Assembly (NCBI GenBank): GCA_034669905.1
Contig: JAXMOL010000045.1
Span: forward strand, 2,584 to 66,583
Direction: 5' to 3'
Length of the DNA: 64,000 nt
Origin: Candidatus Hydrogenedentota bacterium
GTDB taxonomy: Bacteria; Hydrogenedentota; Hydrogenedentia; Hydrogenedentales; JAEUWI01
The position numbers and the translations under genes are program-made. Each line of letters opens with the position of its first letter. The stretch's first letter is position 1. Of this stretch, positions 1 to 64,000 are shown one piece after another. The notes under the pieces were generated by a model, which did no database searches, had not been told where the DNA came from, and was given only the letters and a program-made list of their open reading frames with translations.

Positions 1-411
1 GAGGGGCCTGACCTTGAGCCCCGTCTGGCTTTCCAGTTCGGCGACCGTCTTCTCGTCCAGGGGGCACGCCATGCCGACGGTGAGGTGTTTTCCCATCTTG
101 TCAATGGGGAGAATCTCGTGTTTCAGGGCGAAATCACGTTCGACCAGCTTGATGACCTCTGCCGGAATCATGTAATTCAGCAGATCGATGCTGGCCACGC
201 CGCGCTGGTTGGAAAGGAAGCGCACGAAGGCCTGGCTGTCGAGATGGCCCAAGGCAATCAGATTCTCGACGACCTTGCCGCCATCCTGCCGCTGCTTCTC
301 GAGCGCTTCCTGCAACTGATTGGGGGTGATAAGCTCGGAGCGGACCAGCATTTCTCCGATGCGTGGCGGGGTCTTTTCAGCGGAATTTGTGGTACGTCGT
401 GGACTCTGCAA
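1..411 (-). CDS. MshEN (T2SSE N-terminal, c-di-GMP-binding type) domain protein, 3' end runs off the window
   Basis: Not in the ORF track; translated by hand: ...PRIGEMLVRSELITPNQLQEALEKQRQDGGKVVENLIALGHLD...DFALKHEILPIDKMGKHLTVGMACPLD. This matches the MshEN RxGxxLxxxxLIxxxQLxxALxxQ motif. TTG start at 411 after an AG-rich RBS (start uncertain). Confidence 0.8.
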   Translation of the reverse strand, partial: MQSPRRTTNSAEKTPPRIGEMLVRSELITPNQLQEALEKQRQDGGKVVENLIALGHLDSQAFVRFLSNQRGVASIDLLNYMIPAEVIKLVERDFALKHEILPIDKMGKHLTVGMACPLDEKTVAELESQTGLKVRPL

Positions 412-605
412 TCGTTTTCTCTCTACCCGCCAACATCATCAGTCGGTCGGTTGGTTTGAATGGGGCGGGCGGAGCACTTGGGACAGGGACCCCAACCCGA
501 GGTTGTTCCAGAAGGACATTCTCCAAGCGGGCGCGCACCTTGCAGGGTCACGTACTGGGGGATTGCCCGGTGCCACACGCTGCTGCTCTGTCTTCCGGTG
601 GATTA

Positions 606-634
606 AGTGTATGTACTTTGACAAGGTGTGTCAA
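606..634 (-). promoter_or_regulatory. sigma70-type promoter for the MshEN gene
   Basis: Minus strand TTGACA (634-629), 17-nt spacer, TACACT (611-606). Confidence 0.7.
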
Positions 635-946
635 GCGCTTGCCATACAAGCGCTTGTGTCCACCGCGAACAGGGATGGTTTCCGCGGGAGTGTGCCAAAG
701 GGCCCCGGGCTTGTGTTATAGTGGCGGGGAATACACGCCGAATTTATCGTGTTCCTCTGACAGATTCTACCACGGATCCGTCGTTCACGAATTGGGTACG
801 TAGGAAGGGTATACGGGGCACCACCAGATTGAGCGGTCCACGTCACAATCGTGCCGTGTGTTGTCTTCCGGTACCCGACTGAGATGGAGTGTGGCGCGAC
901 ATTGAATAGCGCGCCCGGAAATCGAATCCTAGAAGGAGAAATCAAG

Positions 947-1561
947 ATGGCTTTCGAGCTACCCGCATTGACCTACGCGAAAGACGCGCTGGAACCCCAC
1001 ATTGATGCCAAGACGATGGAAATCCATCATGACAAACACCATGCCGCCTATGTGGCTGGACTGAATGGTGCCCTGGAAGGCCTTTCCCAGTTCGAAGGGA
1101 AGTCGGTAGAAGCTATTCTCGGCGCCATCAACGAAGTGCCCGAAGCGAAGCGCCAGGCGGTGATTAATCACGGCGGTGGCCATGCCAACCACTCTCTGTT
1201 CTGGAATATCCTGACCCCCGGTGGCGCCACGGCCCCCTCGGGCGAGCTGGCCGCCGCAATTGACGCGGCCTTCGGTAGTCTTGATGCCATGAAAGAAGCC
1301 TTCGAGACGGCTGCCAAGACCCGTTTCGGCAGTGGCTGGGGCTGGCTCGTTGTGGGTGACGGCGGCAAACTGGAAGTGCTGAGCACGGCCAACCAGGACT
1401 CGCCCCTGATGGATGGAAAGACGCCCATCCTCGGGCTTGATGTGTGGGAACACGCCTATTACCTCAACTACCAGAACCGCCGCCCCGACTACGTAGGTGC
1501 TTTCTGGAACGTGGTCAACTGGGACGTTGTCGCGTCCCTCTTCGCCGCCGCGAAGAGCTGA
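947..1561 (+). CDS. sodA: Superoxide dismutase, Mn-type
   Basis: [24 protein letters not shown] and LDVWEHAYY motifs. GGG and Gln signatures indicate the Mn type. AGGAG RBS before ATG 947. Confidence 0.95.
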
Positions 1562-1660
1562 CCCGCGGGTTTTACCCGTATCAAAAAAGTGAATCGAAGT
1601 GTGCTGGGGCTGGCAGGGTGTTAATCACTGCCAGCCCCGCCTTTTAACGAGTCGAGACAC

Positions 1661-2056
1661 GTGATGAGCACTGAACGGTCCGCGAAATTCGTAGTGTTGC
1701 TCGTAGATGACGAAGTGCTGGTGAGACAGTTTGGGGCGCAGTTGCTCGCCCGCATGGGCTACCAGGTCTTCACCGTGCCTGACGGACCCAGCGCTGTTGC
1801 GTTTTGTGAAGCATCCGACCCCTTGCCCGATTGCATCCTTATCGATTTCAATCTGCCCGAAATGAACGGCTCCGACACCATGGGCAGAATCCGGGAATCC
1901 GCGCCCGATATGCCCGCTATCCTGTGCTCCGGCTACAGCCCCGAGGCACTGGGCATCGCCGATGAAGATACGACCTGGAACGGGGTTGTAACCAAACCGT
2001 TCCGCCGCGAAGCGCTGGCGATCGCCTTGGAGCGCGTGCAGGGACAGCGCACTTAG
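1661..2056 (+). CDS. Single-domain response regulator (CheY-like receiver)
   Basis: LLVDDE, ILIDFNLPEMNG (phospho-Asp), CSGY, KPF. Confidence 0.9.
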   Translation: MMSTERSAKFVVLLVDDEVLVRQFGAQLLARMGYQVFTVPDGPSAVAFCEASDPLPDCILIDFNLPEMNGSDTMGRIRESAPDMPAILCSGYSPEALGIADEDTTWNGVVTKPFRREALAIALERVQGQRT

Positions 2057-2490
2057 AGGGGGCAGATCATACGGTAGTGGGGCCCAATGCCCGGAATATC
2101 GAATTTCTCCCCATCGATGCTCAGGCCACGCAGCTCGTAAAAGGGGCGGGCCATCACGCGGGCATTGCACCAAAGGGCCGTTCCGCCATGGGCTGCCGCG
2201 TAGGCCATACACGCCTGCAGGAGCTTACTGCCCAGGCCCCGTCCGTGGTGCTCGGGCAAAACAGCCATGCCCCGCACGCGCCAGGCGTTGTCCATTTCGT
2301 ACCCTTCCGGCCCTTCCGGGTAGAGCGATACGATACCGACGAGTGACCCTTCTTCGAAGACGCCAATGTGGTAGGTGCTCTCCAGTTCGTCTCGCGGATA
2401 AACCGCGGATTCAGGCGGTTGATCCGGGCGAAGAACTTGTTGTCGTATGGGGTAGACCTCACTGGCCGACACCCGGCTTATCATCGTCAT
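2053..2490 (-). CDS. GNAT family N-acetyltransferase
   Basis: RVRGMAVLPEHHGRGLGSKLL acetyl-CoA motif A; WCNAR...FYE. ATGA overlap with the upstream hydrolase. Confidence 0.9.
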   Translation of the reverse strand: MTMISRVSASEVYPIRQQVLRPDQPPESAVYPRDELESTYHIGVFEEGSLVGIVSLYPEGPEGYEMDNAWRVRGMAVLPEHHGRGLGSKLLQACMAYAAAHGGTALWCNARVMARPFYELRGLSIDGEKFDIPGIGPHYRMICPL

Positions 2491-3377
2491 AGGCCTTCAA
2501 GCTCCTTCAAAAAAGTTACTATCTCTTTTGCGACCTGCTCTGCCTCGTAGTCCCAGAATATCACATGATCGGACCGTTCCAGCCAAGTTGTTTGAACCGA
2601 GGCGCGGGTCATCTTCTCCAGGGCCGTCGCCGTGGCCTCGGAGGACGTGACGGAATCGTTGCGGGAGTGGATGGCAAAGACGGGACCCGTAACGGCTTCC
2701 AGAACGGCGGCGTCATTTGCCCGCTCTTGCACCTCCAGGGCGGTTAAGGTGCCTGCCGTGGGTATCCAGCCGTAGCAATCGATATGGGCGCGTCCCGACG
2801 GCTTGGCCACGGGGCCATTGCCAGGGCGGCCGGGGAGCCATCGGACAACGAGCGCCAATCGTTTCGCCAGCCAGTCGGTAGGGATACCCAGGAGGTGATC
2901 GTAGGTGAGTCCAAAATAAGGCGCGCACAAGACGAGGCCGTCGACGGGTTCCCGTGCGGCCACCAGGGTAGACAGCGCGCCGCCCATGGAGTGACCGACC
3001 AGCACCACCGTATCGTAGTCGGCCTTCAACGCACGGACGGCGTCGCGCACGCCAGCCTCAAGTTCATCGGCCGTGGTGCGTTCAAAGTCTCGGGGGGAGG
3101 TGCCATGCCCCGGCAGGCGCAGGGTTTCCACATGCCACCCCGATTCCGCAACCGTGTCGGGAAGCTGGGCAAAGTTGCTTTGTGCCCCGATGAACCCATG
3201 AACAAAAAGTACGGCTTTTGTCGCGTCCGCCGGGCCGAGGCTACGGGGGGCCATTCCTTCGAGGTAGGGGGTGCCCGGTTCCCGTGCCGCGTTCGCCTCA
3301 TAGCGGGAAACGAGATGGTCGGTAACAAAGTTAAACAGGACGAGGGACACCACGACGAAAACGATACCGTATGCCAT
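2487..3377 (-). CDS. Alpha/beta hydrolase (carboxylesterase/lipase-like) with N-terminal membrane anchor
   Basis: FVHGF oxyanion motif, GHSMGG nucleophile elbow, NDSV and SDH acid/His residues. Hydrophobic N-terminus from ATG 3377. Confidence 0.88.
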   Translation of the reverse strand: MAYGIVFVVVSLVLFNFVTDHLVSRYEANAAREPGTPYLEGMAPRSLGPADATKAVLFVHGFIGAQSNFAQLPDTVAESGWHVETLRLPGHGTSPRDFERTTADELEAGVRDAVRALKADYDTVVLVGHSMGGALSTLVAAREPVDGLVLCAPYFGLTYDHLLGIPTDWLAKRLALVVRWLPGRPGNGPVAKPSGRAHIDCYGWIPTAGTLTALEVQERANDAAVLEAVTGPVFAIHSRNDSVTSSEATATALEKMTRASVQTTWLERSDHVIFWDYEAEQVAKEIVTFLKELEGL

Positions 3378-3426
3378 AAGGGGACGGATGCGCCGGGGCG
3401 TATAGGGAAATGCTTTCAAAAGAAAT

Positions 3427-6400
3427 CTAGTCTCCGAGATCAAAGGCCAGGGCCATCTGCTTGACGGCCTTAATATCCATCTTACCCGTGCCCAGGACGG
3501 GTATTTCGTCGATACGGTAGAAGGCGTTGGCCTTCGGAATCCATAGGTTCGGCATGTCCGACGTCTTGAGGGCCACGAGCAGGGCTTCCAGTTCTTCATC
3601 GGTCAGGGTATGAAGCACAACCAGTCGTTCCCCCTTCTGGGTATCGGGAACGCCGGCAACGGCCAGCCGCTGTTCCGTAAGTTGCAACAGGGTGTGCAGC
3701 GTTTCTTCGACCCGTGTGTGGGGTACCATTTCGCCGGCGACCTTGCTGAAACGGGCGAGCCGGTCCGTGATGGTGATGAAACCGTCCTCGTCCAATTGCG
3801 CAATGTCACCCGTCTCGTACCAGCCGTCTTTCAGCACGGTCGCGGTCTTTTCCGGCTGGTTCAGGTAGCCCTGCATGATGTTGGGGCCTTTCACCAGTAG
3901 CAAGCCGGTTTCGCCCACCGGAACGGGAGCGCCACTCTGGGTATCTACCACACGGACTTCCACGCCGGGGATGGGGCGGCCGATGCTGCCATGCCGGGTT
4001 CCAGGACTGAAGAAGCCGGGGGAGGCGCAATCGGTAATATTGGCCGACACGACCGGGGCACACTCGGTCGTACCGTAGCCTTCCAAAGGTTCCAGCCCAA
4101 ATTTTTCTTTGAAAGCCAGGCGCACCCGGGGAGCCAGTTTTTCGGCGCCACAAACGATAAAGGCGAGGCTTTCGAGCTGTTCGCGCGTACATTTTCGAAT
4201 GAAGCCCTGCATAAACGTCGAGGTGCCAATCATGATGGTGCCATCGTGGAGGCCGATGAGTTTTCCAATGATTTTGGGTTCCAGCGGGTTGCTGTGATAG
4301 ATGCCGCGAATGCCGTGAATCAAAGGAAGCCACAGGGTTGCCGTGAAACCGAAGGAGTGGAAGAAGGGGAGAAAGCCCACGATACAACTCTGCCGGTCGT
4401 TGGGGAACACCTCCAAGGTGGCGTCGATATTTGTGATGATGTTGCGGTGCGTGAGCATGACCCCCTTGGGTTCACCCTCGCTGCCGCTGGAGAAGACGAT
4501 GGTGGCAAGATCGTCGGAACGGCGCCCACCAGTTCCCCAGAGGCGTTCCAATATCGACACGGGACAGCAAAGTCCCAGAATCATGGCGACCAATCGGTCT
4601 ACGCCGCGGACCCCGTCCCGAATATCTTCCAGCAGAATGGTCTCGCCCGGTATGGTCAACGGGAGTCTTTCCAGTACTTTTTTTGAGGTCAGCACCTGGG
4701 TTACGCCACATTGACGTGCGCACGATGCGATGACTTCACTGCTGGCCGTGTAGTTCAAGTTGATAGGTACGCGCCCCATGAGTTGGAGCGCAATATTGGT
4801 GAGCGTGCCACCCACGGAGGGAGGCAGGATGACGCCTACCATTTTCTGTTGGTCCAAACGCTTGTGCAGTTTGCGTGCGAACACAATGCTGCCGACCAGC
4901 ACCTTGAAATAACTCAGTCTCCCCGAGAGGGCATCGGCCACTGCCATTTTTCGAAGGTTTCGACGGGCCATGCGCACGAAGCCGCGGTGAAGTAGTGTCA
5001 CCCGAAGGGGCCGCTCCGTATGCACTTCCCGTCCGAGTTGCCGAATGGTAGCGTGGAGGGTGGTTACGGGCACGTCGGCCGGGTAGTGCTCACCGAATCG
5101 GAGGTCAATAGGAAACGGGACTTGTTTGGGACGGCGCCAGGCAAGCTTTCCATCGCGATAGATGTAGAGGCTTTCCCAGAGTCGGGTCATGAAAAAGGGG
5201 ATGACCGCGATTTGGAGATTCTGGGTCAGGGGGCTGTAGTCCGAGCTCCATGGAAAAGGGGCCCCATCCGCCGTGCACCGACACTCGTTGTTGATACAGA
5301 CAATTTCTCCGGCCGCCAGGAGATGGCGTATCCGTTGGGTCATTTCCCGTTGCGTCGCCTCACTGCCATCGTCCAGCACAGGAACGGCATGGAGCAACGA
5401 TGCCAATCGTCCTATCAGGGGGCGCTTCATCACAGAGGCACCCATGACGAAATGAATGTCCCGGTCGGTCGCACCGTAGAGGGCAAGACAGTCGATAAAG
5501 GAAATGTGGTTGCCCACGAGGAGGGCCCCGCCTTCCTGGGGGAACTGTGCGCGATTATGCACCCGAATGCGCACGAGGGTATTGGCCAGAACCCAGAGAC
5601 CGGCCCGCAGAAAGAGGTGGGGCAGGCGGAGGGAAATGTAAATACCGATTCCCAGCGACATGAGGGCGGTCAGGAGGAAGACCTGGTAGGTGGAGAGGCC
5701 CAGGAGTCCGAGCGCCATGAAGAGTACCCCGGAGCCCGCCATGCCGACAAAGGTCAACATGTTGGTGGTGGCAATGATACCCCCAACGGTTCCCCGGGGT
5801 GCCCGGTGCTGAATCGAAGCGGCCAGGGGGACATCAAACGCGCCGGCAAAGAAGCCAAGGCCAAAGGTACTGAAAGCGAGGAAGTAGAAGTAGGTGCCCG
5901 GCGACGCGCTGGTGCCTCCGTCCGCTAGGGGAGCGGGTATCACGTAGCCATAGACGTCATGGGGTATGGCCATGAGGGCGCCAAAGAGCGCCATGCCCAA
6001 TGCGCCGATGGGGATGATTCCGGTCTCAATCTTGTTCCGGGAGAGGAAGCCTGCCGCCAATGCGCCGAAGCCTATGCCGAGCACTACGGCACCCAGAAGC
6101 GCGCTCTGATAGGATTCCCCCAGGTTCAGGGTGTCACCGGCAAGCTTTACAATATTCGAGCGCACCAGCGCACCGGCGAACCAGAAGTAGATGTAGCCAA
6201 TGACGACATTGAAGAGCACCCGATCCCGCCAGATGATTCCAAAGTAGCGCCCCATTCCTTTCCAGGGAAGCAGGGGGTTCAGGGGGATGCTGAGGTGGGG
6301 GTTCGCTGCCGGGGGACGGGAAATGCTTAGTGACGAGATGATCCCAACGGCCGAGAAGCCAATAAGGACCAGTGAGGTCAGGTAGAGGCGGTCGGCGAAG

Positions 6401-6978
6401 AGACTGAAAATCTTCCCGGCCATGACGATACCCAGGATGACGGCCGCCAAGGTGGTCATCTGAATGATGCCGTTGGCCCAGGAGAGGCGGTGCTCCGGAA
6501 GGGTCTCCGGCATGATGCCATATTTCACGGGGCCGAAGAGGGCACTTTGGGTGGCCATCAGAAAGAGCATGAGCCAGATGAAGGTGGGCGCCCCAATATA
6601 GAAGGCCACGCCGCCCGCCACCATAATGCCTACCTCCATCACCTTGGTGACAACCGCCAGGGAACCCTTACTATACTTATCGGCCAGGGCGCCAAAAAGG
6701 CTGGGAAAGAGGATGAAGGGGAGGGAGAAGAGAATGGTGGACAGCCCATTGACGTAGTCATAGGGCGTGGCTGTGCCGTTCAGGCCCATCCAGGAAAAGT
6801 GAAGGACACCGCCGTCTACCGTGGATTCCAAGGTGGCGATCAGGCTGTAGATGATCAGCCATTGATAGAGGTTATCGTTGATGGCCCCTTGAAATTGCGT
6901 AACGACGAGTGCCCAGAATCCACGAGGCTGAAATGTGGGTTCCGTTGATGTCTTCCCGCCCGATCCGCGTTGTGTCAT
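3427..6978 (-). CDS. aas: Trifunctional LplT-like MFS / acyltransferase / acyl-ACP synthetase (Aas-type)
   Basis: N-terminal MFS (FQGAINDN, GALADKYSK), PlsC motif NHISFID, adenylation motifs FSSGSEGEPKG, YGTTE and GKMD. Confidence 0.9.
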   Translation of the reverse strand: MTQRGSGGKTSTEPTFQPRGFWALVVTQFQGAINDNLYQWLIIYSLIATLESTVDGGVLHFSWMGLNGTATPYDYVNGLSTILFSLPFILFPSLFGALADKYSKGSLAVVTKVMEVGIMVAGGVAFYIGAPTFIWLMLFLMATQSALFGPVKYGIMPETLPEHRLSWANGIIQMTTLAAVILGIVMAGKIFSLFADRLYLTSLVLIGFSAVGIISSLSISRPPAANPHLSIPLNPLLPWKGMGRYFGIIWRDRVLFNVVIGYIYFWFAGALVRSNIVKLAGDTLNLGESYQSALLGAVVLGIGFGALAAGFLSRNKIETGIIPIGALGMALFGALMAIPHDVYGYVIPAPLADGGTSASPGTYFYFLAFSTFGLGFFAGAFDVPLAASIQHRAPRGTVGGIIATTNMLTFVGMAGSGVLFMALGLLGLSTYQVFLLTALMSLGIGIYISLRLPHLFLRAGLWVLANTLVRIRVHNRAQFPQEGGALLVGNHISFIDCLALYGATDRDIHFVMGASVMKRPLIGRLASLLHAVPVLDDGSEATQREMTQRIRHLLAAGEIVCINNECRCTADGAPFPWSSDYSPLTQNLQIAVIPFFMTRLWESLYIYRDGKLAWRRPKQVPFPIDLRFGEHYPADVPVTTLHATIRQLGREVHTERPLRVTLLHRGFVRMARRNLRKMAVADALSGRLSYFKVLVGSIVFARKLHKRLDQQKMVGVILPPSVGGTLTNIALQLMGRVPINLNYTASSEVIASCARQCGVTQVLTSKKVLERLPLTIPGETILLEDIRDGVRGVDRLVAMILGLCCPVSILERLWGTGGRRSDDLATIVFSSGSEGEPKGVMLTHRNIITNIDATLEVFPNDRQSCIVGFLPFFHSFGFTATLWLPLIHGIRGIYHSNPLEPKIIGKLIGLHDGTIMIGTSTFMQGFIRKCTREQLESLAFIVCGAEKLAPRVRLAFKEKFGLEPLEGYGTTECAPVVSANITDCASPGFFSPGTRHGSIGRPIPGVEVRVVDTQSGAPVPVGETGLLLVKGPNIMQGYLNQPEKTATVLKDGWYETGDIAQLDEDGFITITDRLARFSKVAGEMVPHTRVEETLHTLLQLTEQRLAVAGVPDTQKGERLVVLHTLTDEELEALLVALKTSDMPNLWIPKANAFYRIDEIPVLGTGKMDIKAVKQMALAFDLGD

Positions 6979-7050
6979 TGGACTATCCTCGCGCAGTGCG
7001 CTGGTAATCGATCATGAGTGCTCTTGCGATGTGTGGACTGGCCTGCTACT

Positions 7051-7524
7051 TCAGTCGTCAGGGCGTGTGCATTGTACCCGTATCTTCTCCAGGCTCTCGA
7101 TGAGGGCTTCGCAGGTCGGACGATCCAGGGAGGCCGTGACTTCGTGGATGTTCTCGCGATAGCGGGGCTCCACCTTGTCGATAAGTTCGCGGCCAGCCTG
7201 TGTCAGGTCCACGTGATAGATTCGGCGATTGCCTTCCACGACGCGGCGCTCCACCAGTCCCTTGCTTTCCAACTTGTCAAGGACGGAGGTGACACTGGCC
7301 CGTGTAACGACCAGGCGTTTACCCAGATCCGATTGGGTCCAGACCGTTTCCTTGTATTTCAGGGAAAAAAGGACATTGAATTGGGCCTCGGTCAGGTCGA
7401 ATTGGCGAAAGAGCGTAGAACCCTTCAGCGATAGGAGGCCGGCCGTTCGTACGATGCTTAGAATTGCTTCATGGTGTATATCATCCATGGGCCGCTCAAG
7501 CTTCAATTCCTGTTCCAGAGACAT
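7051..7524 (-). CDS. MarR family transcriptional regulator
   Basis: LTEAQFNVL...QSDLGKRLVVTRASVTSVLDKLESKGLVER...NRR...LTQAG winged-helix pattern. Confidence 0.9.
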   Translation of the reverse strand: MSLEQELKLERPMDDIHHEAILSIVRTAGLLSLKGSTLFRQFDLTEAQFNVLFSLKYKETVWTQSDLGKRLVVTRASVTSVLDKLESKGLVERRVVEGNRRIYHVDLTQAGRELIDKVEPRYRENIHEVTASLDRPTCEALIESLEKIRVQCTRPDD

Positions 7525-7553
7525 GCTAACTCCTTTGCAATGATTTCCATGTG

Positions 7554-7583
7554 ATTGTAAACCAAATTATTGTTAGACGTCAA
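7554..7583 (-). promoter_or_regulatory. sigma70-type promoter for marR-aas
   Basis: TTGACG (7583-7578), 18 nt, TACAAT (7559-7554) on the minus strand. Confidence 0.55.
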
Positions 7584-7771
7584 GCGATAATTCTGGGGAA
7601 TGGTGTATCAGATTGCACCCTGCCGGTGGGATGGGCTATGGTCGAGCGCATGGTTTGACCGGTTCCTTCGGGGCGTGTCCCCATCCGCTGATTCGGGTAG
7701 GGCGCAACGATTGGCGCGTGCCAGGAAGTCGACGGCGCGTCGGGCCCACGTGGAGAAATGGAGGTTTCAAA

Positions 7772-8449
7772 ATGGCGATAGTACATCAGATAGTACTGGC
7801 AACGAGTCTTTTCGTGATGGTCTTGGTGGCTCCTGCGGCGGAGTGGACCCTTAAGACAACCCCGGCGGAACCGATTGCCGGGGTGGCCCCGGCCATTCAA
7901 GCGTCCTTGGGCACAAAGAAGGTGCAACTACTCCGAGATGAGGGGCCCGTCTATGAGTTGGTCCTCTGCAAATCCATTGCGCTGAAAGGGGCCCCCGAGG
8001 AACTGCGGACGGCCATGAAGCAGGTTGCCCAAGGGACCTTGCTTGGGGTGCTGATAGTACACAAGGATGAGCGAGATTATCGGGACGATGAAGTCGCCAC
8101 GGGGGTGTACACCATGCGCTTTGCACTCCAGCCACAGGATGGAGATCACCTGGGCTCGGCGGAGTACCCCTATTTTGCCCTGCTGATTCCCGCTGCGGGG
8201 GATACAGAAGTGGACGGGATTATGGGCTACGATCATGTCACCGAGGCCAGCAAGGCGGATACGGCGACGGAACACCCGGTAGTCATCAGCTTACGTCCGG
8301 GAGACAAGACGGAGGTGACTGCACCGGAAATCCGCGAGCCCCTGGACGAGCATAAGAGTGTGCTCATGACGGTGCCGGCCACGTTGCCCGATGGCAAGAA
8401 AACGACCCTGAGTTTTGAAGTGGTCTACGAGGGGATGGGAGAGCTGTAG
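7772..8449 (+). CDS. Exported hypothetical protein
   Basis: GGAGG RBS, signal-peptide-like N-terminus, globular body (GVYTMRFALQPQDGDHLG). No family recognised with confidence. Confidence 0.75.
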   Translation: MAIVHQIVLATSLFVMVLVAPAAEWTLKTTPAEPIAGVAPAIQASLGTKKVQLLRDEGPVYELVLCKSIALKGAPEELRTAMKQVAQGTLLGVLIVHKDERDYRDDEVATGVYTMRFALQPQDGDHLGSAEYPYFALLIPAAGDTEVDGIMGYDHVTEASKADTATEHPVVISLRPGDKTEVTAPEIREPLDEHKSVLMTVPATLPDGKKTTLSFEVVYEGMGEL

Positions 8450-8519
8450 CCTGCTTGTTGCGGGACGACCGGGTAGGGTGGCGAAATAAGTTGTGAGGCC
8501 GTGTTCAGAGGAGCGGCGT

Positions 8520-9497
8520 CTAGGAGACCCGCACCATTACGAATTCAACGATGCCTTCCATGCTGTCCCGGTAGGTGGAGGGGGGGAGTTGGGCCAGATG
8601 GCGACGGGCTTCGTCGGCGTAGGAACGGGTAAGTGCTTCGGCCATGTCTTTTGCACCGGTTTCTTCGGCCTTGGCAATGATCCACTCGCGATCTTCTTCC
8701 GAGATGTCGGTGCCCCGCATGGCCTCCAGGCGTGCCCCGTCGTCGCTGTTCAGCCCATTCTTCAGGTGCATAATGGGGATGGTTTTCTTGCCTTCAACGA
8801 TATCGCCACAGGCCGGCTTGCCCAATTGTTCCGTGCTTTGTGTGATGTCCAACACATCATCCACCAGCTGAAAGGCAATGCCGAGGGAAATTCCGAACTG
8901 GTAAAGCGCTTTTCGGTGAGTGGCGTCAATGATGTAGGTGGGTGCACTGCATGCTTCTGCAAATAGACTGGCGGTCTTCTGTTCGGCCAGCATGATGCAG
9001 TCTTCGACGACGATGGGGTCGTTTTCTTTTCCGAAGAAGTAGAGTTCCCCTTCGGCCATACACCGTACCGATTTGATTGCATTGGCTACCACGGCGCACA
9101 CATCGTAGGTGGCGAGCATCTCGACGGCCCGCGCAACCAGGTAGTCACCACCCAGGACCGCCGCGTGATTATCCCAGAAGGCATTCAGCGAGGAAGTGCC
9201 CCGGCGGAGTATGGCCCGGTCGATAACGTCATCGTGGGCGAGCGAAGCGATGTGGAGGGCTTCGAAGGAACTGGCGAGGGTTACATACTGCTTGAGATCC
9301 GTGCCGCCAATCGCGCCTGCCGCCAGAAGCGAAAGGGCAGGGCGGAGCAGTTTGCCACCCGGGCGGGGGGCAATGGTACTGTCTACACGAACCAAGGCCA
9401 AGGCGTCAATCCACAGCTGGTGAATCTCATCGCGAACACCATTCAGCTCGGTTTCAACCGGTCGGTACAGATCTGTCAATGCAATTGTCTTACTCAC
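8520..9497 (-). CDS. Long-chain polyprenyl diphosphate synthase (IspB/HepT-like)
   Basis: GGKLLRP, HDDVID...RRG, QKTA, FQLVDDVLD and GKP..GDIVEGK motifs. Confidence 0.92.
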   Translation of the reverse strand: MSKTIALTDLYRPVETELNGVRDEIHQLWIDALALVRVDSTIAPRPGGKLLRPALSLLAAGAIGGTDLKQYVTLASSFEALHIASLAHDDVIDRAILRRGTSSLNAFWDNHAAVLGGDYLVARAVEMLATYDVCAVVANAIKSVRCMAEGELYFFGKENDPIVVEDCIMLAEQKTASLFAEACSAPTYIIDATHRKALYQFGISLGIAFQLVDDVLDITQSTEQLGKPACGDIVEGKKTIPIMHLKNGLNSDDGARLEAMRGTDISEEDREWIIAKAEETGAKDMAEALTRSYADEARRHLAQLPPSTYRDSMEGIVEFVMVRVS

Positions 9498-9814
9498 CGG
9501 CGAAGTATAGCATAGGCATTTTTAGGGGTTCCAGCCAGTACGCGCTGAGAAGGGGTGAGGGCGTTATCTGCTGTTACGAGAGCATGGTGGGGGCCGGGGC
9601 AGGAGGTATGTTTTAGTGAATAGGATGAAAAGTGAGATAATAAGTATAGCAGGGAATTATGTCAACCCGTTGCGTTGGACCGAGTTATGCGCTACAATCC
9701 CCTAAGTAATTGTTTAAATGTGCTGGCGTTTCGTCAGGGTATGCGTGGGTATCGGCGTGCGCGATGCGTCTGTTCGGTGTAAAAGTGTTGAATGTACATG
9801 GAGGTCAATAACGC

Positions 9815-11908
9815 GTGGAGACTACCTCACTGTCCACCGCGCTGGATAAATTCAGGGGCGAAGAATCTGAGCAAGTTCCCCGTCTGTCCCCCGAAGAGGT
9901 GCAGACATTATCATCCTATTTGAGGGAAAAGGCCGATGCGTCGGGGCTTTCTGCCGAGGAACAGGCCATGCTCAAACGGATTCGCGCCGCCATCAGTGCG
10001 GCCAATGCGGGCGGTGGGGAAGGGCATTTTCAGCGAACGAACAATACCTTGCGTACTGCCATTGACCTCTTTCTTATCAAAGACTTCCCCAACGCGAAAG
10101 ACGGGGATCTAAAGGTCTTGCAGGATACTCAGGCCAAGTTGCGCCAGATGAGCGATGGCGCAACCCCACCTCCCAATCAGGTGCGCCTCCTGCAGCTTAT
10201 CGACCGATGCCTGGAGAACTATGCGGCATGGAGGGCGACCCAATCGGATGAGGGGGCAGTTTCCTCCGTCGAAGCCCCGGTCGCCCCGGCAGCGCCGACC
10301 CCGAAACCGCCTGCGTCTCTCCCTGAGGAGAGTTCCGGGGCCATCACGTTGGACGGTGCGTCGCTATTGACGATGGCCGGTCCGCGGGAGCCCGTCTCGG
10401 AAATCGAGGGCATACCCCACACCGCCTTCATGCGCCGAATCGAGCATCGGGGGAATCTGACGCTTGAGGGGGACTGTGAAGAGGGGCTCTTGATTCGTGT
10501 GCACGATGGAAGTGTTCGCGTCAAGGGGGCGGTATCCGGTGTCATCGTCGCGGACAGGGACATTGTTGTTTCGGATAATTTGCAGGGGGGCTGGCTGCTT
10601 TCTCATGGGGGCAGTGTGACGGTGCAGCGGGTACTCAGCAATTCCCGCGTGATAGCGCCCGGGGGTAATATTTCGGCCGCGGCGCTGGAACATGCCGCGC
10701 TGGTCTATTGCGGCCATAGGGGGGCCATCGCGGGGGATAGCATCGGGACGACGGTATTTGCCGGAGCGCTGACCGTTGGGAAGACGGTGCGTCACTGCTC
10801 GATTCAGGTGCTGAACCGGTTCGAGGCGGAGGCCATGGAATCGACGATCCGCGAGCCATCGAACGTAAATTTCTGCGCGGCCTTCTTTTGCGATGACTAT
10901 GGCCGCGCGGGTATCGAAACGGTTGAGGCGGGATTACGCCATTGGGCCCGCTCTCATGTGCGTCGGCGTGTTGTGCCGGCACTCGTTGCCTTCTATGGGA
11001 AAGAGCGTCTCAATGTCGGCCGGGCGCGGGTCTTCGTGCTGCGGGCCGGTAAACAAGGGGGGGCGACGGCACGAACGCTTCGCAGTGGCCATGCGACCTA
11101 CGCGACCCTGGATCTGATCGTTACCCTTTCCGAAGCGATTAAAGACATGTTTGCGCTAGGCGAGCGGCTCGGAGAAACGATGCTGGCAACCTTTATCCGG
11201 GGCGTTCTGGAAGAGGCGACGGGATTCGTCAATATTATCCTCAAAGAAATTGTTTCCATGAGTAAGGAGTATGTGACCGATGTGAGCAAGCTTGATGCGC
11301 CCTGTCGGCAGGTTCTGAATCTGGCAAAGAAATTGCCGGAGGGACTGCGCCTCAAGACGGGGGTGCCCAAGCTGCTCTATGACTTTGACATTCGCATTGA
11401 TGAGTGGCGGCAGGCGGCAGAAAAGGGACGGATGTATAGCACGGAATCCCTGGCCCAGGTTGCGGAGGTGTTGGGGGAGGCGGTTTTTGCTGTAACGGAG
11501 TGTGCCACGCTCGAGGCCCTGGGGGAACGGCTCGAAGAACAAGGGGGAGAGGTAGGGGGGCGGGGACCAGAGTTGTCTGTGTTGAAGACCAAGTCGGTCG
11601 ACTATGGCGCATTGGCGTCCCACTGGCAGGCCAACGCGGTAGAAGACGAGCAGGCCTATGCCCGCGGGTTGGCCCTGGTGACCAAGGAATCGGAGATGGT
11701 TCTGGCTGGCGCGGGCGAGCGCGGTATGCAGGTGAGGCACATGGCCAAAGATATCCCCATACGGACCCTTCAAATCTGCCAGAAGATCAGTGGCCGCAAT
11801 GGCACGGCCGCGGTGCTATCCGTCGAACGGGAAGACTTCAGCCTGACGTGTGAGAATCACCGACTCTATGGCGACGCAATTGGCGGAGAGCCGACCGACG
11901 CATTTTAG
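9815..11908 (+). CDS. FapA/DUF342-like beta-helix protein
   Basis: GGAGG RBS before GTG. Central repeats (GNLTLEGD, GSVRVKGAV, GSVTVQ, GNISA) resemble the FapA beta-helix. Helical N- and C-terminal regions and a Pro-rich linker. Confidence 0.55.
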   Translation: METTSLSTALDKFRGEESEQVPRLSPEEVQTLSSYLREKADASGLSAEEQAMLKRIRAAISAANAGGGEGHFQRTNNTLRTAIDLFLIKDFPNAKDGDLKVLQDTQAKLRQMSDGATPPPNQVRLLQLIDRCLENYAAWRATQSDEGAVSSVEAPVAPAAPTPKPPASLPEESSGAITLDGASLLTMAGPREPVSEIEGIPHTAFMRRIEHRGNLTLEGDCEEGLLIRVHDGSVRVKGAVSGVIVADRDIVVSDNLQGGWLLSHGGSVTVQRVLSNSRVIAPGGNISAAALEHAALVYCGHRGAIAGDSIGTTVFAGALTVGKTVRHCSIQVLNRFEAEAMESTIREPSNVNFCAAFFCDDYGRAGIETVEAGLRHWARSHVRRRVVPALVAFYGKERLNVGRARVFVLRAGKQGGATARTLRSGHATYATLDLIVTLSEAIKDMFALGERLGETMLATFIRGVLEEATGFVNIILKEIVSMSKEYVTDVSKLDAPCRQVLNLAKKLPEGLRLKTGVPKLLYDFDIRIDEWRQAAEKGRMYSTESLAQVAEVLGEAVFAVTECATLEALGERLEEQGGEVGGRGPELSVLKTKSVDYGALASHWQANAVEDEQAYARGLALVTKESEMVLAGAGERGMQVRHMAKDIPIRTLQICQKISGRNGTAAVLSVEREDFSLTCENHRLYGDAIGGEPTDAF

Positions 11909-11990
11909 GGAGCGGATACCCGGCTAAAAAAAGGAAGCCCGGTGCTCTCCAGTGGGCCCAGGCTTCCGATAGGGTACTTTTAGAATAATC

Positions 11991-13019
11991 TTACAGCGTT
12001 GAGTTTGCCGTGACCTCGTGGGGGTGAAGCCAGGAAAACACGACCGGTTCCATTTCCGTAAGCGACTTTTTGGGCTGACGGGACTGGACCCGTTCCAAGA
12101 GTGTGCGGTAGCGTTCGGGCAGGCGGCACAGGTAGTCCTGGGCCTTGGCCGCGGCGGGGGACAGATCCGTGAGATGCTCTACATCCCACTCCTTGAGAAG
12201 CTGTTCCACAATTTCCACGTAGTCCCATCCGGTGTACACGCCACTCCGCTTCGCCACCTCTTCAAACTTTTTGAAGGTGTCTCCGACTTTTTCGCCCCGC
12301 TCGCGCATGTACATGGCCGGCATGGTGATTTTTTTCTTCATCATGTCTTGAAAGGCAAGGAGGGTCTCGTTCGTGTCTACTTCGAGGATCTTCGAGATGA
12401 AATACTTGTAGGCCCGGGCATGACGGTGTTCGTCGCCGGAGATTTTTGCTGACAGGTTGTAGAGCTTTTCCGCGCCGACCGACCGTGCGATTTTTCCGAC
12501 ATTCAGGTGGGAGATGCGCGTGGCGACTTCCTGAAAGGACGTGTAGATGAAGGTGCGGTAGGGATCATTTTCACTCTGGGTGTCGCCCCCGTCTGCAATA
12601 AGATTCTGAACGGTGACCTCCACTTCCCGCATATTGACCCGTCCGGAAAGGTAGAGCCAACGGTTCAGCAGATCGCCGTGGCGGTTCTCTTCCCCGCACC
12701 AGGCGCGATTCCAGGCGCCCCAGGCCGTCCGGGGTTCCCCCGTGGCCTCGACGCCTTCGAGGGTGCTGATCCACGACGCATAGGAGGGCAACGCTTCTTC
12801 GGTGATCATATCCCCGACGAGAATAATCAAGGCGTCCTCGGGCAAGCGGGATGCTTCATCACGAAGCTCCCGGAGTGCTTCGAAGCCTTCGTCGGTGGAG
12901 AGATCGGGGGTATAGTCGCTTGGCTGCCAGTTAATCTCGGGATTGCGAAGGAATACCGGTAGTTTTTCGGCCACAAATTTCTCAACGTACTGCATGACTT
13001 CGAGGCGGGATGGAATCAT
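11991..13019 (-). CDS. Soluble acyl-ACP desaturase (plant/mycobacterial DesA-type di-iron)
   Basis: ITEEALPSY, WCGEENRHGDLL, YTSFQE.ATRISH and DEHRH di-iron motifs. Start placed at MIPSRLEV. Confidence 0.92.
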   Translation of the reverse strand: MIPSRLEVMQYVEKFVAEKLPVFLRNPEINWQPSDYTPDLSTDEGFEALRELRDEASRLPEDALIILVGDMITEEALPSYASWISTLEGVEATGEPRTAWGAWNRAWCGEENRHGDLLNRWLYLSGRVNMREVEVTVQNLIADGGDTQSENDPYRTFIYTSFQEVATRISHLNVGKIARSVGAEKLYNLSAKISGDEHRHARAYKYFISKILEVDTNETLLAFQDMMKKKITMPAMYMRERGEKVGDTFKKFEEVAKRSGVYTGWDYVEIVEQLLKEWDVEHLTDLSPAAAKAQDYLCRLPERYRTLLERVQSRQPKKSLTEMEPVVFSWLHPHEVTANSTL

Positions 13020-13476
13020 TGGGGGCCTGTACTTTCTTTGGGATGGATTCGGGGATAAATGAAGATACGAAATAAAACTGTTAGGATCTAAAGTATAGGA
13101 TCGGGGCACGGAAAAATGCAACGATTTCAACGGGGCGAGCCGTAGTGATTATACCCTTTTTCGGCCGTCGACGTGGTGAGGCGAAAAGCGGGAATCTCAA
13201 TTAATTCCTCCGAAACCAGACGCAATTTGCGTTTCCCCTCCCGGAATAGATACCATGAACGCCTTAGACTGGTGTAGTATGGAAGTTATGTCTGCTTGCC
13301 ATCGAAGCACGGCCCAATCGGGATTTAACCACCGCCAGGGGTGCTTCGGAGCGGGTCGGCCATGCAGGTTTGGCGCGGGACGACGACCAGCGGCCTGTTT
13401 AATGCCCAGCCGGAGGTAATCTTGGCCTGTGCCCGCTATTCGCCGGGTTAGTAGCAGCGTTGGTGAAGGTACGACA

Positions 13477-14076
13477 ATGAAGAACAGAGTATTTACGACG
13501 GGTGAAGTCGCCACGATTTGTGGTGTGTCCGCCGATACGGTTTCGCGTTGGTTTGACCTGGGTCAGATCGAAGGGTACCGTCTCGGGCCGGGAGGCGACC
13601 GACGGATACCCTATGACAGCTTACGCACGTTCATGCTGAATCATGGCATTCCGGTGGAGCGGTTGGAAGAAGGCGAACGTCGTATTCTGGTCGTAGACGA
13701 TGACCCCTATTACCTCGATATCATCCCGTCGGTACTCGCACGTGAAGATGATTTCGTCGTATTGACGGCTTCCACCGGTTTTGACGCGGGCGCCATCATC
13801 GTCGAGCACAATCCCCAGTTGGTCATCTTGGACATCCATCTCTCTGATATGGATGGTCGGATGGTTTGCGAGCGGGTGAAAGCGCGGGTCGAAACGCGGA
13901 ATACCCGTATTCTTGGTATCTCCGGTTTTATCGAAGAAGAGGAAATCCTCGAACTGTCCAGTTACGGCTTCGATGATTTCCTGAAGAAGCCCTTCCATAT
14001 TGAGGAGCTGGCCCAACGGGTGAACCAGCTCTTCGCCCTGCCCCCGGCGAAAGTCAGTCGACCCCGCGCCCTCTAG
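13477..14076 (+). CDS. Response regulator with N-terminal excisionase/MerR-like HTH and C-terminal receiver
   Basis: FTTGEVATICGVSADTVSRWFD...RRIP HTH; ILVVDDD, LVILDIHL, KPF. Confidence 0.9.
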   Translation: MKNRVFTTGEVATICGVSADTVSRWFDLGQIEGYRLGPGGDRRIPYDSLRTFMLNHGIPVERLEEGERRILVVDDDPYYLDIIPSVLAREDDFVVLTASTGFDAGAIIVEHNPQLVILDIHLSDMDGRMVCERVKARVETRNTRILGISGFIEEEEILELSSYGFDDFLKKPFHIEELAQRVNQLFALPPAKVSRPRAL

Positions 14077-14148
14077 CAGATGTCTTTCCCGGTATAACGC
14101 TCCCTGGCCCAGCCCCCTGAAGTCTGGAGTGTCGCAGGCGGAGCCCTG

Positions 14149-15129
14149 TCAGGGCCACTCGGGCTTGGCTTCCCGGGCCATCAGGGTTTCTATGGCTTCC
14201 CGGGCGGGCACGCCGTCGAAAAGGACCCGGTGGGTCGCTTCTGCGAGGGGGAGTTCAACCCCCATTTTCTGGGCCAGCATGCACGCTGATTGGGTGGTCC
14301 GGATGCCTTCGGCGACCATGTGGCTTCCGGCCCGAATTTGCTCCAGTGTTTCCCCCCGTGCGATGGCTTCCCCTACGGCACGATTGCGCGAGTGTTTGCT
14401 GGTGCAGGTGGTGATCAGGTCGCCCATGCCACTAAGGCCGGCAAAGGTAAGCGGATTGGCCCCACAGGCCACGCCCAGACGCGCGATTTCGGCCAGTCCC
14501 CGTGTGATGAGGGCAGATTTGGCGTTGTCACCCAGGCCAAAGCCATCGCAAACGCCCGCGGCAATGGCCACCACGTTCTTCAGGGAACCGCCCAACTCCA
14601 CGCCGATGATGTCGGGACTGGAATAGACCCGAAAGCGATCGCTGAAAAAGGCCGCCTGTACGGCTTTTCGGGCCGCGGCGTCGGTGCCCCCTGCGACGAC
14701 GGAGGCGGGCAGGTTTCGGCCCACTTCTTCGGCATGGCTGGGACCCGAAAGGGAAACGACGGGACCGCCGCCCGGGGCCATGGCTTCGATCACCTCACTC
14801 ATGCGGAGCAGGCTGTCATTCTCGATGCCCTTGGCGACACTGACGCGGATTAGATGGTTCTTGAAGGAGAATGCGGGGACGACGGCGCGCATGACGTGGG
14901 AGGGGACGGCGTAGACCACCATCTCCGCCTCCGGGTTGATTTCGGTCTCGATGCGGACCGATTCGGGCAGCAGCACTCCGGGCAGATAGGTCTTACTCTC
15001 TCGGGTTCGTCGCAATTCGTCGGGCTGATCTTCGCTACGGCACCAGAGTTGAACGTCGTTACCATTAAGCGCCAGGAGGCGTGTAATGGCGAGTCCCCAG
15101 CTTCCACCACCAATAATCTGAATATGCAT
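14149..15129 (-). CDS. gpsA: NAD(P)H-dependent glycerol-3-phosphate dehydrogenase
   Basis: GGGSWG, KGIE, LSGPSHAEE, GGSLKNVVAIAAG, GLSGMGDL...SRN motifs. Confidence 0.96.
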   Translation of the reverse strand: MHIQIIGGGSWGLAITRLLALNGNDVQLWCRSEDQPDELRRTRESKTYLPGVLLPESVRIETEINPEAEMVVYAVPSHVMRAVVPAFSFKNHLIRVSVAKGIENDSLLRMSEVIEAMAPGGGPVVSLSGPSHAEEVGRNLPASVVAGGTDAAARKAVQAAFFSDRFRVYSSPDIIGVELGGSLKNVVAIAAGVCDGFGLGDNAKSALITRGLAEIARLGVACGANPLTFAGLSGMGDLITTCTSKHSRNRAVGEAIARGETLEQIRAGSHMVAEGIRTTQSACMLAQKMGVELPLAEATHRVLFDGVPAREAIETLMAREAKPEWP

Positions 15130-15241
15130 CGGTTTGTCAGTCCCTCGTTGTTCGCTCCTTGGGGGAGCGATTACATTGCGTATCGGCGTACCCTAGCAAA
15201 GCCTTGGTAGGGGGCGCAATGGGAACGGTGGGGGAATAGAC

Positions 15242-15364
15242 AAAAAACGCCCGCCGAGGGGGGCACCTCGACGGGCTGCGGCAGGTAGGCTCTGATTTGG
15301 CAGGGGGCATGCCAAAGTGAGGGAGTTGTTGACTCCGAAGAGTCATTCAACTGTGCGAGCCTAC
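15242..15364 (-). ncRNA. Putative structured small RNA, copy 1 (three-way junction + intrinsic terminator)
   Basis: TATACT -10 at 15377-15372. P1 GUAGGCUC/GAGCCUAC, UUCG-capped P2, P3 UUUGGCA/UGCCAAA, then a GC hairpin and U6. Confidence 0.72.
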
Positions 15365-15640
15365 AATTAGAAGTATAGCGTATAAGTACATAGAAAATGA
15401 AACGAAATTACGTAGATTATTCATTAATCGTCATAGGCCGGGCGGTGTAGGAACGGCACTATTCACGATGGCGCCTGGGCGTTTGGGGTGGGGCAGCGTG
15501 GTCGAGCGTACGTGCCACAGCGAGGAAGGCTCGCTATCCGGTACCCACGGCGGTGGCTGAGCGGGGAGTTGCACCCGGGGGCACAGTACGCTATGGTTGT
15601 GATATGGAACTGAAGACGCCCATTCGCACAACCCGTCCTG

Positions 15641-15767
15641 AAAAAGGAAGCGCCCGCCGAGGGGGGCACCTCGACGGGCTGCGGCAGGTAGGCTCTGATT
15701 TGGCAGGGGGCATGCCAACGTGAGGGAGCTGATGACTCCGAAGAGTCAATCAACTGTGCGAGCCTAC
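15641..15767 (-). ncRNA. Putative structured small RNA, copy 2
   Basis: Near-identical to copy 1 at a 403-bp offset, with its own TATACT -10 (15780-15775). Substitutions keep P2 paired. Confidence 0.72.
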
Positions 15768-15949
15768 AATCAGAAGTATAGAGTAAAAGTGTGTAGAAAA
15801 TGTGACAGAAAGTTATGTTTAGTATAAATATGTCCCGGATCAGGTCATAGTGCGTCTTGGGGTATGGCTGAAAACTCTAAATTCTGGTGTTGGGTGCCTG
15901 CAGATAGATTTCATCGCGGATGGACCTTTCTTGCCAAGGAGAATCTGAG

Positions 15950-16327
15950 ATGGCTCGTATTTTGGTAATCGACGATCACTATCCGATGCGTCAGACGATT
16001 CGCGAACTGCTGGAGGACGATGGCCATGAGGTGTTGGAGGCTGCCAATGGGCTTTCGGGGCTTCAGATCCAACGTACCCAACACGCCGATCTCGTGATTA
16101 CGGACATCTTCATGCCGGAAAAGGAAGGGATGTCGACGATTCGGGAGTTGTGCAACGAGTTTCCCGGCATCCGGACCATTGCCATATCGGGGGGCGCGGG
16201 TGATCTAACGGCGCCGGAGAGCTTTATCGATCTTGCCCGACGATTTGGGGCACGGGCGACCATCGTCAAGCCCTTCAAGGTAGATGATTTTCTGGCTGTC
16301 GTGCATCAGGTGCTGAGCGAAGAGTAA
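15950..16327 (+). CDS. Single-domain response regulator (receiver)
   Basis: ILVIDDH, LVITDIFMPEKEG, AISGG, KPF. AAGGAG RBS. Confidence 0.9.
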   Translation: MARILVIDDHYPMRQTIRELLEDDGHEVLEAANGLSGLQIQRTQHADLVITDIFMPEKEGMSTIRELCNEFPGIRTIAISGGAGDLTAPESFIDLARRFGARATIVKPFKVDDFLAVVHQVLSEE

Positions 16328-16334
16328 AGAAAGA

Positions 16335-16358
16335 GCCCTGCTTCGAAGGAAGCAGGGC
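16335..16358. terminator. Intrinsic terminator hairpin between convergent genes
   Basis: GCCCTGCTTC-GAAG-GAAGCAGGGC, with a U-rich tail on the minus strand. Confidence 0.7.
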
Positions 16359-16404
16359 CAGGATCCGGACAATTCCGGGGAATTCTGAATACGTGGTCGT
16401 GGGT

Positions 16405-16506
16405 TTAGAAACCGTCAAAAAATCCCACACCCGCGCCGAAGAGAAAAAGAAGCACGGCACCCAGGGTAAACAGGAATCCGTTGATGATCTGATCAAGAAG
16501 GGTCAT
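16405..16506 (-). CDS. 33-aa hydrophobic small protein
   Basis: AGGAG RBS 7 nt before ATG 16506; MTLLDQIINGFLFTLGAVLLFLFGAGVGFFDGF; terminator downstream. Confidence 0.55.
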   Translation of the reverse strand: MTLLDQIINGFLFTLGAVLLFLFGAGVGFFDGF

Positions 16507-16621
16507 TTTTATTCTCCTGATGTAAGCAATGGTGGTGGAACGTAAACGTGGACACACGCTACCACGGATTCGCCCCCGAAAACAAACTTGGACAAGCGAT
16601 TCTGGTGCTACCGTTTCTCCA

Positions 16622-18361
16622 CTATTCGATGCGATAGCGCCCAGGTTCGCCGGCGGCACTCCGGATGATAAGGCGCTGTGATGGGGCATCGTAATACCAG
16701 CGGTCTGCTTCCAGCATGCTTTCATTAAAGCGAAGCGACACGGGGGCTTTCGGGTAGAGCAGACGAATCAGGTAGGGGTGGGGCGGTCCGTCGATGGCCA
16801 CATAGAGGGCATCGTCGGTGGTGCACGTAATCTGTGTACGGGCCTGGTTGGTCGGGTCAACATATTCGAATGCCCCCCCATCTCCCGGGTAGATGTTGTA
16901 GGTGAGCAGCTCTTCCCACGTCTTATCCCCGATTCCGGTGTATTCCCGCGAAATCTGCATGGGGAGGATGGCCCCTTCCCGAATATAGACGGGATACTCC
17001 TCCAGGGGGAAGGCCCGGCTAATGGTGGTCGGCCCTTCTATCAACTGCTGGTCGTCAAACCAGTAGCGCCATTGGCCTGCCGGCAGGTGTACGGTGTGCT
17101 CTCCGCCGGGGGCGACGATGGGGGCCACGAGGAGGTCTTCGCCAAAGAGATAATGATAAGGACCCTCGGGGAGGGGCTTCATGAGGCGGCGCCCGCCCTC
17201 GTGGGCCGTGACGACGTAGTGGTACATGTAGGGCACCAACTCGTGGTGGAGCCAGGAATAGGTGCGAATGATTTCGAACTCTTCCTCTGAGCGCATCCAC
17301 ATGCGCCGTTCCCCGTGCCCCCCGTTGAGAAAGAGTCCGCAGAAGGTGGAGAACTGGGTCCAGCGGATATAGAGCTCCGCGTCGATGGGGTTGTCTCCGT
17401 GATAGCCGGCAATATCCGACCCCACGATGTTATAGCCCATGTCCGCACTTTTGAGGATGAGGCGAATGGCCCGCTGAAGGCCCCGTTCCTCTTCGGTCCA
17501 TGTATGTTTGTTGTCGCCCACCCAGTTGACGGGGGAGGCATCGATGGGCGCGACCCCTTCCGGGTGGCCCCAGGGGAGCACGGAATCCAGCGAGCGCGAC
17601 AGGGTGACGAAGTCCGGGTTCTTCGTCTGTCCGTGCGCCAATTCGTCGCGGTAATAATGATCCATGTAGGTTCGGGTTGTCAGTCGCCCCACGTGGGAGT
17701 CGGCAAAGAACCAGGGGATATAGCCCTTCAACTCGAAGGCGAGGGTGGCCGAGCCGTCGAGCTTCCAGCCGTCTATGCCCCAATCCAACACCTGCTCCTG
17801 CATCCCACGCCACCATACCATGGCCTCCGGATGGGTGTAATCGATGAACCCGCCCTCGCCTTTCCACCAACGGGTGTTGTCCGGCGACGTGAGTAGATAG
17901 CCCTTTTCGGCGGCCTCGTTGTACCATGTGGTCGAGTCGGTGATGGCCGTGTCCTTGTTGCGATAATTGACCATGCTCGTCATCCAGAGGACGACCCGTA
18001 TGTCCCGATCGTCGAGACTGGTGAAGAATTGCTCCGGATTGGGGAAGCGGGATTCATCGACCGCGAAATCGTTGTAGCGCGTAGACCAGGGGCTGTCGAT
18101 GAGTATCGTGCGGACGGGAAAGTCGTGCTTGAGGTGTCCATTCACCATTTCCAACGTGGACTCGGCCGTATTGGTGTCATCCTCCCAGACCCAGCACTCA
18201 AGGGCCCAGGCGGGGGTAAGAGGTGGGTTTCCCTGGCGCTGCGAATTAAAGGGGATGCCCCAGCCGGGATAGAGGACCAGCCCCCAGGCGAAGAGGACCA
18301 GTAGGAGGGACAGGGCACAGCACACCTGGAAGATTCGTTTGAGACAACCACGTTTTTTCAT
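16622..18361 (-). CDS. Glycoside hydrolase family 31, membrane-anchored
   Basis: ILIDSPW, GWKLDGS (nucleophile), WVGDN (acid/base), SDIAGY, RWTQF, YLFGEDLLVAP. N-terminal TM helix. Confidence 0.9.
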   Translation of the reverse strand: MKKRGCLKRIFQVCCALSLLLVLFAWGLVLYPGWGIPFNSQRQGNPPLTPAWALECWVWEDDTNTAESTLEMVNGHLKHDFPVRTILIDSPWSTRYNDFAVDESRFPNPEQFFTSLDDRDIRVVLWMTSMVNYRNKDTAITDSTTWYNEAAEKGYLLTSPDNTRWWKGEGGFIDYTHPEAMVWWRGMQEQVLDWGIDGWKLDGSATLAFELKGYIPWFFADSHVGRLTTRTYMDHYYRDELAHGQTKNPDFVTLSRSLDSVLPWGHPEGVAPIDASPVNWVGDNKHTWTEEERGLQRAIRLILKSADMGYNIVGSDIAGYHGDNPIDAELYIRWTQFSTFCGLFLNGGHGERRMWMRSEEEFEIIRTYSWLHHELVPYMYHYVVTAHEGGRRLMKPLPEGPYHYLFGEDLLVAPIVAPGGEHTVHLPAGQWRYWFDDQQLIEGPTTISRAFPLEEYPVYIREGAILPMQISREYTGIGDKTWEELLTYNIYPGDGGAFEYVDPTNQARTQITCTTDDALYVAIDGPPHPYLIRLLYPKAPVSLRFNESMLEADRWYYDAPSQRLIIRSAAGEPGRYRIE

Positions 18362-18658
18362 CTAAAGGGACTTTCCGTTTCTAATAAGACGGCCATCGAC
18401 GACGACTGGTTTTAGTATAACGCAAGTCTGCGGACAGGATGGGGCGGGAGGCAAGGCGAGGTTGCTCTGGTACGGCCATCGGAGCGGTGTTGACCAGTTC
18501 TTGGAGTGATTGCCGGTACAGCCTCGCACGTTGACGCATCCGTCGATGGGGCCAGTGGGCGTTCTGGTTTTGGCGGGCTTTGGGATTCCACATGGTGGCC
18601 GCGCGAGGCAGTCCCCTTTCCGCCGTCGGCGGACGCTATGCGCACCCTTCAAACTTCC

Positions 18659-20221
18659 CTACGCCCGCTCGGCGCCGGGCTTTCCGTTTTCCACGACGTA
18701 GGTGGCGCGGGTCAGGCATTCGCCACCGGGTTTTGAAACGACGGGTACGACGCGGAAATCGGTCTTCCACTGGTCGGGGGTGAGCTCACAGCGGACGTAG
18801 CCCCGTTCGGCGTTGTAAAACTTTACGAAGGGGTTGTCGGCGAGCACGCCGTCGGTGTCCTTGCGTTTTTCGGCACCGTCGCCGCCAGAAGTGATCGACG
18901 TGCCCACGAATTCAGTGGCAATGGTGGGATCGTCGACGCGGTCAAAGTCCAATTTAAGGTCATTGACCCAGTTGGTGTGGATGTCGCCCGTGAGGACGAC
19001 CGGATTGCTGATCTGTTGGTCACGGAGGAAGCGGAAGAGGCGCTTTCTTCCCTCGTCATAGCCCGCCCATTGATCCATGCTCCAGGCCACGGCATCGCCG
19101 GGCGTGCGGTCGACCCGGGCCATCATGACCTGCTGGGCGAGGATGTTCCACCGGGCCGGGGATGCGGCCAGTCCGTCGCAGAGCCACTTTTCCTGGATGT
19201 CGCCCAGGAGGGTGGCGTTGGGATCGAAGACACCGTCACAGGGCGCGACATTGTTGTCGCCACAGGGCTGGTCGGTGCGGTACTGGCGGGTGTCGAGGAC
19301 GTTGAACTGGGCCAGGCGTCCGTAGGTCACGTTGCGGTAGAGTTGCATCATGGGGCCATGGGGCAGGGCCGAGCGGCGCAGGGGCATGCTCTCGTAGTAG
19401 GCCTTGTAGGCATTGGCGCGGCGTGCGAGATATTTCACCGGGTCGATGCCGTCCTCTTCGGAAATGTCCCCTGCACAGTTGTTGTCGAACTCGTGGTCAT
19501 CCCACGTGACCATCCAGGGGAAGGCGGCATGGGCGGCCTGGAGGTCGGGGTCTGTCTTGTAGAGGGCATAGCGATTGCGGTATTCGTCGAGGGTCTCTAC
19601 TTCCTTGCTGTTGTGTTGGCGGACGGCCTTTTTGTTGGGGCCATATTCGTAGATGTAGTCGCCGAGATGAACTACTGCATGAAGGTCTTCGTTGGCCATA
19701 TGGCCCAGGGCGGTGAAGTAGCCTGATTCATAGTGTTGGCAGGAGGCAAAACCGAATCGGAGCAGCTCGGGCATGGTGTCGGGCGCTGGCGCGGTGCGGG
19801 TGCGTCCGACGGGACTGATTTCATTGCCGGCTTTGAACTGGTAGAAGTAGTGGCGGTCTGCTTCGAGGCCCTGCACCTCCACGTGTACCGAATGGGCCCA
19901 GTCTTTTGAAGCGGTGGCCGTGCCTTTTGCTGCGACCTTGGTCATGCCCTCATCGTGGGCCACCTGCCAGTGGACCAAGACGTTTTCGGGGGGCATGCCG
20001 CCACCATCCATCAGCGGATCGGGCGTGAGCCGGGTCCAGAGCACGACGCCATCGGGTGCCGGGTCGCCTGAGGCCACGCCGAGCTTGAAGGGATAGTCTG
20101 CCGTGAGGACCTTGCGGTCGGGGGCTTCGGCCCGGGCCATGTTCGCAAAGGGCCAGGTAACTGCGGCGGCCGATGCCGCGGCGAGGAAGTGGCGACGGTT
20201 CATGGTGGGGCGATTGGGCAT
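18659..20221 (-). CDS. phoD: Alkaline phosphatase D, Tat-exported
   Basis: RRHFL Tat signal; GVASGDP, FASCQ, HLGDYIYE, WDDHE, LDTRQYR, WDGY-like DQWAGY, LTGDIH. Confidence 0.93.
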   Translation of the reverse strand: MPNRPTMNRRHFLAAASAAAVTWPFANMARAEAPDRKVLTADYPFKLGVASGDPAPDGVVLWTRLTPDPLMDGGGMPPENVLVHWQVAHDEGMTKVAAKGTATASKDWAHSVHVEVQGLEADRHYFYQFKAGNEISPVGRTRTAPAPDTMPELLRFGFASCQHYESGYFTALGHMANEDLHAVVHLGDYIYEYGPNKKAVRQHNSKEVETLDEYRNRYALYKTDPDLQAAHAAFPWMVTWDDHEFDNNCAGDISEEDGIDPVKYLARRANAYKAYYESMPLRRSALPHGPMMQLYRNVTYGRLAQFNVLDTRQYRTDQPCGDNNVAPCDGVFDPNATLLGDIQEKWLCDGLAASPARWNILAQQVMMARVDRTPGDAVAWSMDQWAGYDEGRKRLFRFLRDQQISNPVVLTGDIHTNWVNDLKLDFDRVDDPTIATEFVGTSITSGGDGAEKRKDTDGVLADNPFVKFYNAERGYVRCELTPDQWKTDFRVVPVVSKPGGECLTRATYVVENGKPGAERA

Positions 20222-20384
20222 GGGGGAGTTCTCCGACTGAATGGGGGTGTTGCGTCCATTGTGTCCATCGTATATTTTTTAAAAGTGTAGCAGACAGAGA
20301 AGGGTAAGTGGTGGGTTTTGTACGGTGGCTGGGTGGGACCTGGGCATTTCCTATCGATAGAAAACATGGTTCCCGATACTTCCA

Positions 20385-20684
20385 TCAGTCGAAGCGTTTC
20401 TCAATGCAGTCCATAATGCTCTTGAGGTAGGGATCAGAAATCTTATAGAAGGTCTGGCGCCCTCGGCGTTCGGCGCGCAGGAGCCGCCGGTCCCGCATTT
20501 TGCCCAGGTGCTCGGAGGCGATATGACTGGGGATATTGCACGCCTCCGCCAGTGCGCCCACGGGGTAATCGTCCTGGAGCAGCAATTGGAGCAGGCGGAG
20601 CCGGAGTGGGTGGGCCAGTGTGCGCAGACATTCGGCGGCTTGGGCGAGTCCATCGGGACTGGTTGTTGTGGGCGTGGTGGGCAT
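20385..20684 (-). CDS. ArsR/SmtB family repressor
   Basis: LRTLAHPLRLRLL...VGALAEAC...SEHLGKMR...ERRGRQTFY; three Cys. Confidence 0.9.
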   Translation of the reverse strand: MPTTPTTTSPDGLAQAAECLRTLAHPLRLRLLQLLLQDDYPVGALAEACNIPSHIASEHLGKMRDRRLLRAERRGRQTFYKISDPYLKSIMDCIEKRFD

Positions 20685-20795
20685 GGGCGTACTCCTTGGC
20701 CAGCTGTGGTGACACCTTCAGTGTGCTTCGGTCCGATGTATAACGGACGGGTGAGTCGTGTCCTGCGAGATTGGGGTTTCATTCTTCGAATAGGC

Positions 20796-20847
20796 TTGCA
20801 TTCCTCGTTACTTGATGCTAGTATATATCGTGAGGTTGCGATATATC
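20796..20847 (+). promoter_or_regulatory. sigma70 promoter overlapped by a 12-2-12-type inverted repeat (probable ArsR operator)
   Basis: TTGCAT (20796-20801), 17 nt, TAGTAT (20819-20824). ATATATCG-N8-CGATATAT at 20823-20846. Confidence 0.65.
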
Positions 20848-20920
20848 AATTATTTCAGCCCCGAGCGTTAAAGAAAGCTATCGTATGGAGCCGGTGTCGG
20901 GTCCGATGAAGGAGGTTGCC

Positions 20921-23764
20921 ATGAAACTGGGAGAATCTGTAGCACGCGTCTCGCTGGACCATCCCCGCATGATTGCGGGCATCATGGTGGTCTTGTGTGT
21001 CGTCATCGGGTCGACCGCCCTGCTACCCTCGGTGCTGCCGGATACCTTTCCCATGCTGCACGGGGTGAAGGTAGACACCGATCCGGAAAACATGTTGAGC
21101 AAAGAAGAGGCCGTCCGTGTTTTCCACAATGACATGAAGGAGGTCTTCGCGCTCAACGACATTGTGGTCCTCGGTGTGGTAAACGAGACGGATCCGCAGG
21201 GGGTCTTCAATCCTGCGTCCCTTCGTAAAATCTATGATCTGACCGAATTCGCCCTGACCCTGCGCGGGGAGGCCATCGGTGAAGTGGACCCGCAAGCGGG
21301 AGTAATCCGCGCCGATGTCATTGCGCCATCCACGGTGGACAATATCGAGCAGGGGGGGCCGGGCGTGGTGCGCTTTGAATGGCTGATGCCCGAAGCGCCC
21401 GCGACGGATGCCGAGGCGCTGGCGGTACGGGACAAGGCCCGTCGCATACCTTTCCTGGATGGTACGTTGCTGTCGGAAAGTGGTCAGGCCTTGTGTCTTT
21501 ACCTGCCGCTCACTTCCAAGGACCTGAGCTACCGCGTCTATTCCGAACTGCGCGAAAAGATTGCTGGACTTGGTGGGGAGGAGCGCTTTTTTATCACGGG
21601 GCTACCGGTGGCGAATGACACCTTTGGTCATGAGATGTTTGTGCAAATGGCGATCTCCGCACCGACAGCCATGTTTGTCATTTTTCTTTTGATGTTGCTG
21701 TTTTTCCGGAAACTGGTGCTCATCGTATCGCCCTTGCTCATCGCATTGGCGGCCGTGATATGCACCATGGGGCTGCTGGTGGCTACGGGGAACACGATCC
21801 ACATCATGAGCTCCATGATTCCAATCTTCATCATGCCTATCGCGGTGCTGGATTCTATCCATATCCTTTCCGAGTTTTTCGACCGCTATCAGCAGACGCG
21901 AGATCGGCGAAAGACCATGGTGGGCGTCATGGAGAGCCTCTTTGCGCCCATGCTCTACACCTCGCTCACGTCGGCCGCAGGTTTTGCGTCCTTGGCGCTG
22001 ACGCCCATCCCTCCCGTACAGACCTTTGGGATCTTTGTCGCCCTGGGAATTATGCTGGCCTGGCTCTTTACAATCACCTTCATACCGGCCTACATCATGT
22101 TCATCCCGGAGCGGCGGCTGGAGAACTTCGGCATGGCCGATACTTCGGTGGTCGAGACGGCGCAGGACAAGAGTCTCGTGGGGCGCTTTCTCCATCTCAT
22201 GGGGTATTTTACCTTCCACCATGCGAAAGCCGTGATTGCCGTCTCGGTGCTCGTGCTGGTCGTCGCCTTCGTGGGCATGAGCCGTATCCGCATTAACGAC
22301 AATCCCACCAACTGGTTCAAATATGACCATCCTATCCGTGTGGCGGACCGGGTGCTGAACGAGCATTTTGGCGGCACCTATATGGCCTACCTCGTGCTGC
22401 GTGCCCCCGGCGAGACCGGGGCCATTGCCCCATCGGATGGCGATGCTGTGTCCGAAGGCGTCCCGGAGACACCCGCTTTACCGTCGGGAATGGGTGGTGA
22501 TGAGGCGCCCGCTCTGCCAGCTGGATTGGGCGGTGATGAGGCGCCCGCCCTTCCTGCAGGATTGGGTGGCGATGACGGGCCCGCCTTGCCGGCAGGGCTC
22601 GGTGGAGACGGACCCGCGATGGAGGCCGAAGTGTCGGTTGCAGCCCCCGAGGCGGAAGCCACCTTCAAGAATCCGGAAGTGCTCCGATACATGCGTCGCT
22701 TGCAGGAACACTTGCTGACCACCGGTGTGGTGGGCAAGTCCAACTCGCTGGCCGACATTGTGAAAACGGTTCACCGGGAATTGATAGACGGGAGCGAGGC
22801 CAATTTCCGTATCCCGGATAGCTCGGCCGCGGTGGCCCAGTGTCTCATGCAATACCAGAGCAGCCACCGTCCCGGTGATCTCTGGCACATGGTAACCCCC
22901 AACTACCGCCAAACCAGCCTCTGGGTACAACTGCGCAGTGGTGATAATCTGGATATGACCCACGTGGTGAGTTCGGTGGAGGCCTTCTTCGCCGAGAACC
23001 CACCCCCGGTCCCCCTGGAGCATGAATGGTTTGGCCTGTCCTACATCAACGTGGTGTGGCAGCAGAAGATGGTCGCGGGCATGCTGCAGGCCTTCCTGGG
23101 CAGCTTTCTCGTGGTGCTGCTCATGATGATTATCCTGTTTCGGTCGGCCCTTTGGGGATTGCTCTCCATGATTCCCCTGACGCTGACCATCGCCCTCATC
23201 TACGGCGTGGTGGGGCTCGTCGGGAAGGATTACGACATGCCGGTGGCCGTCCTGTCTTCGCTGACCCTTGGCCTGGCGGTTGACTTCGCCATCCACTTTC
23301 TTGCACGAACCCGTGCGCTCTATGCGGAGCATGGCTCCTGGGATGCCTGCCATGATCACGTGTTTGGCGAGCCGGCCCGGGCGATTACCCGCAATGTGGT
23401 GGTCATCGCTGTGGGCTTTACTCCCTTGTTGCTGGCCCCGCTCCTGCCCTATGTCACCGTCGGCATTTTCCTGGCATCGATTCTGCTCGTGTCGGGTCTG
23501 GCCACCCTGTTGATTCTGCCGTCGTTGGTGCGGCTTCTGGAGCCCCTGTTGTTTCCCAAGACAGCGGCGTGCTCCATGCTTTGCCAGTTTGGCACCACGT
23601 TCGTGGCCAGTGTGACGGCGATTGCGCTGTTGGCGGTAAACGTCCACCCCTTTATCGCGCTGAGCTGGACCACCCTGGGGGCTATCTGTACCGCGCTGAC
23701 GGTAGTTGCCGCCCTGGTTGCCTGGGCTCTGGCGCGCCGTGCGTCCTGTCGGAACGAACTGTAA
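20921..23764 (+). CDS. MMPL/RND superfamily transporter
   Basis: Two-fold TM repeat; IAVLDSIHILS and GLAVDFAIHFL motifs; large periplasmic loops. GGAGG RBS before ATG 20921. Confidence 0.9.
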   Translation: MKLGESVARVSLDHPRMIAGIMVVLCVVIGSTALLPSVLPDTFPMLHGVKVDTDPENMLSKEEAVRVFHNDMKEVFALNDIVVLGVVNETDPQGVFNPASLRKIYDLTEFALTLRGEAIGEVDPQAGVIRADVIAPSTVDNIEQGGPGVVRFEWLMPEAPATDAEALAVRDKARRIPFLDGTLLSESGQALCLYLPLTSKDLSYRVYSELREKIAGLGGEERFFITGLPVANDTFGHEMFVQMAISAPTAMFVIFLLMLLFFRKLVLIVSPLLIALAAVICTMGLLVATGNTIHIMSSMIPIFIMPIAVLDSIHILSEFFDRYQQTRDRRKTMVGVMESLFAPMLYTSLTSAAGFASLALTPIPPVQTFGIFVALGIMLAWLFTITFIPAYIMFIPERRLENFGMADTSVVETAQDKSLVGRFLHLMGYFTFHHAKAVIAVSVLVLVVAFVGMSRIRINDNPTNWFKYDHPIRVADRVLNEHFGGTYMAYLVLRAPGETGAIAPSDGDAVSEGVPETPALPSGMGGDEAPALPAGLGGDEAPALPAGLGGDDGPALPAGLGGDGPAMEAEVSVAAPEAEATFKNPEVLRYMRRLQEHLLTTGVVGKSNSLADIVKTVHRELIDGSEANFRIPDSSAAVAQCLMQYQSSHRPGDLWHMVTPNYRQTSLWVQLRSGDNLDMTHVVSSVEAFFAENPPPVPLEHEWFGLSYINVVWQQKMVAGMLQAFLGSFLVVLLMMIILFRSALWGLLSMIPLTLTIALIYGVVGLVGKDYDMPVAVLSSLTLGLAVDFAIHFLARTRALYAEHGSWDACHDHVFGEPARAITRNVVVIAVGFTPLLLAPLLPYVTVGIFLASILLVSGLATLLILPSLVRLLEPLLFPKTAACSMLCQFGTTFVASVTAIALLAVNVHPFIALSWTTLGAICTALTVVAALVAWALARRASCRNEL
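22466..22620 (+). repeat. Four ~36-bp in-frame repeats encoding PALP(S/A)G(M/L)GGD
   Basis: ETPALPSGMGGD-EAPALPAGLGGD-EAPALPAGLGGD-DGPALPAGLGGD inside the MMPL gene. Confidence 0.85.
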
Positions 23765-23813
23765 ACGTGAAGCATAGGCCAGCCGCGCTGGCAAAACGTT
23801 AAGGAGATTGACG

Positions 23814-24623
23814 ATGAAAAAAGTACTACTAACCGGCCTCTTGACCGTGGCCCTGACTGCCGGGGTGGGGGCCTTTGCCCAGGCTGCTCCTTCGGTCGAA
23901 GAAATCGTGACCAAGGCCAATCATATGTCCTACTACCAGGGGCCCGACGGTCGGGCGAAGGTCACGATGACCGTGAAGGATAAGCAGGGCAGAAGCCGCA
24001 CAAAGGCCTTTACCATCCTGCGTATGAACACGGACGACCAGGACAAGACCCAGCGGTTCTATGTATATTTTCACGAGCCGTCCGACGAGCGGGGAACGGT
24101 CTTCATGGTGCACAAGCACGTGGATAAGGATGACGACCGCTGGCTCTATCTGCCCGCCCTTGATCTGGTGAAGCAAATTGCCGCCAGTGATGAACGGACC
24201 AGTTTTGTGGGATCGGACTTTTTCTACGAAGACGTGTCCGGGCGTGGGCTTGACGAGGATTCGCACGAGCTTATCGAGACAACGGCCAACGCCTACGTGT
24301 TAAAGAACACGCCAAAGGACAGAGGTGCCGTGGAGTTTGATTCGTATACCATGTATATCGACAAGAACTTCTTTATCCCCTACGAAGTGCGTTTCGAAAA
24401 GGGGGGCGTGGTGTATCGTATCGCGAAAGTCCTCGCTGTGAAAGACACTACTGGTTCCGACGGAACGGTCTATAAGACCGTCACGAAGTCCCAGATGGTG
24501 GATGTGGAATCTGGCGGGTCCACCACCCTCGACTACAGTGACGTACAGTACGGTGTGGGCCTGACGGAAGATATATTCACTGAGCGGTATCTTCGGAAGC
24601 CGCCACAGGAATTTTTGAAATAG
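23814..24623 (+). CDS. Outer membrane lipoprotein-sorting (LolA-like) periplasmic protein
   Basis: Signal peptide; FHEPSDERGTVF..., DDRWLYLPAL..VKQIA...SFVGSDFFYED pattern of the RND-associated LolA-like family. Confidence 0.85.
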   Translation: MKKVLLTGLLTVALTAGVGAFAQAAPSVEEIVTKANHMSYYQGPDGRAKVTMTVKDKQGRSRTKAFTILRMNTDDQDKTQRFYVYFHEPSDERGTVFMVHKHVDKDDDRWLYLPALDLVKQIAASDERTSFVGSDFFYEDVSGRGLDEDSHELIETTANAYVLKNTPKDRGAVEFDSYTMYIDKNFFIPYEVRFEKGGVVYRIAKVLAVKDTTGSDGTVYKTVTKSQMVDVESGGSTTLDYSDVQYGVGLTEDIFTERYLRKPPQEFLK

Positions 24624-24788
24624 TTTGGAATGCTGCTGAGAAAAGGCGGCTCGGCACGTCCGGGACCCAGAGGGAGTGTAGACCCAGGATGAATTGCGCG
24701 CGCGCGAGTGGCACCCTGCTGCTCACTTTGGGCATATTCGATACACTGGAATCATCACAGCACGCAACGGCTAGTTCGGAGGTGATAC

Positions 24789-26297
24789 ATGGGATATTCA
24801 ATACGTAGATTGGGGTCGATTCGCATGATCGCTTATGTGCCACACCGCTGGATCGCCACCCTGTGTGTTGTTGTGCTCGCGCTGCCCGCCGTCGCCCAGG
24901 ACGAACCAGCCTTACCCCCGGGGCTCGTGCCCGAAACCCCCGCTTCGGAAGAGCCGTCCCTGCCACCCGGGTTGGGCGGCGGTACAGAATCTCCGTCTTT
25001 GCCACCCGGCCTCGGTGGGGATTCGGAGTCGCCATCCTTGCCGCCTGGTTTGGGTGGTGACACGGACGACAGCCCCGCCACGGACGGCACGACGGACCTG
25101 CGGTTGACCGACCGTCTTCCCGCCTGGCTTCATGGTTTCTGGGAAACCCGTGTCGGGATGCGTACCCACAACGACCCGGAACAGCCCGGTGATCTCAGCA
25201 TTGGCGAGTCCCGACTCCAATTGGAGGCGAAGAAGCACTGGGGCGACACGGCCCTGGAGGTGACGGCGGATGTTTATGGTGATGTCGTGACCGAAGAGGC
25301 GGAGTTTGATTTGCGCCAGTTCCGGTTGACCTTTTCACCGGTAGACGCCGTGGACGTGCGGGTGGGTCGTCAGGTATTGACCTGGGGGACCGGTGACCTG
25401 CTGTTTATCAATGACCTGTTTCCGAAGGATTGGCAATCCTATTTCCTCGGACGTGACCAGGAATATCTCAAGGCACCGTCCGACGCCATCAAGGTGGGGT
25501 GGTACCCAAAATGGCTGAACATGGAGGTGGTCTACACGCCCCGCTTTGACCGTGATCGGTTTATTCGGGGCGAACGGGTGACCTACTTCAGTCCAATATT
25601 TGGCCCTTCGGGACGAGACCGTCAGGTGCAAACGAGCCCGCCCAACGATTGGTTTCAGGATGATGAGGTGGCCCTCCGGCTCTATCGGCGGGTGAAGGGC
25701 TTCGAGCTGGCCCTCTACGGCTATCGGGGCTATTGGAAGAGCCCGGCAGGCCAGACCTTTGTGCCCTTCGAGGCCACCCACCCGCGCCTGAATGTCTATG
25801 GTGCCAGCGCCCGGGGCCCGGTGGGGAAGGGGCTCCTGAACGTGGAATTGGGCTATTACGATTCCCGGGACGATTCGGATGGGAGCGATTTTGGCGTGAA
25901 CAACAGCGAATGGCGATTCTTAATCGGCTATGAGCGCGAGCTTGCCAAGGAACTCACCGGGGCGATCCAATATTATGTGGAGCATATGGTCGACTACGAC
26001 AACTACGCTGCGTCACCGTTCTTCCGGATATTTCCCAAACGGGACGAGGACCGCCACGTGGTGACGGTCCGGCTGACGAAACTGTTGATGGACCAGAATC
26101 TGATCCTGTCCTTTTTTGCCTATTACAGCCCTAGCGACCAGGATGCCTTTCTACGGCCAAAGAGCACCTACAAAGTAAATGACCGTTGGACCGTGGAAGG
26201 GGGCGGCAACCTATTCCTGGGAAAGGATGACCACACCTTTTTCGGCCAGTTTGAGAAGAGCACCAACGTATACGTGTCGGCGCGCTATTCCTTTTGA
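24789..26297 (+). CDS. Outer membrane beta-barrel protein (DUF1302-like)
   Basis: GGAGGTGA RBS, signal peptide, VRVGRQVLTWGTGD, alternating beta-strand pattern, C-terminal YSF. Confidence 0.8.
   Translation: MGYSIRRLGSIRMIAYVPHRWIATLCVVVLALPAVAQDEPALPPGLVPETPASEEPSLPPGLGGGTESPSLPPGLGGDSESPSLPPGLGGDTDDSPATDGTTDLRLTDRLPAWLHGFWETRVGMRTHNDPEQPGDLSIGESRLQLEAKKHWGDTALEVTADVYGDVVTEEAEFDLRQFRLTFSPVDAVDVRVGRQVLTWGTGDLLFINDLFPKDWQSYFLGRDQEYLKAPSDAIKVGWYPKWLNMEVVYTPRFDRDRFIRGERVTYFSPIFGPSGRDRQVQTSPPNDWFQDDEVALRLYRRVKGFELALYGYRGYWKSPAGQTFVPFEATHPRLNVYGASARGPVGKGLLNVELGYYDSRDDSDGSDFGVNNSEWRFLIGYERELAKELTGAIQYYVEHMVDYDNYAASPFFRIFPKRDEDRHVVTVRLTKLLMDQNLILSFFAYYSPSDQDAFLRPKSTYKVNDRWTVEGGGNLFLGKDDHTFFGQFEKSTNVYVSARYSF
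24897..25075 (+). repeat. Four in-frame repeats encoding P(A/S)LPPGL(GG)
   Basis: EPALPPGLVP, EPSLPPGLGGG, SPSLPPGLGGD, SPSLPPGLGGD. Confidence 0.85.
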
Positions 26298-26443
26298 CGG
26301 CGGTGGTCCAGAGAGTAAAAAGGCGGCTATAGTGGTCTGAACCATAGCTAATCCACCGGCTCTGCCGTTCCGGCGAGTTCTTCTACTATTAGCTCAAGTA
26401 GCGTGATTTTTGCAGTGTTGCAGAATAGGGCGGTCGAAGCGCT

Positions 26444-26677
26444 CTTAGCCCCGGAGGGGCGACATATCGTAGCCCAGGGCGATGCGCAGCAAGCCCTGGG
26501 GGCGTGGGCAAAACTCTCAGAGAGCCCCAGCGGGGCGGTATAGAATTTTCGGAGATGGGACCGAATTCGCGCCCTATGTCGCCCCGTTGGGACTCACATC
26601 GGTGTGTGTCGACCAATACCCAGGACTCGCTTCGCTCGCCGCTGGGCTACGATATGTCGCCCACTTCGTGGACTAAG
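26444..26677. repeat. REP-doublet/MITE-like palindromic element
   Basis: Inverted ends sharing GCGACATATCGTAGCCCA / TGGGCTACGATATGTCGC. Same family as 59544-59780. Confidence 0.8.
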
Positions 26678-27397
26678 ACCGTACGTGGAACTATCGCCTA
26701 TCAGAGGTGATCGAAGTCATCGGCCCCGTTGCCGGGGCCTTCCTCATACCCTCGGCTCTGCCGGTGGTTGCTGATTTTCAAATGAATCCTTTTATTCGGG
26801 CGTAAAATGACCCGGGCTTTCAGCCCTGATCCTCTTTTGATGCTCTTAATTCCTGGGACTTCGCCCCAGGCTGATATGGCACGCGCCTTTGGCGCTGAAG
26901 AAATCGTTGTTGCTTCGCCAAAAGTCTTTATTTGAGGGCCAACGGCCAGGCAGCATTCCAGCCCCAGCGGGGCGGCATAGAATTTTCGGAGATGGGACCG
27001 AATTCGCGCCCTATGTCGCCCCGTTGGGACTCACATCGGTGTGTGTCGACCAATACCCAGGACTCGCTTCGCTCGCCGCTGGGCTACGATATGTCGCCCA
27101 CTTCGTGGACTAAGACCGTACGTGGAACTATCGCCTATCAGATATGATCGAAGTTATCGGCCCCGTTGCCGGGGCCTTCTTTATACCCTCGGCTCTGCCG
27201 GTGGTTGCTGATTTTTAAATGAATCCTTTTATTCGGGCGTAAAATGACCCGGGCTTTCAGCCCTGATCCTCTTTTGATGCTCTTATTCCTGGGACTTCGC
27301 CCCAGGCTGATATGGCACGCGCCTTTGGCGCTGAAGAAATCGTTGTTGTTTCGCCAAAAGTCTTTATTTGAGGGCCAACGGCCAGGCAGCATTCCAG
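26524..27397. repeat. 437-bp tandem duplication of REP-rich sequence
   Basis: 26524-26960 and 26961-27397 are near-identical. Confidence 0.9.
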
Positions 27398-27460
27398 CAT
27401 GGGGTGAAGCCCCATGTTTCCGGACGGATTGATCCATTGAGGGCTGAAAGCCCGTCTCAT
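27244..27460. repeat. Second REP-doublet family element
   Basis: Inverted ends CGGGCTTTCAGCCCT / AGGGCTGAAAGCCCG, with internal hairpins. Confidence 0.7.
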
Positions 27461-27612
27461 GGAGCTACGGCGTGAGTCGTGTTGGTTCTCAACCCCTTGG
27501 AAGTCCAAAATTAAAGTGGCCTGTTAACCTCCCATATGCTCGATTCAGACCACTATGAACGGGTGGCGTCATCTTGGGACGGGAACCCATGAGGAGCGCT
27601 GGGCAGCCAATT

Positions 27613-29145
27613 TCACTCCGTGGGCAGGCCGGGGTCGTAGTTGAGCAACTCGGGAGCCGAGCAAAAAGGGGCGGCGGGCAGGCCATCGTGGTTGTAGAGG
27701 TGGCAGTGTTGTGGATCGATCGCATAGGCATATCGTACGGCGATGGGGGCGGACACCGCTTCACTTTGTACGACAAGGGTCTGGCCCTCGATGCTTGCCT
27801 GCGCCTCGTGCCACTGGCCGTCGGCATCGGCTACCTCAACGTGGTGGAGGGGGAGGCTCGGGTTTTCGTTCGGGAGTTCCAGCCCTTTCTTGACGGCGCT
27901 CATCAGTCCCCTGTCGGCATGATCAAAGTGAACCGTTACCTGTCCATCTGCAATCGTCGCATTGCGAAAGAGGGGGCCGCTGAAGGCGATCTCTCTGCCG
28001 TAGGTCTTGGCCAGGGCCCAGCGGGCAAGGCGCTCGCCCACATCAATCTTATTGGGCGGATGGATGTCGCCGTCGAGGAGGTCGATGGTGACGGCCATGC
28101 CCGTATTGGGCAGGGTGGCGCTCAACCGCTGTTCTTCCCGGAGAAGGGGCCAGCCGGGACCCGCGCCACTCCCCGGCAGTTGCACAAAGTAGACCGGCAT
28201 CGTTGGATTGTTCATGGCCGTGCGCCAGCCCTTAATGAGGGCGGCCATCTTGTGGCGGTAGTCCCTGGGGTCTTCCTGGGTTCCGCAGTTCGATTCGCCC
28301 TGATACCAGATGAAACCCCGCACGGGAAAGGCCGTGATGGGGGCCAGCCGGGAATTGAAGAGCCGCCCGGGAAACCAATTCTCGTCCCGCGCCCGTACAC
28401 CACCGGGAAGTTTCCAGATGCCTTCGAGATCGTTGGCATCACCCAGTTCCAGTTCCCGCTCCAGGGTGGGGTGCCCCGTGAAGGCCTCCCGGGGGATAAA
28501 AGGCTCGATGGGCGTGCCGCCCCGCGAGGTGTCGATGATGCCCATAGGAATGTTAAGTGCTGCGTGGAGATTCCGGGAAAAATAAAATGCCGCCGCCGAG
28601 AATCCCGCCACGGACTCGGGCGTGCATACGACCCAGTCGCCCTGCTCGGCCAAATCGCTCAAGGGGCTTGCCGCGCCATTACTCCCAATGCGCCGAAAGC
28701 GTATCGCGGGTAAATTGGCGGACGCGATGTCGTCCTTGGCCCGGGGCAGTCGTGCGGCCACCGCGTTAACGCTCATGGCCATATTCGATTGGCCGCTGGC
28801 GTGCCAGACATCGCCCACGACCACATTTTTGAGTGATACGTTCTCTCCATTTCCCTGGACACGGAGTTCCTGGCCCGCTGCGTTCGCCTTCAGGGGAGGC
28901 AGCGTGACTTTCCAGGCACCATCCTCCTGCGCGACCGTCGAGACCGTTGTACCCGCGAAGCTTACGGCTATTTCATCCTTTGCATCTGCCCAGCCCCACA
29001 CGATAACGGGGCGTTCCCGCTGGATTACCATGTGATCGCCGAAAATACCGGACACCTGCAGGGCTGCGTCCGCGGAGATTTGGGGGCCAAGAACCAGGAG
29101 AAGGGGGGACAAGAGAAGAAAGGCAATCCGTTGCGTCGTATTCAT
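27613..29145 (-). CDS. Sialate O-acetylesterase (SASA/SGNH), secreted
   Basis: Signal peptide; FGDHMVIQR, GDVWHASGQSNM, WYQGESN, DIHPPNK..VGERLA, VRYA...LYN..GLPA.PF. Confidence 0.9.
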   Translation of the reverse strand: MNTTQRIAFLLLSPLLLVLGPQISADAALQVSGIFGDHMVIQRERPVIVWGWADAKDEIAVSFAGTTVSTVAQEDGAWKVTLPPLKANAAGQELRVQGNGENVSLKNVVVGDVWHASGQSNMAMSVNAVAARLPRAKDDIASANLPAIRFRRIGSNGAASPLSDLAEQGDWVVCTPESVAGFSAAAFYFSRNLHAALNIPMGIIDTSRGGTPIEPFIPREAFTGHPTLERELELGDANDLEGIWKLPGGVRARDENWFPGRLFNSRLAPITAFPVRGFIWYQGESNCGTQEDPRDYRHKMAALIKGWRTAMNNPTMPVYFVQLPGSGAGPGWPLLREEQRLSATLPNTGMAVTIDLLDGDIHPPNKIDVGERLARWALAKTYGREIAFSGPLFRNATIADGQVTVHFDHADRGLMSAVKKGLELPNENPSLPLHHVEVADADGQWHEAQASIEGQTLVVQSEAVSAPIAVRYAYAIDPQHCHLYNHDGLPAAPFCSAPELLNYDPGLPTE

Positions 29146-29462
29146 GGTGCGTCTCCAGAGGGGCTGAAAGTACGTGCTGAGTGTAACAAAATCGAGTCCG
29201 GCAATGTGCTTGTCCTGTACTTCACGGCGAACCGAGTGTCTTCGGTCAGAAAGGCAGTCGCAAAACCCTCTCTACGTGGTTCCGTTTGCCCCCTGGGATG
29301 GCGAACTAGGCTTGCCGTGCCCGGGAAAGGCCTCCCGGGTCTCGCCTGAAACGGGCGGTTTCGGTGCCCGTCCGTTGAAAGTAATACTTTTCAAATTGCC
29401 ATCGATGGCGTATACTAGTGTTGGTGGACAATAGGGCCCACTTCTCCGTCGGGAGGCCTCTC

Positions 29463-30581
29463 ATGAGCATCTACCGTCTTGAGCATGAAGACCTGAGCCA
29501 TCTGCTGGAATTGTTAGCGCAGGGGGGACGGCGCCTGGTGGGGCCCACGGCACGGGATGGCACGATAGTTCTTGACGATGTGCAGTCGGTGAATGAACTT
29601 CCGGTGGGGCTGAGGGACCAGCATTCCCAAGGGGGCTACCGCCTCGAAGCCTCGGAAGATGGGTCGGTCTTCGCATTCAATGTGGGCCCGGTTTCCCTCA
29701 AGCGATTTCTATTCCCCCCGGAAAGGGTGCTCTTTCGAACGCGGCGCGTCCAGGGACACCTTGAGGCGGAAGCACCGGAACGGAACGACGGTCCGATCGC
29801 GGTTATCGGAGTTCGGGCATGCGACCTCGCGGCGATGGCAATCCAGGACCGGGTATTCATCGGTGATGCCTACCGAGATGAAGGCTACGCGGCTCGTCGG
29901 GAGCAGCTTTTTATTGTGGCAGTGAACTGCGCATCGGCGGGCCACAACTGCTTTTGCACCTCCATGGGAACGGGTCCGGAAGTGACGGAGAACTATGATC
30001 TCCTGCTCACAGAAGTCATGGAAAAGGCGGACCACTATTTCCTGGTGCAGGCAGGCACGACTGAGGGGGCGGCGATTACGACGAGCCTGGGCGCCCCAGC
30101 GGCCACGACAGAGGAGATGGCGTCCGGGCGGGCCGTCGTGGAAGGGGCGAGGGCATCGGTGGAAAAGAAACTGGATACGAAGGGTATCAAGAGCGTGCTC
30201 TACCAGTGCGCCGAAAGCAACCATTGGGAAGAGGTGGCCAAGCGCTGCCTTTCGTGTGGCAATTGCACCATGGTCTGTCCGACCTGTTTCTGCTCTACCG
30301 TCGTGGACACCACTGATCTCGCCGGTGAGTTTGCGGAGCGCAGCCAGGTATGGGACTCCTGTTTTACCGCGGAATACAGCCAGATGCATGGCGGTGCGGT
30401 GCGGGAGACTACCGGGGCGCGGTATCGCCAGTGGATGACCCACAAATTGGCGGGCTGGCACGATCAATTCGGTAGCTCCGGGTGCGTCGGCTGCGGTCGT
30501 TGTATCACCTGGTGCCCCACGGGTATTGACATCACAGAGGAAGTGAAAGGGCTTCGGGTGTTAACAGAAACGACCGTCTAG
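29463..30581 (+). CDS. hydB: Group 3b [NiFe]-hydrogenase (sulfhydrogenase-type) beta, 4Fe-4S subunit
   Basis: [55 protein letters not shown]. Confidence 0.88.
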
Positions 30582-30647
30582 CCGGGCAAGACCTTCGCGC
30601 CCCGTCCGGGGTTGGCCTGTAGACTGCGTCATACATGGAGAAACGTG

Positions 30648-31124
30648 ATGATGAACGGCGATTCGATGATAAAGAGGCTCCTGGAAAGTCATACTTTCGC
30701 CGACCAGTTGATACCAGCCCATATCGACACGCTGGTGGGCCTCGCGGAGCCTCAGAGTTACGAAGTAGGTGACTATCTCACCCGAACAGGAAAGCCCGCG
30801 AACCATTGTTACCTTATATGCTGCGGCCAGGTCACCATAGAATTGTATGAACCGGGGCGGGGTCCCCGTGCGGTGGAAACGCTCAGTCCGGCGGATTCGA
30901 TCTTGGGATGTTCCTGGCTGGTGAAGCCCTATACGTGGTGCTTTGATTCCCGGGCCATCGAGCCGACACAAACCCTGGCACTGGATACCAAAGCACTGCG
31001 GTCAGCTTGCGAGACCGATCATGAATTCGGCTATCAGGTTCTCATGAAGTTTGTCACGGTCTATGCGGAACGGCTGCGCACCAGCCGAATTCAATTGACC
31101 GATATGTATTCCGCGAAAGAGTGA
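30648..31124 (+). CDS. Stand-alone cyclic nucleotide-binding domain protein
   Basis: YL.RTGKPANHCYLICCGQVTIE...LGCSWL...FDSRAIEPT cNMP fold; no HTH. Confidence 0.85.
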   Translation: MMNGDSMIKRLLESHTFADQLIPAHIDTLVGLAEPQSYEVGDYLTRTGKPANHCYLICCGQVTIELYEPGRGPRAVETLSPADSILGCSWLVKPYTWCFDSRAIEPTQTLALDTKALRSACETDHEFGYQVLMKFVTVYAERLRTSRIQLTDMYSAKE

Positions 31125-31136
31125 AGGGAGCTTCGG

Positions 31137-31976
31137 ATGTACACGGGAGAAACAGCTACGATGGTTCCCACGATCCACCAGATCGACCGGGTAATCCACG
31201 AAACGCAGGATACCTTCACCCTGGAGTTACACCATTCCGTAGGCGAACGGGGCGCGGTATTTCGACCCGGACAATTCAATATGATTTATGCCTTCGGCGC
31301 GGGGGAAGCCGCAATTTCTATCAGTGGTTCCCCCCATGAACCGGATCGGCTTACCCATACGGTTCGGGCGGTTGGCACGGTTACCAAAGCATTGGCGACA
31401 TTGAAAGCGGGCGATGAAATCGGAGTCCGCGGTCCCTTTGGAAAGGGCTGGCCAATGGACGCGGCACGGGGTCATGACATCGTCATCGTGGCCGGGGGTA
31501 TCGGTCTGGCGCCCTTGCGTCCTCTGATCTACGAAATCATCCGGGACCGGGGTCAATTCGGAAATGTGGCCCTACTCTACGGTGCACGGTCGCCCGAGGA
31601 TATCCTGTACGAACAGGAAATGCGCGAATGGCGGAGCCGCCTTGATCTGGAAGTGATTGTGACGGTGGACCGGGCCTCGGCCGGGTGGCATGGATGTGTC
31701 GGGATGGTAACGAAATTGATTCCGAAGACGCCTTTTAACCCCTATCGTGCCATCGCCTATGTTTGCGGCCCGGAAATCATGATGAGTTATTCCATCCGGG
31801 AACTCAAGAAGCAGGGGCTCTCCGAGGACTCCATCTTTCTCTCGATGGAGCGCAACATGAAATGTGCTATCGGTCACTGTGGTCATTGTCAGTTCGGTCC
31901 TCACTTTGTGTGCAAAGATGGCCCGGTTTTTCGGTATAAGAAGATCCAGAAAATCATGGATATTCGGGAGTTGTGA
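31137..31976 (+). CDS. hydG: Group 3b hydrogenase gamma subunit (FAD/NAD(P)-binding, 2Fe-2S)
   Basis: [47 protein letters not shown]...CKDGPVF. Confidence 0.9.
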
Positions 31977-31977
31977 C

Positions 31978-32784
31978 ATGAGTGGCGGACATAACCAGGC
32001 CCTATCCCAAGAGACGACGAAACCCAAATTGGCGGTGTGGAAGTTCGCCTCCTGCGATGGCTGCCAACTGAGCCTGCTGGACTGTGAGGATGAAATCCTT
32101 ACTGTCGCCGGGGCGGTGGATATCGCCTATTTTCCGGAAGCGACCCGGGCAATCAAGAGCGGACCTTATGACATCTCCCTGGTGGAAGGATCGGTCACGA
32201 CGCCCCACGATCTGGAAACCATCCATACCATCCGACGTCAGTCGCGATACCTGATCGCCATTGGTGCCTGCGCCACGGCCGGCGGCATTCAGGCGCTCCG
32301 AAATTTTGCAGATGTCGGAGACTTTATTTCCGCCGTGTACGCCCATCCAGAGTACATCGATACCCTGGCGACCTCCACACCCATCTCGCAACATGTTTTC
32401 GTCGATTTCGAATTGCGTGGTTGTCCGGTGAACAAGTATCAGTTGCTGGAAGTACTCAGCGCCCTGCTGAACAACCGTAAGCCCAATGTGCCCACCTACA
32501 GTGTCTGTGTGGAATGCAAACGGCGCGGGACCTCCTGTGTGATGGTTTCCCAGGGTATTCCTTGTCTCGGCCCCGTAACCCAGGCGGGATGCGGTGCCCT
32601 CTGCCCGGCTTATAACCGGGGGTGCTACGGTTGTTATGGGCCGTGCGATACCGCCAATACGGCGGCATTGAGCGACGAATGGAAGGCACTGGGCGTCACC
32701 GCAGACGTACTGGCACGGGCGTATCGGTCGTACAACTGCATGAGCGAAGTCTTTCGCGAGGAGGGTGAAAAGCATGCCCCATGA
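31978..32784 (+). CDS. hydD: Group 3b hydrogenase delta (small) subunit
   Basis: [42 protein letters not shown]...CYGC. Confidence 0.92.
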
Positions 32785-34078
32785 AGCTGAAAAGAATCGC
32801 ACGATCAAGGTGGACTACATCGCCCGCGTGGAAGGGGAAGGTGCCCTGCACATAAGGTTGGAGGGCGATCAGGTCGCCGATGTAAAACTGAAAATTTTCG
32901 AACCGCCTCGTTTTTTCGAAGCGTTCCTCCGTGGAAGGAGTTGGACGGAAGTTCCGGATATTACCGCCCGTATTTGCGGTATCTGTCCCATCGCCTATAT
33001 GAGCAGTTCCATTTCCGCGATGGAGTCTATCGCGGGGATCACCGTGGATGGGCAGCTCCGGGAATTGCGCCGGCTGATCTACTGCGGTGAGTGGATAGAG
33101 AGCCATATTCTTCACCTGGCCATGCTACACGCGCCGGACTTCCTTGGGTATCAGGATGCGATCGAAATGGCGGCGGACCATCCGGAGGTGGTGAAGAGCG
33201 CGCTCCGGTTGAAGAAGCTGGGGAACACGCTGATGACGGTGCTGGGTGGTCGGGAGATTCACCCCATCAACTTGCGCGTAGGCGGATTCTACAAGGTGCC
33301 GACGGTGGGCGAACTTCAGGAACTGCGGTCCGAGCTCGTCTGGGCCCAGGGCGCGGCGATTGACCTGCTGGACCTGGTTTCCACCTTTCCCTTTCCGGCC
33401 TTCGAGCGGGATTATGAATTCGTGGCTATGCGCCACCCGTCCGAATATCCGCTGTGGGAAGGCCGCATTGTTTCCACCTCTGGACTCGATATCGGATTGG
33501 AGGAGTTTTTTGACCACTTCGAGGAGGAACATGTTGCCCACAGTACGTCGCTGCACTCCCGATTGAAGGGGAAGGAAGACTACATGGTGGGCCCCATGGC
33601 ACGGTACAACCTCAATTTCGACCAACTTACACCCTTGTGTCATGAACTCGCGGAGAAGTTGGAGCTTGGCCCGCGGTGTAAGAATCCCTTCAAGAGTATC
33701 GTCATTCGTGGCATCGAAACGGTCTATGCCATCGAGGAGGCCATGCGAATCATCGATGCTTATGTGATGCCTGCAAAAGCATTTGTGCCCGCAGTCCCCA
33801 AGGCGGGGCGGGGCTATGGATGCAGCGAAGCACCCCGTGGGCTCTGTTATCACACCTATGAAATCGATGGGAACGGTATCGTCACGGCTGCGCGGATTGC
33901 CCCGCCTACGGCCCAGAATCAGCGGAGTATGGAGGAAGATCTGCGGCAGTTGGTGCCGGGCATCGCCCATCTTGCCGATGACGAGCTGACGTGGAAATGC
34001 GAGCAGGCGATACGGAATTATGATCCCTGTATCTCGTGCTCGTGCCATTTTCTGAAACTGGAGATTGATCGTGGTTGA
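32774..34078 (+). CDS. hydA: Group 3b [NiFe]-hydrogenase alpha (large) subunit
   Basis: ARVEGEG, L1 RICGICP, EAPRG, L2 [12 protein letters not shown] plus a 9-aa cleavable tail. Confidence 0.95.
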
Positions 34079-34601
34079 TTCCGCTGCCCTGTTCCCGCGC
34101 GCCCCATCGCGCACGCTCCTTATCGGTATCGGTAATCCGGACCGTGGGGACGACGGGTTGGGTCCCCACATTGTCCGGGCCCTGGCGCCTTCCCTTTCGG
34201 GTATTGTTACGCCCATCATCCACGGAGGCGATGGGGCCACCTTGATGGAATGCTGGCAAGTTTCCGATCATGTGGTGCTTGTCGATTGCGTGCGCTCCGG
34301 GGCGGCCCCGGGAACCCTCCATCGCTTCGACGCACGTCGGGATGAAATTCCCTGCGACTTTTTCCACTACTCCTCCCATGCCTTTGGCGTGGCCGAGGCC
34401 ATTGGGCTCTCACGTACCTTGAAAAGGCTGCCCGAGCGGCTGATTATCCATGGGATAGAGGGCTCGTCTTATGATTGGGGGAGCGGGCTGAGTCCCGAGG
34501 TGGCACGACAAGTCGACACCATCTGCAGGCTCATTTCGGAGGAAGTCAGACCGAGTGGACTCTTGGAGACCGCCACCTGTCAGGAGCATCATCATGCATG
34601 A
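34065..34601 (+). CDS. Hydrogenase maturation endopeptidase
   Basis: [23 protein letters not shown]. Confidence 0.92.
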
Positions 34602-34959
34602 ACTCAGCATGATAAAGCGCGTTCTGGAAATCGCATGGGATGTCTCCGCACAGCACGGGGAGCGACCCATTCGCGGTATTACGATGGAAATTGGCGCCCT
34701 TCAGCAGATTGTTCCGGAAGCACTCGCGTTCGCCTTTGAAGCGGCCACCACCGGAACCCCTGCGGAGGGGGCGCGTCTGGAGTGGCGCCTGATTCCGCTG
34801 GAAGTGCTGTGCAGTACCTGTGAAGCGCATTACGAGCCCAGTTCTCCTTTCTGGGTATGTCCCTGTTGCGGAAACACCCGCGGTGTCCCCGTGCGGGGGG
34901 ACGAACTGAACGTGGTCGAGGTAGAACTGCTGGATTCCAGTACGGGAGAAAACCCATGA
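34594..34959 (+). CDS. hypA: Hydrogenase nickel incorporation protein HypA
   Basis: MHELS, two CxxC (CSTC, CPCC), GDEL. Confidence 0.95.
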   Translation: MHELSMIKRVLEIAWDVSAQHGERPIRGITMEIGALQQIVPEALAFAFEAATTGTPAEGARLEWRLIPLEVLCSTCEAHYEPSSPFWVCPCCGNTRGVPVRGDELNVVEVELLDSSTGENP

Positions 34960-35624
34960 AAATCGACGTGGTGCAACGGGTAATGAAAGTGAACGACGAA
35001 ATCGCCGATGCCGTGCGCACGGAGCTTCGTCAGGCTGGCCTCCTCACCTTGAACATCATGAGCGCCCCCGGATCGGGGAAGACGACGCTCATTGAGGAAA
35101 CCATCATACGCAGCGCGGGCATGTTGAAAATCGGGGTTATCGAGGGGGACCCGGAGACCTCCCTGGATGCGGAGCGTATTGCCCGGCACAACGTTCCGGT
35201 TACCCAGATTGAAACGGCGGGCGGTTGCCACCTGGAAGCCAACCTGGTCCGGCGTGCCCTCAGTAATTTCGTGTTGGAGGACTTGGACCTGCTCATCATC
35301 GAAAATGTGGGTAATCTCGTTTGCCCGGTTGGATTTGATCTGGGCGAATCGGCCCGCGTCGCCATGGTCAGTACGACCGAAGGACACGACAAGCCCGCCA
35401 AGTATCCCAGTCTCTTTCGAAAGGCCGATGTCGTTTTGCTGAACAAGATGGATCTGCTTCCCTATGTCGATTTTGATTTCGACCAATTTCGTGAGTACGT
35501 CTGGAAGCTGAATGCTGATGTTCCCATTATCGATATGTCCTGCAAGACGGGCGAAGGGTTGGAGGCCTGGTTCTTGTGGATAGAAGAGCGGCTGGAACAG
35601 GAATCGGTCCAACGGGCTTCATGA
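34956..35624 (+). CDS. hypB: Hydrogenase nickel incorporation GTPase HypB
   Basis: SAPGSGKTT, GGCHL, ENVGNLVCP, EGHDKPAKYP, NKMD. Confidence 0.96.
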   Translation: MKIDVVQRVMKVNDEIADAVRTELRQAGLLTLNIMSAPGSGKTTLIEETIIRSAGMLKIGVIEGDPETSLDAERIARHNVPVTQIETAGGCHLEANLVRRALSNFVLEDLDLLIIENVGNLVCPVGFDLGESARVAMVSTTEGHDKPAKYPSLFRKADVVLLNKMDLLPYVDFDFDQFREYVWKLNADVPIIDMSCKTGEGLEAWFLWIEERLEQESVQRAS

Positions 35625-37966
35625 GGTGGCGTAGGATGAAGACAGCGCGCGCACATCCTGAAAACACGTTGTCGGATGGCGCCCGGATATCGTGCAAACG
35701 CATCGAGATCCAGGGCTTTGTTCAAGGGGTGGGATTTCGCCCCTTTGTCTTCAACCTGGCCCGGGACCTGGGACTCAACGGATTCATAGAGAACAACGGA
35801 ACGGGCGTACAGATCGAGGTGGAAGGCGCGCCCCGGAAGGTCCAACAGTTTCTGGCGCATCTGGAGGCGGAAACGCCTCCCCTGGCTACCATCGACCACG
35901 TGAGCAGCACCGATGTCCCGTGTATGCACCGGGCGTCCTTTCGCATTCGGGGGAGTGCCTGTGTGGGGGAGATGACTTCCCTGGTCATGCCCGATGTGGC
36001 CATGTGCTCCGATTGCCTCCACGATATCATGGACCCGGGAAACCGGCGGTATCGCTATCCCTTTACGAACTGCACCAACTGCGGACCCCGCTATAGCATT
36101 ATTCATTCCATGCCTTATGACCGGCATCGGACCAGTATGGCCGGATTCGAGATGTGTGCGGCATGTCGCGCGGAATACGAAAACCCGGGAGACCGACGGT
36201 TTCACGCCCAACCCATCGCCTGTCCGCAATGTGGGCCGCGCATCGAAGTCTGGGACCGAGACGGTGCCGTGATTGCCAAAGAGGAAGGGGCCCTTCTCCG
36301 CGTGGCGGAGGCTTTACAGGCAGGAAAGATCGTTGCACTCAAAGGCCTCGGTGGATTTCAATTGTTGGCAGATGGCCAAAATGACGACGCGGTCTCCCTG
36401 CTCCGTGCCAGAAAACGGCGGGAAGGAAAGCCCTTTGCCCTGATGTGTCCTGACCTGCCATCGGTGCGGGCCCTTTGCGAGGTAACGACCGCGCATGAGG
36501 CACTGCTTTGTTCGGCCCAGTCGCCCATCGTCTTGCTACCGTCGCGGCGGAGCCGTACGGCCATCGCACGTTCGGTAGCGCCCGACACCTACCGACTCGG
36601 CGTTATGTTGCCCTACACGCCCCTTCATCATTTGCTCCTGACTGCTATGGGTCGGCCGCTTGTGGTGACCAGCGGCAACCTTGGCGAGGAACCTATCTGT
36701 ATTGACGAGGGGGACGCGCTGGCGCGGCTCTCGGGGATTGCAGATTTGTTTCTGGTGCACAACCGCCCTATCGTACGTCAGGTGGATGACTCCGTTGTTA
36801 CGGTGGTCGACGGTCAGGCCATGATGATCCGACGGGCCCGTGGTTACGCGCCCGGGCCGCTCCCGGGAACGGGAGGGCTGGATGGGGTGGCGGCCCTTGG
36901 CGGGCATATGAAAAGCACCCTCTGTCTATGCAGAGGGGGCGTCCTGTTTCCCAGCCAACACATCGGGGACCTGGGCAACATGCTCGCGCAGGGGGCGTTT
37001 GATACGACCTACCGCAGCCTGAAAGACCTACTGCACGTGAAGCCAAAGCGAATTGTCCACGATCTACATCCCGATTATGCGAGCACAGGCTATGCCCTGC
37101 GGGAAGGGCTGCCAACGACCGGCGTGCAACATCATTATGCCCACGTGCTATCTTGCATGGCGGAGCACGGCCTGGAGGGGCCGGTATTGGGCGTCTCCTG
37201 GGACGGCACCGGTTATGGAGCAGATGGCACCATATGGGGGGGCGAGTTCCTTCGCTGTACCCGGGAAGGATTCGAGCGTGTTGGCCATTTACGGCCCTTC
37301 CGACTGGCGGGTGGCGACGTGGCCATTCAAGAGCCGCGTAGGGCGGCGTTGGGCCTGCTGAACGAAATGGAGGGGATGGAGCCGGAGTCCCTGCTGGGTG
37401 TGCCCACCATCGACCAGATGGAGGGGCGGACACGCCGAAACATTCAGGCGATGCTTCTGAAGGAAATCAATTCCCCGATGACGACCAGTATGGGCCGGCT
37501 TTTTGACGGGGTCGCCAGCCTGTGCGGCCTCTGCCAGCGGAGCGCATTTGAAGGGCAGGCGGCGATGCGGCTTGAGCGTGCCGCATTCCAATGCACCGAA
37601 GCAGCCTGCGAATTCCACTTCGAAGTGAATCGCCAGGATGGACGGCTGATACTGGATTGGAAGCCGCTCATCGCACAGGTCCTCGATGCGCTTCATGCCG
37701 GGGTATCGGTCAATGCCATCGCCTGTGGTTTTCACCAGGCCCTGGCGACGGGTGTTGTGCAGGTGGCTGGTGAGTTGGGTATGACAGCGCTTGTATTGAC
37801 GGGGGGCTGCTTTCAGAATGCGGTGCTGTCTGAACTGACGAAGAATGCACTGGGGCAACGGGGCTTTACGGTGTATTGCCATCAGGCGGTGCCGCCCAAC
37901 GACGGCGGAATTTCGATCGGACAGGCCTGGTATCGGCCTGCGGGAGTATTGAACTCATGTGTTTAG
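35621..37966 (+). CDS. hypF: Carbamoyltransferase HypF
   Basis: GFVQGVGFRP acylphosphatase domain; CxxC-x18-CxxC zinc fingers; KGLGGF; HDLHPDY; QHHYAH; WDGTG; PPNDGG. Confidence 0.96.
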   Translation: MRWRRMKTARAHPENTLSDGARISCKRIEIQGFVQGVGFRPFVFNLARDLGLNGFIENNGTGVQIEVEGAPRKVQQFLAHLEAETPPLATIDHVSSTDVPCMHRASFRIRGSACVGEMTSLVMPDVAMCSDCLHDIMDPGNRRYRYPFTNCTNCGPRYSIIHSMPYDRHRTSMAGFEMCAACRAEYENPGDRRFHAQPIACPQCGPRIEVWDRDGAVIAKEEGALLRVAEALQAGKIVALKGLGGFQLLADGQNDDAVSLLRARKRREGKPFALMCPDLPSVRALCEVTTAHEALLCSAQSPIVLLPSRRSRTAIARSVAPDTYRLGVMLPYTPLHHLLLTAMGRPLVVTSGNLGEEPICIDEGDALARLSGIADLFLVHNRPIVRQVDDSVVTVVDGQAMMIRRARGYAPGPLPGTGGLDGVAALGGHMKSTLCLCRGGVLFPSQHIGDLGNMLAQGAFDTTYRSLKDLLHVKPKRIVHDLHPDYASTGYALREGLPTTGVQHHYAHVLSCMAEHGLEGPVLGVSWDGTGYGADGTIWGGEFLRCTREGFERVGHLRPFRLAGGDVAIQEPRRAALGLLNEMEGMEPESLLGVPTIDQMEGRTRRNIQAMLLKEINSPMTTSMGRLFDGVASLCGLCQRSAFEGQAAMRLERAAFQCTEAACEFHFEVNRQDGRLILDWKPLIAQVLDALHAGVSVNAIACGFHQALATGVVQVAGELGMTALVLTGGCFQNAVLSELTKNALGQRGFTVYCHQAVPPNDGGISIGQAWYRPAGVLNSCV

Positions 37967-38205
37967 CGATTCCCGGAGAAATCAGGGAAATAGTGGAAAG
38001 CACGCCCCTTGCGCGACAAGGAAAGGTCAGTTTTGGTGGTGTGGTGAAGACCATATCGCTGGTTTTCCTGCCGGAGGCCCAGGTTGGCCAATATGTATTG
38101 GTCCATGCGGGCGTGGCCATCAGCGTGCTGGACGAGGAGGAAGCGTCCAAGGTGTTCACCTACCTGGAGGAGATTGGGGAAATCGATGTGGAGGGGGGGG
38201 AGTGA
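37957..38205 (+). CDS. hypC: HypC chaperone
   Basis: MCLAIPG...VLVHAG.A. Confidence 0.95.
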
Positions 38206-38206
38206 C

Positions 38207-39322
38207 ATGAAGTACATGGACGAATACCGCAATCGCGACGACATTCTGCGCACCGCCGAGTCCATCCGTCGGCTGGCAACACGACCCCATTCAATCATGG
38301 AGATTTGTGGGGGACAGACCCACGCGATTCTACGCTTCGGCCTCGACCAACTCCTGCCAGCTGATATCACGCTGATACACGGCCCGGGTTGCCCGGTGTG
38401 CGTCACCCCCGTGGAATTGATCGACAAGGCCTTGAAACTCGCCACCATGGAAGACGTGATCCTGTGTACCTTTGGCGACATGATGCGGGTGCCGGGGACG
38501 AGCGAGGATCTCATCGGCGTCAAATCCCGGGGCGGGGATGTACGCTTCGTCTATTCGCCCCTTGATGCCGTCGCCATTGCCCGGAGCGCACCCGAGAAGC
38601 AGGTCGTATTCTTCGGGATCGGTTTTGAGACCACGGCACCGGCCAATGCCCTGGCCGTGAAAACGGCAGCGATGGAGGAATTGGATAATTTCTTCATGCT
38701 CTCTTCGCTGGTGTTGGTTCCACCGGCCATGGAAGCCATCCTGTCATCGGACCAATGCGCCGTCAATGGCTTTCTGGGGCCCGGCCACGTTTGTGCCATC
38801 ACGGGCTTCGAAGCCTATGAAGCCATCGCACGGACCTACCGCGTGCCCATTGTCGTTACAGGCTTCGAACCCCTCGACTTGCTCCAGGGAGTACACCGGT
38901 GTGTTCGGCAATTGGAAGAAGGCCGCTTTGAAGTGGAGAACCAGTATGCCCGATCCGTCACGCGGGAGGGGAACCGGGAAGCCCGGAATCTACTGGAGGA
39001 AGTATTCGAGATCGCCCCCAGAAAGTGGCGGGGCCTCGGACCCATTCGCGCCAGTGGTCTTCAATTGACCCCCGCATACCGGAGTTATGACGCGGAGTCC
39101 CACTTTGACCTGGGCGGTATAGTCGCCCAGGAGGCCGTGGAATGTATCAGCGGAGAAATCCTCCAGGGCCTGAAGAAGCCGAATGAGTGCAGCGCCTTCG
39201 GGACGAAATGTATTCCGGACAGGCCGTTGGGCGCGCCCATGGTCTCCAGTGAAGGGGCGTGTTCCGCCTACTACCGATATCGAAGAAACCAGTTGCCAAG
39301 CAGCCCGGGAGAAGGTGGATGA
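38207..39322 (+). CDS. hypD: HypD
   Basis: [27 protein letters not shown]-terminal Cys cluster with [11 protein letters not shown]. Confidence 0.96.
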
Positions 39323-40380
39323 CCATCGCAAAGCAATCGGAAGCAGGCCTGAGTTGTCCGCTGCCCATTAAGAACAGGGGGCAGGTAACCTTGGCCCATG
39401 GTGGTGGCGGAACCCGTATGCGCGACCTCATCGACCAGGTGTTCATGAAGCGATTTCGTAATCCGCTGGGGGACGGCCAGTCGGACGCTGCGTTGCTGAG
39501 CGTTGGCGGTCAGCAACTCGCCTTCACAACAGATTCTTTTGTGGTCGATCCACCTTTTTTCCCGGGCGGCGATATCGGTTCGTTGGCCGTACACGGCACC
39601 GTAAACGATCTTGCCATGTCGGGCGCCCGGCCTTGCTATCTTTCTGCGTCGTACATCCTCGAAGAGGGGTTCGAACTTGCCCAGCTTGAGCGGATTGTGG
39701 ACTCAATGCAGCGTGCGGCAGAGGACTGTGGCGTGGTGATTGTGACAGGGGACACCAAAGTGGTGGAGCGTCACCATGGCGACGGTATATACATCAACAC
39801 GGCGGGGATTGGGATACTTGAACAAGGAAAAGCCTTTGGCCCCATGGCAATAGTTCCGGGCGACCATCTCCTCGTGAACGGGGACCTGGGACGCCATGGC
39901 ATGGCTATTATGACCACCCGCGCGGGCTTCGAACTGGAAACAGCTATTGAAAGCGACTCCGCGCCGCTCTGGCCGTCGGTCCGCGCTCTTATGGAAGCAG
40001 GAATTGAAATACACTGTCTGCGGGACTTGACGCGGGGCGGGCTGGCCAGTGCGCTGGTGGAATTGAGTACCACGTCGGGGTTTGGATTTGATATCGCGGA
40101 ATCCCGGATTCCGGTCTCGCCCGATGTGCGTGGTGCCTGTGAACTGTTGGGTTTTGATCCCCTTCATGTGGCGAACGAAGGGCGTATGGTAGCCTTCGTG
40201 GCGGCCCGGGATAGTGCGCGGGCCGTGGAGGTACTGAATGAAATTAATGGCGAAACGGAGGCCGCATTCATCGGTGTGGTGAAGGCCACCGCGGAGCGAC
40301 GTGTCACATTGGAAAGCGTCATCGGTGTGCCGCGCATACTCGAGATGTTAAGCGGGGAGCAGCTACCACGAATCTGTTAG
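39319..40380 (+). CDS. hypE: HypE
   Basis: [38 protein letters not shown]-terminal LPRIC. Confidence 0.96.
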
Positions 40381-40441
40381 CGAAACAGTTCGTCCGTGGT
40401 AGGTGTATTCCCCGTGATATGAAACGTAGGAGGTCTTGATC

Positions 40442-43156
40442 ATGGCCAGTCAGTGCGTTTACTTTTTCGGCGGGGGCCAGGCGGATGGTGATGCCACCAT
40501 GAAAAATTTACTCGGTGGAAAGGGGGCGAATCTCGCGGATATGGCACGCATCGGTATCCCTGTGCCGGCGGGTTTCACCGTAACGACAGAGGTCTGTTCG
40601 GCCTACTACAAGCACCATGGCCGTATCCCCGTGCGGGTGACGGGGGAATACCGCAACGCCTTGAAGCGGGTTGAGGGCGTCATGGGTAAGACGTTTGGCG
40701 ATACCGAAAATCCGCTACTGCTGTCGGTTCGCTCCGGGGCCCGCCAATCCATGCCGGGTATGATGGATACGGTCTTGAACGTGGGCCTGTGCTCGAAAAC
40801 ACTTCCGGGCCTGATTGCGGCCAGTGGGGATGCCCGCTTTGCCTACGATGCCTACCGCCGACTTATCAGCATGTACGCCGATGTGGTCATGGAAAAAGCG
40901 GCCGGGAGGGAGCCGGCGGAGGGTCCTGGAATACGTGAGAAGCTTGAACTGCGCCTGGAACGCCTCAAAAAGGCACGATCCGTTACAGAAGACACAGAAC
41001 TCAGTGCCGAGGACCTGTGTGGATTATGCACGGAGTACAAGGCGATGGTAAAAGATACCTTGGGAATCCCCTTTCCCGACAACGCGATGAAGCAATTAGA
41101 GGGCTCTATCAAGGCGGTTTTTCAGTCCTGGAACGGCAAGCGCGCCATCACGTATCGCCGCGTGGAGGGTATCCCCGATGATTGGGGCACAGCCGTAAAC
41201 GTGCAGGCCATGGTCTTTGGTAATTTGGGCGACACCTCCGCGACGGGCGTAGCCTTCACGCGCAATCCCGCCAATGGACGTGATCAGTTTTACGGGGAAT
41301 GGCTTGTCAATGCGCAGGGCGAAGATGTGGTGGCCGGCACACGCACGCCGCTCCCGCTGAATAAGGCGTCAAAGTCTGGGGGGCAGGGGCGCGTCAAGTC
41401 CATGGAGGAAATGTGGCCGAAGACCTACAAGAAACTCGTCGCAATTCGAAATAAGCTGGAGAAACACTATACCGACATGCAGGACATTGAGTTTACCGTC
41501 GAGAAGAAGGAGCTCTGGATGCTTCAGACCCGAACCGGTAAGCGGACTGGGAGCGCCGCGGTTCGCATGGCGGTTGAAATGGTGGAGCAAAAGCTCATCA
41601 GCAACAAGACGGCACTCCTGCGGGTAAACCCGAAACAGATTGAGGAATTGCTGCACCCCGTGCTCGATGTCCGTGCGGAGAAGAGGGCGACGCTGCTGGC
41701 CACGGGGCTTCCCGCCGGGCCGGGCGCTGGCGTGGGGCAGGTGGTGTTTACCGCTGGCGCTGCCGAAGCCTGGAAGAAGCGGGGGGAGAAGGTCATCCTT
41801 GTGCGCAATGAGACGTCTCCGGAAGACGTGCACGGGATGCACGCGGCCCAGGGCATCCTCACCGCCAAGGGAGGGATGACAAGTCACGCGGCGTTGGTAG
41901 CGCGGGGCTGGGGGAAGTGCTGCATCGTTGGCTGTGCCGCGCTCGAAATCAATGCGGAGCGCAAGGAGTGCCACATCGGAAAGCGGGTCCTGAAGGAAGG
42001 GGATTGGGTTTCGATGAATGGCACGACGGGTTCCCTCTTTGAAGGCGTGATCGCGGTAATGCCCGCTCAGCCGGAGAAGAACAAATGGTACAGAAAGCTC
42101 ATGGGCTGGGCCGACCTTTACCGGCAGATTCAGGTGCGTACCAACGGTGAGACCCCGTCCGACGCGGTTCAGGCGCTTGCTTTCGGCGCGGAAGGTATCG
42201 GCCTGGCGAGAACGGAGCACATGTTCTTCGACCCCGATCGTATTATTCACATGCGCGAAATGATCCTGGCCGAGTCCGAGGCGGTACGACGTGCCGCGGT
42301 AATGAAACTTCTGCCCTTCCAGAAGAAGGACTTCGTGGCCATATTTAACGCCATGAAGGGAAAGCCCGTTACCATCCGACTGCTGGATCCCCCGCTGCAT
42401 GAGTTTATTGCCATGGACGATGGGCAGATCAAAGAACTGGCGAGCGACATGGGCCTCCGGCCCGCCGCCATCAAGCGCCGCATTGCGCAACTTCATGAGC
42501 TGAATCCCATGCTCGGCCATCGCGGCTGCCGTCTTGGCATCGCGTATCCGGAAATTACAGAAATGCAGGCGACTGCCATCCTAAGCGCGGCCGCCGAACT
42601 CCTGAAGCGTAAGAAGAACGTGTTGCCTGAAATCATGATTCCGCTGGTGGGACATGAAAACGAATTCATTCACCAGGCCAGGCTGGTTCGGGAGGTGGCG
42701 GAAGTCGTACGGAAAAAATTCAAACTGAAGAAGCTCCCCTTCAAGGTGGGCACCATGATAGAAATTCCCCGAGCGTGTTTCGTTGCCGACCGCATCGCCG
42801 CGGAAGCCGACTTCTTCAGCTTTGGAACGAATGACCTGACGCAGATGGGATTCGGGTTTTCCCGGGATGATGTGGGTACGTTCCTGCCCATCTACCTGCA
42901 GCAGGAAATCCTGCCCCGCGACCCCTTTGCGGTGCTGGACCAGGAAGGAATCGGCCAGTTGATAGAAATGGCCGTGGCGCGGGGGCGCCAACGTCGCCCT
43001 GCACTTAAAATTGGAATATGTGGTGAGCATGGTGGCGAGCCCAACTCGGTGAAATTCTGCCATCGCAGTGGCTTGGACTATGTGAGCTGTAGTCCCTTCC
43101 GGGTGCCCATTGCCCGTCTTGCTGCTGCCCAGGCTGCACTGGAGGACCCGAGATAG
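40442..43156 (+). CDS. ppdK: Pyruvate, phosphate dikinase
   Basis: LLGGKGANL, SVRSGA..SMPGMMDT, GGMTSHAA (phospho-His), ARTEHMF, FSFGTND, CGEHGG. Confidence 0.97.
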   Translation: MASQCVYFFGGGQADGDATMKNLLGGKGANLADMARIGIPVPAGFTVTTEVCSAYYKHHGRIPVRVTGEYRNALKRVEGVMGKTFGDTENPLLLSVRSGARQSMPGMMDTVLNVGLCSKTLPGLIAASGDARFAYDAYRRLISMYADVVMEKAAGREPAEGPGIREKLELRLERLKKARSVTEDTELSAEDLCGLCTEYKAMVKDTLGIPFPDNAMKQLEGSIKAVFQSWNGKRAITYRRVEGIPDDWGTAVNVQAMVFGNLGDTSATGVAFTRNPANGRDQFYGEWLVNAQGEDVVAGTRTPLPLNKASKSGGQGRVKSMEEMWPKTYKKLVAIRNKLEKHYTDMQDIEFTVEKKELWMLQTRTGKRTGSAAVRMAVEMVEQKLISNKTALLRVNPKQIEELLHPVLDVRAEKRATLLATGLPAGPGAGVGQVVFTAGAAEAWKKRGEKVILVRNETSPEDVHGMHAAQGILTAKGGMTSHAALVARGWGKCCIVGCAALEINAERKECHIGKRVLKEGDWVSMNGTTGSLFEGVIAVMPAQPEKNKWYRKLMGWADLYRQIQVRTNGETPSDAVQALAFGAEGIGLARTEHMFFDPDRIIHMREMILAESEAVRRAAVMKLLPFQKKDFVAIFNAMKGKPVTIRLLDPPLHEFIAMDDGQIKELASDMGLRPAAIKRRIAQLHELNPMLGHRGCRLGIAYPEITEMQATAILSAAAELLKRKKNVLPEIMIPLVGHENEFIHQARLVREVAEVVRKKFKLKKLPFKVGTMIEIPRACFVADRIAAEADFFSFGTNDLTQMGFGFSRDDVGTFLPIYLQQEILPRDPFAVLDQEGIGQLIEMAVARGRQRRPALKIGICGEHGGEPNSVKFCHRSGLDYVSCSPFRVPIARLAAAQAALEDPR

Positions 43157-43386
43157 ACGGCGGAGGATGCCTGGCTGAGGTTGAGATGGAGAGAAGGGCT
43201 GCGGGTACCTGGAAGACCTGAAGAAATCCGGGAGAAATGGCGGTCCGCATTCCGCGTCTGGCAGTTCCCGGGGACCCATCTTTCCACGAGGCTTCGTGCC
43301 CCCGAGCGCGGTCTCACCGTAGCGCCTTGCTGCGCCCTGTTCGGCCGTTCCGTTTCAGCGCTCTCACGTAACTTTGCAAGTCCGTT

Positions 43387-44247
43387 TCAATAGATCAACT
43401 CCGCCCACCGACCGTTTTCCTTAAGGCCGTTCTGAACGGTCTGCCACGCGGATTCTGAGTCGGCGACGCGGACCATGGTCTTGTTAAAACTCTGTAGTGC
43501 CGATTCGAGGCCGGCGATGTAGACGTAGGTGTTGGGCTCACGGAGCATGTTCCAAACATCTTCGCCGTTTTCTTTCATGTGCTCTTCCCAGGAGACGGGT
43601 TCGTGGAGATGGGGGCGGGGACTGACGGCCTCAAAGGCTTTGAAGCTTTCTTCATCATAGTAGAGGTCAAAGTCGTTGAGGAGGTCGTTCATGTAGAGGA
43701 GTTCCAGGCCGTGGTTGGCACCATAGAAGAGCCGTACCTGCCCTTTCCAGGAACCTTTCTCATGGAAGATGCGCTTCACGAAAGCGCGGAAGGGCGCGAT
43801 GCCCGTGCCTACGCCTACCATGAGAATGTTCGCCTCCGGATCCTCTGGCATGGAAAATTGGTTGCTGTACGGCCCCGTGATAGTGAGTTTGTCTCCGGCC
43901 TGTCGGTCACACAGGTAGTTGGAGGCCACCCCGGGATACTCCTCCCCGTTAATTTCGTCGATGTAGGAGCACCGGCGGACGCAGATGGCGATTTCTGTGC
44001 CTTTTCCATCTTCGCCCAGGCGGGTACTGGCAATGGAGTAGAGACGCAAATGTTGCGGATTGCCGAAGACATGATCGCCGGATATCAGCACGCCAATACT
44101 TTGTCCTTCGACGAAAGAGAGGCTCCCGCCGGGTACTTCCAGGGTAATGTGGCGCACTTCAACCGAAGATTCCTCGGGGGTGATGCGGTAGGTGGCTTTC
44201 ACCACCGCGGTGTGCGTATGACTGGTGTCGTAGTAGGAGAGTTTCAT
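43387..44247 (-). CDS. Ferredoxin--NADP+ reductase-like flavoprotein (plant-type FNR/BoxA reductase fold)
   Basis: GQSIG, RLYSIAS, GVASNYLC, GTGIAPF, YGA, C-terminal Tyr (AELIY). Confidence 0.88.
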   Translation of the reverse strand: MKLSYYDTSHTHTAVVKATYRITPEESSVEVRHITLEVPGGSLSFVEGQSIGVLISGDHVFGNPQHLRLYSIASTRLGEDGKGTEIAICVRRCSYIDEINGEEYPGVASNYLCDRQAGDKLTITGPYSNQFSMPEDPEANILMVGVGTGIAPFRAFVKRIFHEKGSWKGQVRLFYGANHGLELLYMNDLLNDFDLYYDEESFKAFEAVSPRPHLHEPVSWEEHMKENGEDVWNMLREPNTYVYIAGLESALQSFNKTMVRVADSESAWQTVQNGLKENGRWAELIY

Positions 44248-44450
44248 GACCGTTCCTCCTGATTCGTGCGCTTCTTGTGCGCCGGTTGGACTGAATGGCA
44301 GGTTGCGGCGGCGGCGCAGCATTTGCACCCCAGCCCTTGTGCGCCCGTTGTTCCTGATTCGCATTCATGAGACGTCTTGCCGCAATAGTGCAACACGGCG
44401 AGGACGGCTGCCACGACCAACCAGGCGATAAGTAGTTTTAGGAATAACAT
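44244..44450 (-). CDS. 68-aa single-TM, Cys-rich protein
   Basis: Fills the rnfA-fnr gap; ATGA overlap with fnr; N-terminal TM helix and six Cys. Confidence 0.7.
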   Translation of the reverse strand: MLFLKLLIAWLVVAAVLAVLHYCGKTSHECESGTTGAQGLGCKCCAAAATCHSVQPAHKKRTNQEERS

Positions 44451-44454
44451 GGTA

Positions 44455-45036
44455 CTACGTCCCCAGTCCGGCGAATCCCATGAAGGCCAACGAGAGTATG
44501 CCGGCGACCATGAGGGTCAGGCCGGCCCCTTTCGCGATTCCGGGCACATCGTGCAAGGCCAATTGTTCGCGCAGCCCGGACATTATCACCAGGGCGAGGG
44601 TAAATCCGCTCCCGGCGCCCAAGGCGTAGGCCACACATTGTAGAAAGTTGTATCCCTTGAAGGTCTGGAAGAGGGCCAAGCCCAGGATGGCGCAGTTGGT
44701 GGTAATCAGGGGGAGAAAGATTCCCAGTGCCCGGAAGAGGGCGGGACTGAATTTCTTCAACACCATTTCCACCAATTGCACGGCCGAGGCAATAACCGCG
44801 ATGTAACAGATGAGCCGGAGGTACTCCATGCCAAGGGCCAGGAGCAGGGCATTGATAACGTAAGCGCACATAGAACTCACCAGCATGACGAACATGACTG
44901 CCAGTCCCATGCGGCTTGCGGTTTCGTACTTCCCCGAAACGCCCAGAAAGGGACAAATGCCAAGAAAGGTGCTGAGCACGAAATTGTTGATAATGCAGGC
45001 GTTCAGAAAGATGAACGATAGGGAGTCATCCGACAT
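44455..45036 (-). CDS. rnfA: Rnf complex subunit A
   Basis: NNFVLSTFLGICPFLGVS, LFRALGIFLPLITTNCAILG. Confidence 0.93.
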   Translation of the reverse strand: MSDDSLSFIFLNACIINNFVLSTFLGICPFLGVSGKYETASRMGLAVMFVMLVSSMCAYVINALLLALGMEYLRLICYIAVIASAVQLVEMVLKKFSPALFRALGIFLPLITTNCAILGLALFQTFKGYNFLQCVAYALGAGSGFTLALVIMSGLREQLALHDVPGIAKGAGLTLMVAGILSLAFMGFAGLGT

Positions 45037-45670
45037 GGGGTCCATCCTTTTCGATAGTGCGCCGCTCCGAGCGGGCTTTCAACGCGGCGAATAACAACAG
45101 CCATGCGCCGAGGACAAAGAATCCTCCCGGCGGAAGGATCATAACGGCCCAGGGTTCGAAGTGTGGACCGAACACATCGACGCCGAGCAGGGAACCGTTT
45201 CCGAGCAATTCCCGCACGCCGCCGAGACAGAGTAATGCGAAGGTGAATCCAACCCCCATGCCGAGGGCATCCAGAATTGCCTGGACGGGTCCGTTCTTGG
45301 ACGCGAAGGCCTCTGCACGGCCCAGGATAATGCAATTGACGACGATGAGTTGGATAAAGGCTCCAAGGGCGAGGTAGACCTCCAGACTGATTGCCTGGAG
45401 CGCATAGTCCACTATGGTCACAAAGGTGGCAATGATGACGATATAGGTTGCAATGCGTACCTGTTTCGGAATGACATGTCGCAAGAGGGAGACGAGCGTG
45501 CTTGAGCTGACCAGCACAAAAAGGGTCGCCAGGCCCATGGCCAGGGCGTTGATCACCGAGTTCGATACGGCCAGCACGGGGCACATCCCCAGCAACATGA
45601 CGAATACCGGATTCTCGCGCCAGAGACCTTTGGCGAAGATATCGAAGGATTCATTGTGTGCTGTACTCAT
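45026..45670 (-). CDS. rnfE: Rnf complex subunit E
   Basis: ENPVF..LLGMCPVLAVS, LIVVNCIILGRAEAFA, LPPGGF. Confidence 0.93.
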   Translation of the reverse strand: MSTAHNESFDIFAKGLWRENPVFVMLLGMCPVLAVSNSVINALAMGLATLFVLVSSSTLVSLLRHVIPKQVRIATYIVIIATFVTIVDYALQAISLEVYLALGAFIQLIVVNCIILGRAEAFASKNGPVQAILDALGMGVGFTFALLCLGGVRELLGNGSLLGVDVFGPHFEPWAVMILPPGGFFVLGAWLLLFAALKARSERRTIEKDGPHVG

Positions 45671-46374
45671 GAGCCCGCTCCTTCCAGTTCGGCCAGGTGG
45701 GGACGGAGCCGGGGCAGCTTTGCCCGCAGACTCGCTTCCAGCATGGCACCGATGGCCTTGGAACTGATGGTTGCGCCCGCGATGCCGTCAATTTCCCAGG
45801 GATTCGTCTTCTTGCCATGCTTGACGACGACGATACCGTGCGACAGGACGTCCGTTTCTCCGCCCACCGCGGCCTCCAAAGCGTCGAAGTTGGCCAGGAA
45901 TACCGGGTCCTTTGCGATCTTGTCGCCGAGTCCGGGGGTTTCCTTACTCTCCAGCACCGTCATGCCGGTTACAATCTGGCGGACCCCATCGTAGCCGTAG
46001 AGGATACGAATGACATCCTGGTAGCCCTGGCCTGACGCCTCCAGAGCCACACCGCGCAGCGCCCCGGCATCGTCATAGACGGCGTAGAAGCGCTCCCCAA
46101 ATCCCGCGCCCGTGGGGTCCGGGTCAATACCGTTCTCTGTGAATCCGTACGCCTTCTTCTGGGTGCCTTCCGGTACCACGGTAAAGATGGCCGCTTCGAC
46201 CATGGCCTCCCGGTTGGCATCGATATAGGGCGCGGTAAGCTGGAAGATACCAACGATTAGCAGGCCGGAAAGGGCTGCCACGCCGGAGAGTACGATCATC
46301 ATCTTCCGGGTGTTCGCCGAGGGGGCTTCGCCAGGCGTGGGGAGCGGGGTAGTCGCTTGGAGTGTTTCAGCCAT
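45667..46374 (-). CDS. rnfG: Rnf complex subunit G (covalent FMN)
   Basis: Single TM; GYQDVI, ETPGLGDKI, DGIAGATISS flavinylation site. Confidence 0.9.
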   Translation of the reverse strand: MAETLQATTPLPTPGEAPSANTRKMMIVLSGVAALSGLLIVGIFQLTAPYIDANREAMVEAAIFTVVPEGTQKKAYGFTENGIDPDPTGAGFGERFYAVYDDAGALRGVALEASGQGYQDVIRILYGYDGVRQIVTGMTVLESKETPGLGDKIAKDPVFLANFDALEAAVGGETDVLSHGIVVVKHGKKTNPWEIDGIAGATISSKAIGAMLEASLRAKLPRLRPHLAELEGAGS

Positions 46375-47419
46375 GCTGTTCCTTTCGCTGGCCGAAGATG
46401 CGCGGCTGGGTCCATTGGTCGATTAAGGGCGTCATGGCATTGCCCAGGAGGATGGCGTACATGACGCCCTCCGGCAGCCCCCCCTTGAGGCGGATGATAA
46501 TCGTCAGGGAACCGATGAGTGCGCCGTAGATCCAGACTCCCCAAGGAGTGACGGGCGAGCCCACCATATCGCTGGCCATGAATAGGGCCCCCAACATGAG
46601 TCCGCCGGAAAAGAGCATGAAGACGGGGCTCGGGTACGTGGCGGAATCACTCAGGTAGAAAGCGCCGCTCAGGACGTAGGCCGTGCCGAGCACGGCAACG
46701 GGGATACGCCAGTCCATGATGCGTCGGATGATCAAATAAGCACCGGCCAACAACAAGAGAAGCGAACAGGTTTCGCCGGCCGAGCCCGCGGTCATGCCGA
46801 AGAACAGGGGCGACAGGTCCGTTTGCACCTGGCTGAACTTGTGCAGTGACAGGGGGGTCGCACCGCTGAATCCGTCCACGGTAACGGAAGCCATCCAGGC
46901 GTCTATGCTGGGCGGCTTGCAGAAGGGTGGAGTCAGTGAAGTGGGGACGAACTCTCCAAAGCGTCCCGTCGCCTGGGCGGGCGACCACGTGGTGATGGCC
47001 ACGGGAAAGGAAGCCTGCAGAAAGGCTCTTCCCACCAAGGCGGGATTAAACACGTTAAAGCCGAGTCCGCCAAATAGGGCCTTGCCCAGGGCCACGGCGA
47101 TGACGGCCCCAAGGGCGGCCATCCACAGGGGGAATCCGGGGGGGAGCGTAAGGGCGAGTAGCATACCCGTGATAATGATACTCCCGTCGGAGAGGGTCGA
47201 TGGCTTCGCGGAGAGATAGCTGCAGAGCCGTTCGGTTGCGGCGCATACGCCGACGCAGGTGAACAGGAGGGCCAACGCGCTGAGGCCAAATTGCCACACA
47301 CTGAAGGCGCAGACCGGCGTGAGGGCGTAGATCACGTGGTACATGATGTGGTCCACGCTGATGGGTTTGTGCAGGTGGGGCGAGGCCTGGAGCTCGAGTA
47401 GATGGGTGTTCGTGCTCAT
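46367..47419 (-). CDS. rnfD: Rnf complex subunit D
   Basis: SPH, FGGLGFNVFNPA, DGFSGATPL (FMN-Thr), GSAGE, FMASD, YAILLGN. Confidence 0.93.
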   Translation of the reverse strand: MSTNTHLLELQASPHLHKPISVDHIMYHVIYALTPVCAFSVWQFGLSALALLFTCVGVCAATERLCSYLSAKPSTLSDGSIIITGMLLALTLPPGFPLWMAALGAVIAVALGKALFGGLGFNVFNPALVGRAFLQASFPVAITTWSPAQATGRFGEFVPTSLTPPFCKPPSIDAWMASVTVDGFSGATPLSLHKFSQVQTDLSPLFFGMTAGSAGETCSLLLLLAGAYLIIRRIMDWRIPVAVLGTAYVLSGAFYLSDSATYPSPVFMLFSGGLMLGALFMASDMVGSPVTPWGVWIYGALIGSLTIIIRLKGGLPEGVMYAILLGNAMTPLIDQWTQPRIFGQRKEQHG

Positions 47420-48762
47420 GATGTCGCCGCCTTTCGTTCGCGGACGAGTTGTTTGCTCACCCGGAACTGCTGGACCAATGGGATTTTTGCAGGACACACG
47501 TAGGTGCAGCAGCCACATTCAAAGCAGTCCATCAGGTGAAAATCATCCGCCATACGGTCGTAGTCGCGGACCCGCGCCAACTGACCGAGGAAACAGGGAT
47601 TGAGTTGAATAGGGCAGGCCTGGAGACAGGCACCACATTTAATACAGGGCCGCGTCGCCACATGTTGGCGCGCTTCTTCTCGGGGCAGTACGAGGATCCC
47701 TGAGACGCCTTTGGTGATCGGGGTGTCCCACGACACGATGGCCGACCCCATCATCGGCCCGCCAAAGATCACCCGGGCCTTTCCCGATTTCAGGCCCACG
47801 TGATCGAGGACATGCCGAATTGGTGTGCCCAGTGCGACGAGATAGTTCCCGGGCTTCTGGATGCCCTCTCCTGTTACGGTAATGATCCGCTCGATAAGGC
47901 CCTGTTGCTTCGGTACGAGTTCGCCAATCTGCGCCAGGGTGGCCACGTTGAACACGGCGGCCCCCACGTCGGCGGGCAGTCCACCAGCGGGCACTTCTCG
48001 ATTGAGAAGGGACTGAATCAACATCTTCTCGGCGCCCTGGGGATACTTTGTTTCCACAATGCGCACGTCCACCCGGTCTTCGGGCCGGATAACCCCATTC
48101 AACGCCGCCGCGGCATCGGGCTTGTTGGCTTCGATGCCGATAATCGCCCGCTCCGCATTCAGTGCCTTCCGGATTACGGCCAGGCCCTTGAGCACGGCCT
48201 CGGGCTGCTCCACCATGAGCCGGTGGTCGGTGGTGAGGTAGGGCTCACACTCGCAGCCGTTGACGATAATCGTGTCGACCGATTTTCCGGGGGGTACCTT
48301 CAGCTTTACGTGGGTCGGGAACGCCGCGCCGCCCAATCCCACCACGCCGGTATGCTGCACCGCTGCGACAAGTTGTTCCGGTGTCATGGTGTCGATATCT
48401 TGTGGGGCGCCATAAAGGATGGCCTGATCGGCGCTGGGGTACCCCTCGATGACGATGGAAGGCACCAGTTGTCCCTTCGGGGTGGGTATATTGCTTATTC
48501 CTCGGACGCGGCCGGTTATCGGCGCATGCATCGGCACCGAGACAAAGCCGACGGCCTCGGCGATGGGTTCGCCGCGGACCACCTCTTGCCCAGGCCTCAC
48601 CAGCGGCACAGCGGGTGCGCCGGTATGTTGCGAAAGGGGCACGTAGACGACGTCGGGAAAGGGCAGACGCACCACGGCACGGTCCGCCGTGAGCTCCTTA
48701 TGCTCCGGCGGATGTAGTCCGTGGGAAAAGCTCTTTCGTCGTAGCTTGAATATCGTCAACAT
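47416..48762 (-). CDS. rnfC: Rnf complex subunit C
   Basis: QHTGAP, GVVGLGGAAFPT, NGCECEPYLT.D, KYPQGAEK, GGPMMG, two CxxCxxCxxxCP. Confidence 0.94.
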   Translation of the reverse strand: MLTIFKLRRKSFSHGLHPPEHKELTADRAVVRLPFPDVVYVPLSQHTGAPAVPLVRPGQEVVRGEPIAEAVGFVSVPMHAPITGRVRGISNIPTPKGQLVPSIVIEGYPSADQAILYGAPQDIDTMTPEQLVAAVQHTGVVGLGGAAFPTHVKLKVPPGKSVDTIIVNGCECEPYLTTDHRLMVEQPEAVLKGLAVIRKALNAERAIIGIEANKPDAAAALNGVIRPEDRVDVRIVETKYPQGAEKMLIQSLLNREVPAGGLPADVGAAVFNVATLAQIGELVPKQQGLIERIITVTGEGIQKPGNYLVALGTPIRHVLDHVGLKSGKARVIFGGPMMGSAIVSWDTPITKGVSGILVLPREEARQHVATRPCIKCGACLQACPIQLNPCFLGQLARVRDYDRMADDFHLMDCFECGCCTYVCPAKIPLVQQFRVSKQLVRERKAATS

Positions 48763-48787
48763 GTTCTCTCGGCCCTTGAGCAGGTGC

Positions 48788-51700
48788 TCAGTTGAACTTC
48801 TCCGCGCGCTTGACCAGCTTCTCCAGGCCCTTTTCACCTGGATCGGCGGGGGTTCCCGGATGGATTATCCCGGCGGTGCACTTCTCCGCCGCCCGGACGA
48901 TGTCTTTGAAGGGCCCCCCTTTGGGATCTTTTACATAGGCCTTCTTCTGTTCGTTGTAGGCGAATATTTTGGGATTGATCTGGGTGCACTCATCGCAGGC
49001 GGTGCACTCCGCCGTATCGATGTAGGCGGCCGTGAACCCGCCATTGTCACTCGCGGCGGGTGCCGGTTCTGACGCGGGGGGGGCGGAGGCGTCCGGAATG
49101 GCCATTGCCGTCATCCCGCCATTACCACCGACGAGCTGCAACAATTGTGCGGCAAGATGCTGCGCCATTTCCGACTTCACGGAGGCGGCAATGGCGTCAC
49201 GGTCGGGCATTTCGGCGGGCAGGGCGATCGCGCGTAGCATGGTCCAGAACTGCTTCCGGTCTTCTGTCGCCTTAACAATCGGATCCGCGGGGATAACACG
49301 GACGAGTTCGTGTTTCTTGCCTACCATCCAGATATAGGGGAAGAGTCCTTCCCGGTCTTCGTCGGTAAGCTCCAGGTATTCGGCCAGGGCGATCATGTTC
49401 TCGTTCCAGGTATCCCGGGGCGCCTTCCGGAACTGTTTCCGGAAGCGGCCTTCCGTCACGGCGAAGTCGGCGAAGGTGAGGGGTGTTTCCATCGTGGCTT
49501 CCTCCCCTTCTTCGTCGGTGTAGTGAAGGGTATATACGGGCCATTCGAGGTCCATGGCGGGATTGCCATCCAGGTCAAAGCACTCCTGGGGGGTGGCACC
49601 GAGATCGGGGTTGTAGCGGAAGAGGGGGTAGGCACGGGATTCGACGGCGAGCTTGCTCTGGAGATCGGCCACGTCGTCGGCGATGCCATGCTCGGGCATG
49701 CAGGGGCTGTACACATTGAAGAGGGCGGGGCGACGGGCGTTCAAGCCGTCGATAAAGCCTTCCAGCAAGTGGGTTACGTTGGAGATACTGCCCTGCATGC
49801 AGTAAGTCGTCCGGTGTGCCATGGCAATCAGGCCGATTTCCTTTCGGATCTCTTCCTTGCCCTGGAAGGCCTTGCCGAACTGTGCCATGTCGGAGACCTG
49901 GCCGGTGAAGCCGGAGGTGCAGGCCTGGCCCCCCGTATTGGAGTAGACCTGGGTATCCAGGACCATGACCTTGATGGGTTTGCCCGACATCATGAGCCGG
50001 GAGAGATTCTGGAAGCCGATGTCATACATGGCGCCGTCTCCCCCTACGGAAACGACGGGCGGACAGAGGAGGAATTCTTCCGGGGAGAAGTGTCGCCAGT
50101 TGAAGTAGGTGAGAGACTTCTCATATTCCTTCCAGGGCATGCGATCTTCCAGTGCGAGTTCGGCCAGCCGGATGGCCTTGAAGCCATCGGCCATCTTGGC
50201 CATGTGTCCCTCGAAGATGCCCATGGCCATACTGGGTGAATCCTGGAAGAGGTGGTTGGCCCAGGGGAAGGGGTAGGGGTTGAATGGGAAGGTGGAACCC
50301 CAGACGGAGGTGCAGCCGGTGGCGTTGATAATGCCCATGCTGGACCGTCCCCGGTGGGTCGTACCCGTGGTGTAATTCCAGTGAAGCTGTTTCAGGTGGG
50401 CCATCAGCCCCGTGACCCACTGGAGCCAACCCGGATCGAGGGGCTGTTGGCTATGTTGTTGGTCGAGGCCTTCGGAGAGGCGACCGAGGGTCAGATCGGC
50501 ATTCTTCGCCGTGTCGATAGCATGCTGGATGGCCGAGGGGTCACTCAGGTCCACGGTACTCGCGAGCTTCAGGCGGACGTGCTGTTCGAGGTCCTTCATC
50601 AGCGCCTCAAGACGGGCCAGGTGGGCTTTTACCCGGGGCTGCATGAGGGCTTCCACCGTTGCGGTGAAGAGGTGAATAACCGTCTTTTCGCCACATCCCA
50701 GGCAGGCACCATCGCCGCCTGTCATGGTGTAATAGGCTTTCTTGTCCAGCAACAGGGTTTCGAGGGCGCCAATCTTTTCGTCCAGATCGTCGATGCGGAT
50801 GTATTCCTGCGAGGTGGTCGGCAGGGCGCGCCAGACTTCCCAGTCATCCCGCAGCTTCTTGAGGGAGCTTTCGGTCTGGGGAATGGCGCGGAGGGCATCG
50901 TCGTCGCACACTTCGACGCATTCCATGCAGCCTTTACAGGCGTAGGGGTTGACCGTGATGGAAAGGAGGCCACCACTTCCGGGCTGCCGTTTTTCTTTCT
51001 GAGTGAAGTAGGGCTTCGAGACAGCGAACTGGAAATCCCCGAGCGCTTCCGTAAACCAGCCCGCTTCTTCCTCGAGCCGCGGGCGGTCGGTGTCGGATAC
51101 GGTGCTGACGGCGACGACATCATCCAGTACTTCGTTAATCAGGGCGCGAACCTGGGCAGGCTCGCCTTCGGTACCCAGTCGGCTCCGGAGACGATTCTCT
51201 ACAATGCCCAGCGTCTTGCGCAGGAGTTTTGTGGCGCCATGGGTCCCTTCAACCCGTGACATGGCGGTGTCAAAGACCTCTTTGATGGAATGAACCAGGC
51301 CGGGGATCGCGCTGTCGGGGCATACGGTGTAGCACTTGCCGCAGGCGGTACAGTTTTCGGGAATCCAGAGGGGATGGTCGAAGCGAATCTGGCTCATATC
51401 GCGAAAGACGCCGGTGCAGGCGGGCACAACACTCAATCCGATGAAGGGATCCACGAGGTTGTCGTTACCCTTCCCCGTCATATAAAACTCACCGGTCTCC
51501 TCCCAGAAGCGGTGGACGTCGCTGAAGGCGTTTTCGCCCTTCGGCACATCACGCATCATGACGGGCAGGGTAGGTGCGCGTCGTAGCGCGGTCTCCGGCT
51601 CGGTGGAAAGGGACTTGTCTGTGATCTCGGACACTTCGTCGAAGCCGCGGGTTACGACCCGGACGTTGTCTTCCACCACGCGGGCACCCTTGCTGCCAAA

Positions 51701-53710
51701 CTTGTGCTGCAATTGCTTCTTGATCGCCTCGAAGAGCGATTCCTCGGTCAGCCCCTGCTTCTCCATCACGGGTGAGGCCTTAAAAAAGGCCCCCTGGAAA
51801 GCGTTGCCCTGCATCCGGAATTGGAGCTCCGGGTCGGCGGCTTCGTCCCGCGCAATTTTGAAGGCGTCGAGATAGAAAACGCGGATCTTATGGTCCACGA
51901 TGATTTTTTGATAGGTCTTGGGAATACTCTTCCATACGGCTTCCGGGGTGTTCAGGTCCGATTGTATGATGAAGACCCCACCCCCCTTCAGGCCGGCGAG
52001 GGCGTTACTGTGGTTGAACACGTTCGGGTCGGGGGAGAGCACGACGTCCACGTAGATATATTCGCAATTGATTCGGATGGGCTCGGGCGCGGCAGAAAGG
52101 TAGTAGGTGGTTGGCTGGCCTTTCTTTTCGGACCCATACTTCGGATTGGCCTTGATGTGATAACCCAGGAGGTCGAAGAGGGTCATGGCCAGGTTCTTAC
52201 CCGTGGTAATCGCACCCCAGCCCCCCACGGAGTGGAATCGTACCGTGATGGCATCTTTCGGCATGAGATTGGGATTTTCGCTGCCGCGTATCGCCAGCTT
52301 ACGGACGTCGGGATAGGCCGCTTCGATGGTCTGCTGCTGGATTTCCTGCTTGGGGGTGTAGGCCTTGTCGTGAAGGAAGTCGACGGACAGATAAAAGAAT
52401 CGCTTTTTCTCGCCGTCGGGCAGCATATTCTCAACGGCGGCAATGAGGCCTTCGGGCTGCAGGTCGCGGCTGCCGAGGCCGAAGGAGCCCGAGTAGAGTG
52501 GAGGGGCGTCATGGGCACTGGAGTAGGCGGTAATTCCGGGATAGGGGACCGGGCCCTTAGCCGCGCGCCCGTTTTCCATGGCCTTCCCTATTGCGCCACG
52601 TATTTCTTTCATCAGGGGGAGGTCGGAGGCGAGGGGCTGGTCGACCCGTTCGAGAATAACCACGCCCTTGCGCCCCTTGAGAAGCTCACTGAGCAGATCC
52701 GAGGGAAATGGCCGGAACATGATCAGGTTTATCACGCCCACTTTAAGTTTCCGCGTTTCACGGAGGTAGTCTGCCACCGTCTCGGCGGAGCTGACCACCG
52801 AGCCCTGCCCGAAGATGATATATTCCGCATCGTCGCACTTGTAGGTGTTGACCCGTGCGTAGTGCCGACCCGTGAGTTCGGAGAAGGCTGCGAAGCATCC
52901 GTCTGACAGCGACTGGATGTGGTCGAAGAAGAAGGGGCGCTGGGCGGCGACGCTCTGCATGTAGGCGTCCTGATTCTGCACCGTGCCGAGCATCATCGGA
53001 TTGTCGACGGTCCAGAGCTCGGGAATCCGGCGCCGCGTTTCACCATACATGATCTTCTGGGCGGGCGTGGGCGTCGGGATGATGTCGTCGGGCCGTCCCA
53101 GATACTCGGCGATGAGTTCCCGCTCGGGCAAGAGGATGGACTCAATGAGGTGGGTTGTCAGGAATCCGTCCTGGGCCACGATCCCGGGGGTCAGTGAAAG
53201 TTCGGCGATCTTGTGGGCGATGATGTTCAGGTCACAAACTTCTTGGGCGCTTTTTCCGAATACCTGGAAAAAGCCCGTATCGTCCACCGCATGGTAATCA
53301 TCGTGGCCGGCATGGACGTTGAGGCTTGACTTGGTCATCGCGCGGCAGCCCATGTTGAGTACATAGGTCAGGCGCTTGCCCACGGCGGCATAGAGGGATT
53401 CGTGCATGTAGGCGATGCCCTGGCCCGAGGAGAAATTGGTGGCGCGCAGCCCGGTCATGGAGAGGCCGGCCGTAACGGCGGCCGCGGCATGTTCGCCCTC
53501 GGGTTCGATGAAAATCAGCGGACGTTCCGAAATATTGAGATGGCCCTTGGCGGTTTCCTCGGCCCAGTATTCGCCCATCTGCGTGGAGGGCGTTATGGGG
53601 TAAGCGCCCGCCGCGTCGCTGGATTCCCGCTCGCACATGATGACGGCGGTATTGCCGTCCATCGCTTGCCGTATGCCGGGGTATTTACATGTCTTCGTCA
53701 AGTTTTTCAT
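48788..53710 (-). CDS. por: Single-chain pyruvate/2-oxoacid:ferredoxin oxidoreductase (NifJ/PFOR-type) with an extra C-terminal ferredoxin
   Basis: AYPITPS, SEKKG, two 4Fe-4S motifs, GACLGCGE, NATGC, GGDGAMYDIG, YSNTGGQ, CMPEHG; terminal CTACDEC...C domain. Confidence 0.9.
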   Translation of the reverse strand: MKNLTKTCKYPGIRQAMDGNTAVIMCERESSDAAGAYPITPSTQMGEYWAEETAKGHLNISERPLIFIEPEGEHAAAAVTAGLSMTGLRATNFSSGQGIAYMHESLYAAVGKRLTYVLNMGCRAMTKSSLNVHAGHDDYHAVDDTGFFQVFGKSAQEVCDLNIIAHKIAELSLTPGIVAQDGFLTTHLIESILLPERELIAEYLGRPDDIIPTPTPAQKIMYGETRRRIPELWTVDNPMMLGTVQNQDAYMQSVAAQRPFFFDHIQSLSDGCFAAFSELTGRHYARVNTYKCDDAEYIIFGQGSVVSSAETVADYLRETRKLKVGVINLIMFRPFPSDLLSELLKGRKGVVILERVDQPLASDLPLMKEIRGAIGKAMENGRAAKGPVPYPGITAYSSAHDAPPLYSGSFGLGSRDLQPEGLIAAVENMLPDGEKKRFFYLSVDFLHDKAYTPKQEIQQQTIEAAYPDVRKLAIRGSENPNLMPKDAITVRFHSVGGWGAITTGKNLAMTLFDLLGYHIKANPKYGSEKKGQPTTYYLSAAPEPIRINCEYIYVDVVLSPDPNVFNHSNALAGLKGGGVFIIQSDLNTPEAVWKSIPKTYQKIIVDHKIRVFYLDAFKIARDEAADPELQFRMQGNAFQGAFFKASPVMEKQGLTEESLFEAIKKQLQHKFGSKGARVVEDNVRVVTRGFDEVSEITDKSLSTEPETALRRAPTLPVMMRDVPKGENAFSDVHRFWEETGEFYMTGKGNDNLVDPFIGLSVVPACTGVFRDMSQIRFDHPLWIPENCTACGKCYTVCPDSAIPGLVHSIKEVFDTAMSRVEGTHGATKLLRKTLGIVENRLRSRLGTEGEPAQVRALINEVLDDVVAVSTVSDTDRPRLEEEAGWFTEALGDFQFAVSKPYFTQKEKRQPGSGGLLSITVNPYACKGCMECVEVCDDDALRAIPQTESSLKKLRDDWEVWRALPTTSQEYIRIDDLDEKIGALETLLLDKKAYYTMTGGDGACLGCGEKTVIHLFTATVEALMQPRVKAHLARLEALMKDLEQHVRLKLASTVDLSDPSAIQHAIDTAKNADLTLGRLSEGLDQQHSQQPLDPGWLQWVTGLMAHLKQLHWNYTTGTTHRGRSSMGIINATGCTSVWGSTFPFNPYPFPWANHLFQDSPSMAMGIFEGHMAKMADGFKAIRLAELALEDRMPWKEYEKSLTYFNWRHFSPEEFLLCPPVVSVGGDGAMYDIGFQNLSRLMMSGKPIKVMVLDTQVYSNTGGQACTSGFTGQVSDMAQFGKAFQGKEEIRKEIGLIAMAHRTTYCMQGSISNVTHLLEGFIDGLNARRPALFNVYSPCMPEHGIADDVADLQSKLAVESRAYPLFRYNPDLGATPQECFDLDGNPAMDLEWPVYTLHYTDEEGEEATMETPLTFADFAVTEGRFRKQFRKAPRDTWNENMIALAEYLELTDEDREGLFPYIWMVGKKHELVRVIPADPIVKATEDRKQFWTMLRAIALPAEMPDRDAIAASVKSEMAQHLAAQLLQLVGGNGGMTAMAIPDASAPPASEPAPAASDNGGFTAAYIDTAECTACDECTQINPKIFAYNEQKKAYVKDPKGGPFKDIVRAAEKCTAGIIHPGTPADPGEKGLEKLVKRAEKFN

Positions 53711-53744
53711 GGCCAACACCTTGATCGCGTTTCCGTTCGCGCCC

Positions 53745-54626
53745 TTATGATTTGTCCATCGTCATGACCGGCAGCGGCGATTTCCGGACGACCGGTGGCG
53801 CTGCCGCGCCTTTTTCCACCACGCCCGTATCCGAAATCCAGACGATCGCCCCCGTGGGACAGCGCTGGATAATCTCTTTGGTAAGTTGCCCACCCCGGCC
53901 GTAGTTCACTACCGGCAAGTTCTCCTGCATGGTGACGGCACCATCCGGTGCATCGGCGGCACACCGGCCGCAGGCGTTGCATGCTACGGCACATTCCGCC
54001 AGCGCCCCATCCCCCTCTGCGAGGCTCTTGCAGGCTACCCAGAGGTGGTGGGTGACGGGGTGGATGGAGAAAAGGTCTTTGGGACACACGTCGACGCAAT
54101 CATTACAGGCGGTGCATTTCGTCTCGTCGACAACAGGGAGACCGTGCGCGTTCATCGTGATGGCGCCGAAACTACAAACCGCCTCGCAGTCGCCCAGTCC
54201 CAGACAGCCCCAGGAGCATCCCTTACCGCCGCCTGCGATGAGTGTGGCACCGCGACAGCTTTGCGCACTGCCGTAAACCGCCCGGTTCCAGGCCACATTC
54301 GTGCCGCCCGCACAGGCCAGCCGGGCCACCCGCTTGACTGCGGTACCGGCTTCCATTCCGAGATAGCCCGCTACGGCCTTAATGCCCTCCGGTGCGCTCA
54401 CCGTACATTGGACGGGTGTCGCTTTACCCGCTACCACCGTCTCCGCAAAGGCGCGGCAGCCAGCCTGACCACAGGCGCCGCAGTTTGCGCCGGGTAGCAT
54501 ATCTTCGACCACATCAATGCGGGGGTCCTCTTCCACCTGGAAGCGGCGATTGGCAGTCGCCAGTCCGAGCGAAAGCAGCCCACCGAGCAGGGCCATGAAG
54601 AAGGTCGCTAAGAGAATTTCTGACAT
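53745..54626 (-). CDS. rnfB: Rnf complex subunit B
   Basis: N-terminal TM; LPGANCGACG..GC; several ferredoxin motifs. Confidence 0.92.
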   Translation of the reverse strand: MSEILLATFFMALLGGLLSLGLATANRRFQVEEDPRIDVVEDMLPGANCGACGQAGCRAFAETVVAGKATPVQCTVSAPEGIKAVAGYLGMEAGTAVKRVARLACAGGTNVAWNRAVYGSAQSCRGATLIAGGGKGCSWGCLGLGDCEAVCSFGAITMNAHGLPVVDETKCTACNDCVDVCPKDLFSIHPVTHHLWVACKSLAEGDGALAECAVACNACGRCAADAPDGAVTMQENLPVVNYGRGGQLTKEIIQRCPTGAIVWISDTGVVEKGAAAPPVVRKSPLPVMTMDKS

Positions 54627-54680
54627 CCCACTACCTCTGTTACTGTAGCAGTAGACCTCACACGTTCACTGTAATTGTGG

Positions 54681-54696
54681 TGCAAGAATAGTGCCA
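54681..54696 (-). promoter_or_regulatory. sigma54 (-24/-12) promoter of the rnf-por operon
   Basis: TGGCAC-TATTC-TTGCA on the minus strand, 55 bp upstream of the rnfB ATG. Confidence 0.75.
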
Positions 54697-55146
54697 GTAG
54701 TCCCAGCAAGAAAATGGTCCATTACGGGACGCTTTTTGCCACTTCTGCCCCGGCTTGGCCCCGAAATGCCCGGGATGGAGATTCCCACTGCGCACTACTG
54801 TACACCCTGGTTTCCGACTGAACAGTTTATGCTCAGGTGGGTCGGGCGGTGCAGTAAATCAGGTGTCGTGTACGGTCAAAGGGCGTGTACCCCGGTGTGT
54901 CCCTGCACGCTTCGGCTTGCAGGGCTGCGATACAGACCCCAGCAGCCTCGCCGACCTTTCAGTGGGCGGAGGCAGAACGGCAATGGGGGGGCAGTAGGAC
55001 ACGGAAGCGCAATTGTGTGCACACTGCGCACGTTAGCATCGGGAAGCAGAGGCTGTTGGCGTAGGTGGGGGATGGGAACAGGATTGCTCTGTCGCGCCAA
55101 TTTCTGCGCACATGAACGCAGGCGGTCTGTATGCCGACAAAGAAAA

Positions 55147-55181
55147 CAGGCCAAGGACTTAAGAGATAAGTCCTTGGCCTG
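55147..55181. terminator. Hairpin downstream of tRNA-Val
   Basis: CAGGCCAAGGACTT-N7-AAGTCCTTGGCCTG, 14-bp perfect stem. Confidence 0.7.
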
Positions 55182-55192
55182 AGGCGTCTTAA

Positions 55193-55269
55193 TGGTGGGC
55201 GATACAAGAATCGAACTTGTGACCTCCACGATGTCAACGTGGCGCTCTAACCAACTGAGCTAACCGCCC
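55193..55269 (-). tRNA. tRNA-Val (GAC)
   Basis: 77 nt: GGGCGGTTAGCTCAGTTGGTTAGAGCG-CCACG-TT GAC AT-CGTGG-...GTTCGA...CGCCCACCA; CCA encoded. Confidence 0.97.
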
Positions 55270-55374
55270 CTGGGTGAGGTGACTGGATTTCCAATCAACT
55301 CAGGGTTCCGACGTCGCTTGCGCGTGCATCGGGACACGAATAGTAGCAAAACGGCCGAGGCCGTGTCAACGGAA

Positions 55375-56148
55375 TTACTGTTTTTCAGCGACAATTTCGA
55401 AAGTGATGCGGACTTCGTCTTTGACGAGGTCATCGGCGAGGCCCGTGTCGGTCATGCCCCAGTCGCTGCGCAGGAGTGCGAAGTCGGCGGCCGCTTTAAG
55501 GGTGTCGCCTTCGACGGCAATGGTGGCGGGGAAGGTGATGTTGGTTTCAACGCCACGAACCATCAGCTTGCCGGAAACATCATAGCCTTTTTCGGTCTTC
55601 TTGACGCCGGAGGAGGTGAAGGAGGCTTCCGGATGGGCACCAATGTTGAACCACTCTTCATTGTGGAGTGTTTCGGTGAGCATGGAGGCCGTCGTGAAGA
55701 TGGAGGTCATGTCGAAAGTGATGGCGATCTGGGCGGTCTCGGGATTGCCGTCGGTGATGATAACCGTGCCATTGTATTCGCCCCAGCTACCCTGCTGGTT
55801 GCCCGTTACTTTGTAGCCGGTGAAACCGATAGCGTTTTCATCGTTGGGCTCGATGACGTACGTAACCGGGCCGGTAGCGGCGGGAGCGGCTTCGGGGGCG
55901 GGCGTAGCTTCGGGAGCGGGCGCAGCTTCCGGTGCAGGCGTTGCTTCGGGAGCAGGTGTTTCTTCAGCAGGCATTTCTTCTGCCGGGGCTTCTTCGGCGG
56001 GTGCTTCTTCAGCAGGTGCTGCTTCCGGCGCGGGGTCCACGTTGCGCACAACGGTAAGCTCTTCGGGCGGGGCGGTTTCGCCACATCCGGAAAGGACAGC
56101 GAGCAGTGCGACGAGGGTCAGCGCGGTGAGGTTGCTCATGAGTTTCAT
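55375..56148 (-). CDS. YceI family lipoprotein with Pro/Ala/Glu-rich tether
   Basis: Lipobox LSGC; EEAPA/PEATPA repeats; YceI motifs (IGFTG, WFNIGAHPEASF, GKLMVRGV, RSDWGM). Confidence 0.88.
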   Translation of the reverse strand: MKLMSNLTALTLVALLAVLSGCGETAPPEELTVVRNVDPAPEAAPAEEAPAEEAPAEEMPAEETPAPEATPAPEAAPAPEATPAPEAAPAATGPVTYVIEPNDENAIGFTGYKVTGNQQGSWGEYNGTVIITDGNPETAQIAITFDMTSIFTTASMLTETLHNEEWFNIGAHPEASFTSSGVKKTEKGYDVSGKLMVRGVETNITFPATIAVEGDTLKAAADFALLRSDWGMTDTGLADDLVKDEVRITFEIVAEKQ

Positions 56149-56320
56149 GGTAGTTTCTCCGTTTCAAGACACGCGGGGCGTAAGGGTGGTGTCTGGTGTC
56201 AATAGGGGTTCATTTGGGCGTTTCTGGCATCCGGGAAATGGAGTAGAAAACGCGGGGGATTTATTTGTCCCCCGCCGGACCACCCAGGCGGTCCGGCGGA
56301 GGTAATATGCAGGGGATATT

Positions 56321-57880
56321 TTAGGCTTTCGTTTCCATTTCTGGAACTTCGATGGCCTGGATGTTTTCGTCGTACATCGTGGCGCTGGGCGTCTCGAAGT
56401 CGAACTGGGACCAGGCGGGATCGATTTCAATCACGCCGCCCGTTTTCGAAGCGTTGCGGGCCGCCACGGAAACGATGGTGGCACCAAGGCCGACCATTTC
56501 GTTGGTGCGGGGCTTTTCGCCACTCTTCACACATGCGGCGAAGGCGTTGAACTGGTGAACGTCGGCCGTGGTTTCCGAACCCTCGGCAGCGAAGAGCTGG
56601 GCACCGTCGATAGCGGAGTTACCGAGCTTGCGGCTGAGGCCGGAGCTGATCTTGTAGGCTTCCCGTTCGGCCTTGGACATTTCCTTGGTCTCTTCGGCGA
56701 AGGCGTCGAGGATAGCCTGCTTCTCGGCTTTCTGCTCGTCGGTGAGGGGAGTCGCCCAGGGTTCCTGGGTGAACCAGCAGCCATCGGCTTCGGTAAGCTC
56801 GATAGCGCCCTTGTCGCCCATGAACATTTCGCCGGCGCCCTTCTTGGCATTGGCGAGGATGCTGGAGTAGAAGCAACGCACCGTGTAGGGCTTGTTGATC
56901 TTCATGAAGTCCTGGTATTCGTTCCGGCTGTCGACGTTGATGAAGGCACCGTCTTTGCGGCTCACGTCGTAGTCGTACATGACGGAAATGTTGTCGGCCA
57001 CGGTGCGACCGTCGCGCCAGTAATCCGTGCCCGCCGTGCAATACACGCGGGAGGGCAGGGTGCCGGCAAACCAGTTGGCGATGTCCACGGAGTGGGTCAG
57101 CAGTTCGGTGAAGAGACCGCCAGAAGTTTCTTCATAGAGACGCCAGTTGAGGTGGTGCTCCAGGTCGGTCTTAATGAACTTCTGTTCCATTTCATTGAAG
57201 GCGTAGTCGTTATCGACCACGCGGCGGCCGGCGGCGTTACGGTGCCACTGCATTTCCATGTGGTTGATACGGCCGAGCCAATCTTCATTGAGATAGCGCT
57301 TCATGGCCAGGTTGTAGTTGGGATTGTAACGGCGCTGGTGGCCGACCTGGACGAAGAGACCCTTTTCGTTGGCCTTCTTCACGATGTCACGGGCGTGCTC
57401 GATTTCGTAGCACATGGTCTTTTCGCAGAAGACATAGAGTCCCTGCTCCAGGCAGTACATGGTGGGCTCGTAGTGTTCCGTGAGGCCCGTGGAGATGACG
57501 ACGGCGTCGAGTTCTTCCTTCTCGATCATCTCTTTGTAGTCGTAATAGGGGGTCGGCTTGGTAACGGCCTTGAGCTTAGCCATCTGCTCGGGCGTAGGAC
57601 GACCGCCTTCGAGAACGACCTGCGCGTTGGCGAGCCAGCCGCGAAGGGCGCCACCCTTTTGGTGGGGTTCGTAGACGTCGGCGACGGCCACGACTTCGAG
57701 ATCATTGGCACCCCAGATGCCGTCACCCAGGTGGAAGTTGCCCTGACCACCCGTTCCGATGCAGCCAATCCGAACTTTTTCGTTTTGCGCGTACGCGAGC
57801 GGGTTATACCCCGTTGCGATGGCTACGCCGGCAGTTGCGCCAGCAGCCTTCATGAAATTACGACGTGTAACTTCGTTCAT
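56321..57880 (-). CDS. Tat-exported Gfo/Idh/MocA oxidoreductase (paralog 1)
   Basis: TRRNFM Tat signal, IGTGGQG, FCEKTM, QVGHQRR, NWRLY, THSVD. Confidence 0.9.
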   Translation of the reverse strand: MNEVTRRNFMKAAGATAGVAIATGYNPLAYAQNEKVRIGCIGTGGQGNFHLGDGIWGANDLEVVAVADVYEPHQKGGALRGWLANAQVVLEGGRPTPEQMAKLKAVTKPTPYYDYKEMIEKEELDAVVISTGLTEHYEPTMYCLEQGLYVFCEKTMCYEIEHARDIVKKANEKGLFVQVGHQRRYNPNYNLAMKRYLNEDWLGRINHMEMQWHRNAAGRRVVDNDYAFNEMEQKFIKTDLEHHLNWRLYEETSGGLFTELLTHSVDIANWFAGTLPSRVYCTAGTDYWRDGRTVADNISVMYDYDVSRKDGAFINVDSRNEYQDFMKINKPYTVRCFYSSILANAKKGAGEMFMGDKGAIELTEADGCWFTQEPWATPLTDEQKAEKQAILDAFAEETKEMSKAEREAYKISSGLSRKLGNSAIDGAQLFAAEGSETTADVHQFNAFAACVKSGEKPRTNEMVGLGATIVSVAARNASKTGGVIEIDPAWSQFDFETPSATMYDENIQAIEVPEMETKA

Positions 57881-58366
57881 GACTTCTCCTTTGTAATGCG
57901 AGACCAGAGTTCGCAACGGTTTGGGTTTTGCCCGCAGACAGGCCCACTCCTGAGGGGCTGTGCGACGGGTCAGCCGCAGCGTGTCACCGCGACCGCCATA
58001 ATAGTAGTAGGATGGTTTCAGGGGATGTCTCACTTACCGAAGCGGATATCACGAAGGGGTTCCTGATGGGTAGGAACACCGTCGTATTATCCGACGTGAT
58101 CGGAAGCCAAACTTTACGTCGTTTTGTAAACCCTGACATCTTATTATAGGGCGCGACACGGCGCGCTGTCCAGTTCTTCAAATTGCATCAAAATGGTGCG
58201 TTAGGGGGGGCCTGATGGCGTCCGACCGCGTCCCTACTTATACAACGATTCAGCCGGAACTATGTCCGATATTTTTGCCCTGTTCTGCAGGAAGCCGACA
58301 CCCCGTGGCTGGACCAGAGGGCGTCGGCTCCTGCGTGAACCAAGGTGGAACAGTTCCGTCGTGACG

Positions 58367-58918
58367 TTACTGTATCTGTGCCTTGGAGAACTCGCAGCGA
58401 CGGTTTTTTGCCCAGGCGGCTTCATTGCTGCCGCTGACGGCGGGCATTTCTTCGCCGTAGCTGATGGTTACAATCCGGTCGCCCGAGACGCCCAGGGTGC
58501 GGAGGTGATTGCGCACACTCTGGGCACGGCGTTCGCCGAGGGCCAGGTTGTATTCCTGGGTGCCGCGCTCGTCGGCATGGCCTTCAATCTGTACGATGGC
58601 CTTGGGGTCGGTCTTGAGCAGGTCCGACGCGGCACGTACATCGGCCAGGGCCGGCGTGTCCAGCGAGGAACTGTCGAAGCCAAAGTAAATCGGGCTGAGG
58701 CCGTCTACTTTCTGGAAGAAGAGCTTATCGGCATCCATTCCAGGAAGGGATTCACTGTCGGCCGGCTCGGTGTCGGTCGTCTGGTCCGTGGCTTCGCCCA
58801 GGGGGGTGATAGGGGCTTTGTCTTTATTGCTTTGGCAGCCGTTAAGGAGGGCTATGGCCAAGAGGAGTCCCGCAACGCCGGTATAAGAGAAAAGGGAACG
58901 GGATGGGGTAGTTTTCAT
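58367..58918 (-). CDS. pal: Peptidoglycan-associated lipoprotein Pal (OmpA-like)
   Basis: Lipobox LNGC; IYFGFDSS, EGHADERGTQEYNLALGERRA, SYGEE, KNRR. Confidence 0.92.
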   Translation of the reverse strand: MKTTPSRSLFSYTGVAGLLLAIALLNGCQSNKDKAPITPLGEATDQTTDTEPADSESLPGMDADKLFFQKVDGLSPIYFGFDSSSLDTPALADVRAASDLLKTDPKAIVQIEGHADERGTQEYNLALGERRAQSVRNHLRTLGVSGDRIVTISYGEEMPAVSGSNEAAWAKNRRCEFSKAQIQ

Positions 58919-59100
58919 GCTGTGTTGCTCCGCTGTAAAGGATAGTTCAAGGATTGAAAGTGAAGGTCCAGCCTTCGCAGCAATATATGTCCAATTTGAC
59001 GAAGAAGTTCCCACTATTTTGAAAATAATTTCAGGTGGGTAAGGTGGGGCGAAAATTGGGCAGGATGGGTTGTTTCAAAGAGGGGAAATCTATACCCGCA

Positions 59101-59400
59101 ATCGAAGCTCGACGGGGGTGTCGGATAATTCCCCTCCCGGGAGGGGGCAGGGGTGGGTTCGCGACGGGCTTCGCGACTCGACCCACTCCAGCCCCTCCGA
59201 GGAGGGGAGTCTTGTTCGCTCGTTCCCACGCTCCGCGTGGTTACGACGCGCTGCGTGGAGATGTTGGGGAGGGGTCCCTGCGATCAGTCTTGGTGCGCCA
59301 CGGGAGCCGCTGCCCCCCTACGCGGAGCGTAGGCAGGGGAACAAGCGAGCATCGAAGCGCAACGGGAGTGTCGGATAATTCCCCTCCGAGGAGGGGAGTT
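59101..59400. repeat. REP-like palindrome mosaic
   Basis: CCCCTCC..GGAGGGG hairpins; direct repeat TGTCGGATAATTCCCCTCC at 59119 and 59369; CTCGTTCCCACGCTCCGCGTGG unit. Confidence 0.7.
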
Positions 59401-59543
59401 GTATTGATATTGGTTGCGCTTCTTGCGGTTACTAATTGGCCAAGCTGAACCACCGGCTCCTGCCGGTGAGAATCTATAAGGCTCTGCCGTTCCTGAGTTC
59501 GTCGTTGGCATTCCTATACTGGGCGGTGTGTGCCACGTTCTTT

Positions 59544-59780
59544 TTTAGTCCCGTAGGGACGACATATCGTAGCCCAGGTGCGAGCGCAGCGAGCCCTGGG
59601 ATTGCTCGAAAGCGAAAAGCATTGTAACCCCGAAGGGGTGGCATAGAAGTGTTGGGAACTTGGCTGATCTTCCTATGCCACTCCTTCGGAGTTCCGTTCT
59701 TCTGGGGCCTGTCTACCCAGGGTTCCGCTCGTGCCTCGCTTCACCGCTGGGCTACGATATGTCGTCCCTACGGGACTAAA
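59544..59780. mobile_element. 237-bp non-autonomous REP-doublet/MITE-like element
   Basis: Perfect 33-bp terminal inverted repeats (59544-59576 / 59748-59780); no ORF. Confidence 0.75.
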
Positions 59781-59888
59781 TGCTTTGCCTTCGTCCATGA
59801 GTTTGATAAATCGGCCCCTTTTAGGGGGCTCCCTCATACCCCGGCTCTGCCGGTGGATGCTGATTGCTCATCTGGATAAATCCAGCCA

Positions 59889-61436
59889 CTATACTTCCGC
59901 TTCGATGGCCGTGGCTTCCTGGTCGTAGTCCGTCGCCGAAGGGGTATCAAAGTCGAATTCCATCCACGCCGGGTCGATGTCGACGGGGGTACCGGTCTTT
60001 GCGGCTTTCAGCGCGGAGACGGAGACAATGGTCGCGCCGAGTCCGACCATTTCGTTGGCCCTTGGGGTGCCGCCGTTCTTGATGTGGTGGGCGAAGGCCC
60101 GGAATTGATGGACGTCCGCAGTTTCCTCACACCCCTCCGCGAAGAACTGCGTGGCACCTTCGTTGGCCGCATTGCTCAACTTACGACTGAGCCCGAAGGT
60201 GACCTTAAAGGCCTCCCGTTCGGCGATGGACATGCCCTTGGTCAGTTCCGCGAATTCGGCGAGGATGGCCATCTTTTCCTTCTTCTCCTCGGGGGTAAGG
60301 GTGCGTGCCCAAGGTTCCTGGGTAAACCAACACCCGTGGGCCTCGGTCAGTTCCAAGGCCCCCTCATCACCGAGGAATAATTCGGAGGCCCCTTTCTTGG
60401 CGTTGCCCAGAATGCTGGAATACATGCAGCGGACCGTATAGGGCTTGTTGATGGCTTTGAAATCCTGGTAATCGTTGCGGCTGCTGATGGGGACAAAGTT
60501 ACCCGTGCTTCGCTTGATGGTGTAGTCGTAGGTCACGGAGATGTTGTCCGCCACGGTCCGCCCGTCCCGCCAGTAGTCGGTGCCCGCCGAGCATTGCACC
60601 CGGGTGGGCAGGGTGCCGCAGAACCAGTTGGCCATATCGACGGAATGGGTGAGGAGTTCGGTGAAGAGTCCCCCGGAAAGTTCCTCGTAGAGCCGCCAGT
60701 TGAGGTGGTGCTCCAGGTCGGTGGTGATGAATTTGCGTTCGTGTTCGTTGAAGCGGTAGTCGGGGTCAATGACCCGCCGTCCGGCCGCATTCCGGTGCCA
60801 CTGCATTTCGATGTGGTTGATACGCCCCAACCAACCTTCTTCTAAGAACCGTTTCATGGCCAGGTTGTAGTTGGGGTGGTAGCGCCGCTGGTGGCCCACC
60901 TGGACGAATCGTCCTTTCTCATGGGCCTTCTTGACGATGTCCCGCGCCTCGTCAATGGTGTAGCACAGGGTCTTTTCGCAGAAGACGTAGAGCCCTTGTT
61001 CGAGGGCATACATGGTGGGTGCGTAGTGATGGGTGAGGCCGGTGCAGATTACGACGGCGTCGAGGTTTTCCTGGGCAATCATTTCCTGGTAGTCGTAGTA
61101 GGCCGTGGGGGTGGGGAGTTTGTCGAGGATGGCCCGTTGTTCGGCCGTGGGCTTGCCCCCTTCCAACACCATTTGGGCGTTTGCCAGCTTGGCATGAAGG
61201 ACGCCAGATTTCTGATGGGGTTCATAGACATCGGCGACGGCCACGACGTCGATTTCATCGGTGCCCCAGATGCCATCGCCCAGGTGAAAGTTGCCCTGTC
61301 CGCCCGTTCCGATACAGCCCACTCGGACTTTCTGCTCATTTTTCGCGTAGGCCCGTGGATCGTATCCCGTGGCAATCGCCACGCCCGCCGTGGCGCCTGC
61401 GGCCTGTATGAATCTCCGTCGCGTTACTCGGTTCAT
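59889..61436 (-). CDS. Tat-exported Gfo/Idh/MocA oxidoreductase (paralog 2)
   Basis: TRRRFI Tat signal; collinear with paralog 1 over its full length. Confidence 0.9.
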   Translation of the reverse strand: MNRVTRRRFIQAAGATAGVAIATGYDPRAYAKNEQKVRVGCIGTGGQGNFHLGDGIWGTDEIDVVAVADVYEPHQKSGVLHAKLANAQMVLEGGKPTAEQRAILDKLPTPTAYYDYQEMIAQENLDAVVICTGLTHHYAPTMYALEQGLYVFCEKTLCYTIDEARDIVKKAHEKGRFVQVGHQRRYHPNYNLAMKRFLEEGWLGRINHIEMQWHRNAAGRRVIDPDYRFNEHERKFITTDLEHHLNWRLYEELSGGLFTELLTHSVDMANWFCGTLPTRVQCSAGTDYWRDGRTVADNISVTYDYTIKRSTGNFVPISSRNDYQDFKAINKPYTVRCMYSSILGNAKKGASELFLGDEGALELTEAHGCWFTQEPWARTLTPEEKKEKMAILAEFAELTKGMSIAEREAFKVTFGLSRKLSNAANEGATQFFAEGCEETADVHQFRAFAHHIKNGGTPRANEMVGLGATIVSVSALKAAKTGTPVDIDPAWMEFDFDTPSATDYDQEATAIEAEV

Positions 61437-61618
61437 GCTGCTTGCCCTCTCGCTGTGGTTGAAACGCTCTCTGCTTGTGTAAACGATTGAGCGGAGGGTA
61501 TGGCAGATTCGGAGCGCATGGGAAGGAGCCGAGCTTGGAATTTCTGGATCCAGGGCACCCACAAACTTCCCCCGCTTCGCTTCTCCGTTTGAGGGTGGCA
61601 CCCGGCATTGATGTCTGA

Positions 61619-64000
61619 TTACGCGTTGGGGAAGTTAATCCGAACGGCGTGGGGTTTGCCGTCGACGAGTCCGACCTTGATGGCCTTGACTTCGGGATGT
61701 TCGCCGCAGAAGGTGCGGACTTCCGTTTCGCTCATAACGAGGAAGGAGGTGCTCAGGGCGTCGGCCTGGGCACCCGTGGGGCAGATGGCCATGGCACCGA
61801 GGGTTTCATCCACGGCGGACCCGGTGCGGGGGTCGTAGATGTGGGAGAAGCGTTCGCCCTCTACTTCGAAGCTGCGCCCCTCACCCGAGGAGGTGGAGAA
61901 GGCTTCGTCCTTGATGACAAAGCGGTCCACATAATCCTTCACGCCCGGCTCGTGATAGACCTTGTCGACAATCACATTCCAGCCAGAAGTTTCCGGCGGG
62001 GCGCCCATGGCGACGAAGGTGCTGTCGCCGCCGCTGAGGAGGGCGCATTCGATACCGTTGGCCTTGAGGGTCTGCGCCGCCACGTCGAGGGCATGGCCTT
62101 TGCCAATGCCACCGAAGTCGAGGCGCATGCCCGGCTGGGTGTAGAAAACGGTGCGTTGGTCATGGTCAATCTGCACCTTGTCGAGGCCGACCCGGGCCAG
62201 GGTATCCGCAATTTCTGCATCGGTGGGGACCCGCCCTTCCTTTTTGTAGACGCCCCACTGGTCCAGCAGGGGGCCGACGGTGATGTCGAAAATGCCCCCC
62301 GTGTCGTCATAGGCCTGTTGAGACACCCTCAACAGGGCCATGACATCCGGGTGCACCTGGACCGGCTCTTTTGCGGCCAGGCGGTTGAGCTTGGCGGTGA
62401 AGCTGTCGACGCGCCAGGTGCTCACCCGGCGCTCCAACTGCTCCACCCGGTCCAAGGCCGCCAGACCGATTTCGGTCAGGCGGGTCGGGTTGTACGCCCC
62501 CGAAGGGGCGTACATGGTGATTTCGAAACGGGTGCCCATGAGGTCACGGGCGACAATCTGCTGGACCGCATCGGTCGGGGCCTCGGCCCCGGCGTGGGCC
62601 GGGGGAAAGAGGAGGCTGGCGGACTGTTCGGGTTCCGCCCCTTCTTCGGTTGCGGGTTCTGCCGGTGCTTCCTCCGCAGCGGGTGCGCTACCGAGATTCT
62701 TCTGCAGGGTTTTCCAGTTGCCGAGCAAGCCGTTGTAACCGGCTACGCTCATGATGAGTACGGCGGCAATGAGGGAGGTGTTCCAGAAGATTCGTTTGCC
62801 GCCTTCAGGCCGTGCGTCGCCCATGTAGGACTTGGAGTTCAGCAGGATGATGAACCCAATGACCGCGACGGGCATGAGGGGCGCGGCGAGGCTGGAGGCC
62901 GTTACCGCGGCAAACCATGGGAACTTAACGAGCACGCCAATGATTCCGATAGCGGGGAGAAGGGAGAACCAGAATTTGGCCTTGCCCTTGTATTCGAAGC
63001 CGAAGAGTTCACAGCCGATAAAGCCACTCGCCAGCATGTGGGTAATGATGGTGGAGAAGCCGATGGCAAACATGCCCAGGCCGATGAGCAGGAGCGAGAG
63101 GGTCTTGCCGAGGGTCTGGTCGAGGACGGGCAGGATGGCGCGGATGTCTTTTACGATAGTCCCCACCGAGCCGATATCGGGGCCAATGGTGTTGGCGACG
63201 GCAATCATCATGAAGCCGGTGGCGAGGATAAAGGGGATGGCCATGCCGGAAATCAGGTCAAAATAGGCGAGCTCTTTGTGTTCCTTGCCCCAGTTTTTGT
63301 TCAACAGGGAGTAGGGGTAGAGGAAGACCATGTTGATACCCACGGCGGCGGCGATACCCCCGACGATGGGGATGGTGGCCTGTTCGGGGAAGCCGTTGGC
63401 GGAAATGTGCTGGATAAAGCTGATTCCGGTAAAGCCCAGGAACAGTTCTTTGAAATCGATACCGGTGCGAATGGCCACAATGGCGAAGGCACCCACGATA
63501 CCCCAGACCAATACCTTGACCAGGGTTTCATAAATCTTGAGCCCCTTGGCGCCCGTGCTGTAGAGATAGCATACGAAGCCTGCGGCAGCGAGGACGCAGA
63601 CCCCGATAGCCGCACGGCCTGCGGTGCCACCGAGATTGATGCCGATACCGCTGGCCAGTTCGACCGCGCCGTTGGCGGTAAGCGAGTATTGGGGGATGTG
63701 CCAGAGAATCGTGGCGATGAGCGCCGCGATACCCCAGGCCATGGCCAGGGCGGGGTGGAGGCGATTCCAGAAGGCCTCATAGGGCTTTTCACCGGTCTGG
63801 CAGGTCTGCTTCGCCACGGCTCCCAGAACGCAGAGTCCCAGGAAGATGGCGAGGGGTTGGACCCAGAGAAGCTGGTAGCCCAACAGGGAGCCCATGAGCA
63901 CGCAGGAGGCGATGGAACCGCCCCCAAGCGTCATGGCGCTCTGCATGTAACCCGGTCCGCTCAGCTTGAGGTAGCCCTTGATGCGGGCTCCCAGGGGCTG
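61619..64000 (-). CDS. NRAMP-like (APC-fold) transporter fused to ApbE FAD:protein FMN transferase; 5' end outside the window
   Basis: The frame is open to the window edge (QPLGARIKGYLKLSGPGYMQSAMTLGGGS). About 11 TM helices, an acidic linker, then ApbE motifs MGT, FDITVGPL, DFGGIGKG, HIYDPRTG, ADALST. Confidence 0.85.
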   Translation of the reverse strand, partial: QPLGARIKGYLKLSGPGYMQSAMTLGGGSIASCVLMGSLLGYQLLWVQPLAIFLGLCVLGAVAKQTCQTGEKPYEAFWNRLHPALAMAWGIAALIATILWHIPQYSLTANGAVELASGIGINLGGTAGRAAIGVCVLAAAGFVCYLYSTGAKGLKIYETLVKVLVWGIVGAFAIVAIRTGIDFKELFLGFTGISFIQHISANGFPEQATIPIVGGIAAAVGINMVFLYPYSLLNKNWGKEHKELAYFDLISGMAIPFILATGFMMIAVANTIGPDIGSVGTIVKDIRAILPVLDQTLGKTLSLLLIGLGMFAIGFSTIITHMLASGFIGCELFGFEYKGKAKFWFSLLPAIGIIGVLVKFPWFAAVTASSLAAPLMPVAVIGFIILLNSKSYMGDARPEGGKRIFWNTSLIAAVLIMSVAGYNGLLGNWKTLQKNLGSAPAAEEAPAEPATEEGAEPEQSASLLFPPAHAGAEAPTDAVQQIVARDLMGTRFEITMYAPSGAYNPTRLTEIGLAALDRVEQLERRVSTWRVDSFTAKLNRLAAKEPVQVHPDVMALLRVSQQAYDDTGGIFDITVGPLLDQWGVYKKEGRVPTDAEIADTLARVGLDKVQIDHDQRTVFYTQPGMRLDFGGIGKGHALDVAAQTLKANGIECALLSGGDSTFVAMGAPPETSGWNVIVDKVYHEPGVKDYVDRFVIKDEAFSTSSGEGRSFEVEGERFSHIYDPRTGSAVDETLGAMAICPTGAQADALSTSFLVMSETEVRTFCGEHPEVKAIKVGLVDGKPHAVRINFPNA

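What the first reader, a model, noticed from the sequence alone, without database searches (positions are those of the whole stretch)
15242..15802. Twin structured ncRNAs, each with its own promoter and terminator, upstream of gpsA
Seen: two ~125-nt minus-strand copies 403 bp apart. Each has TATACT exactly 7 nt before an 8-bp closing stem (GUAGGCUC/GAGCCUAC) enclosing a UUCG-capped hairpin and a hairpin with a UGCCCCC loop, followed by a GC hairpin plus U-tract. The P2 differences preserve or add pairing (U-A to U-G; A.A to A-U). A CATTTTCTA box at -35..-27 is identical in both copies while the spacer between it and the -10 has diverged, suggesting a shared regulator. Copy 2 has a weaker U-tract, so a read-through dimer is possible. 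Established: tandem sibling sRNAs exist (Pseudomonas PrrF1/PrrF2). Inference: this is a sibling sRNA pair or tandem attenuator that I do not recognise as a known family.
Basis: partly seen in the sequence, partly recalled or inferred. Interest (0 to 1): 0.82.

Follow-up and report, generated by a model that had tools for sequence, protein, structure and literature searches.

The report
Twin abundant small RNAs of Hydrogenedentes
Two adjacent, near-identical genes for a ~120-nt structured small RNA with C-rich loops lie upstream of gpsA in an uncultured Hydrogenedentes bacterium; they are conserved as a pair in related species, are very abundant in environmental RNA data, and match no catalogued RNA family.

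Summary
Two 155-nt direct repeats (93% identical, 403 nt apart, minus strand) lie between a divergent CheY-like response regulator and gpsA. Each has a TATACT -10 box 7 nt before an 8-bp closing stem. Each also has a UUCG hairpin, a hairpin with a UGCCCCC loop, an 8-nt linker and a GC-rich terminator.

No Rfam family matches. The organism is a Candidatus Hydrogenedentes MAG.

The pair is present at the same syntenic locus wherever the gpsA protein is at least 74% identical; one lineage (82%) has a single copy. It is absent at gpsA loci of 72% identity or less. The RNA is 90-98% identical across species, against 70-82% for the gpsA coding DNA and about 50% for the flanks. Conservation starts at the predicted 5' end and stops after the U tract.

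Of the 37 predicted pairs, 99.6% of cells are paired and four pairs show compensatory changes.

Metatranscriptome contigs carry the RNA. In one biofilm sample the summed depth reaches about 5x10^5, is confined to the two copies, and adapters abut the base of the terminator.

Best reading: a new family of sibling trans-acting sRNAs whose invariant C-rich unpaired motifs pair with G-rich, Shine-Dalgarno-like mRNA sites. The genes and their expression are shown; the targets and the mechanism are inferred.

The parts
15640..15767 (-). Distal (upstream) sRNA gene. It runs from GUAGGCUC at 15767 to the tail GCUUCCUUUUU at 15651-15641. The terminator stem-loop is 15679-15652.
   Evidence: Repeat; fold; terminator scan; covariance-model score 154 bits. 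The interrupted U tail GCUUCCUUUU is conserved in the distal copy of every species.
15242..15364 (-). Proximal (gpsA-side) sRNA gene. P1 is 15364-15357 with 15292-15285. The J2/3 motif CCCUCAC is 15323-15317. The P3 loop UGCCCCC is 15309-15303. The linker CUGCCGCA is 15284-15277. The terminator is 15276-15249 with its loop at 15265-15260. The U tract is 15247-15242.
   Evidence: covariance-model score 157.6 bits. An RNA contig in run X34 spans 15244-15365 and ends 2 nt beyond, at about 15367. Adapters abut 15248-15252 in runs X28-X31.
15372..15399 (-). Promoter of the proximal copy: -10 box TATACT at 15377-15372, and the CATTTTCTA box at 15399-15391 over the -35 region.
   Evidence: Sequence. 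The -10 box (TATACT, CATACT or CATAAT) is kept 7 nt upstream of GTAGGCTC in nearly all of the 21 copies aligned; L013 distal is not clear. The upstream T-rich/-35-like region is also kept, while the rest of the flank is unconserved.
15775..15802 (-). Promoter of the distal copy: -10 box TATACT at 15780-15775, and CATTTTCTA at 15802-15794.
   Evidence: The direct repeat starts exactly at the C of the box.
15400..15639 (-). Spacer between the two copies; not conserved.
   Evidence: 29-60% identity to the orthologous spacers, which is background level, and start-to-start spacing between the copies ranges from about 250 to 500 nt among species. No RNA coverage of the spacer of relative L020.
15190..15198 (-). 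TGCTAGGGT, an extended -10-like motif (TGnTAnnnT) about 60 nt upstream of the gpsA ATG. It is a candidate promoter of gpsA's own.
   Evidence: CTTTGCTAGGGTA or a close variant is conserved at the same place in L001, L012, L081, L013 and L010. The promoter role is inferred.
14149..15129 (-). gpsA, NAD(P)H-dependent glycerol-3-phosphate dehydrogenase, downstream of the pair and in the same orientation.
   Evidence: Pfam. Homologues are named Candidatus Hydrogenedentes.
15950..16327 (+). Single-domain CheY-like response regulator, transcribed divergently from the sRNA pair.
   Evidence: Pfam Response_reg, E 3e-20. The synteny is conserved in L001, L008, L010, L012, L013 and L081.

Best explanation
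These are two separate genes for a ~120-nt small RNA: an old tandem duplication, i.e. sibling sRNAs. Each is transcribed from its own sigma70-type promoter and ends at its own intrinsic terminator.

The RNA folds into a three-way junction (P1, P2 with a UUCG loop, P3) followed by a linker and a terminator hairpin. It displays four invariant or near-invariant unpaired stretches: CCCUCA (J2/3), (U/A)GCCCCC (P3 loop), CUGCCGCA (linker) and UGCCCC(CC) (terminator loop).

The most likely mechanism is action in trans. The C-rich unpaired motifs would pair with G-rich sequences at or near Shine-Dalgarno sites of several mRNAs and change their translation or stability. Actinobacterial 6C, staphylococcal UCCC-motif sRNAs/RsaE-RoxS and rhizobial AbcR1/2 work this way.

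Shown: the genes, the structure, the conservation, the discrete and abundant transcripts in relatives, and the absence of a known family.
Inferred: the promoter assignment, trans action, the nature of the targets, and any link to the flanking response regulators.

My odds are about 0.9 that these are real, independently expressed sRNA genes, and about 0.5 that the mechanism is C-rich-loop pairing with G-rich sites.
For: Gene units:
- The repeat spans promoter box to terminator.
- In 21-31 copies from about 10 lineages, conservation begins at GTAGGCTC, 7 nt after the -10 box, and ends after the U tract.
- Identity to the window is 90-98% for the RNA, 70-82% for the gpsA CDS, 60-81% for the RR and about 50% for the flanks and spacer.

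Structure:
- z is -6.2 and -5.3.
- 99.6% of 998 cells are paired, against 33-44% when the partners are slid.
- Four pairs show compensatory changes (P1 G-C to A-U; P2 A-U to G-C and U-A to C-G; P3 U-A to G-U). 0 of 500 shuffles reach this.

Not coding:
- J3/1 varies by 1-6 nt in length, and only one copy has the AUG.

Two copies only:
-.
- The distal-specific tail GCUUCCUUUU is kept in all species, which indicates an old duplication.

Expression:
- RNA runs hold the sequence.
- X32 contigs of 107-111 nt, depth 20-26, are confined to the RNA.
- An X34 contig ends at about 15367, against a predicted 5' end at 15365 +/-1.
- Biofilm runs X28-X31 reach a summed depth of up to about 5x10^5 on both copies of relative L020. 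Depth is zero in the spacer, the promoters and 4.4 kb of neighbouring genes, and adapters abut the terminator base.

Accessibility:
- Mean unpaired probability is 0.98 for CCCUCAC, 0.81 for the P3 loop and 0.75-0.89 for the linker.

Precedent:
- 6C binds its targets through C-rich loops (PMC6486639).
- AbcR1/2 are encoded in tandem (PMC3712013).
Against: No target is identified. Duplex scans of the four motifs against crude translation-initiation regions of 45 ORFs in the window gave no enrichment over random positions. The initiation regions of the syntenic neighbours show no conserved complementarity.

The 3' 43 nt, including both strands of the terminator stem, are invariant across species (one position is U/C). 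That is more constraint than pairing alone requires. It could point to a protein partner.

The very high abundance is more typical of sequestering or housekeeping RNAs.

All expression data come from relatives in metatranscriptome contigs. They are unstranded, and contig ends are confounded by the repeat. None come from this genome.

Some low-depth contigs run past the terminators.
Confidence: 0.55

Rival explanations
1. The RNAs are abundant protein-binding decoys, in the manner of CsrB/RsmZ, CrcZ or 6S. The repeated C-rich loops and the invariant 3' half would be binding sites for an RNA-binding protein that the RNA titrates, rather than seeds for mRNA pairing.
For: - Extreme abundance in the biofilm metatranscriptome.
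- Sequence-level invariance of the 43-nt 3' half, stems included.
- Three similar C-rich motifs per RNA and two genes, which is the multivalency typical of sponges.
- No target found.
Against: - No candidate protein is known or encoded next to the genes.
- There are only 3-4 motifs per RNA, against many in CsrB.
- C-rich loops are a documented base-pairing device (PMC6486639).
- Contig depth is a poor measure of abundance, and the library has very short inserts (35-60 nt), which may enrich stable hairpin fragments.
Confidence: 0.2
2. The elements act in cis as tandem leaders, attenuators or riboswitches controlling gpsA. The three-way junction would sense a ligand or factor and the terminator would decide read-through into gpsA.
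For: - The elements are always upstream of gpsA and in the same orientation, in all loci found.
- The architecture, a three-way junction plus a terminator, resembles a riboswitch.
- Low-depth RNA contigs continue 30-130 nt past the terminator in X25, X26, X27, X33, X34 and X36.
Against: - Folding finds no competing antiterminator. With the 3' strand of the terminator removed, the 5' domain is unchanged and the 5' strand pairs with nothing upstream of the linker.
- The junction strands J1/2 and J3/1 vary in sequence and length while the loops are invariant. A ligand pocket would show the opposite pattern.
- The distal copy is followed by 110-355 nt of unconserved spacer and then a second promoter.
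- A conserved extended -10-like motif lies between the proximal terminator and gpsA.
- In the deep runs, coverage stops at the terminator.
Confidence: 0.08
3. The active species is a processed 3' fragment of about 75-85 nt (CCCUCA seed, P3, linker and terminator), released by cleavage in J2/3 as for ArcZ or RprA. The 5' P1/P2 part would only be a precursor segment. This is a variant of the best explanation, not an exclusive alternative to it.
For: In X28-X31 the depth over the 3' ~80 nt is 40 to 5000 times that over P2 and the 5' strand of P1. Adapter junctions mark fragment 5' ends at L020 7522-7544 and 7907, which lie in or next to CCCUCA.
Against: - Near-full-length contigs exist in X32 and X34.
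- P1 is conserved and shows a compensatory change, so the full fold is under selection.
- The stable UUCG hairpin, the short-insert library, and sequence differences in the variable P2 of the sampled organism could all produce the bias.
Confidence: 0.25
4. It is only a DNA repeat (REP-like or a remnant of a mobile element) with no RNA function.
For: It is a direct repeat with hairpins in an intergenic region.
Against: - There are only two copies per genome, at one syntenic locus.
- It is much more conserved than the adjacent coding DNA.
- Compensatory changes are present.
- Transcripts are abundant.
- There are no hits in viral contigs.
Confidence: 0.02

Closest known systems
6C sRNA of Actinobacteria (Rfam 6C; Mai et al. 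2019, PMC6486639)
   Same: A small structured RNA whose hairpin loops carry runs of C. In 6C these loops bind G-rich sites in several mRNAs without a chaperone. Here two loops, (U/A)GCCCCC and UGCCCC(CC), plus CCCUCA are invariant and unpaired.
   Different: No sequence or covariance-model match in the Rfam scan. The fold differs: here a three-way junction closed by an 8-bp P1. The phylum differs. The RNA here is present as a tandem pair.
AbcR1/AbcR2 of Rhizobiales (ar15 family; PMC3712013, PMC4152367)
   Same: Two homologous sRNAs encoded in tandem in one intergenic region. Each has its own promoter and terminator, a regulator gene lies next door, and both use C-rich anti-SD-like motifs in a loop and in a single-stranded stretch.
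   Different: No homology. The only weak Rfam hits are to ar14 and Rhizobiales-2, through the terminator loop and far below threshold. The neighbour here is a CheY-like response regulator, not a LysR regulator. Targets are unknown.
OmrA/OmrB and PrrF1/PrrF2 (enterobacterial and Pseudomonas sibling sRNAs; own knowledge; review PMC4211561)
   Same: Adjacent, same-strand sibling sRNAs a few hundred nt or less apart, with near-identical functional parts. For OmrA/B, expression is controlled by a two-component system.
   Different: Unrelated sequence and fold. Those RNAs use 5' or internal seeds that are not C-rich and depend on Hfq. Regulation by the flanking response regulators is only a guess here.
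RsaE/RoxS and UCCC-motif sRNAs of Firmicutes (own knowledge: Geissmann et al. 2009)
   Same: Unpaired C-rich motifs that pair with Shine-Dalgarno regions; abundant RNAs.
   Different: No Rfam match; different architecture and phylum.

Membership tests
Any Rfam 15 family (4227 models, including 6C, RsaE, PrrF, ar14/ar15, riboswitches, SRP, 6S, tmRNA) | Covariance-model score at or above the family's gathering threshold | tested here: not met
   There is no hit on 15000-16100 at gathering score. At E<=10 the best matches are Rhizobiales-2 at 23.5 and 21.8 bits (gathering score 40), ar14 at 16.9 (58.8) and ctRNA_pGA1 at 16.9 (45). All have E>1.
tRNA / tmRNA | ARAGORN detection | tested here: not met
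   0 genes in 15000-16000.
Sibling (paralogous) trans-encoded sRNAs | Two or more homologous sRNA genes in one genome | tested here: met
   Two copies, 93% identical. The pair is kept in about 10 lineages.
Sibling (paralogous) trans-encoded sRNAs | Each copy has its own promoter and intrinsic terminator | tested here: met
   Terminators are predicted for both copies. A conserved -10 box lies 7 nt upstream, and conservation starts sharply at the 5' end. The RNA contig 5' end is at about 15367, and adapters mark 3' ends at the terminator base. Promoter activity itself was not measured.
Sibling (paralogous) trans-encoded sRNAs | Expressed as discrete small transcripts | tested here: met
   This holds for close relatives, not for this genome. 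Coverage is confined to the two copies of L020 at very high depth. Contigs of 107-154 nt occur in X32 and X34.
Sibling (paralogous) trans-encoded sRNAs | Base pairing with mRNA targets encoded elsewhere | not testable with these tools
   Whole-genome access was closed. A scan limited to the window was uninformative.
Transcription-terminating riboswitch / attenuator | Mutually exclusive terminator and antiterminator structures | tested here: not met
   Constrained folding shows no alternative pairing between the terminator strands and the upstream domain.
Transcription-terminating riboswitch / attenuator | Conserved junction or ligand-pocket nucleotides, with variable peripheral loops | tested here: not met
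   J1/2 and J3/1 vary in sequence and length, while the loops are invariant.
Transcription-terminating riboswitch / attenuator | Lies in the 5' UTR and is co-transcribed with the regulated gene | tested here: inconclusive
   It is always upstream of gpsA, and a few low-depth contigs pass the terminator. Against this, there is a conserved promoter-like motif in between and no read-through in the deep runs.

The most novel reading that the evidence does not exclude
The pair is not an ordinary target-specific riboregulator. Instead it would be a very abundant global RNA of a new class in Hydrogenedentota. One possibility is an anti-Shine-Dalgarno mimic or decoy, with CUCCCUCA plus two poly-C loops competing with 16S rRNA for G-rich ribosome-binding sites genome-wide. 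Another is a sponge for a still unknown RNA-binding protein specific for C-rich RNA. In either case a processed 3' fragment of about 80 nt would be the active form.
Probability: 0.15. Interest if true: 0.7.

Novelty: new member of a known kind. Interest (0 to 1): 0.45.

Why it matters
A full-text search found no paper that mentions both Hydrogenedentes and sRNA. This would be a well-delimited sRNA family in that candidate phylum. It already has a covariance model, a supported structure and evidence of very high expression in nature.

It shows that the design of tandem siblings with C-rich loops, known from Actinobacteria, Firmicutes and Alphaproteobacteria, also occurs in a distant lineage.

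It is a concrete Rfam candidate. The conserved neighbourhood (gpsA, an acyl-ACP-type desaturase and two response regulators) suggests a link to membrane-lipid homeostasis that can be tested.

It does not change any general concept.

Tried and rejected
- Rfam at gathering score and at E<=10: nothing meaningful.
- ARAGORN: nothing.
- Coding potential: rejected. ORFs 15137-15346 and 15431-15753 start inside the RNA and run into unconserved flanks. The indels in J3/1 are not multiples of three.
- Antiterminator search by constrained folding: none found.
- Target search in the window and in the initiation regions of syntenic neighbours: no signal.
- Exact-pattern scan of metagenome contigs: 59 loci, of which only 3 were real by the covariance model (L048, L051, L064). 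The rest were chance matches.
- Viral contigs: none.
- gpsA loci of more distant relatives (L014/15, L083, L084): no copy even with filters off.
- Contig ends in DNA-like and low-depth RNA runs (X24, X25, X26, X37-X40) were rejected as evidence for the 5' end. Assembly graphs break at the stretches shared between the two copies.
So there was no whole-genome covariance-model scan, no genome-wide target prediction, and no check for Hfq, ProQ or CsrA.

Full report
**1. Observation**

The minus strand of 15100-16000 holds two 155-nt direct repeats, 15245-15399 and 15648-15802. They are 93% identical with a spacing of 403 nt. A 35-nt core occurs only at these two places in the 64-kb window, with 0 expected by chance.

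Each copy has the following elements:
- TATACT exactly 7 nt before GTAGGCTC.
- CATTTTCTA in the -35 region, in the same register in both copies.
- An 8-bp closing stem (P1).
- A hairpin capped by UUCG (P2).
- A hairpin with a UGCCCCC loop (P3).
- An 8-nt linker, CUGCCGCA.
- An 11-bp GC-rich hairpin followed by Us.

Both copies fold much better than shuffled sequence. MFE is -55.2 and -59.0 kcal/mol, z is -6.2 and -5.3, and 0 of 200 shuffles fold as well. The terminator scan finds both hairpins.

**2. Surroundings and organism**

The 820-nt intergenic region lies between two genes:
- gpsA (14149-15129, minus strand), downstream of the repeats.
- A divergent single-domain CheY-like response regulator (15950-16327, plus strand).

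Further out lie a GH31 glycosidase, an HTH_17-receiver regulator convergent with gpsA, and an acyl-ACP-type desaturase.

gpsA homologues carry the name Candidatus Hydrogenedentes. One record is labelled Hydrogenedentiales. DNA runs that hold the stretch are marine and plastic-associated metagenomes.

**3. Known families**

Rfam 15 gives no hit at gathering score. At E<=10 the only matches are far below threshold: Rhizobiales-2, ar14 and a ctRNA. They align to the C-rich terminator loop. ARAGORN finds nothing. A full-text search for Hydrogenedentes together with sRNA returns no paper.

**4. Relatives**

I fetched contigs that encode gpsA homologues.
- Wherever the gpsA protein is at least 74% identical to the window's, the same block is present: GH31, a 33-aa ORF, the RR, two RNA copies, gpsA and the HTH-RR. 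This holds for L001/2, L008/9, L010, L012, L013 and L081/82.
- One lineage at 82% identity (L004-6) has a single copy and lacks the RR.
- At 72% identity or below (L083, L084, L014/15, and the P0045 contigs by gene map), the synteny is lost. The covariance model finds nothing even with filters off.

An exact two-block pattern scan of one genome per species returned six Hydrogenedentota genomes. Each has one locus with two tandem matches, and one of them is a 7.9-Mb chromosome. A looser scan of metagenome contigs added only three real loci. Viral contigs gave none.

The family is therefore real but narrow. It is never dispersed, and the model finds no third copy in the window.

**5. Conservation pattern**

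In the alignment with flanks, similarity begins abruptly at GTAGGCTC, 7 nt after the -10 box. It ends right after the U tract.

| Element | DNA identity to the window |
|---|---|
| The RNA | 90-98% |
| gpsA coding DNA | 70-82% |
| RR gene | 60-81% |
| Spacer, leader and upstream flank | about 50% (29-80%) |

Variation within the RNA sits in J1/2, parts of P2, J3/1 (1-6 nt long) and the tail.

The following are invariant or nearly so in 31 copies:
- P1.
- CCCUCA.
- The P3 hairpin with its (U/A)GCCCCC loop.
- A 43-nt stretch from the 3' strand of P1 through the linker and the terminator. One position in it is U or C.

The length variation in J3/1, and the lack of an AUG in most copies, exclude a conserved peptide.

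**6. Structure**

On 27 distinct sequences, 99.6% of 998 pair cells are standard pairs. The figure drops to 33-44% when the partners are slid by 1-3 columns.

Four pairs show changes on both sides:
- P1: G-C to A-U, in the distal copy of L081.
- P2: A-U to G-C.
- P2: U-A to C-G.
- P3: U-A to G-U.

0 of 500 shuffles reach this. Most pairs never vary, so the support is consistent but modest.

**7. Two old paralogues**

In every species the upstream (distal) copy ends in GCUUCCUUUU. The gpsA-proximal copy has a plain U tract. In one subclade the distal copy also has C-G where the proximal copy has U-G in the terminator. The duplication therefore predates the divergence of these species.

Other differences, such as the first loop nucleotide and the P2 variant GGCUC/GAGCC, go by species and occur in both copies. 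This suggests occasional gene conversion.

**8. Expression**

Fourteen metatranscriptomic runs hold words of the RNA.

Discrete transcripts:
- In X32, two contigs of 107 and 111 nt (depth 20-26) cover only the RNA.
- In X34, one contig spans 15244-15365 and stops 2 nt further, at about 15367. The predicted start is 15365 +/-1.

Abundance, in four runs of one biofilm sample (X28-X31):
- The summed contig depth reaches about 1.5x10^5 to 5x10^5.
- Laid on the close relative L020, most contigs are at least 99% alike.
- Coverage is confined to the two copies.
- Depth is zero in the spacer, in both promoters, downstream of the terminators and over 4.4 kb of neighbouring genes.
- Illumina adapter sequence directly abuts the base of the terminator stem.

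Both siblings are therefore transcribed as discrete and very abundant small RNAs in nature.

Caveats:
- These are unstranded contigs from relatives.
- Depth is not a calibrated measure of abundance.
- The neighbours' mRNAs may simply be too divergent to map.
- The inserts are very short (35-60 nt).

Coverage is strongly biased towards the 3' ~80 nt, and fragment 5' ends fall in or next to CCCUCA. This may mean processing in J2/3. It may equally be a library artefact.

A few low-depth contigs in other runs continue 30-130 nt past a terminator. Contig ends in those runs are confounded by the stretches shared between the two copies, so I do not use them as evidence for the 5' end.

**9. Mechanism**

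The unpaired, invariant motifs are CCCUCA, GCCCCC, CUGCCGCA and UGCCCC(CC). Mean unpaired probability is 0.98, 0.81 and 0.75-0.89 for the first three. This is the signature of sRNAs that pair with G-rich ribosome-binding regions:
- 6C (PMC6486639).
- AbcR1/2 (PMC4152367, PMC3712013).
- UCCC-motif RNAs and RsaE/RoxS (own knowledge).

I therefore favour sibling trans-acting sRNAs that use C-rich seeds.

Against a cis attenuator or riboswitch for gpsA:
- No alternative antiterminator pairing exists.
- The junction strands vary while the loops are fixed.
- The distal copy is followed by unconserved spacer and then a second promoter.
- A conserved TGnTAnnnT motif lies between the proximal terminator and gpsA and may be the promoter of gpsA itself.

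For a protein-sequestering role:
- The abundance is extreme.
- Both strands of the 3' stems are invariant in sequence.

I could not find targets.

**10. Verdict**

This is a new family of a known kind, tandem sibling sRNAs with C-rich loops, in a phylum for which I found no described sRNA. It is a good Rfam candidate of moderate general interest. What is open is its targets or partner, not its existence.

That agrees with the comparative result here but is not independent evidence.

Noticed in passing
window 26447-26500 (-) and 59547-59600 (-): Two hits to the Rfam motif Acido-Lenti-1 RNA (50 and 41.7 bits; gathering score 37) in this Hydrogenedentes window. As its name says, the motif was described from Acidobacteria and Lentisphaerae. 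The two copies share CCCAGGGCT...CTGGGCTACGATATGTCG.
   Followed up: no
window 16405-16506 (-): A 33-aa hydrophobic small ORF (MTLLDQIINGFLFTLGAVLLFLFGAGVGFFDGF) lies between the GH31 gene and the response regulator. It is conserved almost letter for letter in L001, L008, L010 and L081, so it is probably a real small membrane protein.
   Followed up: partly
window 15190-15202 (-): The motif CTTTGCTAGGGTA, about 60 nt upstream of the gpsA ATG, is conserved in several species although the rest of the leader is not. It looks like an extended -10 promoter (TGnTAnnnT) for gpsA.
   Followed up: partly
window 15641-15651 (-) and the orthologous distal copies: The distal copy's interrupted U tail, GCUUCCUUUU, is conserved in every species, while the proximal copy's tail varies. 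The pyrimidine tail may itself be functional, as an extra anti-SD-like CUUCCU or a protein-binding 3' end.
   Followed up: partly
L020 7461-7544 and 7835-7910 (runs X28-X31): RNA coverage is 40 to 5000 times higher on the 3' ~80 nt than on P2 and the 5' strand of P1. Adapter junctions mark fragment 5' ends in or next to CCCUCA. This may be a processed 3' form or a library bias.
   Followed up: partly
window 13477-14076 (+) and 11991-13130 (-): An HTH_17 (MerR/excisionase-like) plus receiver response regulator lies convergent with gpsA, and an acyl-ACP-type fatty-acid desaturase lies next to it. Both are syntenic with the sRNA pair in most relatives. The neighbourhood has a membrane-lipid theme.
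   Followed up: no

What the first reader, a model, noticed from the sequence alone, without database searches (positions are those of the whole stretch)
22466..25075. Same PxLPxGLGG(D) repeat in both the MMPL transporter and its OM barrel
Seen: four PALP(A/S)G(L/M)GGD units in a periplasmic loop of the MMPL protein, and four P(A/S)LPPGL(GG) units just after the barrel's signal peptide. The codons differ between copies, so the peptide rather than the DNA appears conserved. The LolA-like gene between them lacks the motif. Inference: a short linear motif on flexible tethers at both membranes that could capture the periplasmic LolA-like shuttle, or a shared modification/processing signal.
Basis: partly seen in the sequence, partly recalled or inferred. 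Interest (0 to 1): 0.62.

Follow-up and report, generated by a model that had tools for sequence, protein, structure and literature searches.

The report
Shared docking-type repeat in pump and barrel
An inner-membrane pump and its outer-membrane barrel in an uncultured Hydrogenedentota bacterium both carry floppy periplasmic tails with repeats of the same seven-residue motif (P-x-L-P-x-G-L); in this phylum tandem copies occur almost only in this transport system, so the motif probably helps couple the two membranes, but its binding partner is still unknown.

Summary
The MMPL/HAE3 pump (20885-23764) has four PALP(S/A)G(M/L)GGD units in a loop of its second periplasmic domain. The barrel (24789-26297) has four P(A/S)LPPGL units directly after its signal peptide. 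The LolA-like gene between them has none.

The core [E/A]-P-x-L-P-x-G-L is invariant at P, L, P, G, L in 440 barrel and 159 pump units, while spacers and codons vary. In the 7.4-Mb genome only these two proteins carry tandem units. In 135 genomes of the phylum, tandem units fall at one or two sites of this gene set.

Co-occurrence is nested. Almost every barrel of the clade has 3-6 units. About half the pumps have 2-5 units, which replace a fixed-length (93-99 aa) insert at the same site. No pump has the motif without its barrel having it.

Two AlphaFold2 read-through models (LolA-like+barrel; pump+LolA-like) predict both tails disordered, with no confident docking.

Best reading: a system-specific short linear docking motif on acidic tethers, both addressing one receptor that also exists in pumps lacking the motif. 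The LolA-like carrier is the leading candidate but is unproven. It is a new feature of a known, uncharacterised module (DUF1302-like barrel / LolA-like / HAE3 pump).

The parts
20385..20684 (-). ArsR/SmtB-type regulator, divergent from the operon
   Evidence: NCBIfam NF033788 66.6 bits (cut-off 55) and Pfam HTH_5/HTH_20. Earlier notes of this scan report ArsR-headed copies of the same module in other genomes.
20885..23764 (+). MMPL / HAE3-type RND inner-membrane transporter (959 aa; homologs start at M13)
   Evidence: Pfam MMPL 80.3 bits, Patched SSD and Sterol-sensing domains. TIGR00921 HAE3 155 bits, below its 351.9 cut-off. The AF2 model of the 78%-identical L002 ortholog shows the 12-TM two-lobe RND fold, pLDDT 85-97.
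22400..22663 (+). Variable loop of periplasmic domain 2 (aa 506-593), 'state A': acidic Pro/Ala/Gly-rich tether
   Evidence: It lies between the conserved FGGTYMAYLVL strand and FKNPEVLRYM. The equivalent loop in the L002 model (residues 494-541) has pLDDT 38-45. In 63 of 117 homologs the same site holds a 93-99-aa, Pro-poor insert without the motif.
22472..22600 (+). Four motif units PALPSGM / PALPAGL x3 (22472-22492, 22508-22528, 22544-22564, 22580-22600), 12-residue period
23808..24623 (+). Secreted LolA-like protein (271 aa), no motif
   Evidence: Pfam LolA_like PF17131 161 bits and DUF1329 32.8 bits. Closest solved structures are LolA3 of P. gingivalis 9tp6, 3bk5 and 4z48. None of 120 homologs has LPxGL.
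24789..24896 (+). Barrel signal peptide (aa 1-36, ...LALPAVA|QDE)
   Evidence: Read from the sequence. The hydrophobic core plus AxA site is conserved in homologs. Cleavage itself is inferred.
24897..25124 (+). N-terminal periplasmic tether of the barrel (aa 37-112): 14 D+E, 2 K+R, 16 Pro, no aromatic residue
   Evidence: Composition. pLDDT 39-61 in the AF2 model.
24906..25052 (+). Four motif units PALPPGL / PSLPPGL x3 (24906-24926, 24954-24974, 24993-25013, 25032-25052), 13-16-residue period
   Evidence: 118 of 120 homologs carry 1-6 such units (113 with 3 or more) at the same place.
25125..26297 (+). Outer-membrane beta-barrel, distant DUF1302 relative, ends ...ARYSF
   Evidence: AF2 pLDDT above 90, all-beta. 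Foldseek matches 16-18-strand porin/AlgE/MOMP barrels at TM about 0.55. PF06980 scores 14.4 bits here (cut-off 23.2) but 25-35 bits in close homologs.

Best explanation
P-x-L-P-x-G-L is a short linear docking motif specific to this transport system. It is displayed in 2-6 copies on acidic, disordered periplasmic tethers. One tether hangs from the barrel's N-terminus at the outer membrane. In one lineage of pumps a second tether replaces a folded insert in periplasmic domain 2 of the MMPL pump at the inner membrane. Both tethers address the same receptor. That receptor must also exist in systems whose pump lacks the motif. The most likely receptor is the LolA-like carrier encoded between the two genes. 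On this reading the tethers concentrate the carrier at the donor (pump) and acceptor (barrel) ends of a route that moves a hydrophobic cargo across the periplasm. Shown here: conservation of the motif, its restriction to this system, its disorder, its topology and its nested distribution. Inferred: that it binds anything, the identity of the receptor, and the direction and nature of the cargo. The confidence given (0.4) is for the full statement with the LolA-like carrier as receptor; the broader claim that this is a specific docking motif and not a spacer I put at about 0.75.
For: (1) Constraint at peptide level. P(-2), L0, P1, G3 and L4 are 94-100% conserved in 440 barrel units and 159 pump units. 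Positions -1 and 2, spacer sequence and spacer length (8-27 residues) vary freely, even within one protein. Codons differ between copies, and a low-GC genus keeps the peptide with AT-rich codons.
(2) Specificity. Only these two proteins in the 7.44-Mb genome carry tandem units. In 135 genomes of the phylum the tandem pattern falls at one site (barrel) or at two sites 2.2-2.5 kb apart on one strand (pump and barrel), with near-zero control hits. The same holds in a Nitrospirota and a Desulfococcaceae genome.
(3) Nested distribution. Over loci with full coverage there are 31 barrel+/pump-, 17 barrel+/pump+ and 0 barrel-/pump+.
(4) The pump motif replaces an insert at a fixed site. 54 pumps have the variable 60-130-aa motif loop and 63 have a 93-99-aa Pro-poor insert. 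Barrels keep 3-6 units in both cases, so the receptor is not that insert.
(5) Both segments are predicted disordered and lie on the periplasmic side. The barrel tether is about 65-75 residues long and strongly acidic, long enough by contour length to cross the periplasm (inference).
(6) Link to the carrier. The LolA-like ortholog and the motif co-occur in 58 genomes, with 5 motif-only and 7 carrier-only out of 135. This includes genus g27, where the motif barrel lies about 25 kb from the LolA-like gene, and the two g27 genomes without the motif also lack the carrier. A pump and a LolA-like domain share one ORF in a gammaproteobacterial genome and in T. oleivorans TOL_3187 (PMC6304351), which argues that carrier and pump act in contact.
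Against: No binding is shown. AlphaFold2 on natural read-through chains gave no confident docking. In LolA-like+barrel the motif pLDDT is 39-61 and pTM 0.56. In the pump+LolA-like chain of ortholog L002 the motif loop has pLDDT 38-45. This test has low sensitivity: monomer weights, unpaired alignments, several competing repeats, and no coordinates returned.
Only six LolA-like positions separate motif-bearing from motif-less systems, so there is no sign of a dedicated groove.
The pump motif is dispensable in more than half of the systems.
One genome (G076) has a motif barrel but no detectable LolA-like gene; the assembly has 290 contigs.
Strings resembling the motif also occur in unrelated low-complexity tandem repeats in metagenomes.
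Confidence: 0.4

Rival explanations
1. Direct bridging. The receptor is a conserved periplasmic surface of one of the two membrane proteins. The barrel's tether reaches down to the pump's periplasmic domains, or the pump's loop reaches up to the barrel's periplasmic face, tying the two membranes together. The LolA-like protein works inside this bridge.
For: The tethers are long enough by contour length (inference). The insertion site in the second periplasmic domain is where mycobacterial MmpLs carry a cell-wall-spanning coiled coil (PMC12183618). In motif-less systems the barrel has no tether and the pump insert is much longer, about 170 aa, which suggests a trade-off between elements that provide reach.
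Against: If the pump core were the receptor, the pump's own motif would compete in cis. If the barrel were the receptor, its own tether would compete. AF2 did not dock the barrel tether on the barrel or the pump loop on the pump.
Confidence: 0.2
2. The motif binds a general envelope component encoded elsewhere, such as peptidoglycan or an unlinked periplasmic protein, and so positions both proteins relative to the cell wall.
For: No receptor was identified inside the operon. Porin-like barrels with N-terminal periplasmic anchoring extensions exist; OmpM1 and DcaP were among the fold matches. G076 has the motif barrel without a detectable LolA-like gene.
Against: A general receptor should be used by other proteins, yet tandem units are confined to this gene set in the genome and in the phylum. 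The motif tracks the LolA-like ortholog across 135 genomes.
Confidence: 0.12
3. Homotypic 'sticker' interactions. The units of the two tethers, or of neighbouring barrels, associate with each other and zip the tethers together or oligomerise the barrel.
For: The same motif occurs on both partners. The sticker-and-spacer layout has regular 12-17-residue spacing.
Against: More than half of the systems have the motif on the barrel only. A seven-residue Pro/Gly-containing unit has no known self-association mode (own knowledge). AF2 predicts no structure.
Confidence: 0.07
4. There is no specific partner. The segments are entropic spacers whose similar composition arose by repeat expansion.
For: Both are low-complexity and acidic. 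The pump array still shows a 36-bp DNA repeat. (LPPG)n-like arrays exist elsewhere.
Against: Five positions are invariant over about 600 units from several phyla, while neighbouring positions, spacers and codons drift. A pure spacer would not hold P-x-L-P-x-G-L. The pump evolved the barrel's motif rather than merely a linker.
Confidence: 0.06
5. The motif is a recognition site for a modifying or processing enzyme, such as a protease, prolyl hydroxylase or glycosyltransferase.
Against: No invariant Ser, Thr, Cys, Lys or Asn. Pump units mostly lack the PPG that collagen-type prolyl hydroxylases act on. No enzyme gene is conserved next to the operon.
Confidence: 0.05

Closest known systems
AmeABCD of Castellaniella defragrans and the P. 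putida set PP_0765/PP_0766 + PP_2018/PP_2019 (DUF1302 barrel, DUF1329 LolA-superfamily protein, BNR/Ycf48-like protein, HAE3 RND pump)
   Same: An HAE3/MMPL-type pump, a LolA-superfamily periplasmic protein and a DUF1302-type barrel, with no AcrA-type adaptor or TolC. Genetics link the module to hydrophobic compounds: monoterpenes, Tween 20 and fatty esters (PMC6394551; bioRxiv 10.1101/2020.07.04.188060; PMC10866462).
   Different: Here there are three genes in the order pump-carrier-barrel and no BNR protein in the operon. The carrier is the short PF17131 type (271 aa, against 451 aa for AmeB). The barrel is only a sub-threshold DUF1302 match. No PxLPxGL tether is mentioned in those papers, and the motif-less relatives examined here also lack it.
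Thalassolituus oleivorans TOL_3187 / TOL_3188
   Same: A MMPL pump with a LolA-like domain, followed by a porin-like protein. Both are strongly induced on the long-chain alkane n-C28 (PMC6304351).
   Different: There the carrier is fused to the pump. A comparable single ORF was seen here in G167. No tether motif is known in that system.
Lol pathway docking (LolC 'hook' to LolA; LolA to LolB mouth-to-mouth)
   Same: A LolA-fold carrier is recruited by a short protruding element of the inner-membrane machine and hands cargo to an outer-membrane acceptor (own knowledge; LolA-LolB data in PMC13103446).
   Different: There is no LolCDE ABC transporter or LolB here. The closest solved relative, LolA3 of P. 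gingivalis, does not bind LolB and has no assigned function. The element here is a repeated linear motif on a disordered tether, not a folded hairpin.
Coiled-coil extension in the second periplasmic domain of mycobacterial MmpL4, MmpL5 and MmpL10
   Same: An insertion in the second periplasmic domain of an MMPL transporter that projects across the envelope (PMC12183618; PMC11850643 and PMC12501195 listed).
   Different: The mycobacterial insert is a roughly 255-residue helical hairpin that trimerises into a tube. Here the site holds either a 93-99-aa insert or a disordered motif tether. That the two sites are equivalent is inferred, not aligned.
Pro-rich periplasm-spanning regions (TonB, TolA) and porins with N-terminal periplasmic extensions (OmpM1 SLH domain, DcaP coiled coil)
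   Same: Extended, Pro-rich or N-terminal periplasmic segments that connect a membrane protein to a partner across the periplasm (own knowledge; OmpM1 and DcaP appear among the barrel's fold matches).
   Different: Those use charged dipeptide repeats or folded domains. None carries a repeated P-x-L-P-x-G-L unit shared with an inner-membrane partner.

Membership tests
RND superfamily, MMPL / HAE3 branch (pump) | Pfam MMPL match above the gathering score | tested here: met
   PF03176 80.3 bits against 20.5, plus Patched SSD and Sterol-sensing domains.
RND superfamily, MMPL / HAE3 branch (pump) | Twelve TM helices in two 1+5 lobes, each with a large periplasmic domain after its first helix | tested here: met
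   AF2 model of the 78%-identical ortholog L002: helix bundles plus two alpha/beta domains at residues about 25-210 and 440-665, pLDDT 85-97.
RND superfamily, MMPL / HAE3 branch (pump) | NCBIfam TIGR00921 (HAE3) above its curated cut-off | tested here: not met
   155.1 bits against 351.9; HpnN TIGR03480 72 bits against 752. It is a divergent branch and not an HpnN equivalog.
LolA_like (PF17131) / LolA superfamily (carrier) | Family HMM above cut-off and the open beta-sheet LolA fold | tested here: met
   161 bits against 30. Foldseek to 9tp6 (TM 0.80), 3bk5, 4z48 and 3buu.
Canonical Lol pathway | LolCDE ABC transporter and LolB partner; conserved LolA arginine | not tested
   The operon has no ABC transporter or LolB. 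The genome was not searched for them. The LolA3 relative lacks the LolA and LolB signature residues and does not bind LolB (PMC13103446).
DUF1302 (PF06980) outer-membrane barrels | Family HMM above gathering score | tested here: not met
   Window protein 14.4 bits against 23.2 (E 0.019). Close homologs score 25-35 bits, and motif-less L010 scores 35.4 bits. It is a distant subfamily.
DUF1302 (PF06980) outer-membrane barrels | Large beta-barrel with a signal peptide and a C-terminal aromatic residue | tested here: met
   All-beta model with pLDDT above 90. Porin/AlgE-type fold matches. The protein ends in ...RYSF.
Four-part AmeABCD-type module | BNR / Ycf48-like periplasmic protein encoded with the other three | tested here: not met
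   No fourth conserved gene in the window operon or in more than 60 related loci. The genome was not searched for an unlinked copy.
Short linear motif (SLiM) on a disordered region | 3-10 residues with a few fixed positions, conserved across orthologs while flanks drift | tested here: met
   Logo over 440 + 159 units. Variable spacers and variable position 2.
Short linear motif (SLiM) on a disordered region | Lies in intrinsically disordered sequence | tested here: met
   pLDDT 38-61 in two AF2 models with otherwise confident domains. Composition is 22.6% Pro and 16.9% D+E.
Short linear motif (SLiM) on a disordered region | Binds a folded partner domain | tested here: inconclusive
   No confident docking in the AF2 read-through chains. 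No multimer tool or coordinates were available.

The most novel reading that the evidence does not exclude
The two multivalent tethers (4 + 4 units here) each line up several LolA-like molecules, so that carriers are scaffolded into a chain or dense zone spanning the periplasm. This would be a tether-assembled, Lpt-like hydrophobic conduit built from soluble LolA-fold units instead of a fixed protein bridge. A variant of this reading: the Leu/Pro units occupy the empty carrier's hydrophobic cavity as a cargo mimic, so that only unloaded carriers are held at the membranes.
Probability: 0.1. Interest if true: 0.85.

Novelty: new variant of a known kind. Interest (0 to 1): 0.58.

Why it matters
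Pump + LolA-like carrier + barrel modules occur in hundreds of species of many phyla, and genetics link them to alkanes, terpenes and fatty esters. Nobody knows how their three parts find each other without an AcrA-type adaptor or a TolC channel. A short, invariant, system-specific peptide displayed by both membrane components gives a direct experimental handle. Synthetic peptides can fish out the receptor, point mutants can uncouple the system, and the choice between motif tether and folded insert marks the pump's coupling site. It is also a clear bacterial example of a linear motif acquired by a second protein of the same machine.

Tried and rejected
1. The first block alignment for the LolA-like+barrel chain (A1) placed barrel rows onto the LolA part. 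I rebuilt it with three extra natural read-through rows (A3). About 14 residues per barrel row still sit in the LolA part, which may lower pLDDT there.
2. Covariation between motif position 2 and partner residues was abandoned, because position 2 varies freely within single proteins.
3. Residues specific to motif-bearing systems were sought in the LolA-like protein. Only six positions turned up and they form no evident patch.
4. Two apparent pump-carrier fusions were discarded: L020, where the two parts lie in different frames, and L199/G075, where a run of masked X bridges the genes. G167 (L047) is a clean single ORF.
5. A three-unit DNA pattern over metagenomes returned 20 barrels, 1 pump and 2 truncated barrels. 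It also returned about 45 simple perfect (LPPG)n-type arrays in short or odd ORFs. The pattern is therefore not specific outside the phylum, and those arrays lack the spacer-separated layout.
6. A phmmer search of the 58-aa tether against 1.84 billion representatives gave only 10 hits: barrel fragments and unrelated low-complexity proteins. It is probably blunted by composition filtering and says little about global distribution.
7. I suspected an AMIN-like domain ahead of the tether in variant P0366; Pfam did not confirm it.
8. Literature searches for LPPGL plus outer membrane, and for LolA-like plus RND motif terms, found nothing on this motif.

Full report
WHAT IS THERE. On the + strand lie three co-directional genes. 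The first is an MMPL/HAE3-type RND pump (20885-23764, 959 aa; Pfam MMPL 80 bits). The second is a secreted LolA-like protein (23808-24623; PF17131 161 bits). The third is a 502-aa outer-membrane barrel (24789-26297). An ArsR/SmtB regulator (20385-20684) is divergent from them. Names attached to homologs place the organism in Candidatus Hydrogenedentes/Hydrogenedentota. The genome holds no paralog of the carrier or barrel and only one distant MMPL.

The pump carries PALPSGMGGD followed by three PALPAGLGGD (22472-22600). The barrel carries PALPPGL and three PSLPPGL (24906-25052), beginning three residues after the signal-peptide site. The LolA-like protein has none. Codons for the invariant Pro, Leu and Gly differ from copy to copy, and unit DNA identities are 48-81%. 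The pump array still scores as a 36-bp tandem repeat with 82% matches. A six-frame scan of the whole 7.44-Mb assembly finds tandem units in these two proteins only.

THE MOTIF IS A CONSTRAINED PEPTIDE. Among the 120 best barrel homologs (52-86% identity), 118 have 1-6 units after the signal peptide, and 113 of them have three or more. Aligning 440 barrel units and 159 pump units on LPxG[LMIVF] shows that a Pro two residues upstream, which was not part of the search pattern, is present in 100% and 97% of them. L0, P1 and G3 are fixed by the pattern, and L4 is Leu in 99% and 94%. Position -3 is mostly Glu or Ala. Position 2 is mostly Pro in barrels and Ala in pumps, but it takes many residues even within one protein. 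Spacers run from 8 to 27 residues (mode 15) in barrels and 10-15 in pumps. They are acidic and almost free of Lys and Arg: 16.9% D+E against 2.1% K+R over 76 systems. A low-GC genus writes the same peptide with AT-rich codons. None of 120 LolA-like homologs has even one LPxGL.

IT IS SPECIFIC TO THIS SYSTEM. A two-unit degenerate DNA pattern was run over all 135 held genomes of the phylum. It matched 66 genomes, against about a dozen matches in total for the reversed control. In the matches listed (the list is cut off after genome G113), apart from three chance or low-complexity hits, they fall at one place, at two places 2.2-2.5 kb apart on one strand (4.2 kb in G091), or on two contigs of one fragmented assembly. 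Fetching about 50 of these places showed that they are the barrel N-terminus and, where there are two, the pump loop. A Nitrospirota and a Desulfococcaceae genome likewise have the pattern only at the barrel. Outside the phylum, a three-unit pattern over metagenomes also picks up simple (LPPG)n-type perfect repeats in unrelated short ORFs. The bare string is therefore not unique in nature. The spacer-separated layout was seen only in barrels and pumps of this family.

CO-OCCURRENCE IS NESTED. The gene order pump, carrier, barrel holds across Hydrogenedentota, Nitrospirota, Nitrospinota, Desulfobacterota, Kiritimatiellae/Verrucomicrobiota, Phycisphaerae and Gammaproteobacteria. All 117 full-length pump homologs fall cleanly into two states at the site between FGGTYMAYL.L and FK.PEVLRY. 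State A (54 pumps) is a Pro-rich loop of variable length (60-130 aa) with one or more units (nearly all 2-5). State B (63 pumps) is a Pro-poor insert of nearly fixed length (93-99 aa in 57 of 63), with a conserved ..AW(E/D)(E/D).L.F...E.QR...FKQPE.L tail and no motif. Over loci with full coverage I count 31 barrel+/pump-, 17 barrel+/pump+ (two are duplicates of L001 and L002) and 0 barrel-/pump+. More distant systems have neither: the barrel starts at the first strand (LHGF.) and the pump insert is longer, about 170 aa (L010, L011; L015 has neither motif but a shorter insert). On a pump tree built without the loop, state needs at least four changes, but strongly supported branches force only one. 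Because the outlying lineages are state B, state A is most simply derived: a pump lineage swapped a folded insert for a tether carrying the motif its barrel already had.

WHAT THIS IMPLIES (inference). Barrels keep the motif whether the pump is in state A or B, so the receptor exists in both and is not the state-B insert. The pump acquired the same five fixed residues, so pump loop and barrel tether presumably address the same receptor. Candidates are the LolA-like carrier, a conserved periplasmic surface of pump or barrel, or an unlinked factor.

LINKS TO THE CARRIER. Across the 135 genomes, 58 have both the motif and a LolA-like ortholog, 5 have the motif only, 7 have the carrier only and 65 have neither; the five motif-only genomes include three single-hit genomes below the cut-off of the match list, so their hits were not inspected. 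Most of this follows from operon linkage. In genus g27, however, the motif barrel sits next to purL/purQ and RNase D, about 25 kb from the LolA-like gene on the same contig. The two g27 genomes without the motif also lack the carrier. A pump and a LolA-like domain share one uninterrupted 1085-aa ORF in a gammaproteobacterial genome, where the old signal peptide survives as a hydrophobic segment. T. oleivorans TOL_3187 is described in the same way (PMC6304351).

STRUCTURE TESTS. No multimer tool was available, so I used natural read-through chains. The carrier and barrel genes are in the same frame in the window (P0362, 803 aa). The pump and carrier genes are in the same frame in ortholog L002 (1200 aa). 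Alignments were block-structured and checked. The read-through linker scores 22-37. The ten-residue blocks covering the four barrel units (residues 341-390) score 39, 48, 53, 59 and 61. In the second model (mean pLDDT 84, pTM 0.71) the loop 494-541, which holds both units, scores 38-45. It sits between a strand and helix (472-492) and helix 550-564 of the second extramembrane domain. That domain is periplasmic in RND proteins (established knowledge). Neither model supports docking on the carrier, pump or barrel. Sensitivity is low, because the runs used monomer weights and unpaired rows, several repeats compete, and only pLDDT was returned. In both models the most conserved stretch of the carrier (RWLYLPALDLVKQIAASDERTSFVGSDFFYEDV) is also poorly defined, with pLDDT 44-59. 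This is unexplained.

FOLD ASSIGNMENTS. The carrier matches LolA3 of P. gingivalis (9tp6, TM 0.80), 3bk5 and the DUF1329 protein 4z48. The barrel matches 16-18-strand porin, AlgE and MOMP barrels at TM about 0.55. LolA3 does not bind LolB and has no assigned role (PMC13103446). The barrel is a sub-threshold DUF1302 match (14.4 bits against 23.2), while its homologs pass.

COMPARISON WITH KNOWN SYSTEMS. The module is the three-gene relative of AmeABCD (monoterpene tolerance; PMC6394551). It is also related to the Pseudomonas DUF1302/DUF1329/BNR/RND set needed on Tween 20 and fatty esters. It lacks the BNR protein. Mycobacterial MmpL4, MmpL5 and MmpL10 carry a wall-spanning coiled coil in the second periplasmic domain, so an envelope-spanning element at this location has precedent. 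I found no description of the P-x-L-P-x-G-L tether in the literature searched.

VERDICT. The motif is a system-specific linear motif on periplasmic tethers at both membranes, but capture of the LolA-like carrier remains a hypothesis, and the one test available neither supported nor excluded it. I give about 0.4 to the carrier as receptor, and about 0.75 to the broader claim that this is a specific docking motif rather than a spacer. The cargo and the direction of transport are unknown.

Noticed in passing
window 24075-24170 (LolA-like aa about 115-147 of the precursor): The most conserved stretch of the LolA-like protein (RWLYLPALDLVKQIAASDERTSFVGSDFFYEDV) is the least confident part of that domain in both AF2 models (pLDDT 44-59). 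It may be a lid or partner-dependent element.
   Followed up: partly
L186-L193 and L219-L226 (genus g27, genomes G049-G058): The operon is split. The motif-bearing barrel lies downstream of purL/purQ and an RNase D gene, about 25 kb from the LolA-like gene on the same contig. Two genomes of the genus (G051, G056) lack both barrel motif and carrier.
   Followed up: yes
L206 4953-6885 (G091:C17): Two genes are inserted between the LolA-like and barrel genes: a 431-aa AAA_15/AAA_21 ATPase and a 229-aa protein with no family hit. They look like a mobile or defence-type pair that landed inside the operon.
   Followed up: partly
L047 1327-4581 (-) (G167:C191): An uninterrupted 1085-aa ORF joins a MMPL pump to a LolA-like domain. 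The carrier's former start codon and signal peptide are retained between them. A 408-aa ORF with no Pfam hit follows.
   Followed up: partly
L015 3580-3840: A motif-less gammaproteobacterial barrel has a different acidic N-terminal extension with Asp/Trp repeats (NDDWGDDDWNGDDWGEDPW), possibly an alternative tether motif.
   Followed up: no
P0366 (653-aa barrel homolog from the representative search): A variant barrel carries an extra N-terminal region of about 170 aa ahead of four EPGLPPGLGG units. Pfam finds no domain in that region.
   Followed up: partly
window 20385-20684 (-): An ArsR/SmtB-type regulator is divergent from the operon. Earlier notes of this scan report the same pairing in other genomes, which hints at a conserved regulatory input of unknown ligand.
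   Followed up: no
L010 5611-8580, L011 160-3138: Kiritimatiellae/Verrucomicrobiota pumps have a much longer insert (about 170 aa) at the same site, and their barrels lack any N-terminal tether.
   Followed up: partly

What the first reader, a model, noticed from the sequence alone, without database searches (positions are those of the whole stretch)
61619..64000. NRAMP-like transporter fused to an ApbE flavin transferase
Seen: one uninterrupted frame joins about 11 TM helices to a complete ApbE domain through an acidic Pro/Ala linker. The NRAMP metal-binding motifs (TM1 DPGN, TM6 AxxMPH) are replaced by TLGGGS and AAVGINM. Established: ApbE is extracytoplasmic, uses FAD and Mg2+, and flavinylates RnfG/RnfD/NqrB/NqrC; an 11-TM N-in topology would place it outside. 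Inference: the transporter may supply FAD or Mg2+ to its own transferase, or move the substrate of the adjacent oxidoreductases. How FAD reaches ApbE is poorly understood. RnfD/RnfG flavinylation sites are encoded about 15 kb away.
Basis: partly seen in the sequence, partly recalled or inferred. Interest (0 to 1): 0.76.

Follow-up and report, generated by a model that had tools for sequence, protein, structure and literature searches.

The report
Nramp-like permease fused to ApbE
A membrane permease of the Nramp fold that has lost its metal site is fused, in one real and recurrent gene, to the enzyme that attaches flavin to secreted proteins, and that enzyme most likely flavinylates the exported sugar dehydrogenases encoded next to it, a target class not described so far.

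Summary
Window 61619..64000 (-) is one open frame that runs off the window. It encodes an 11-helix Nramp-fold domain, a disordered acidic Pro/Ala linker and a complete ApbE domain. Contigs from four studies show no indel in the linker, and more than 60 homologue clusters carry the same fusion. The Nramp metal site is gone (DPGN aligns to GGGS). Topology places ApbE in the periplasm, and its catalytic His, Lys and Mg site are kept.

The new result concerns the neighbours. Every fused gene with enough downstream DNA is followed by a Tat-exported Gfo/Idh/MocA dehydrogenase, then a YceI lipoprotein or an octahaem cytochrome c/b. This dehydrogenase family has a [IV]-T-S-G-[GA]-T motif in a variable insert, with Thr/Ser in 122 of 122 sequences. 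ApbE lies directly upstream in 50 of 62 metagenome loci, and only 5 of those 50 are fused to the permease. ApbE therefore most likely flavinylates the dehydrogenase.

The permease keeps every family-invariant residue, so it is probably active. Unfused relatives never sit near ApbE and often lie in carbohydrate loci. FAD export is possible (about 0.25) but not favoured. This is a new variant of a known kind, with moderate to high interest.

The parts
61619..64000 (-). Fusion gene, 5' end beyond the window: Nramp-fold permease domain, linker and ApbE domain, with the stop codon at 61619-61621
   Evidence: ORF; Pfam Nramp plus ApbE; AF2 model mf84f5e035973, pLDDT 86.8
62684..64000 (-). 11-TM Nramp-fold (LeuT-fold) domain. 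GGGS at 63914-63925 replaces DPGN. The TM6 unwound stretch AAVGINMVFLYPYS is at 63308-63349.
   Evidence: Foldseek: DraNramp 6d91, TM-score 0.81 on the target. The same residues are invariant in fused and unfused relatives.
62576..62683 (-). Disordered acidic Pro/Ala/Glu linker, predicted periplasmic
   Evidence: pLDDT below 50. Linkers vary in length and sequence among homologues but are always in frame. No indel in contigs of four studies.
61622..62575 (-). ApbE FAD:protein FMN transferase domain. STW is at 62402-62422, GGIGKG at 62096-62113, the catalytic His in SHIYDP at 61829-61846, and the Mg site ADALST at 61748-61765.
   Evidence: Pfam. PDB alignments, including V. cholerae wild type against H257G. 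Foldseek TM-scores 0.79-0.86 to FmnB, Ftp and ApbE. Coordinates.
59889..61436 (-). GFO1: Tat-signal Gfo/Idh/MocA dehydrogenase. The candidate flavinylation residue is Ser417 (VTFGLSR), codon 60186-60188.
58367..58918 (-). OmpA/Pal-like lipoprotein between the two dehydrogenase paralogues. It is also present in L001.
56321..57880 (-). GFO2: Tat-signal Gfo/Idh/MocA dehydrogenase paralogue (74% identical to GFO1). The candidate flavinylation residue is Ser416 (KISSGLSR), codon 56633-56635.
   Evidence: AF2 model m6486ff7c72cb, pLDDT 89.3, with the motif in a region of pLDDT about 70. The nearest PDB folds are sugar 3-dehydrogenases and GFOR.
55375..56148 (-). YceI-like lipoprotein with a long Pro/Ala/Glu linker, the third conserved gene of the module
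   Evidence: Pfam YceI. Conserved downstream of the dehydrogenase in 11 fused loci and in many loci with a stand-alone ApbE.
46367..47518 (-). RnfD with a canonical flavinylation site (VDGFSGAT), a possible further ApbE substrate
45667..46374 (-). RnfG (FMN_bind) with the site EIDGIAGAT, a possible further ApbE substrate

Best explanation
The gene encodes an inner-membrane protein. Its N-terminal 11-TM Nramp-fold domain ends on the periplasmic side and carries an active ApbE FMN transferase on a flexible linker. Shown: the fusion, its topology, the intact ApbE catalytic residues, the lost metal site, and the conserved three-gene module. Inferred: the Tat system exports the adjacent Gfo/Idh/MocA dehydrogenases folded with NAD(P) bound. 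The tethered ApbE then uses FAD and Mg2+ to attach FMN to the conserved Ser/Thr of their [IV]-T-S-G-[GA]-T-type loop (Ser417 in GFO1, Ser416 in GFO2). The covalent FMN would let the bound NAD(P)H pass electrons one at a time to the third module member, either a quinone-binding YceI lipoprotein or, in other genomes, an octahaem cytochrome c fused to a cytochrome b561. This would make a periplasmic sugar dehydrogenase that feeds the respiratory chain. The Nramp-like domain is a working carrier of a non-metal solute, most likely a carbohydrate-derived one, and it also replaces the usual lipid or signal anchor of ApbE. Its substrate is not established.
For: Fusion and topology. ApbE catalytic His, Lys and Mg site are kept, and an aromatic residue (Trp) aligns with the Tyr of the conserved S-T-Y motif of E. 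coli ApbE; from recall, that Tyr is Y60, which is Asn55 in the T. pallidum pyrophosphatase. In GTDB loci, 15 of 18 fused genes are followed by the dehydrogenase, two of the other three are cut off by the contig end, and L028 is followed by a non-homologous protein; 11 are followed by YceI. None of the unfused relatives has ApbE, this dehydrogenase or YceI within 10 kb. In 122 dehydrogenase sequences (mean identity 46%) the motif column is Thr/Ser in 122 of 122. Gly at -2 occurs in 107 and Ser/Thr at -3 in 99, inside an otherwise hypervariable insert. Several read SGAT or SGAS exactly. ApbE lies directly upstream on the same strand in 50 of 62 metagenome loci of this dehydrogenase family, across 31-98% identity, and in 3 of 3 long-contig look-ups. 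The third gene is YceI or an 8xCxxCH cytochrome c plus PF01292 cytochrome b. The dehydrogenase has an invariant twin-arginine signal and Rossmann glycines. Its nearest folds are NAD-dependent sugar 3-dehydrogenases and the Tat-exported GFOR. The permease domain keeps every residue that is invariant in unfused relatives.
Against: No flavinylation has been measured. The motif departs from the published D-x-x-[S/T]-G-A-[S/T]: Gly is commoner than Ala at -1 and there is no fixed Asp. The window's own copies are the most degenerate (SSGLS and TFGLS, with Leu at -1). Twelve of 62 dehydrogenase loci have no ApbE directly upstream. At least four of the twelve are still consistent with the module: L094 and L095 are second-paralogue copies, and L096 and L124 have an ApbE further away in the locus. 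The role proposed for YceI rests on recall of its polyisoprenoid binding and of the E. coli yceJ-yceI pairing. The permease substrate is inferred only from the gene context of relatives that are 40-44% identical.
Confidence: 0.5

Rival explanations
1. The Nramp-like domain is a FAD (or other flavin) exporter of the LeuT fold. It releases its cargo at the mouth where ApbE is tethered, so export and flavin transfer are coupled in one polypeptide.
For: The fusion has ApbE exactly at the outer end of TM11. The metal site is replaced by a glycine-rich GGGS that could make room for a larger, phosphate-bearing ligand. Wherever the two domains co-occur locally they are fused and never separate neighbouring genes, in 23 of 23 loci. 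[quoted passage not shown]
Against: Of 50 ApbE-dehydrogenase loci, 45 have no Nramp-like gene within the up to 6 kb of upstream DNA fetched. None of the unfused relatives in the 80 species loci has ApbE within 10 kb, although they share 55-69% identity and all invariant pocket residues. Distant relatives with the same signature motifs lie among sugar-acid dehydratase, SDR, PIG-L deacetylase, GH172 and sugar ABC transporter genes. No FMN riboswitch or other riboswitch lies upstream. From my own knowledge, known FAD exporters belong to other folds (MATE Bfe, ECF), and LeuT-fold carriers usually move small solutes.
Confidence: 0.25
2. The fused ApbE is simply the cell's general flavin transferase for Rnf (RnfG, RnfD). 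Its position next to the dehydrogenases and the permease is inherited gene order without functional meaning, and the fusion is a topologically permissive accident that only provides a membrane anchor.
For: RnfG and RnfD with canonical sites lie 14-16 kb downstream on the same strand. No second ApbE is present in the 64-kb window. deoC sits divergently upstream of the fused, permease-only and ApbE-only forms alike, which shows strong gene-order inertia at this locus. The fused and unfused states interleave on the TM-domain tree, with at least 8 changes.
Against: The ApbE-dehydrogenase adjacency holds over 31-98% identity and across many lineages, and Rnf is not near the module in the other loci examined. 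The dehydrogenase carries a conserved ApbE-like Thr/Ser motif. The permease domain keeps all family-invariant residues, so it is not a decaying anchor. The two readings do not exclude each other, because one ApbE can serve several targets.
Confidence: 0.12
3. The TM domain is a divalent-metal carrier (Mn2+, Fe2+ or Mg2+). It either supplies Mg2+ to ApbE or takes up iron reduced by a flavinylated reductase, as in the flavinylation/iron-transporter clusters described by Meheust et al. (2021).
For: It is a Pfam PF01566 member. ApbE needs Mg2+. Flavinylation genes are known to co-localise with iron transporters (PMC8238504).
Against: The TM1 Asp common to Mn2+ and Mg2+ carriers (PMC8806188) is Gly, and the Asn is Ser. 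The TM6 Met-Pro-His motif is absent. All NCBIfam Nramp/MntH models score far below their cut-offs (22.5 against 430, 19.3 against 50).
Confidence: 0.03

Closest known systems
ApbE / Ftp / FmnB FAD:protein FMN transferases (PF02424)
   Same: The fold matches (TM-score 0.79-0.86). The catalytic His, the GKG lysine and the C-terminal D-x-x-S-T Mg site are present. The domain is extracytoplasmic and membrane-attached.
   Different: It is anchored by an 11-TM permease instead of a lipid or signal anchor. It scores below the NCBIfam E. coli-type equivalog cut-off (112 against 498 bits). The predicted main target is a Gfo/Idh/MocA dehydrogenase, not an FMN_bind, NqrB/RnfD, DUF2271 or DUF3570 protein.
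SLC11/NRAMP (MntH, DMT1), the NRMT Mg2+ carriers, and the metal-site-less 'outgroup' of PF01566 (Cellier 2022, PMC9606685)
   Same: It has the LeuT fold and 11 TM helices with N-in topology. Its best structural match is outward-open DraNramp. The G-P-G-x-hydrophobic TM1a signature and the L-L-W-V stretch are shared.
   Different: DPGN is replaced by GGGS, and there is no TM6 A-x-x-M-P-H motif. Even the Asp kept by NRMT is lost. The family has its own invariant set (QSAMTLGGGS, WHxPQY, VGINMxFLYPY). Its gene contexts are carbohydrate loci, not metal homeostasis.
ApbE domain fused to its own target in trypanosomatid fumarate reductases (review PMC12052999)
   Same: ApbE is covalently joined to a functional partner.
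   Different: In those proteins the partner is the flavinylated enzyme and the system is intracellular. Here the partner is a permease, and the presumed target is a separate, Tat-exported protein.
Flavin delivery systems for extracytosolic flavinylation: Listeria ECF RibU/FmnA with FmnB (PMC9973259) and Shewanella MATE exporter Bfe (own knowledge)
   Same: A membrane transporter is functionally paired with an extracytosolic flavin-using step. This is what the exporter reading would resemble.
   Different: The folds differ (ECF and MATE against LeuT/Nramp), the proteins are separate, and no transport evidence exists for the present family.
Zymomonas glucose-fructose oxidoreductase (GFOR) and NAD-dependent sugar 3-dehydrogenases (levoglucosan, glucuronide-3, DgpA)
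   Same: The fold is Gfo/Idh/MocA (TM-score 0.70-0.84 on the target). GFOR is also exported with a Tat signal, with the nicotinamide cofactor bound (from recall).
   Different: The module dehydrogenases are 490-520 aa, against 330-385 aa for the structural relatives. Part of the extra length is an insert that holds the T-S-G-[GA]-T motif. They are also tied to ApbE and to YceI or a cytochrome partner.

Membership tests
ApbE (PF02424) FAD:protein FMN transferase | Profile match above the curated threshold, and the ApbE fold | tested here: met
   215.5 bits against a 25.6 cut-off, covering 265 of 266 profile positions. Foldseek TM-scores are 0.79-0.86 to 7esb, 4xdt, 6nxi and 5mgy.
ApbE (PF02424) FAD:protein FMN transferase | Catalytic general-base His (V. 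cholerae H257), the conserved Lys of G-K-G, and the C-terminal Asp/Ser-Thr Mg2+ site | tested here: met
   SHIYDP aligns with the position that differs between 6nxi and 6nxj (H257G). GGIGKG and ADALST also align. All are invariant or nearly so in 45 fused homologues.
ApbE (PF02424) FAD:protein FMN transferase | Extracytoplasmic location | tested here: met
   This is a prediction only: 11 TM helices, K+R 17 inside against 6 outside, and an acidic linker after TM11.
ApbE (PF02424) FAD:protein FMN transferase | Transfers FMN from FAD to a Ser/Thr of a target protein | not testable with these tools
   Needs biochemistry. The candidate target motif is conserved in the neighbouring dehydrogenase.
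ApbE, E. coli-type equivalog (NCBIfam NF007774) | Score above the equivalog cut-off | tested here: not met
   112.2 bits against a cut-off of 498. It is a family member, not an orthologue of E. coli ApbE.
SLC11/NRAMP divalent metal transporters | PF01566 profile match and an 11/12-TM LeuT fold | tested here: met
   86.4 bits against a 29.8 cut-off. DraNramp 6d91 gives a TM-score of 0.81.
SLC11/NRAMP divalent metal transporters | TM1 D-P-G-N and TM6 A-x-x-M-P-H metal and proton site | tested here: not met
   The profile alignment to human NRAMP1 gives D to G, P to G and N to S. TM6 reads VGINMVFLYPYS, with no His (by inspection).
SLC11/NRAMP divalent metal transporters | NCBIfam MntH/Nramp models above their cut-offs | tested here: not met
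   22.5 against 430, 19.9 against 272.5, and 19.3 against 50.
NRMT (Nramp-related Mg2+ transporters) | The TM1 aspartate is retained, with Gly replacing Asn and Thr in TM6 (PMC8806188) | tested here: not met
   The aspartate position is Gly.
ApbE-flavinylated proteins (the neighbouring Gfo/Idh/MocA dehydrogenases) | Extracytosolic protein carrying D-x-x-[S/T]-G-A-[S/T], with FMN attached to the last residue | tested here: inconclusive
   Tat signal is present. The last residue is Thr/Ser in 122 of 122, Gly at -2 in 107 of 122, and 67 of 122 match [ST]G[AG][ST]. There is no fixed Asp, and the window copies read SSGLS and TFGLS. Attachment was not measured.

The most novel reading that the evidence does not exclude
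The Nramp-like domain is the first LeuT-fold exporter of FAD. It hands FAD directly to the ApbE tethered at its outer mouth. ApbE then installs covalent FMN on a new class of targets, Tat-exported Gfo/Idh/MocA sugar dehydrogenases, turning them into periplasmic NAD(P)H-to-FMN-to-quinone/haem respiratory enzymes. This would identify a route by which FAD reaches ApbE, give PF01566 a new substrate class, and add a new flavoprotein family.
Probability: 0.22. Interest if true: 0.85.

Novelty: new variant of a known kind. Interest (0 to 1): 0.62.

Why it matters
ApbE-type flavinylation underlies Nqr, Rnf, NosR and extracellular electron transfer, yet two points remain open. The set of targets is incomplete, and a 2025 review says the way FAD reaches the periplasmic enzyme is obscure. 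This locus bears on both. It predicts, with strong comparative support, that a large family of Tat-exported Gfo/Idh/MocA dehydrogenases is flavinylated; the search found more than 500 members, spread well beyond Hydrogenedentota. That would explain how an exported enzyme with a bound nicotinamide cofactor can be re-oxidised in a compartment without free NAD(P). It also gives a concrete, testable candidate for a flavin carrier, or else defines a metal-free branch of the Nramp family that moves an organic solute. Either outcome widens what PF01566 proteins are known to do.

Tried and rejected
tblastn found none in the window.

2. I looked for canonical [ST]GA[ST] sites in all window ORFs. Among real genes only RnfD has one ([ST]GA[ST] with Asp at -6); RnfG has AGAT.

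3. I considered the YceI lipoprotein as the flavinylation target. An alignment of 12 homologues shows no conserved Ser/Thr motif, so I rejected it.

4. I considered the GLGAT stretch near the dehydrogenase C-terminus as a site. It lies in the long helix 461-480 of the model, which I take to be the usual C-terminal helix of this fold, and does not fit the motif register, so I rejected it.

5. I considered a role as FAD pyrophosphatase feeding flavin uptake. The residue I take to be the transferase/pyrophosphatase switch is aromatic (Trp), as in the transferases, so this is disfavoured.

6. I searched for an FMN or other riboswitch upstream of fused and unfused genes and in the window. None was found.

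7. I tested deoC as a functional partner. It is a true deoxyribose-phosphate aldolase and sits divergently upstream of the fused, permease-only and ApbE-only forms within Hydrogenedentota. It was not found next to the relatives from other phyla, so I treat it as conserved gene order.

8. Literature searches for Nramp plus ApbE, MocA plus flavinylation, and Hydrogenedentes plus ApbE found no relevant paper. The Meheust 2021 text and supplements mention neither Nramp nor YceI, and PF01408 appears only in an unrelated cluster.

9. I could not measure the distance from the motif to the active site in the dehydrogenase model, because coordinates are not exposed.

10. The TAT-GFO next to the unfused permease in L008 belongs to a different subfamily (27% identity, no insert), so it is not evidence for the module.
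Full report
OBSERVATION. The minus strand from 61619 to the window end is one open frame of 793 codons with no start inside a plausible range. A 98%-identical 824-aa protein (P0002) and a 97%-identical contig (L009) show that only about 11 (start MSEKEQL) to 31 (start as called for P0002) codons are missing. Pfam finds Nramp (PF01566, residues 30-396, 86.4 bits) and a full-length ApbE (PF02424, residues 488-774, 215.5 bits).

Hydropathy gives 11 hydrophobic spans. An AlphaFold2 model built on 45 homologues is confident (pLDDT 86.8) except for the N-terminus and the linker, P0002 residues 471-506, which are disordered. K+R residues number 17 on the loops predicted to be cytoplasmic and 6 on the others, and the stretch after TM11 is strongly acidic. 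The topology is therefore N-in/C-out and ApbE is periplasmic.

Foldseek matches the C-terminal half to FmnB, Ftp and ApbE (TM-score 0.79-0.86 on the target). It matches the N-terminal half to Deinococcus Nramp in the outward-open state (0.81) and to the Mg2+ carrier EleNRMT. Contigs assembled from runs of four different studies cover the linker with no indel or stop. The fusion is real.

THE TWO DOMAINS. A profile of the TM domain aligned to human NRAMP1 places G-G-G-S where NRAMP has D-P-G-N. The TM6 unwound stretch reads AAVGINMVFLYPYS and has no Met-Pro-His (by inspection). The aspartate that Mn2+ and Mg2+ carriers share (PMC8806188) is therefore missing, and all NCBIfam Nramp/MntH models score far below their cut-offs.

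The protein belongs to Pfam PF01566 but not to SLC11 proper or to NRMT. The literature already notes a metal-site-less 'outgroup' inside PF01566, with no function assigned (PMC9606685). The domain is not decaying. QSAMTLGGGS, WHxPQY and VGINMxFLYPY are invariant both in 45 fused and in 32 unfused relatives.

In the ApbE domain the catalytic His is present. It was identified from the single difference between the V. cholerae wild-type and H257G chains. The GKG lysine and the ADALST Mg2+ site are also present. The Tyr of the S-T-Y motif of E. coli ApbE aligns with Trp here. From recall, that Tyr is Y60, the residue that separates transferases from the T. pallidum FAD pyrophosphatase (Asn55), so the enzyme looks like a transferase.

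DISTRIBUTION. The protein search returned about 65 fused clusters at 41-98% identity, and as many unfused permeases at 55-69% identity over the TM domain. A scan of one genome per GTDB species found 320 relatives. They come from Hydrogenedentota, Planctomycetota, Verrucomicrobiota, Rhodothermales, Armatimonadota, Acidobacteriota and others. Of the best 80, 18 are fused. On a tree of the TM domain the fused and unfused states interleave, and well-supported branches force at least 8 changes. Wherever the two domains occur in one locus they are in one frame, never separate neighbouring genes (23 of 23 loci).

THE NEIGHBOURS ARE THE KEY. The window order, all on the minus strand, is as follows:
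- the fusion gene
- GFO1 (59889-61436)
- a Pal-like OmpA lipoprotein
- GFO2 (56321-57880)
- a YceI lipoprotein (55375-56148)
- a tRNA

Both GFOs are Gfo/Idh/MocA oxidoreductases with twin-arginine signals.

In the GTDB loci, 15 of 18 fused genes are followed by such a dehydrogenase. Of the other three, L009 and L010 are cut off by the contig end and L028 is followed by a protein that is not a homologue of it. Eleven are followed by YceI. None of the unfused relatives has ApbE, this dehydrogenase or YceI within 10 kb.

Aligning the module dehydrogenases exposed a short conserved patch inside a hypervariable, family-specific insert. In 122 family members (mean identity 46%) the consensus is [IV]-T-S-G-[GA]-T-[LR]. 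The last position is Thr or Ser in 122 of 122, Gly at -2 occurs in 107, and Ser/Thr at -3 in 99. Some sequences read SGAT or SGAS exactly. This resembles the ApbE recognition motif D-x-x-[S/T]-G-A-[S/T] (PMC12052999).

A scan of metagenome contigs with the dehydrogenase profile gave 62 loci with at least 1.1 kb of upstream DNA. In 50 of them ApbE lies directly upstream on the same strand, over a range of 31-98% identity to GFO2. Only 5 of the 50 carry the Nramp-like domain, always fused. Three look-ups on long contigs gave the same picture: stand-alone ApbE, then the dehydrogenase, then YceI or a large cytochrome. That cytochrome has eight CxxCH motifs and a C-terminal PF01292 cytochrome b561 domain.

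The dehydrogenase model is confident (pLDDT 89.3). The motif (residues 411-417) lies at the end of helix 403-412 and runs into the short helix 415-418, in a region of pLDDT about 70. The nearest solved folds are NAD-dependent sugar 3-dehydrogenases and the Tat-exported GFOR.

MECHANISM. The core conserved unit is ApbE, the Tat-exported dehydrogenase, and YceI or a cytochrome c/b. The most economical reading has three steps:
- The dehydrogenase is exported folded with NAD(P).
- ApbE attaches FMN to the conserved Thr/Ser.
- The flavin converts the two-electron hydride of the bound NAD(P)H into one-electron steps towards haems or a quinone held by YceI.

The last step is inference. It leans on my recollection that YceI proteins bind polyisoprenoids and that E. 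coli yceI is paired with the cytochrome b561 gene yceJ, the same family as the alternative partner here.

In the window's lineage ApbE is carried by the permease instead of by its own anchor. The window's two dehydrogenases have the most degenerate motifs (KISSGLSR and KVTFGLSR), so flavinylation is less certain for them than for the family as a whole. RnfG and RnfD, 14-16 kb away, have canonical sites and may be served by the same enzyme. No other ApbE is present in the window, and I could not search the rest of the genome.

WHAT THE PERMEASE DOES. Its support is the geometry of the fusion, the glycine-rich site and the open question in the field.

Three results argue against it. Most ApbE-dehydrogenase modules have no permease nearby. 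Unfused permeases with identical invariant residues never sit near ApbE. Relatives at 40-44% identity that still carry the signature motifs lie beside genes for an enolase-superfamily protein, an Old Yellow Enzyme, DUF993, an SDR, a PIG-L deacetylase, DUF2961/GH172, a nucleoside-type MFS carrier and a sugar ABC transporter. No riboswitch lies upstream.

I therefore rate a carbohydrate-derived solute as more likely than FAD, possibly the product of the periplasmic oxidation, with the fusion also serving as the anchor. I give the exporter reading about 0.25. Metal transport is very unlikely.

COMPARISON AND NOVELTY. ApbE, flavinylation and Nramp-fold carriers are all known. Three things are not in the literature I could search: the Nramp-ApbE architecture, a metal-free Nramp branch tied to carbohydrate loci, and Gfo/Idh/MocA dehydrogenases as ApbE targets. 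An earlier agent of this scan reached the same reading on a related gene in another genome. That is agreement, not independent proof, and I re-derived each step here. I class the finding as a new variant of a known kind. Interest is 0.62: the comparative signal for a new flavinylated enzyme family is strong and directly testable, while the more exciting FAD-export reading is possible but not favoured.

LIMITS. Nothing here is biochemical. Model coordinates could not be inspected. The TM6 comparison, the YceI role and the identification of E. coli Tyr60 / T. pallidum Asn55 as the transferase/pyrophosphatase switch rest on inspection and recall.

Noticed in passing
window 59547-59600 (-) and 26447-26500 (-): Two matches to the Rfam Acido-Lenti-1 RNA motif score above the gathering threshold (41.7 and 50 bits). 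The first lies in the 870-bp gap between GFO1 and the OmpA-like gene, inside the module.
   Followed up: no
window 48788-53719 (-): A 1643-aa pyruvate:ferredoxin-oxidoreductase-like protein (POR_N, PFOR_II, POR, 4Fe-4S, TPP_enzyme_C, plus a C-terminal ferredoxin domain) is encoded between rnfB (53745-54626) and rnfC (47416-48837). It appears to be inserted in the rnf operon.
   Followed up: no
L009:1091-1747 (-); also L010-L012, L015, L016, L018, L020-L023, L037, L042, L045, L089-L091: A true deoC (deoxyribose-phosphate aldolase, TIGR00126, 262 bits) sits upstream on the opposite strand, usually directly adjacent, of the fused gene, of unfused permeases and of stand-alone ApbE genes in Hydrogenedentota. 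This locus is a stable anchor with differential loss of parts.
   Followed up: partly
L005:11884-15105 and L089:8559-12140: Proteins of 1073 to 1193 aa with eight CxxCH haem motifs and a C-terminal cytochrome b561 (PF01292) domain replace YceI as the third gene of many ApbE-dehydrogenase modules. This looks like a built-in wire from the periplasm to the membrane.
   Followed up: partly
L058-L083 (Acidobacteriota/Thermoanaerobaculia loci): Unfused Nramp-like genes are flanked by a divergent DUF7133 plus cytochrome c protein and followed by a CUT2-type sugar ABC transporter (ATPase, permease, periplasmic binding protein).
   Followed up: partly
window 55196-55269 (-); L011:18200-18273: A tRNA gene closes the module directly after the YceI gene, both in the window and in a related genome.
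   Followed up: no
L158-L161: Distant dehydrogenase relatives (35-37% identical) carry a canonical VVTSGATH site and the cytochrome c/b partner, but no ApbE in up to 6 kb of upstream DNA. L160 has a GH130 gene there, on the opposite strand. Their ApbE must be encoded elsewhere.
   Followed up: partly
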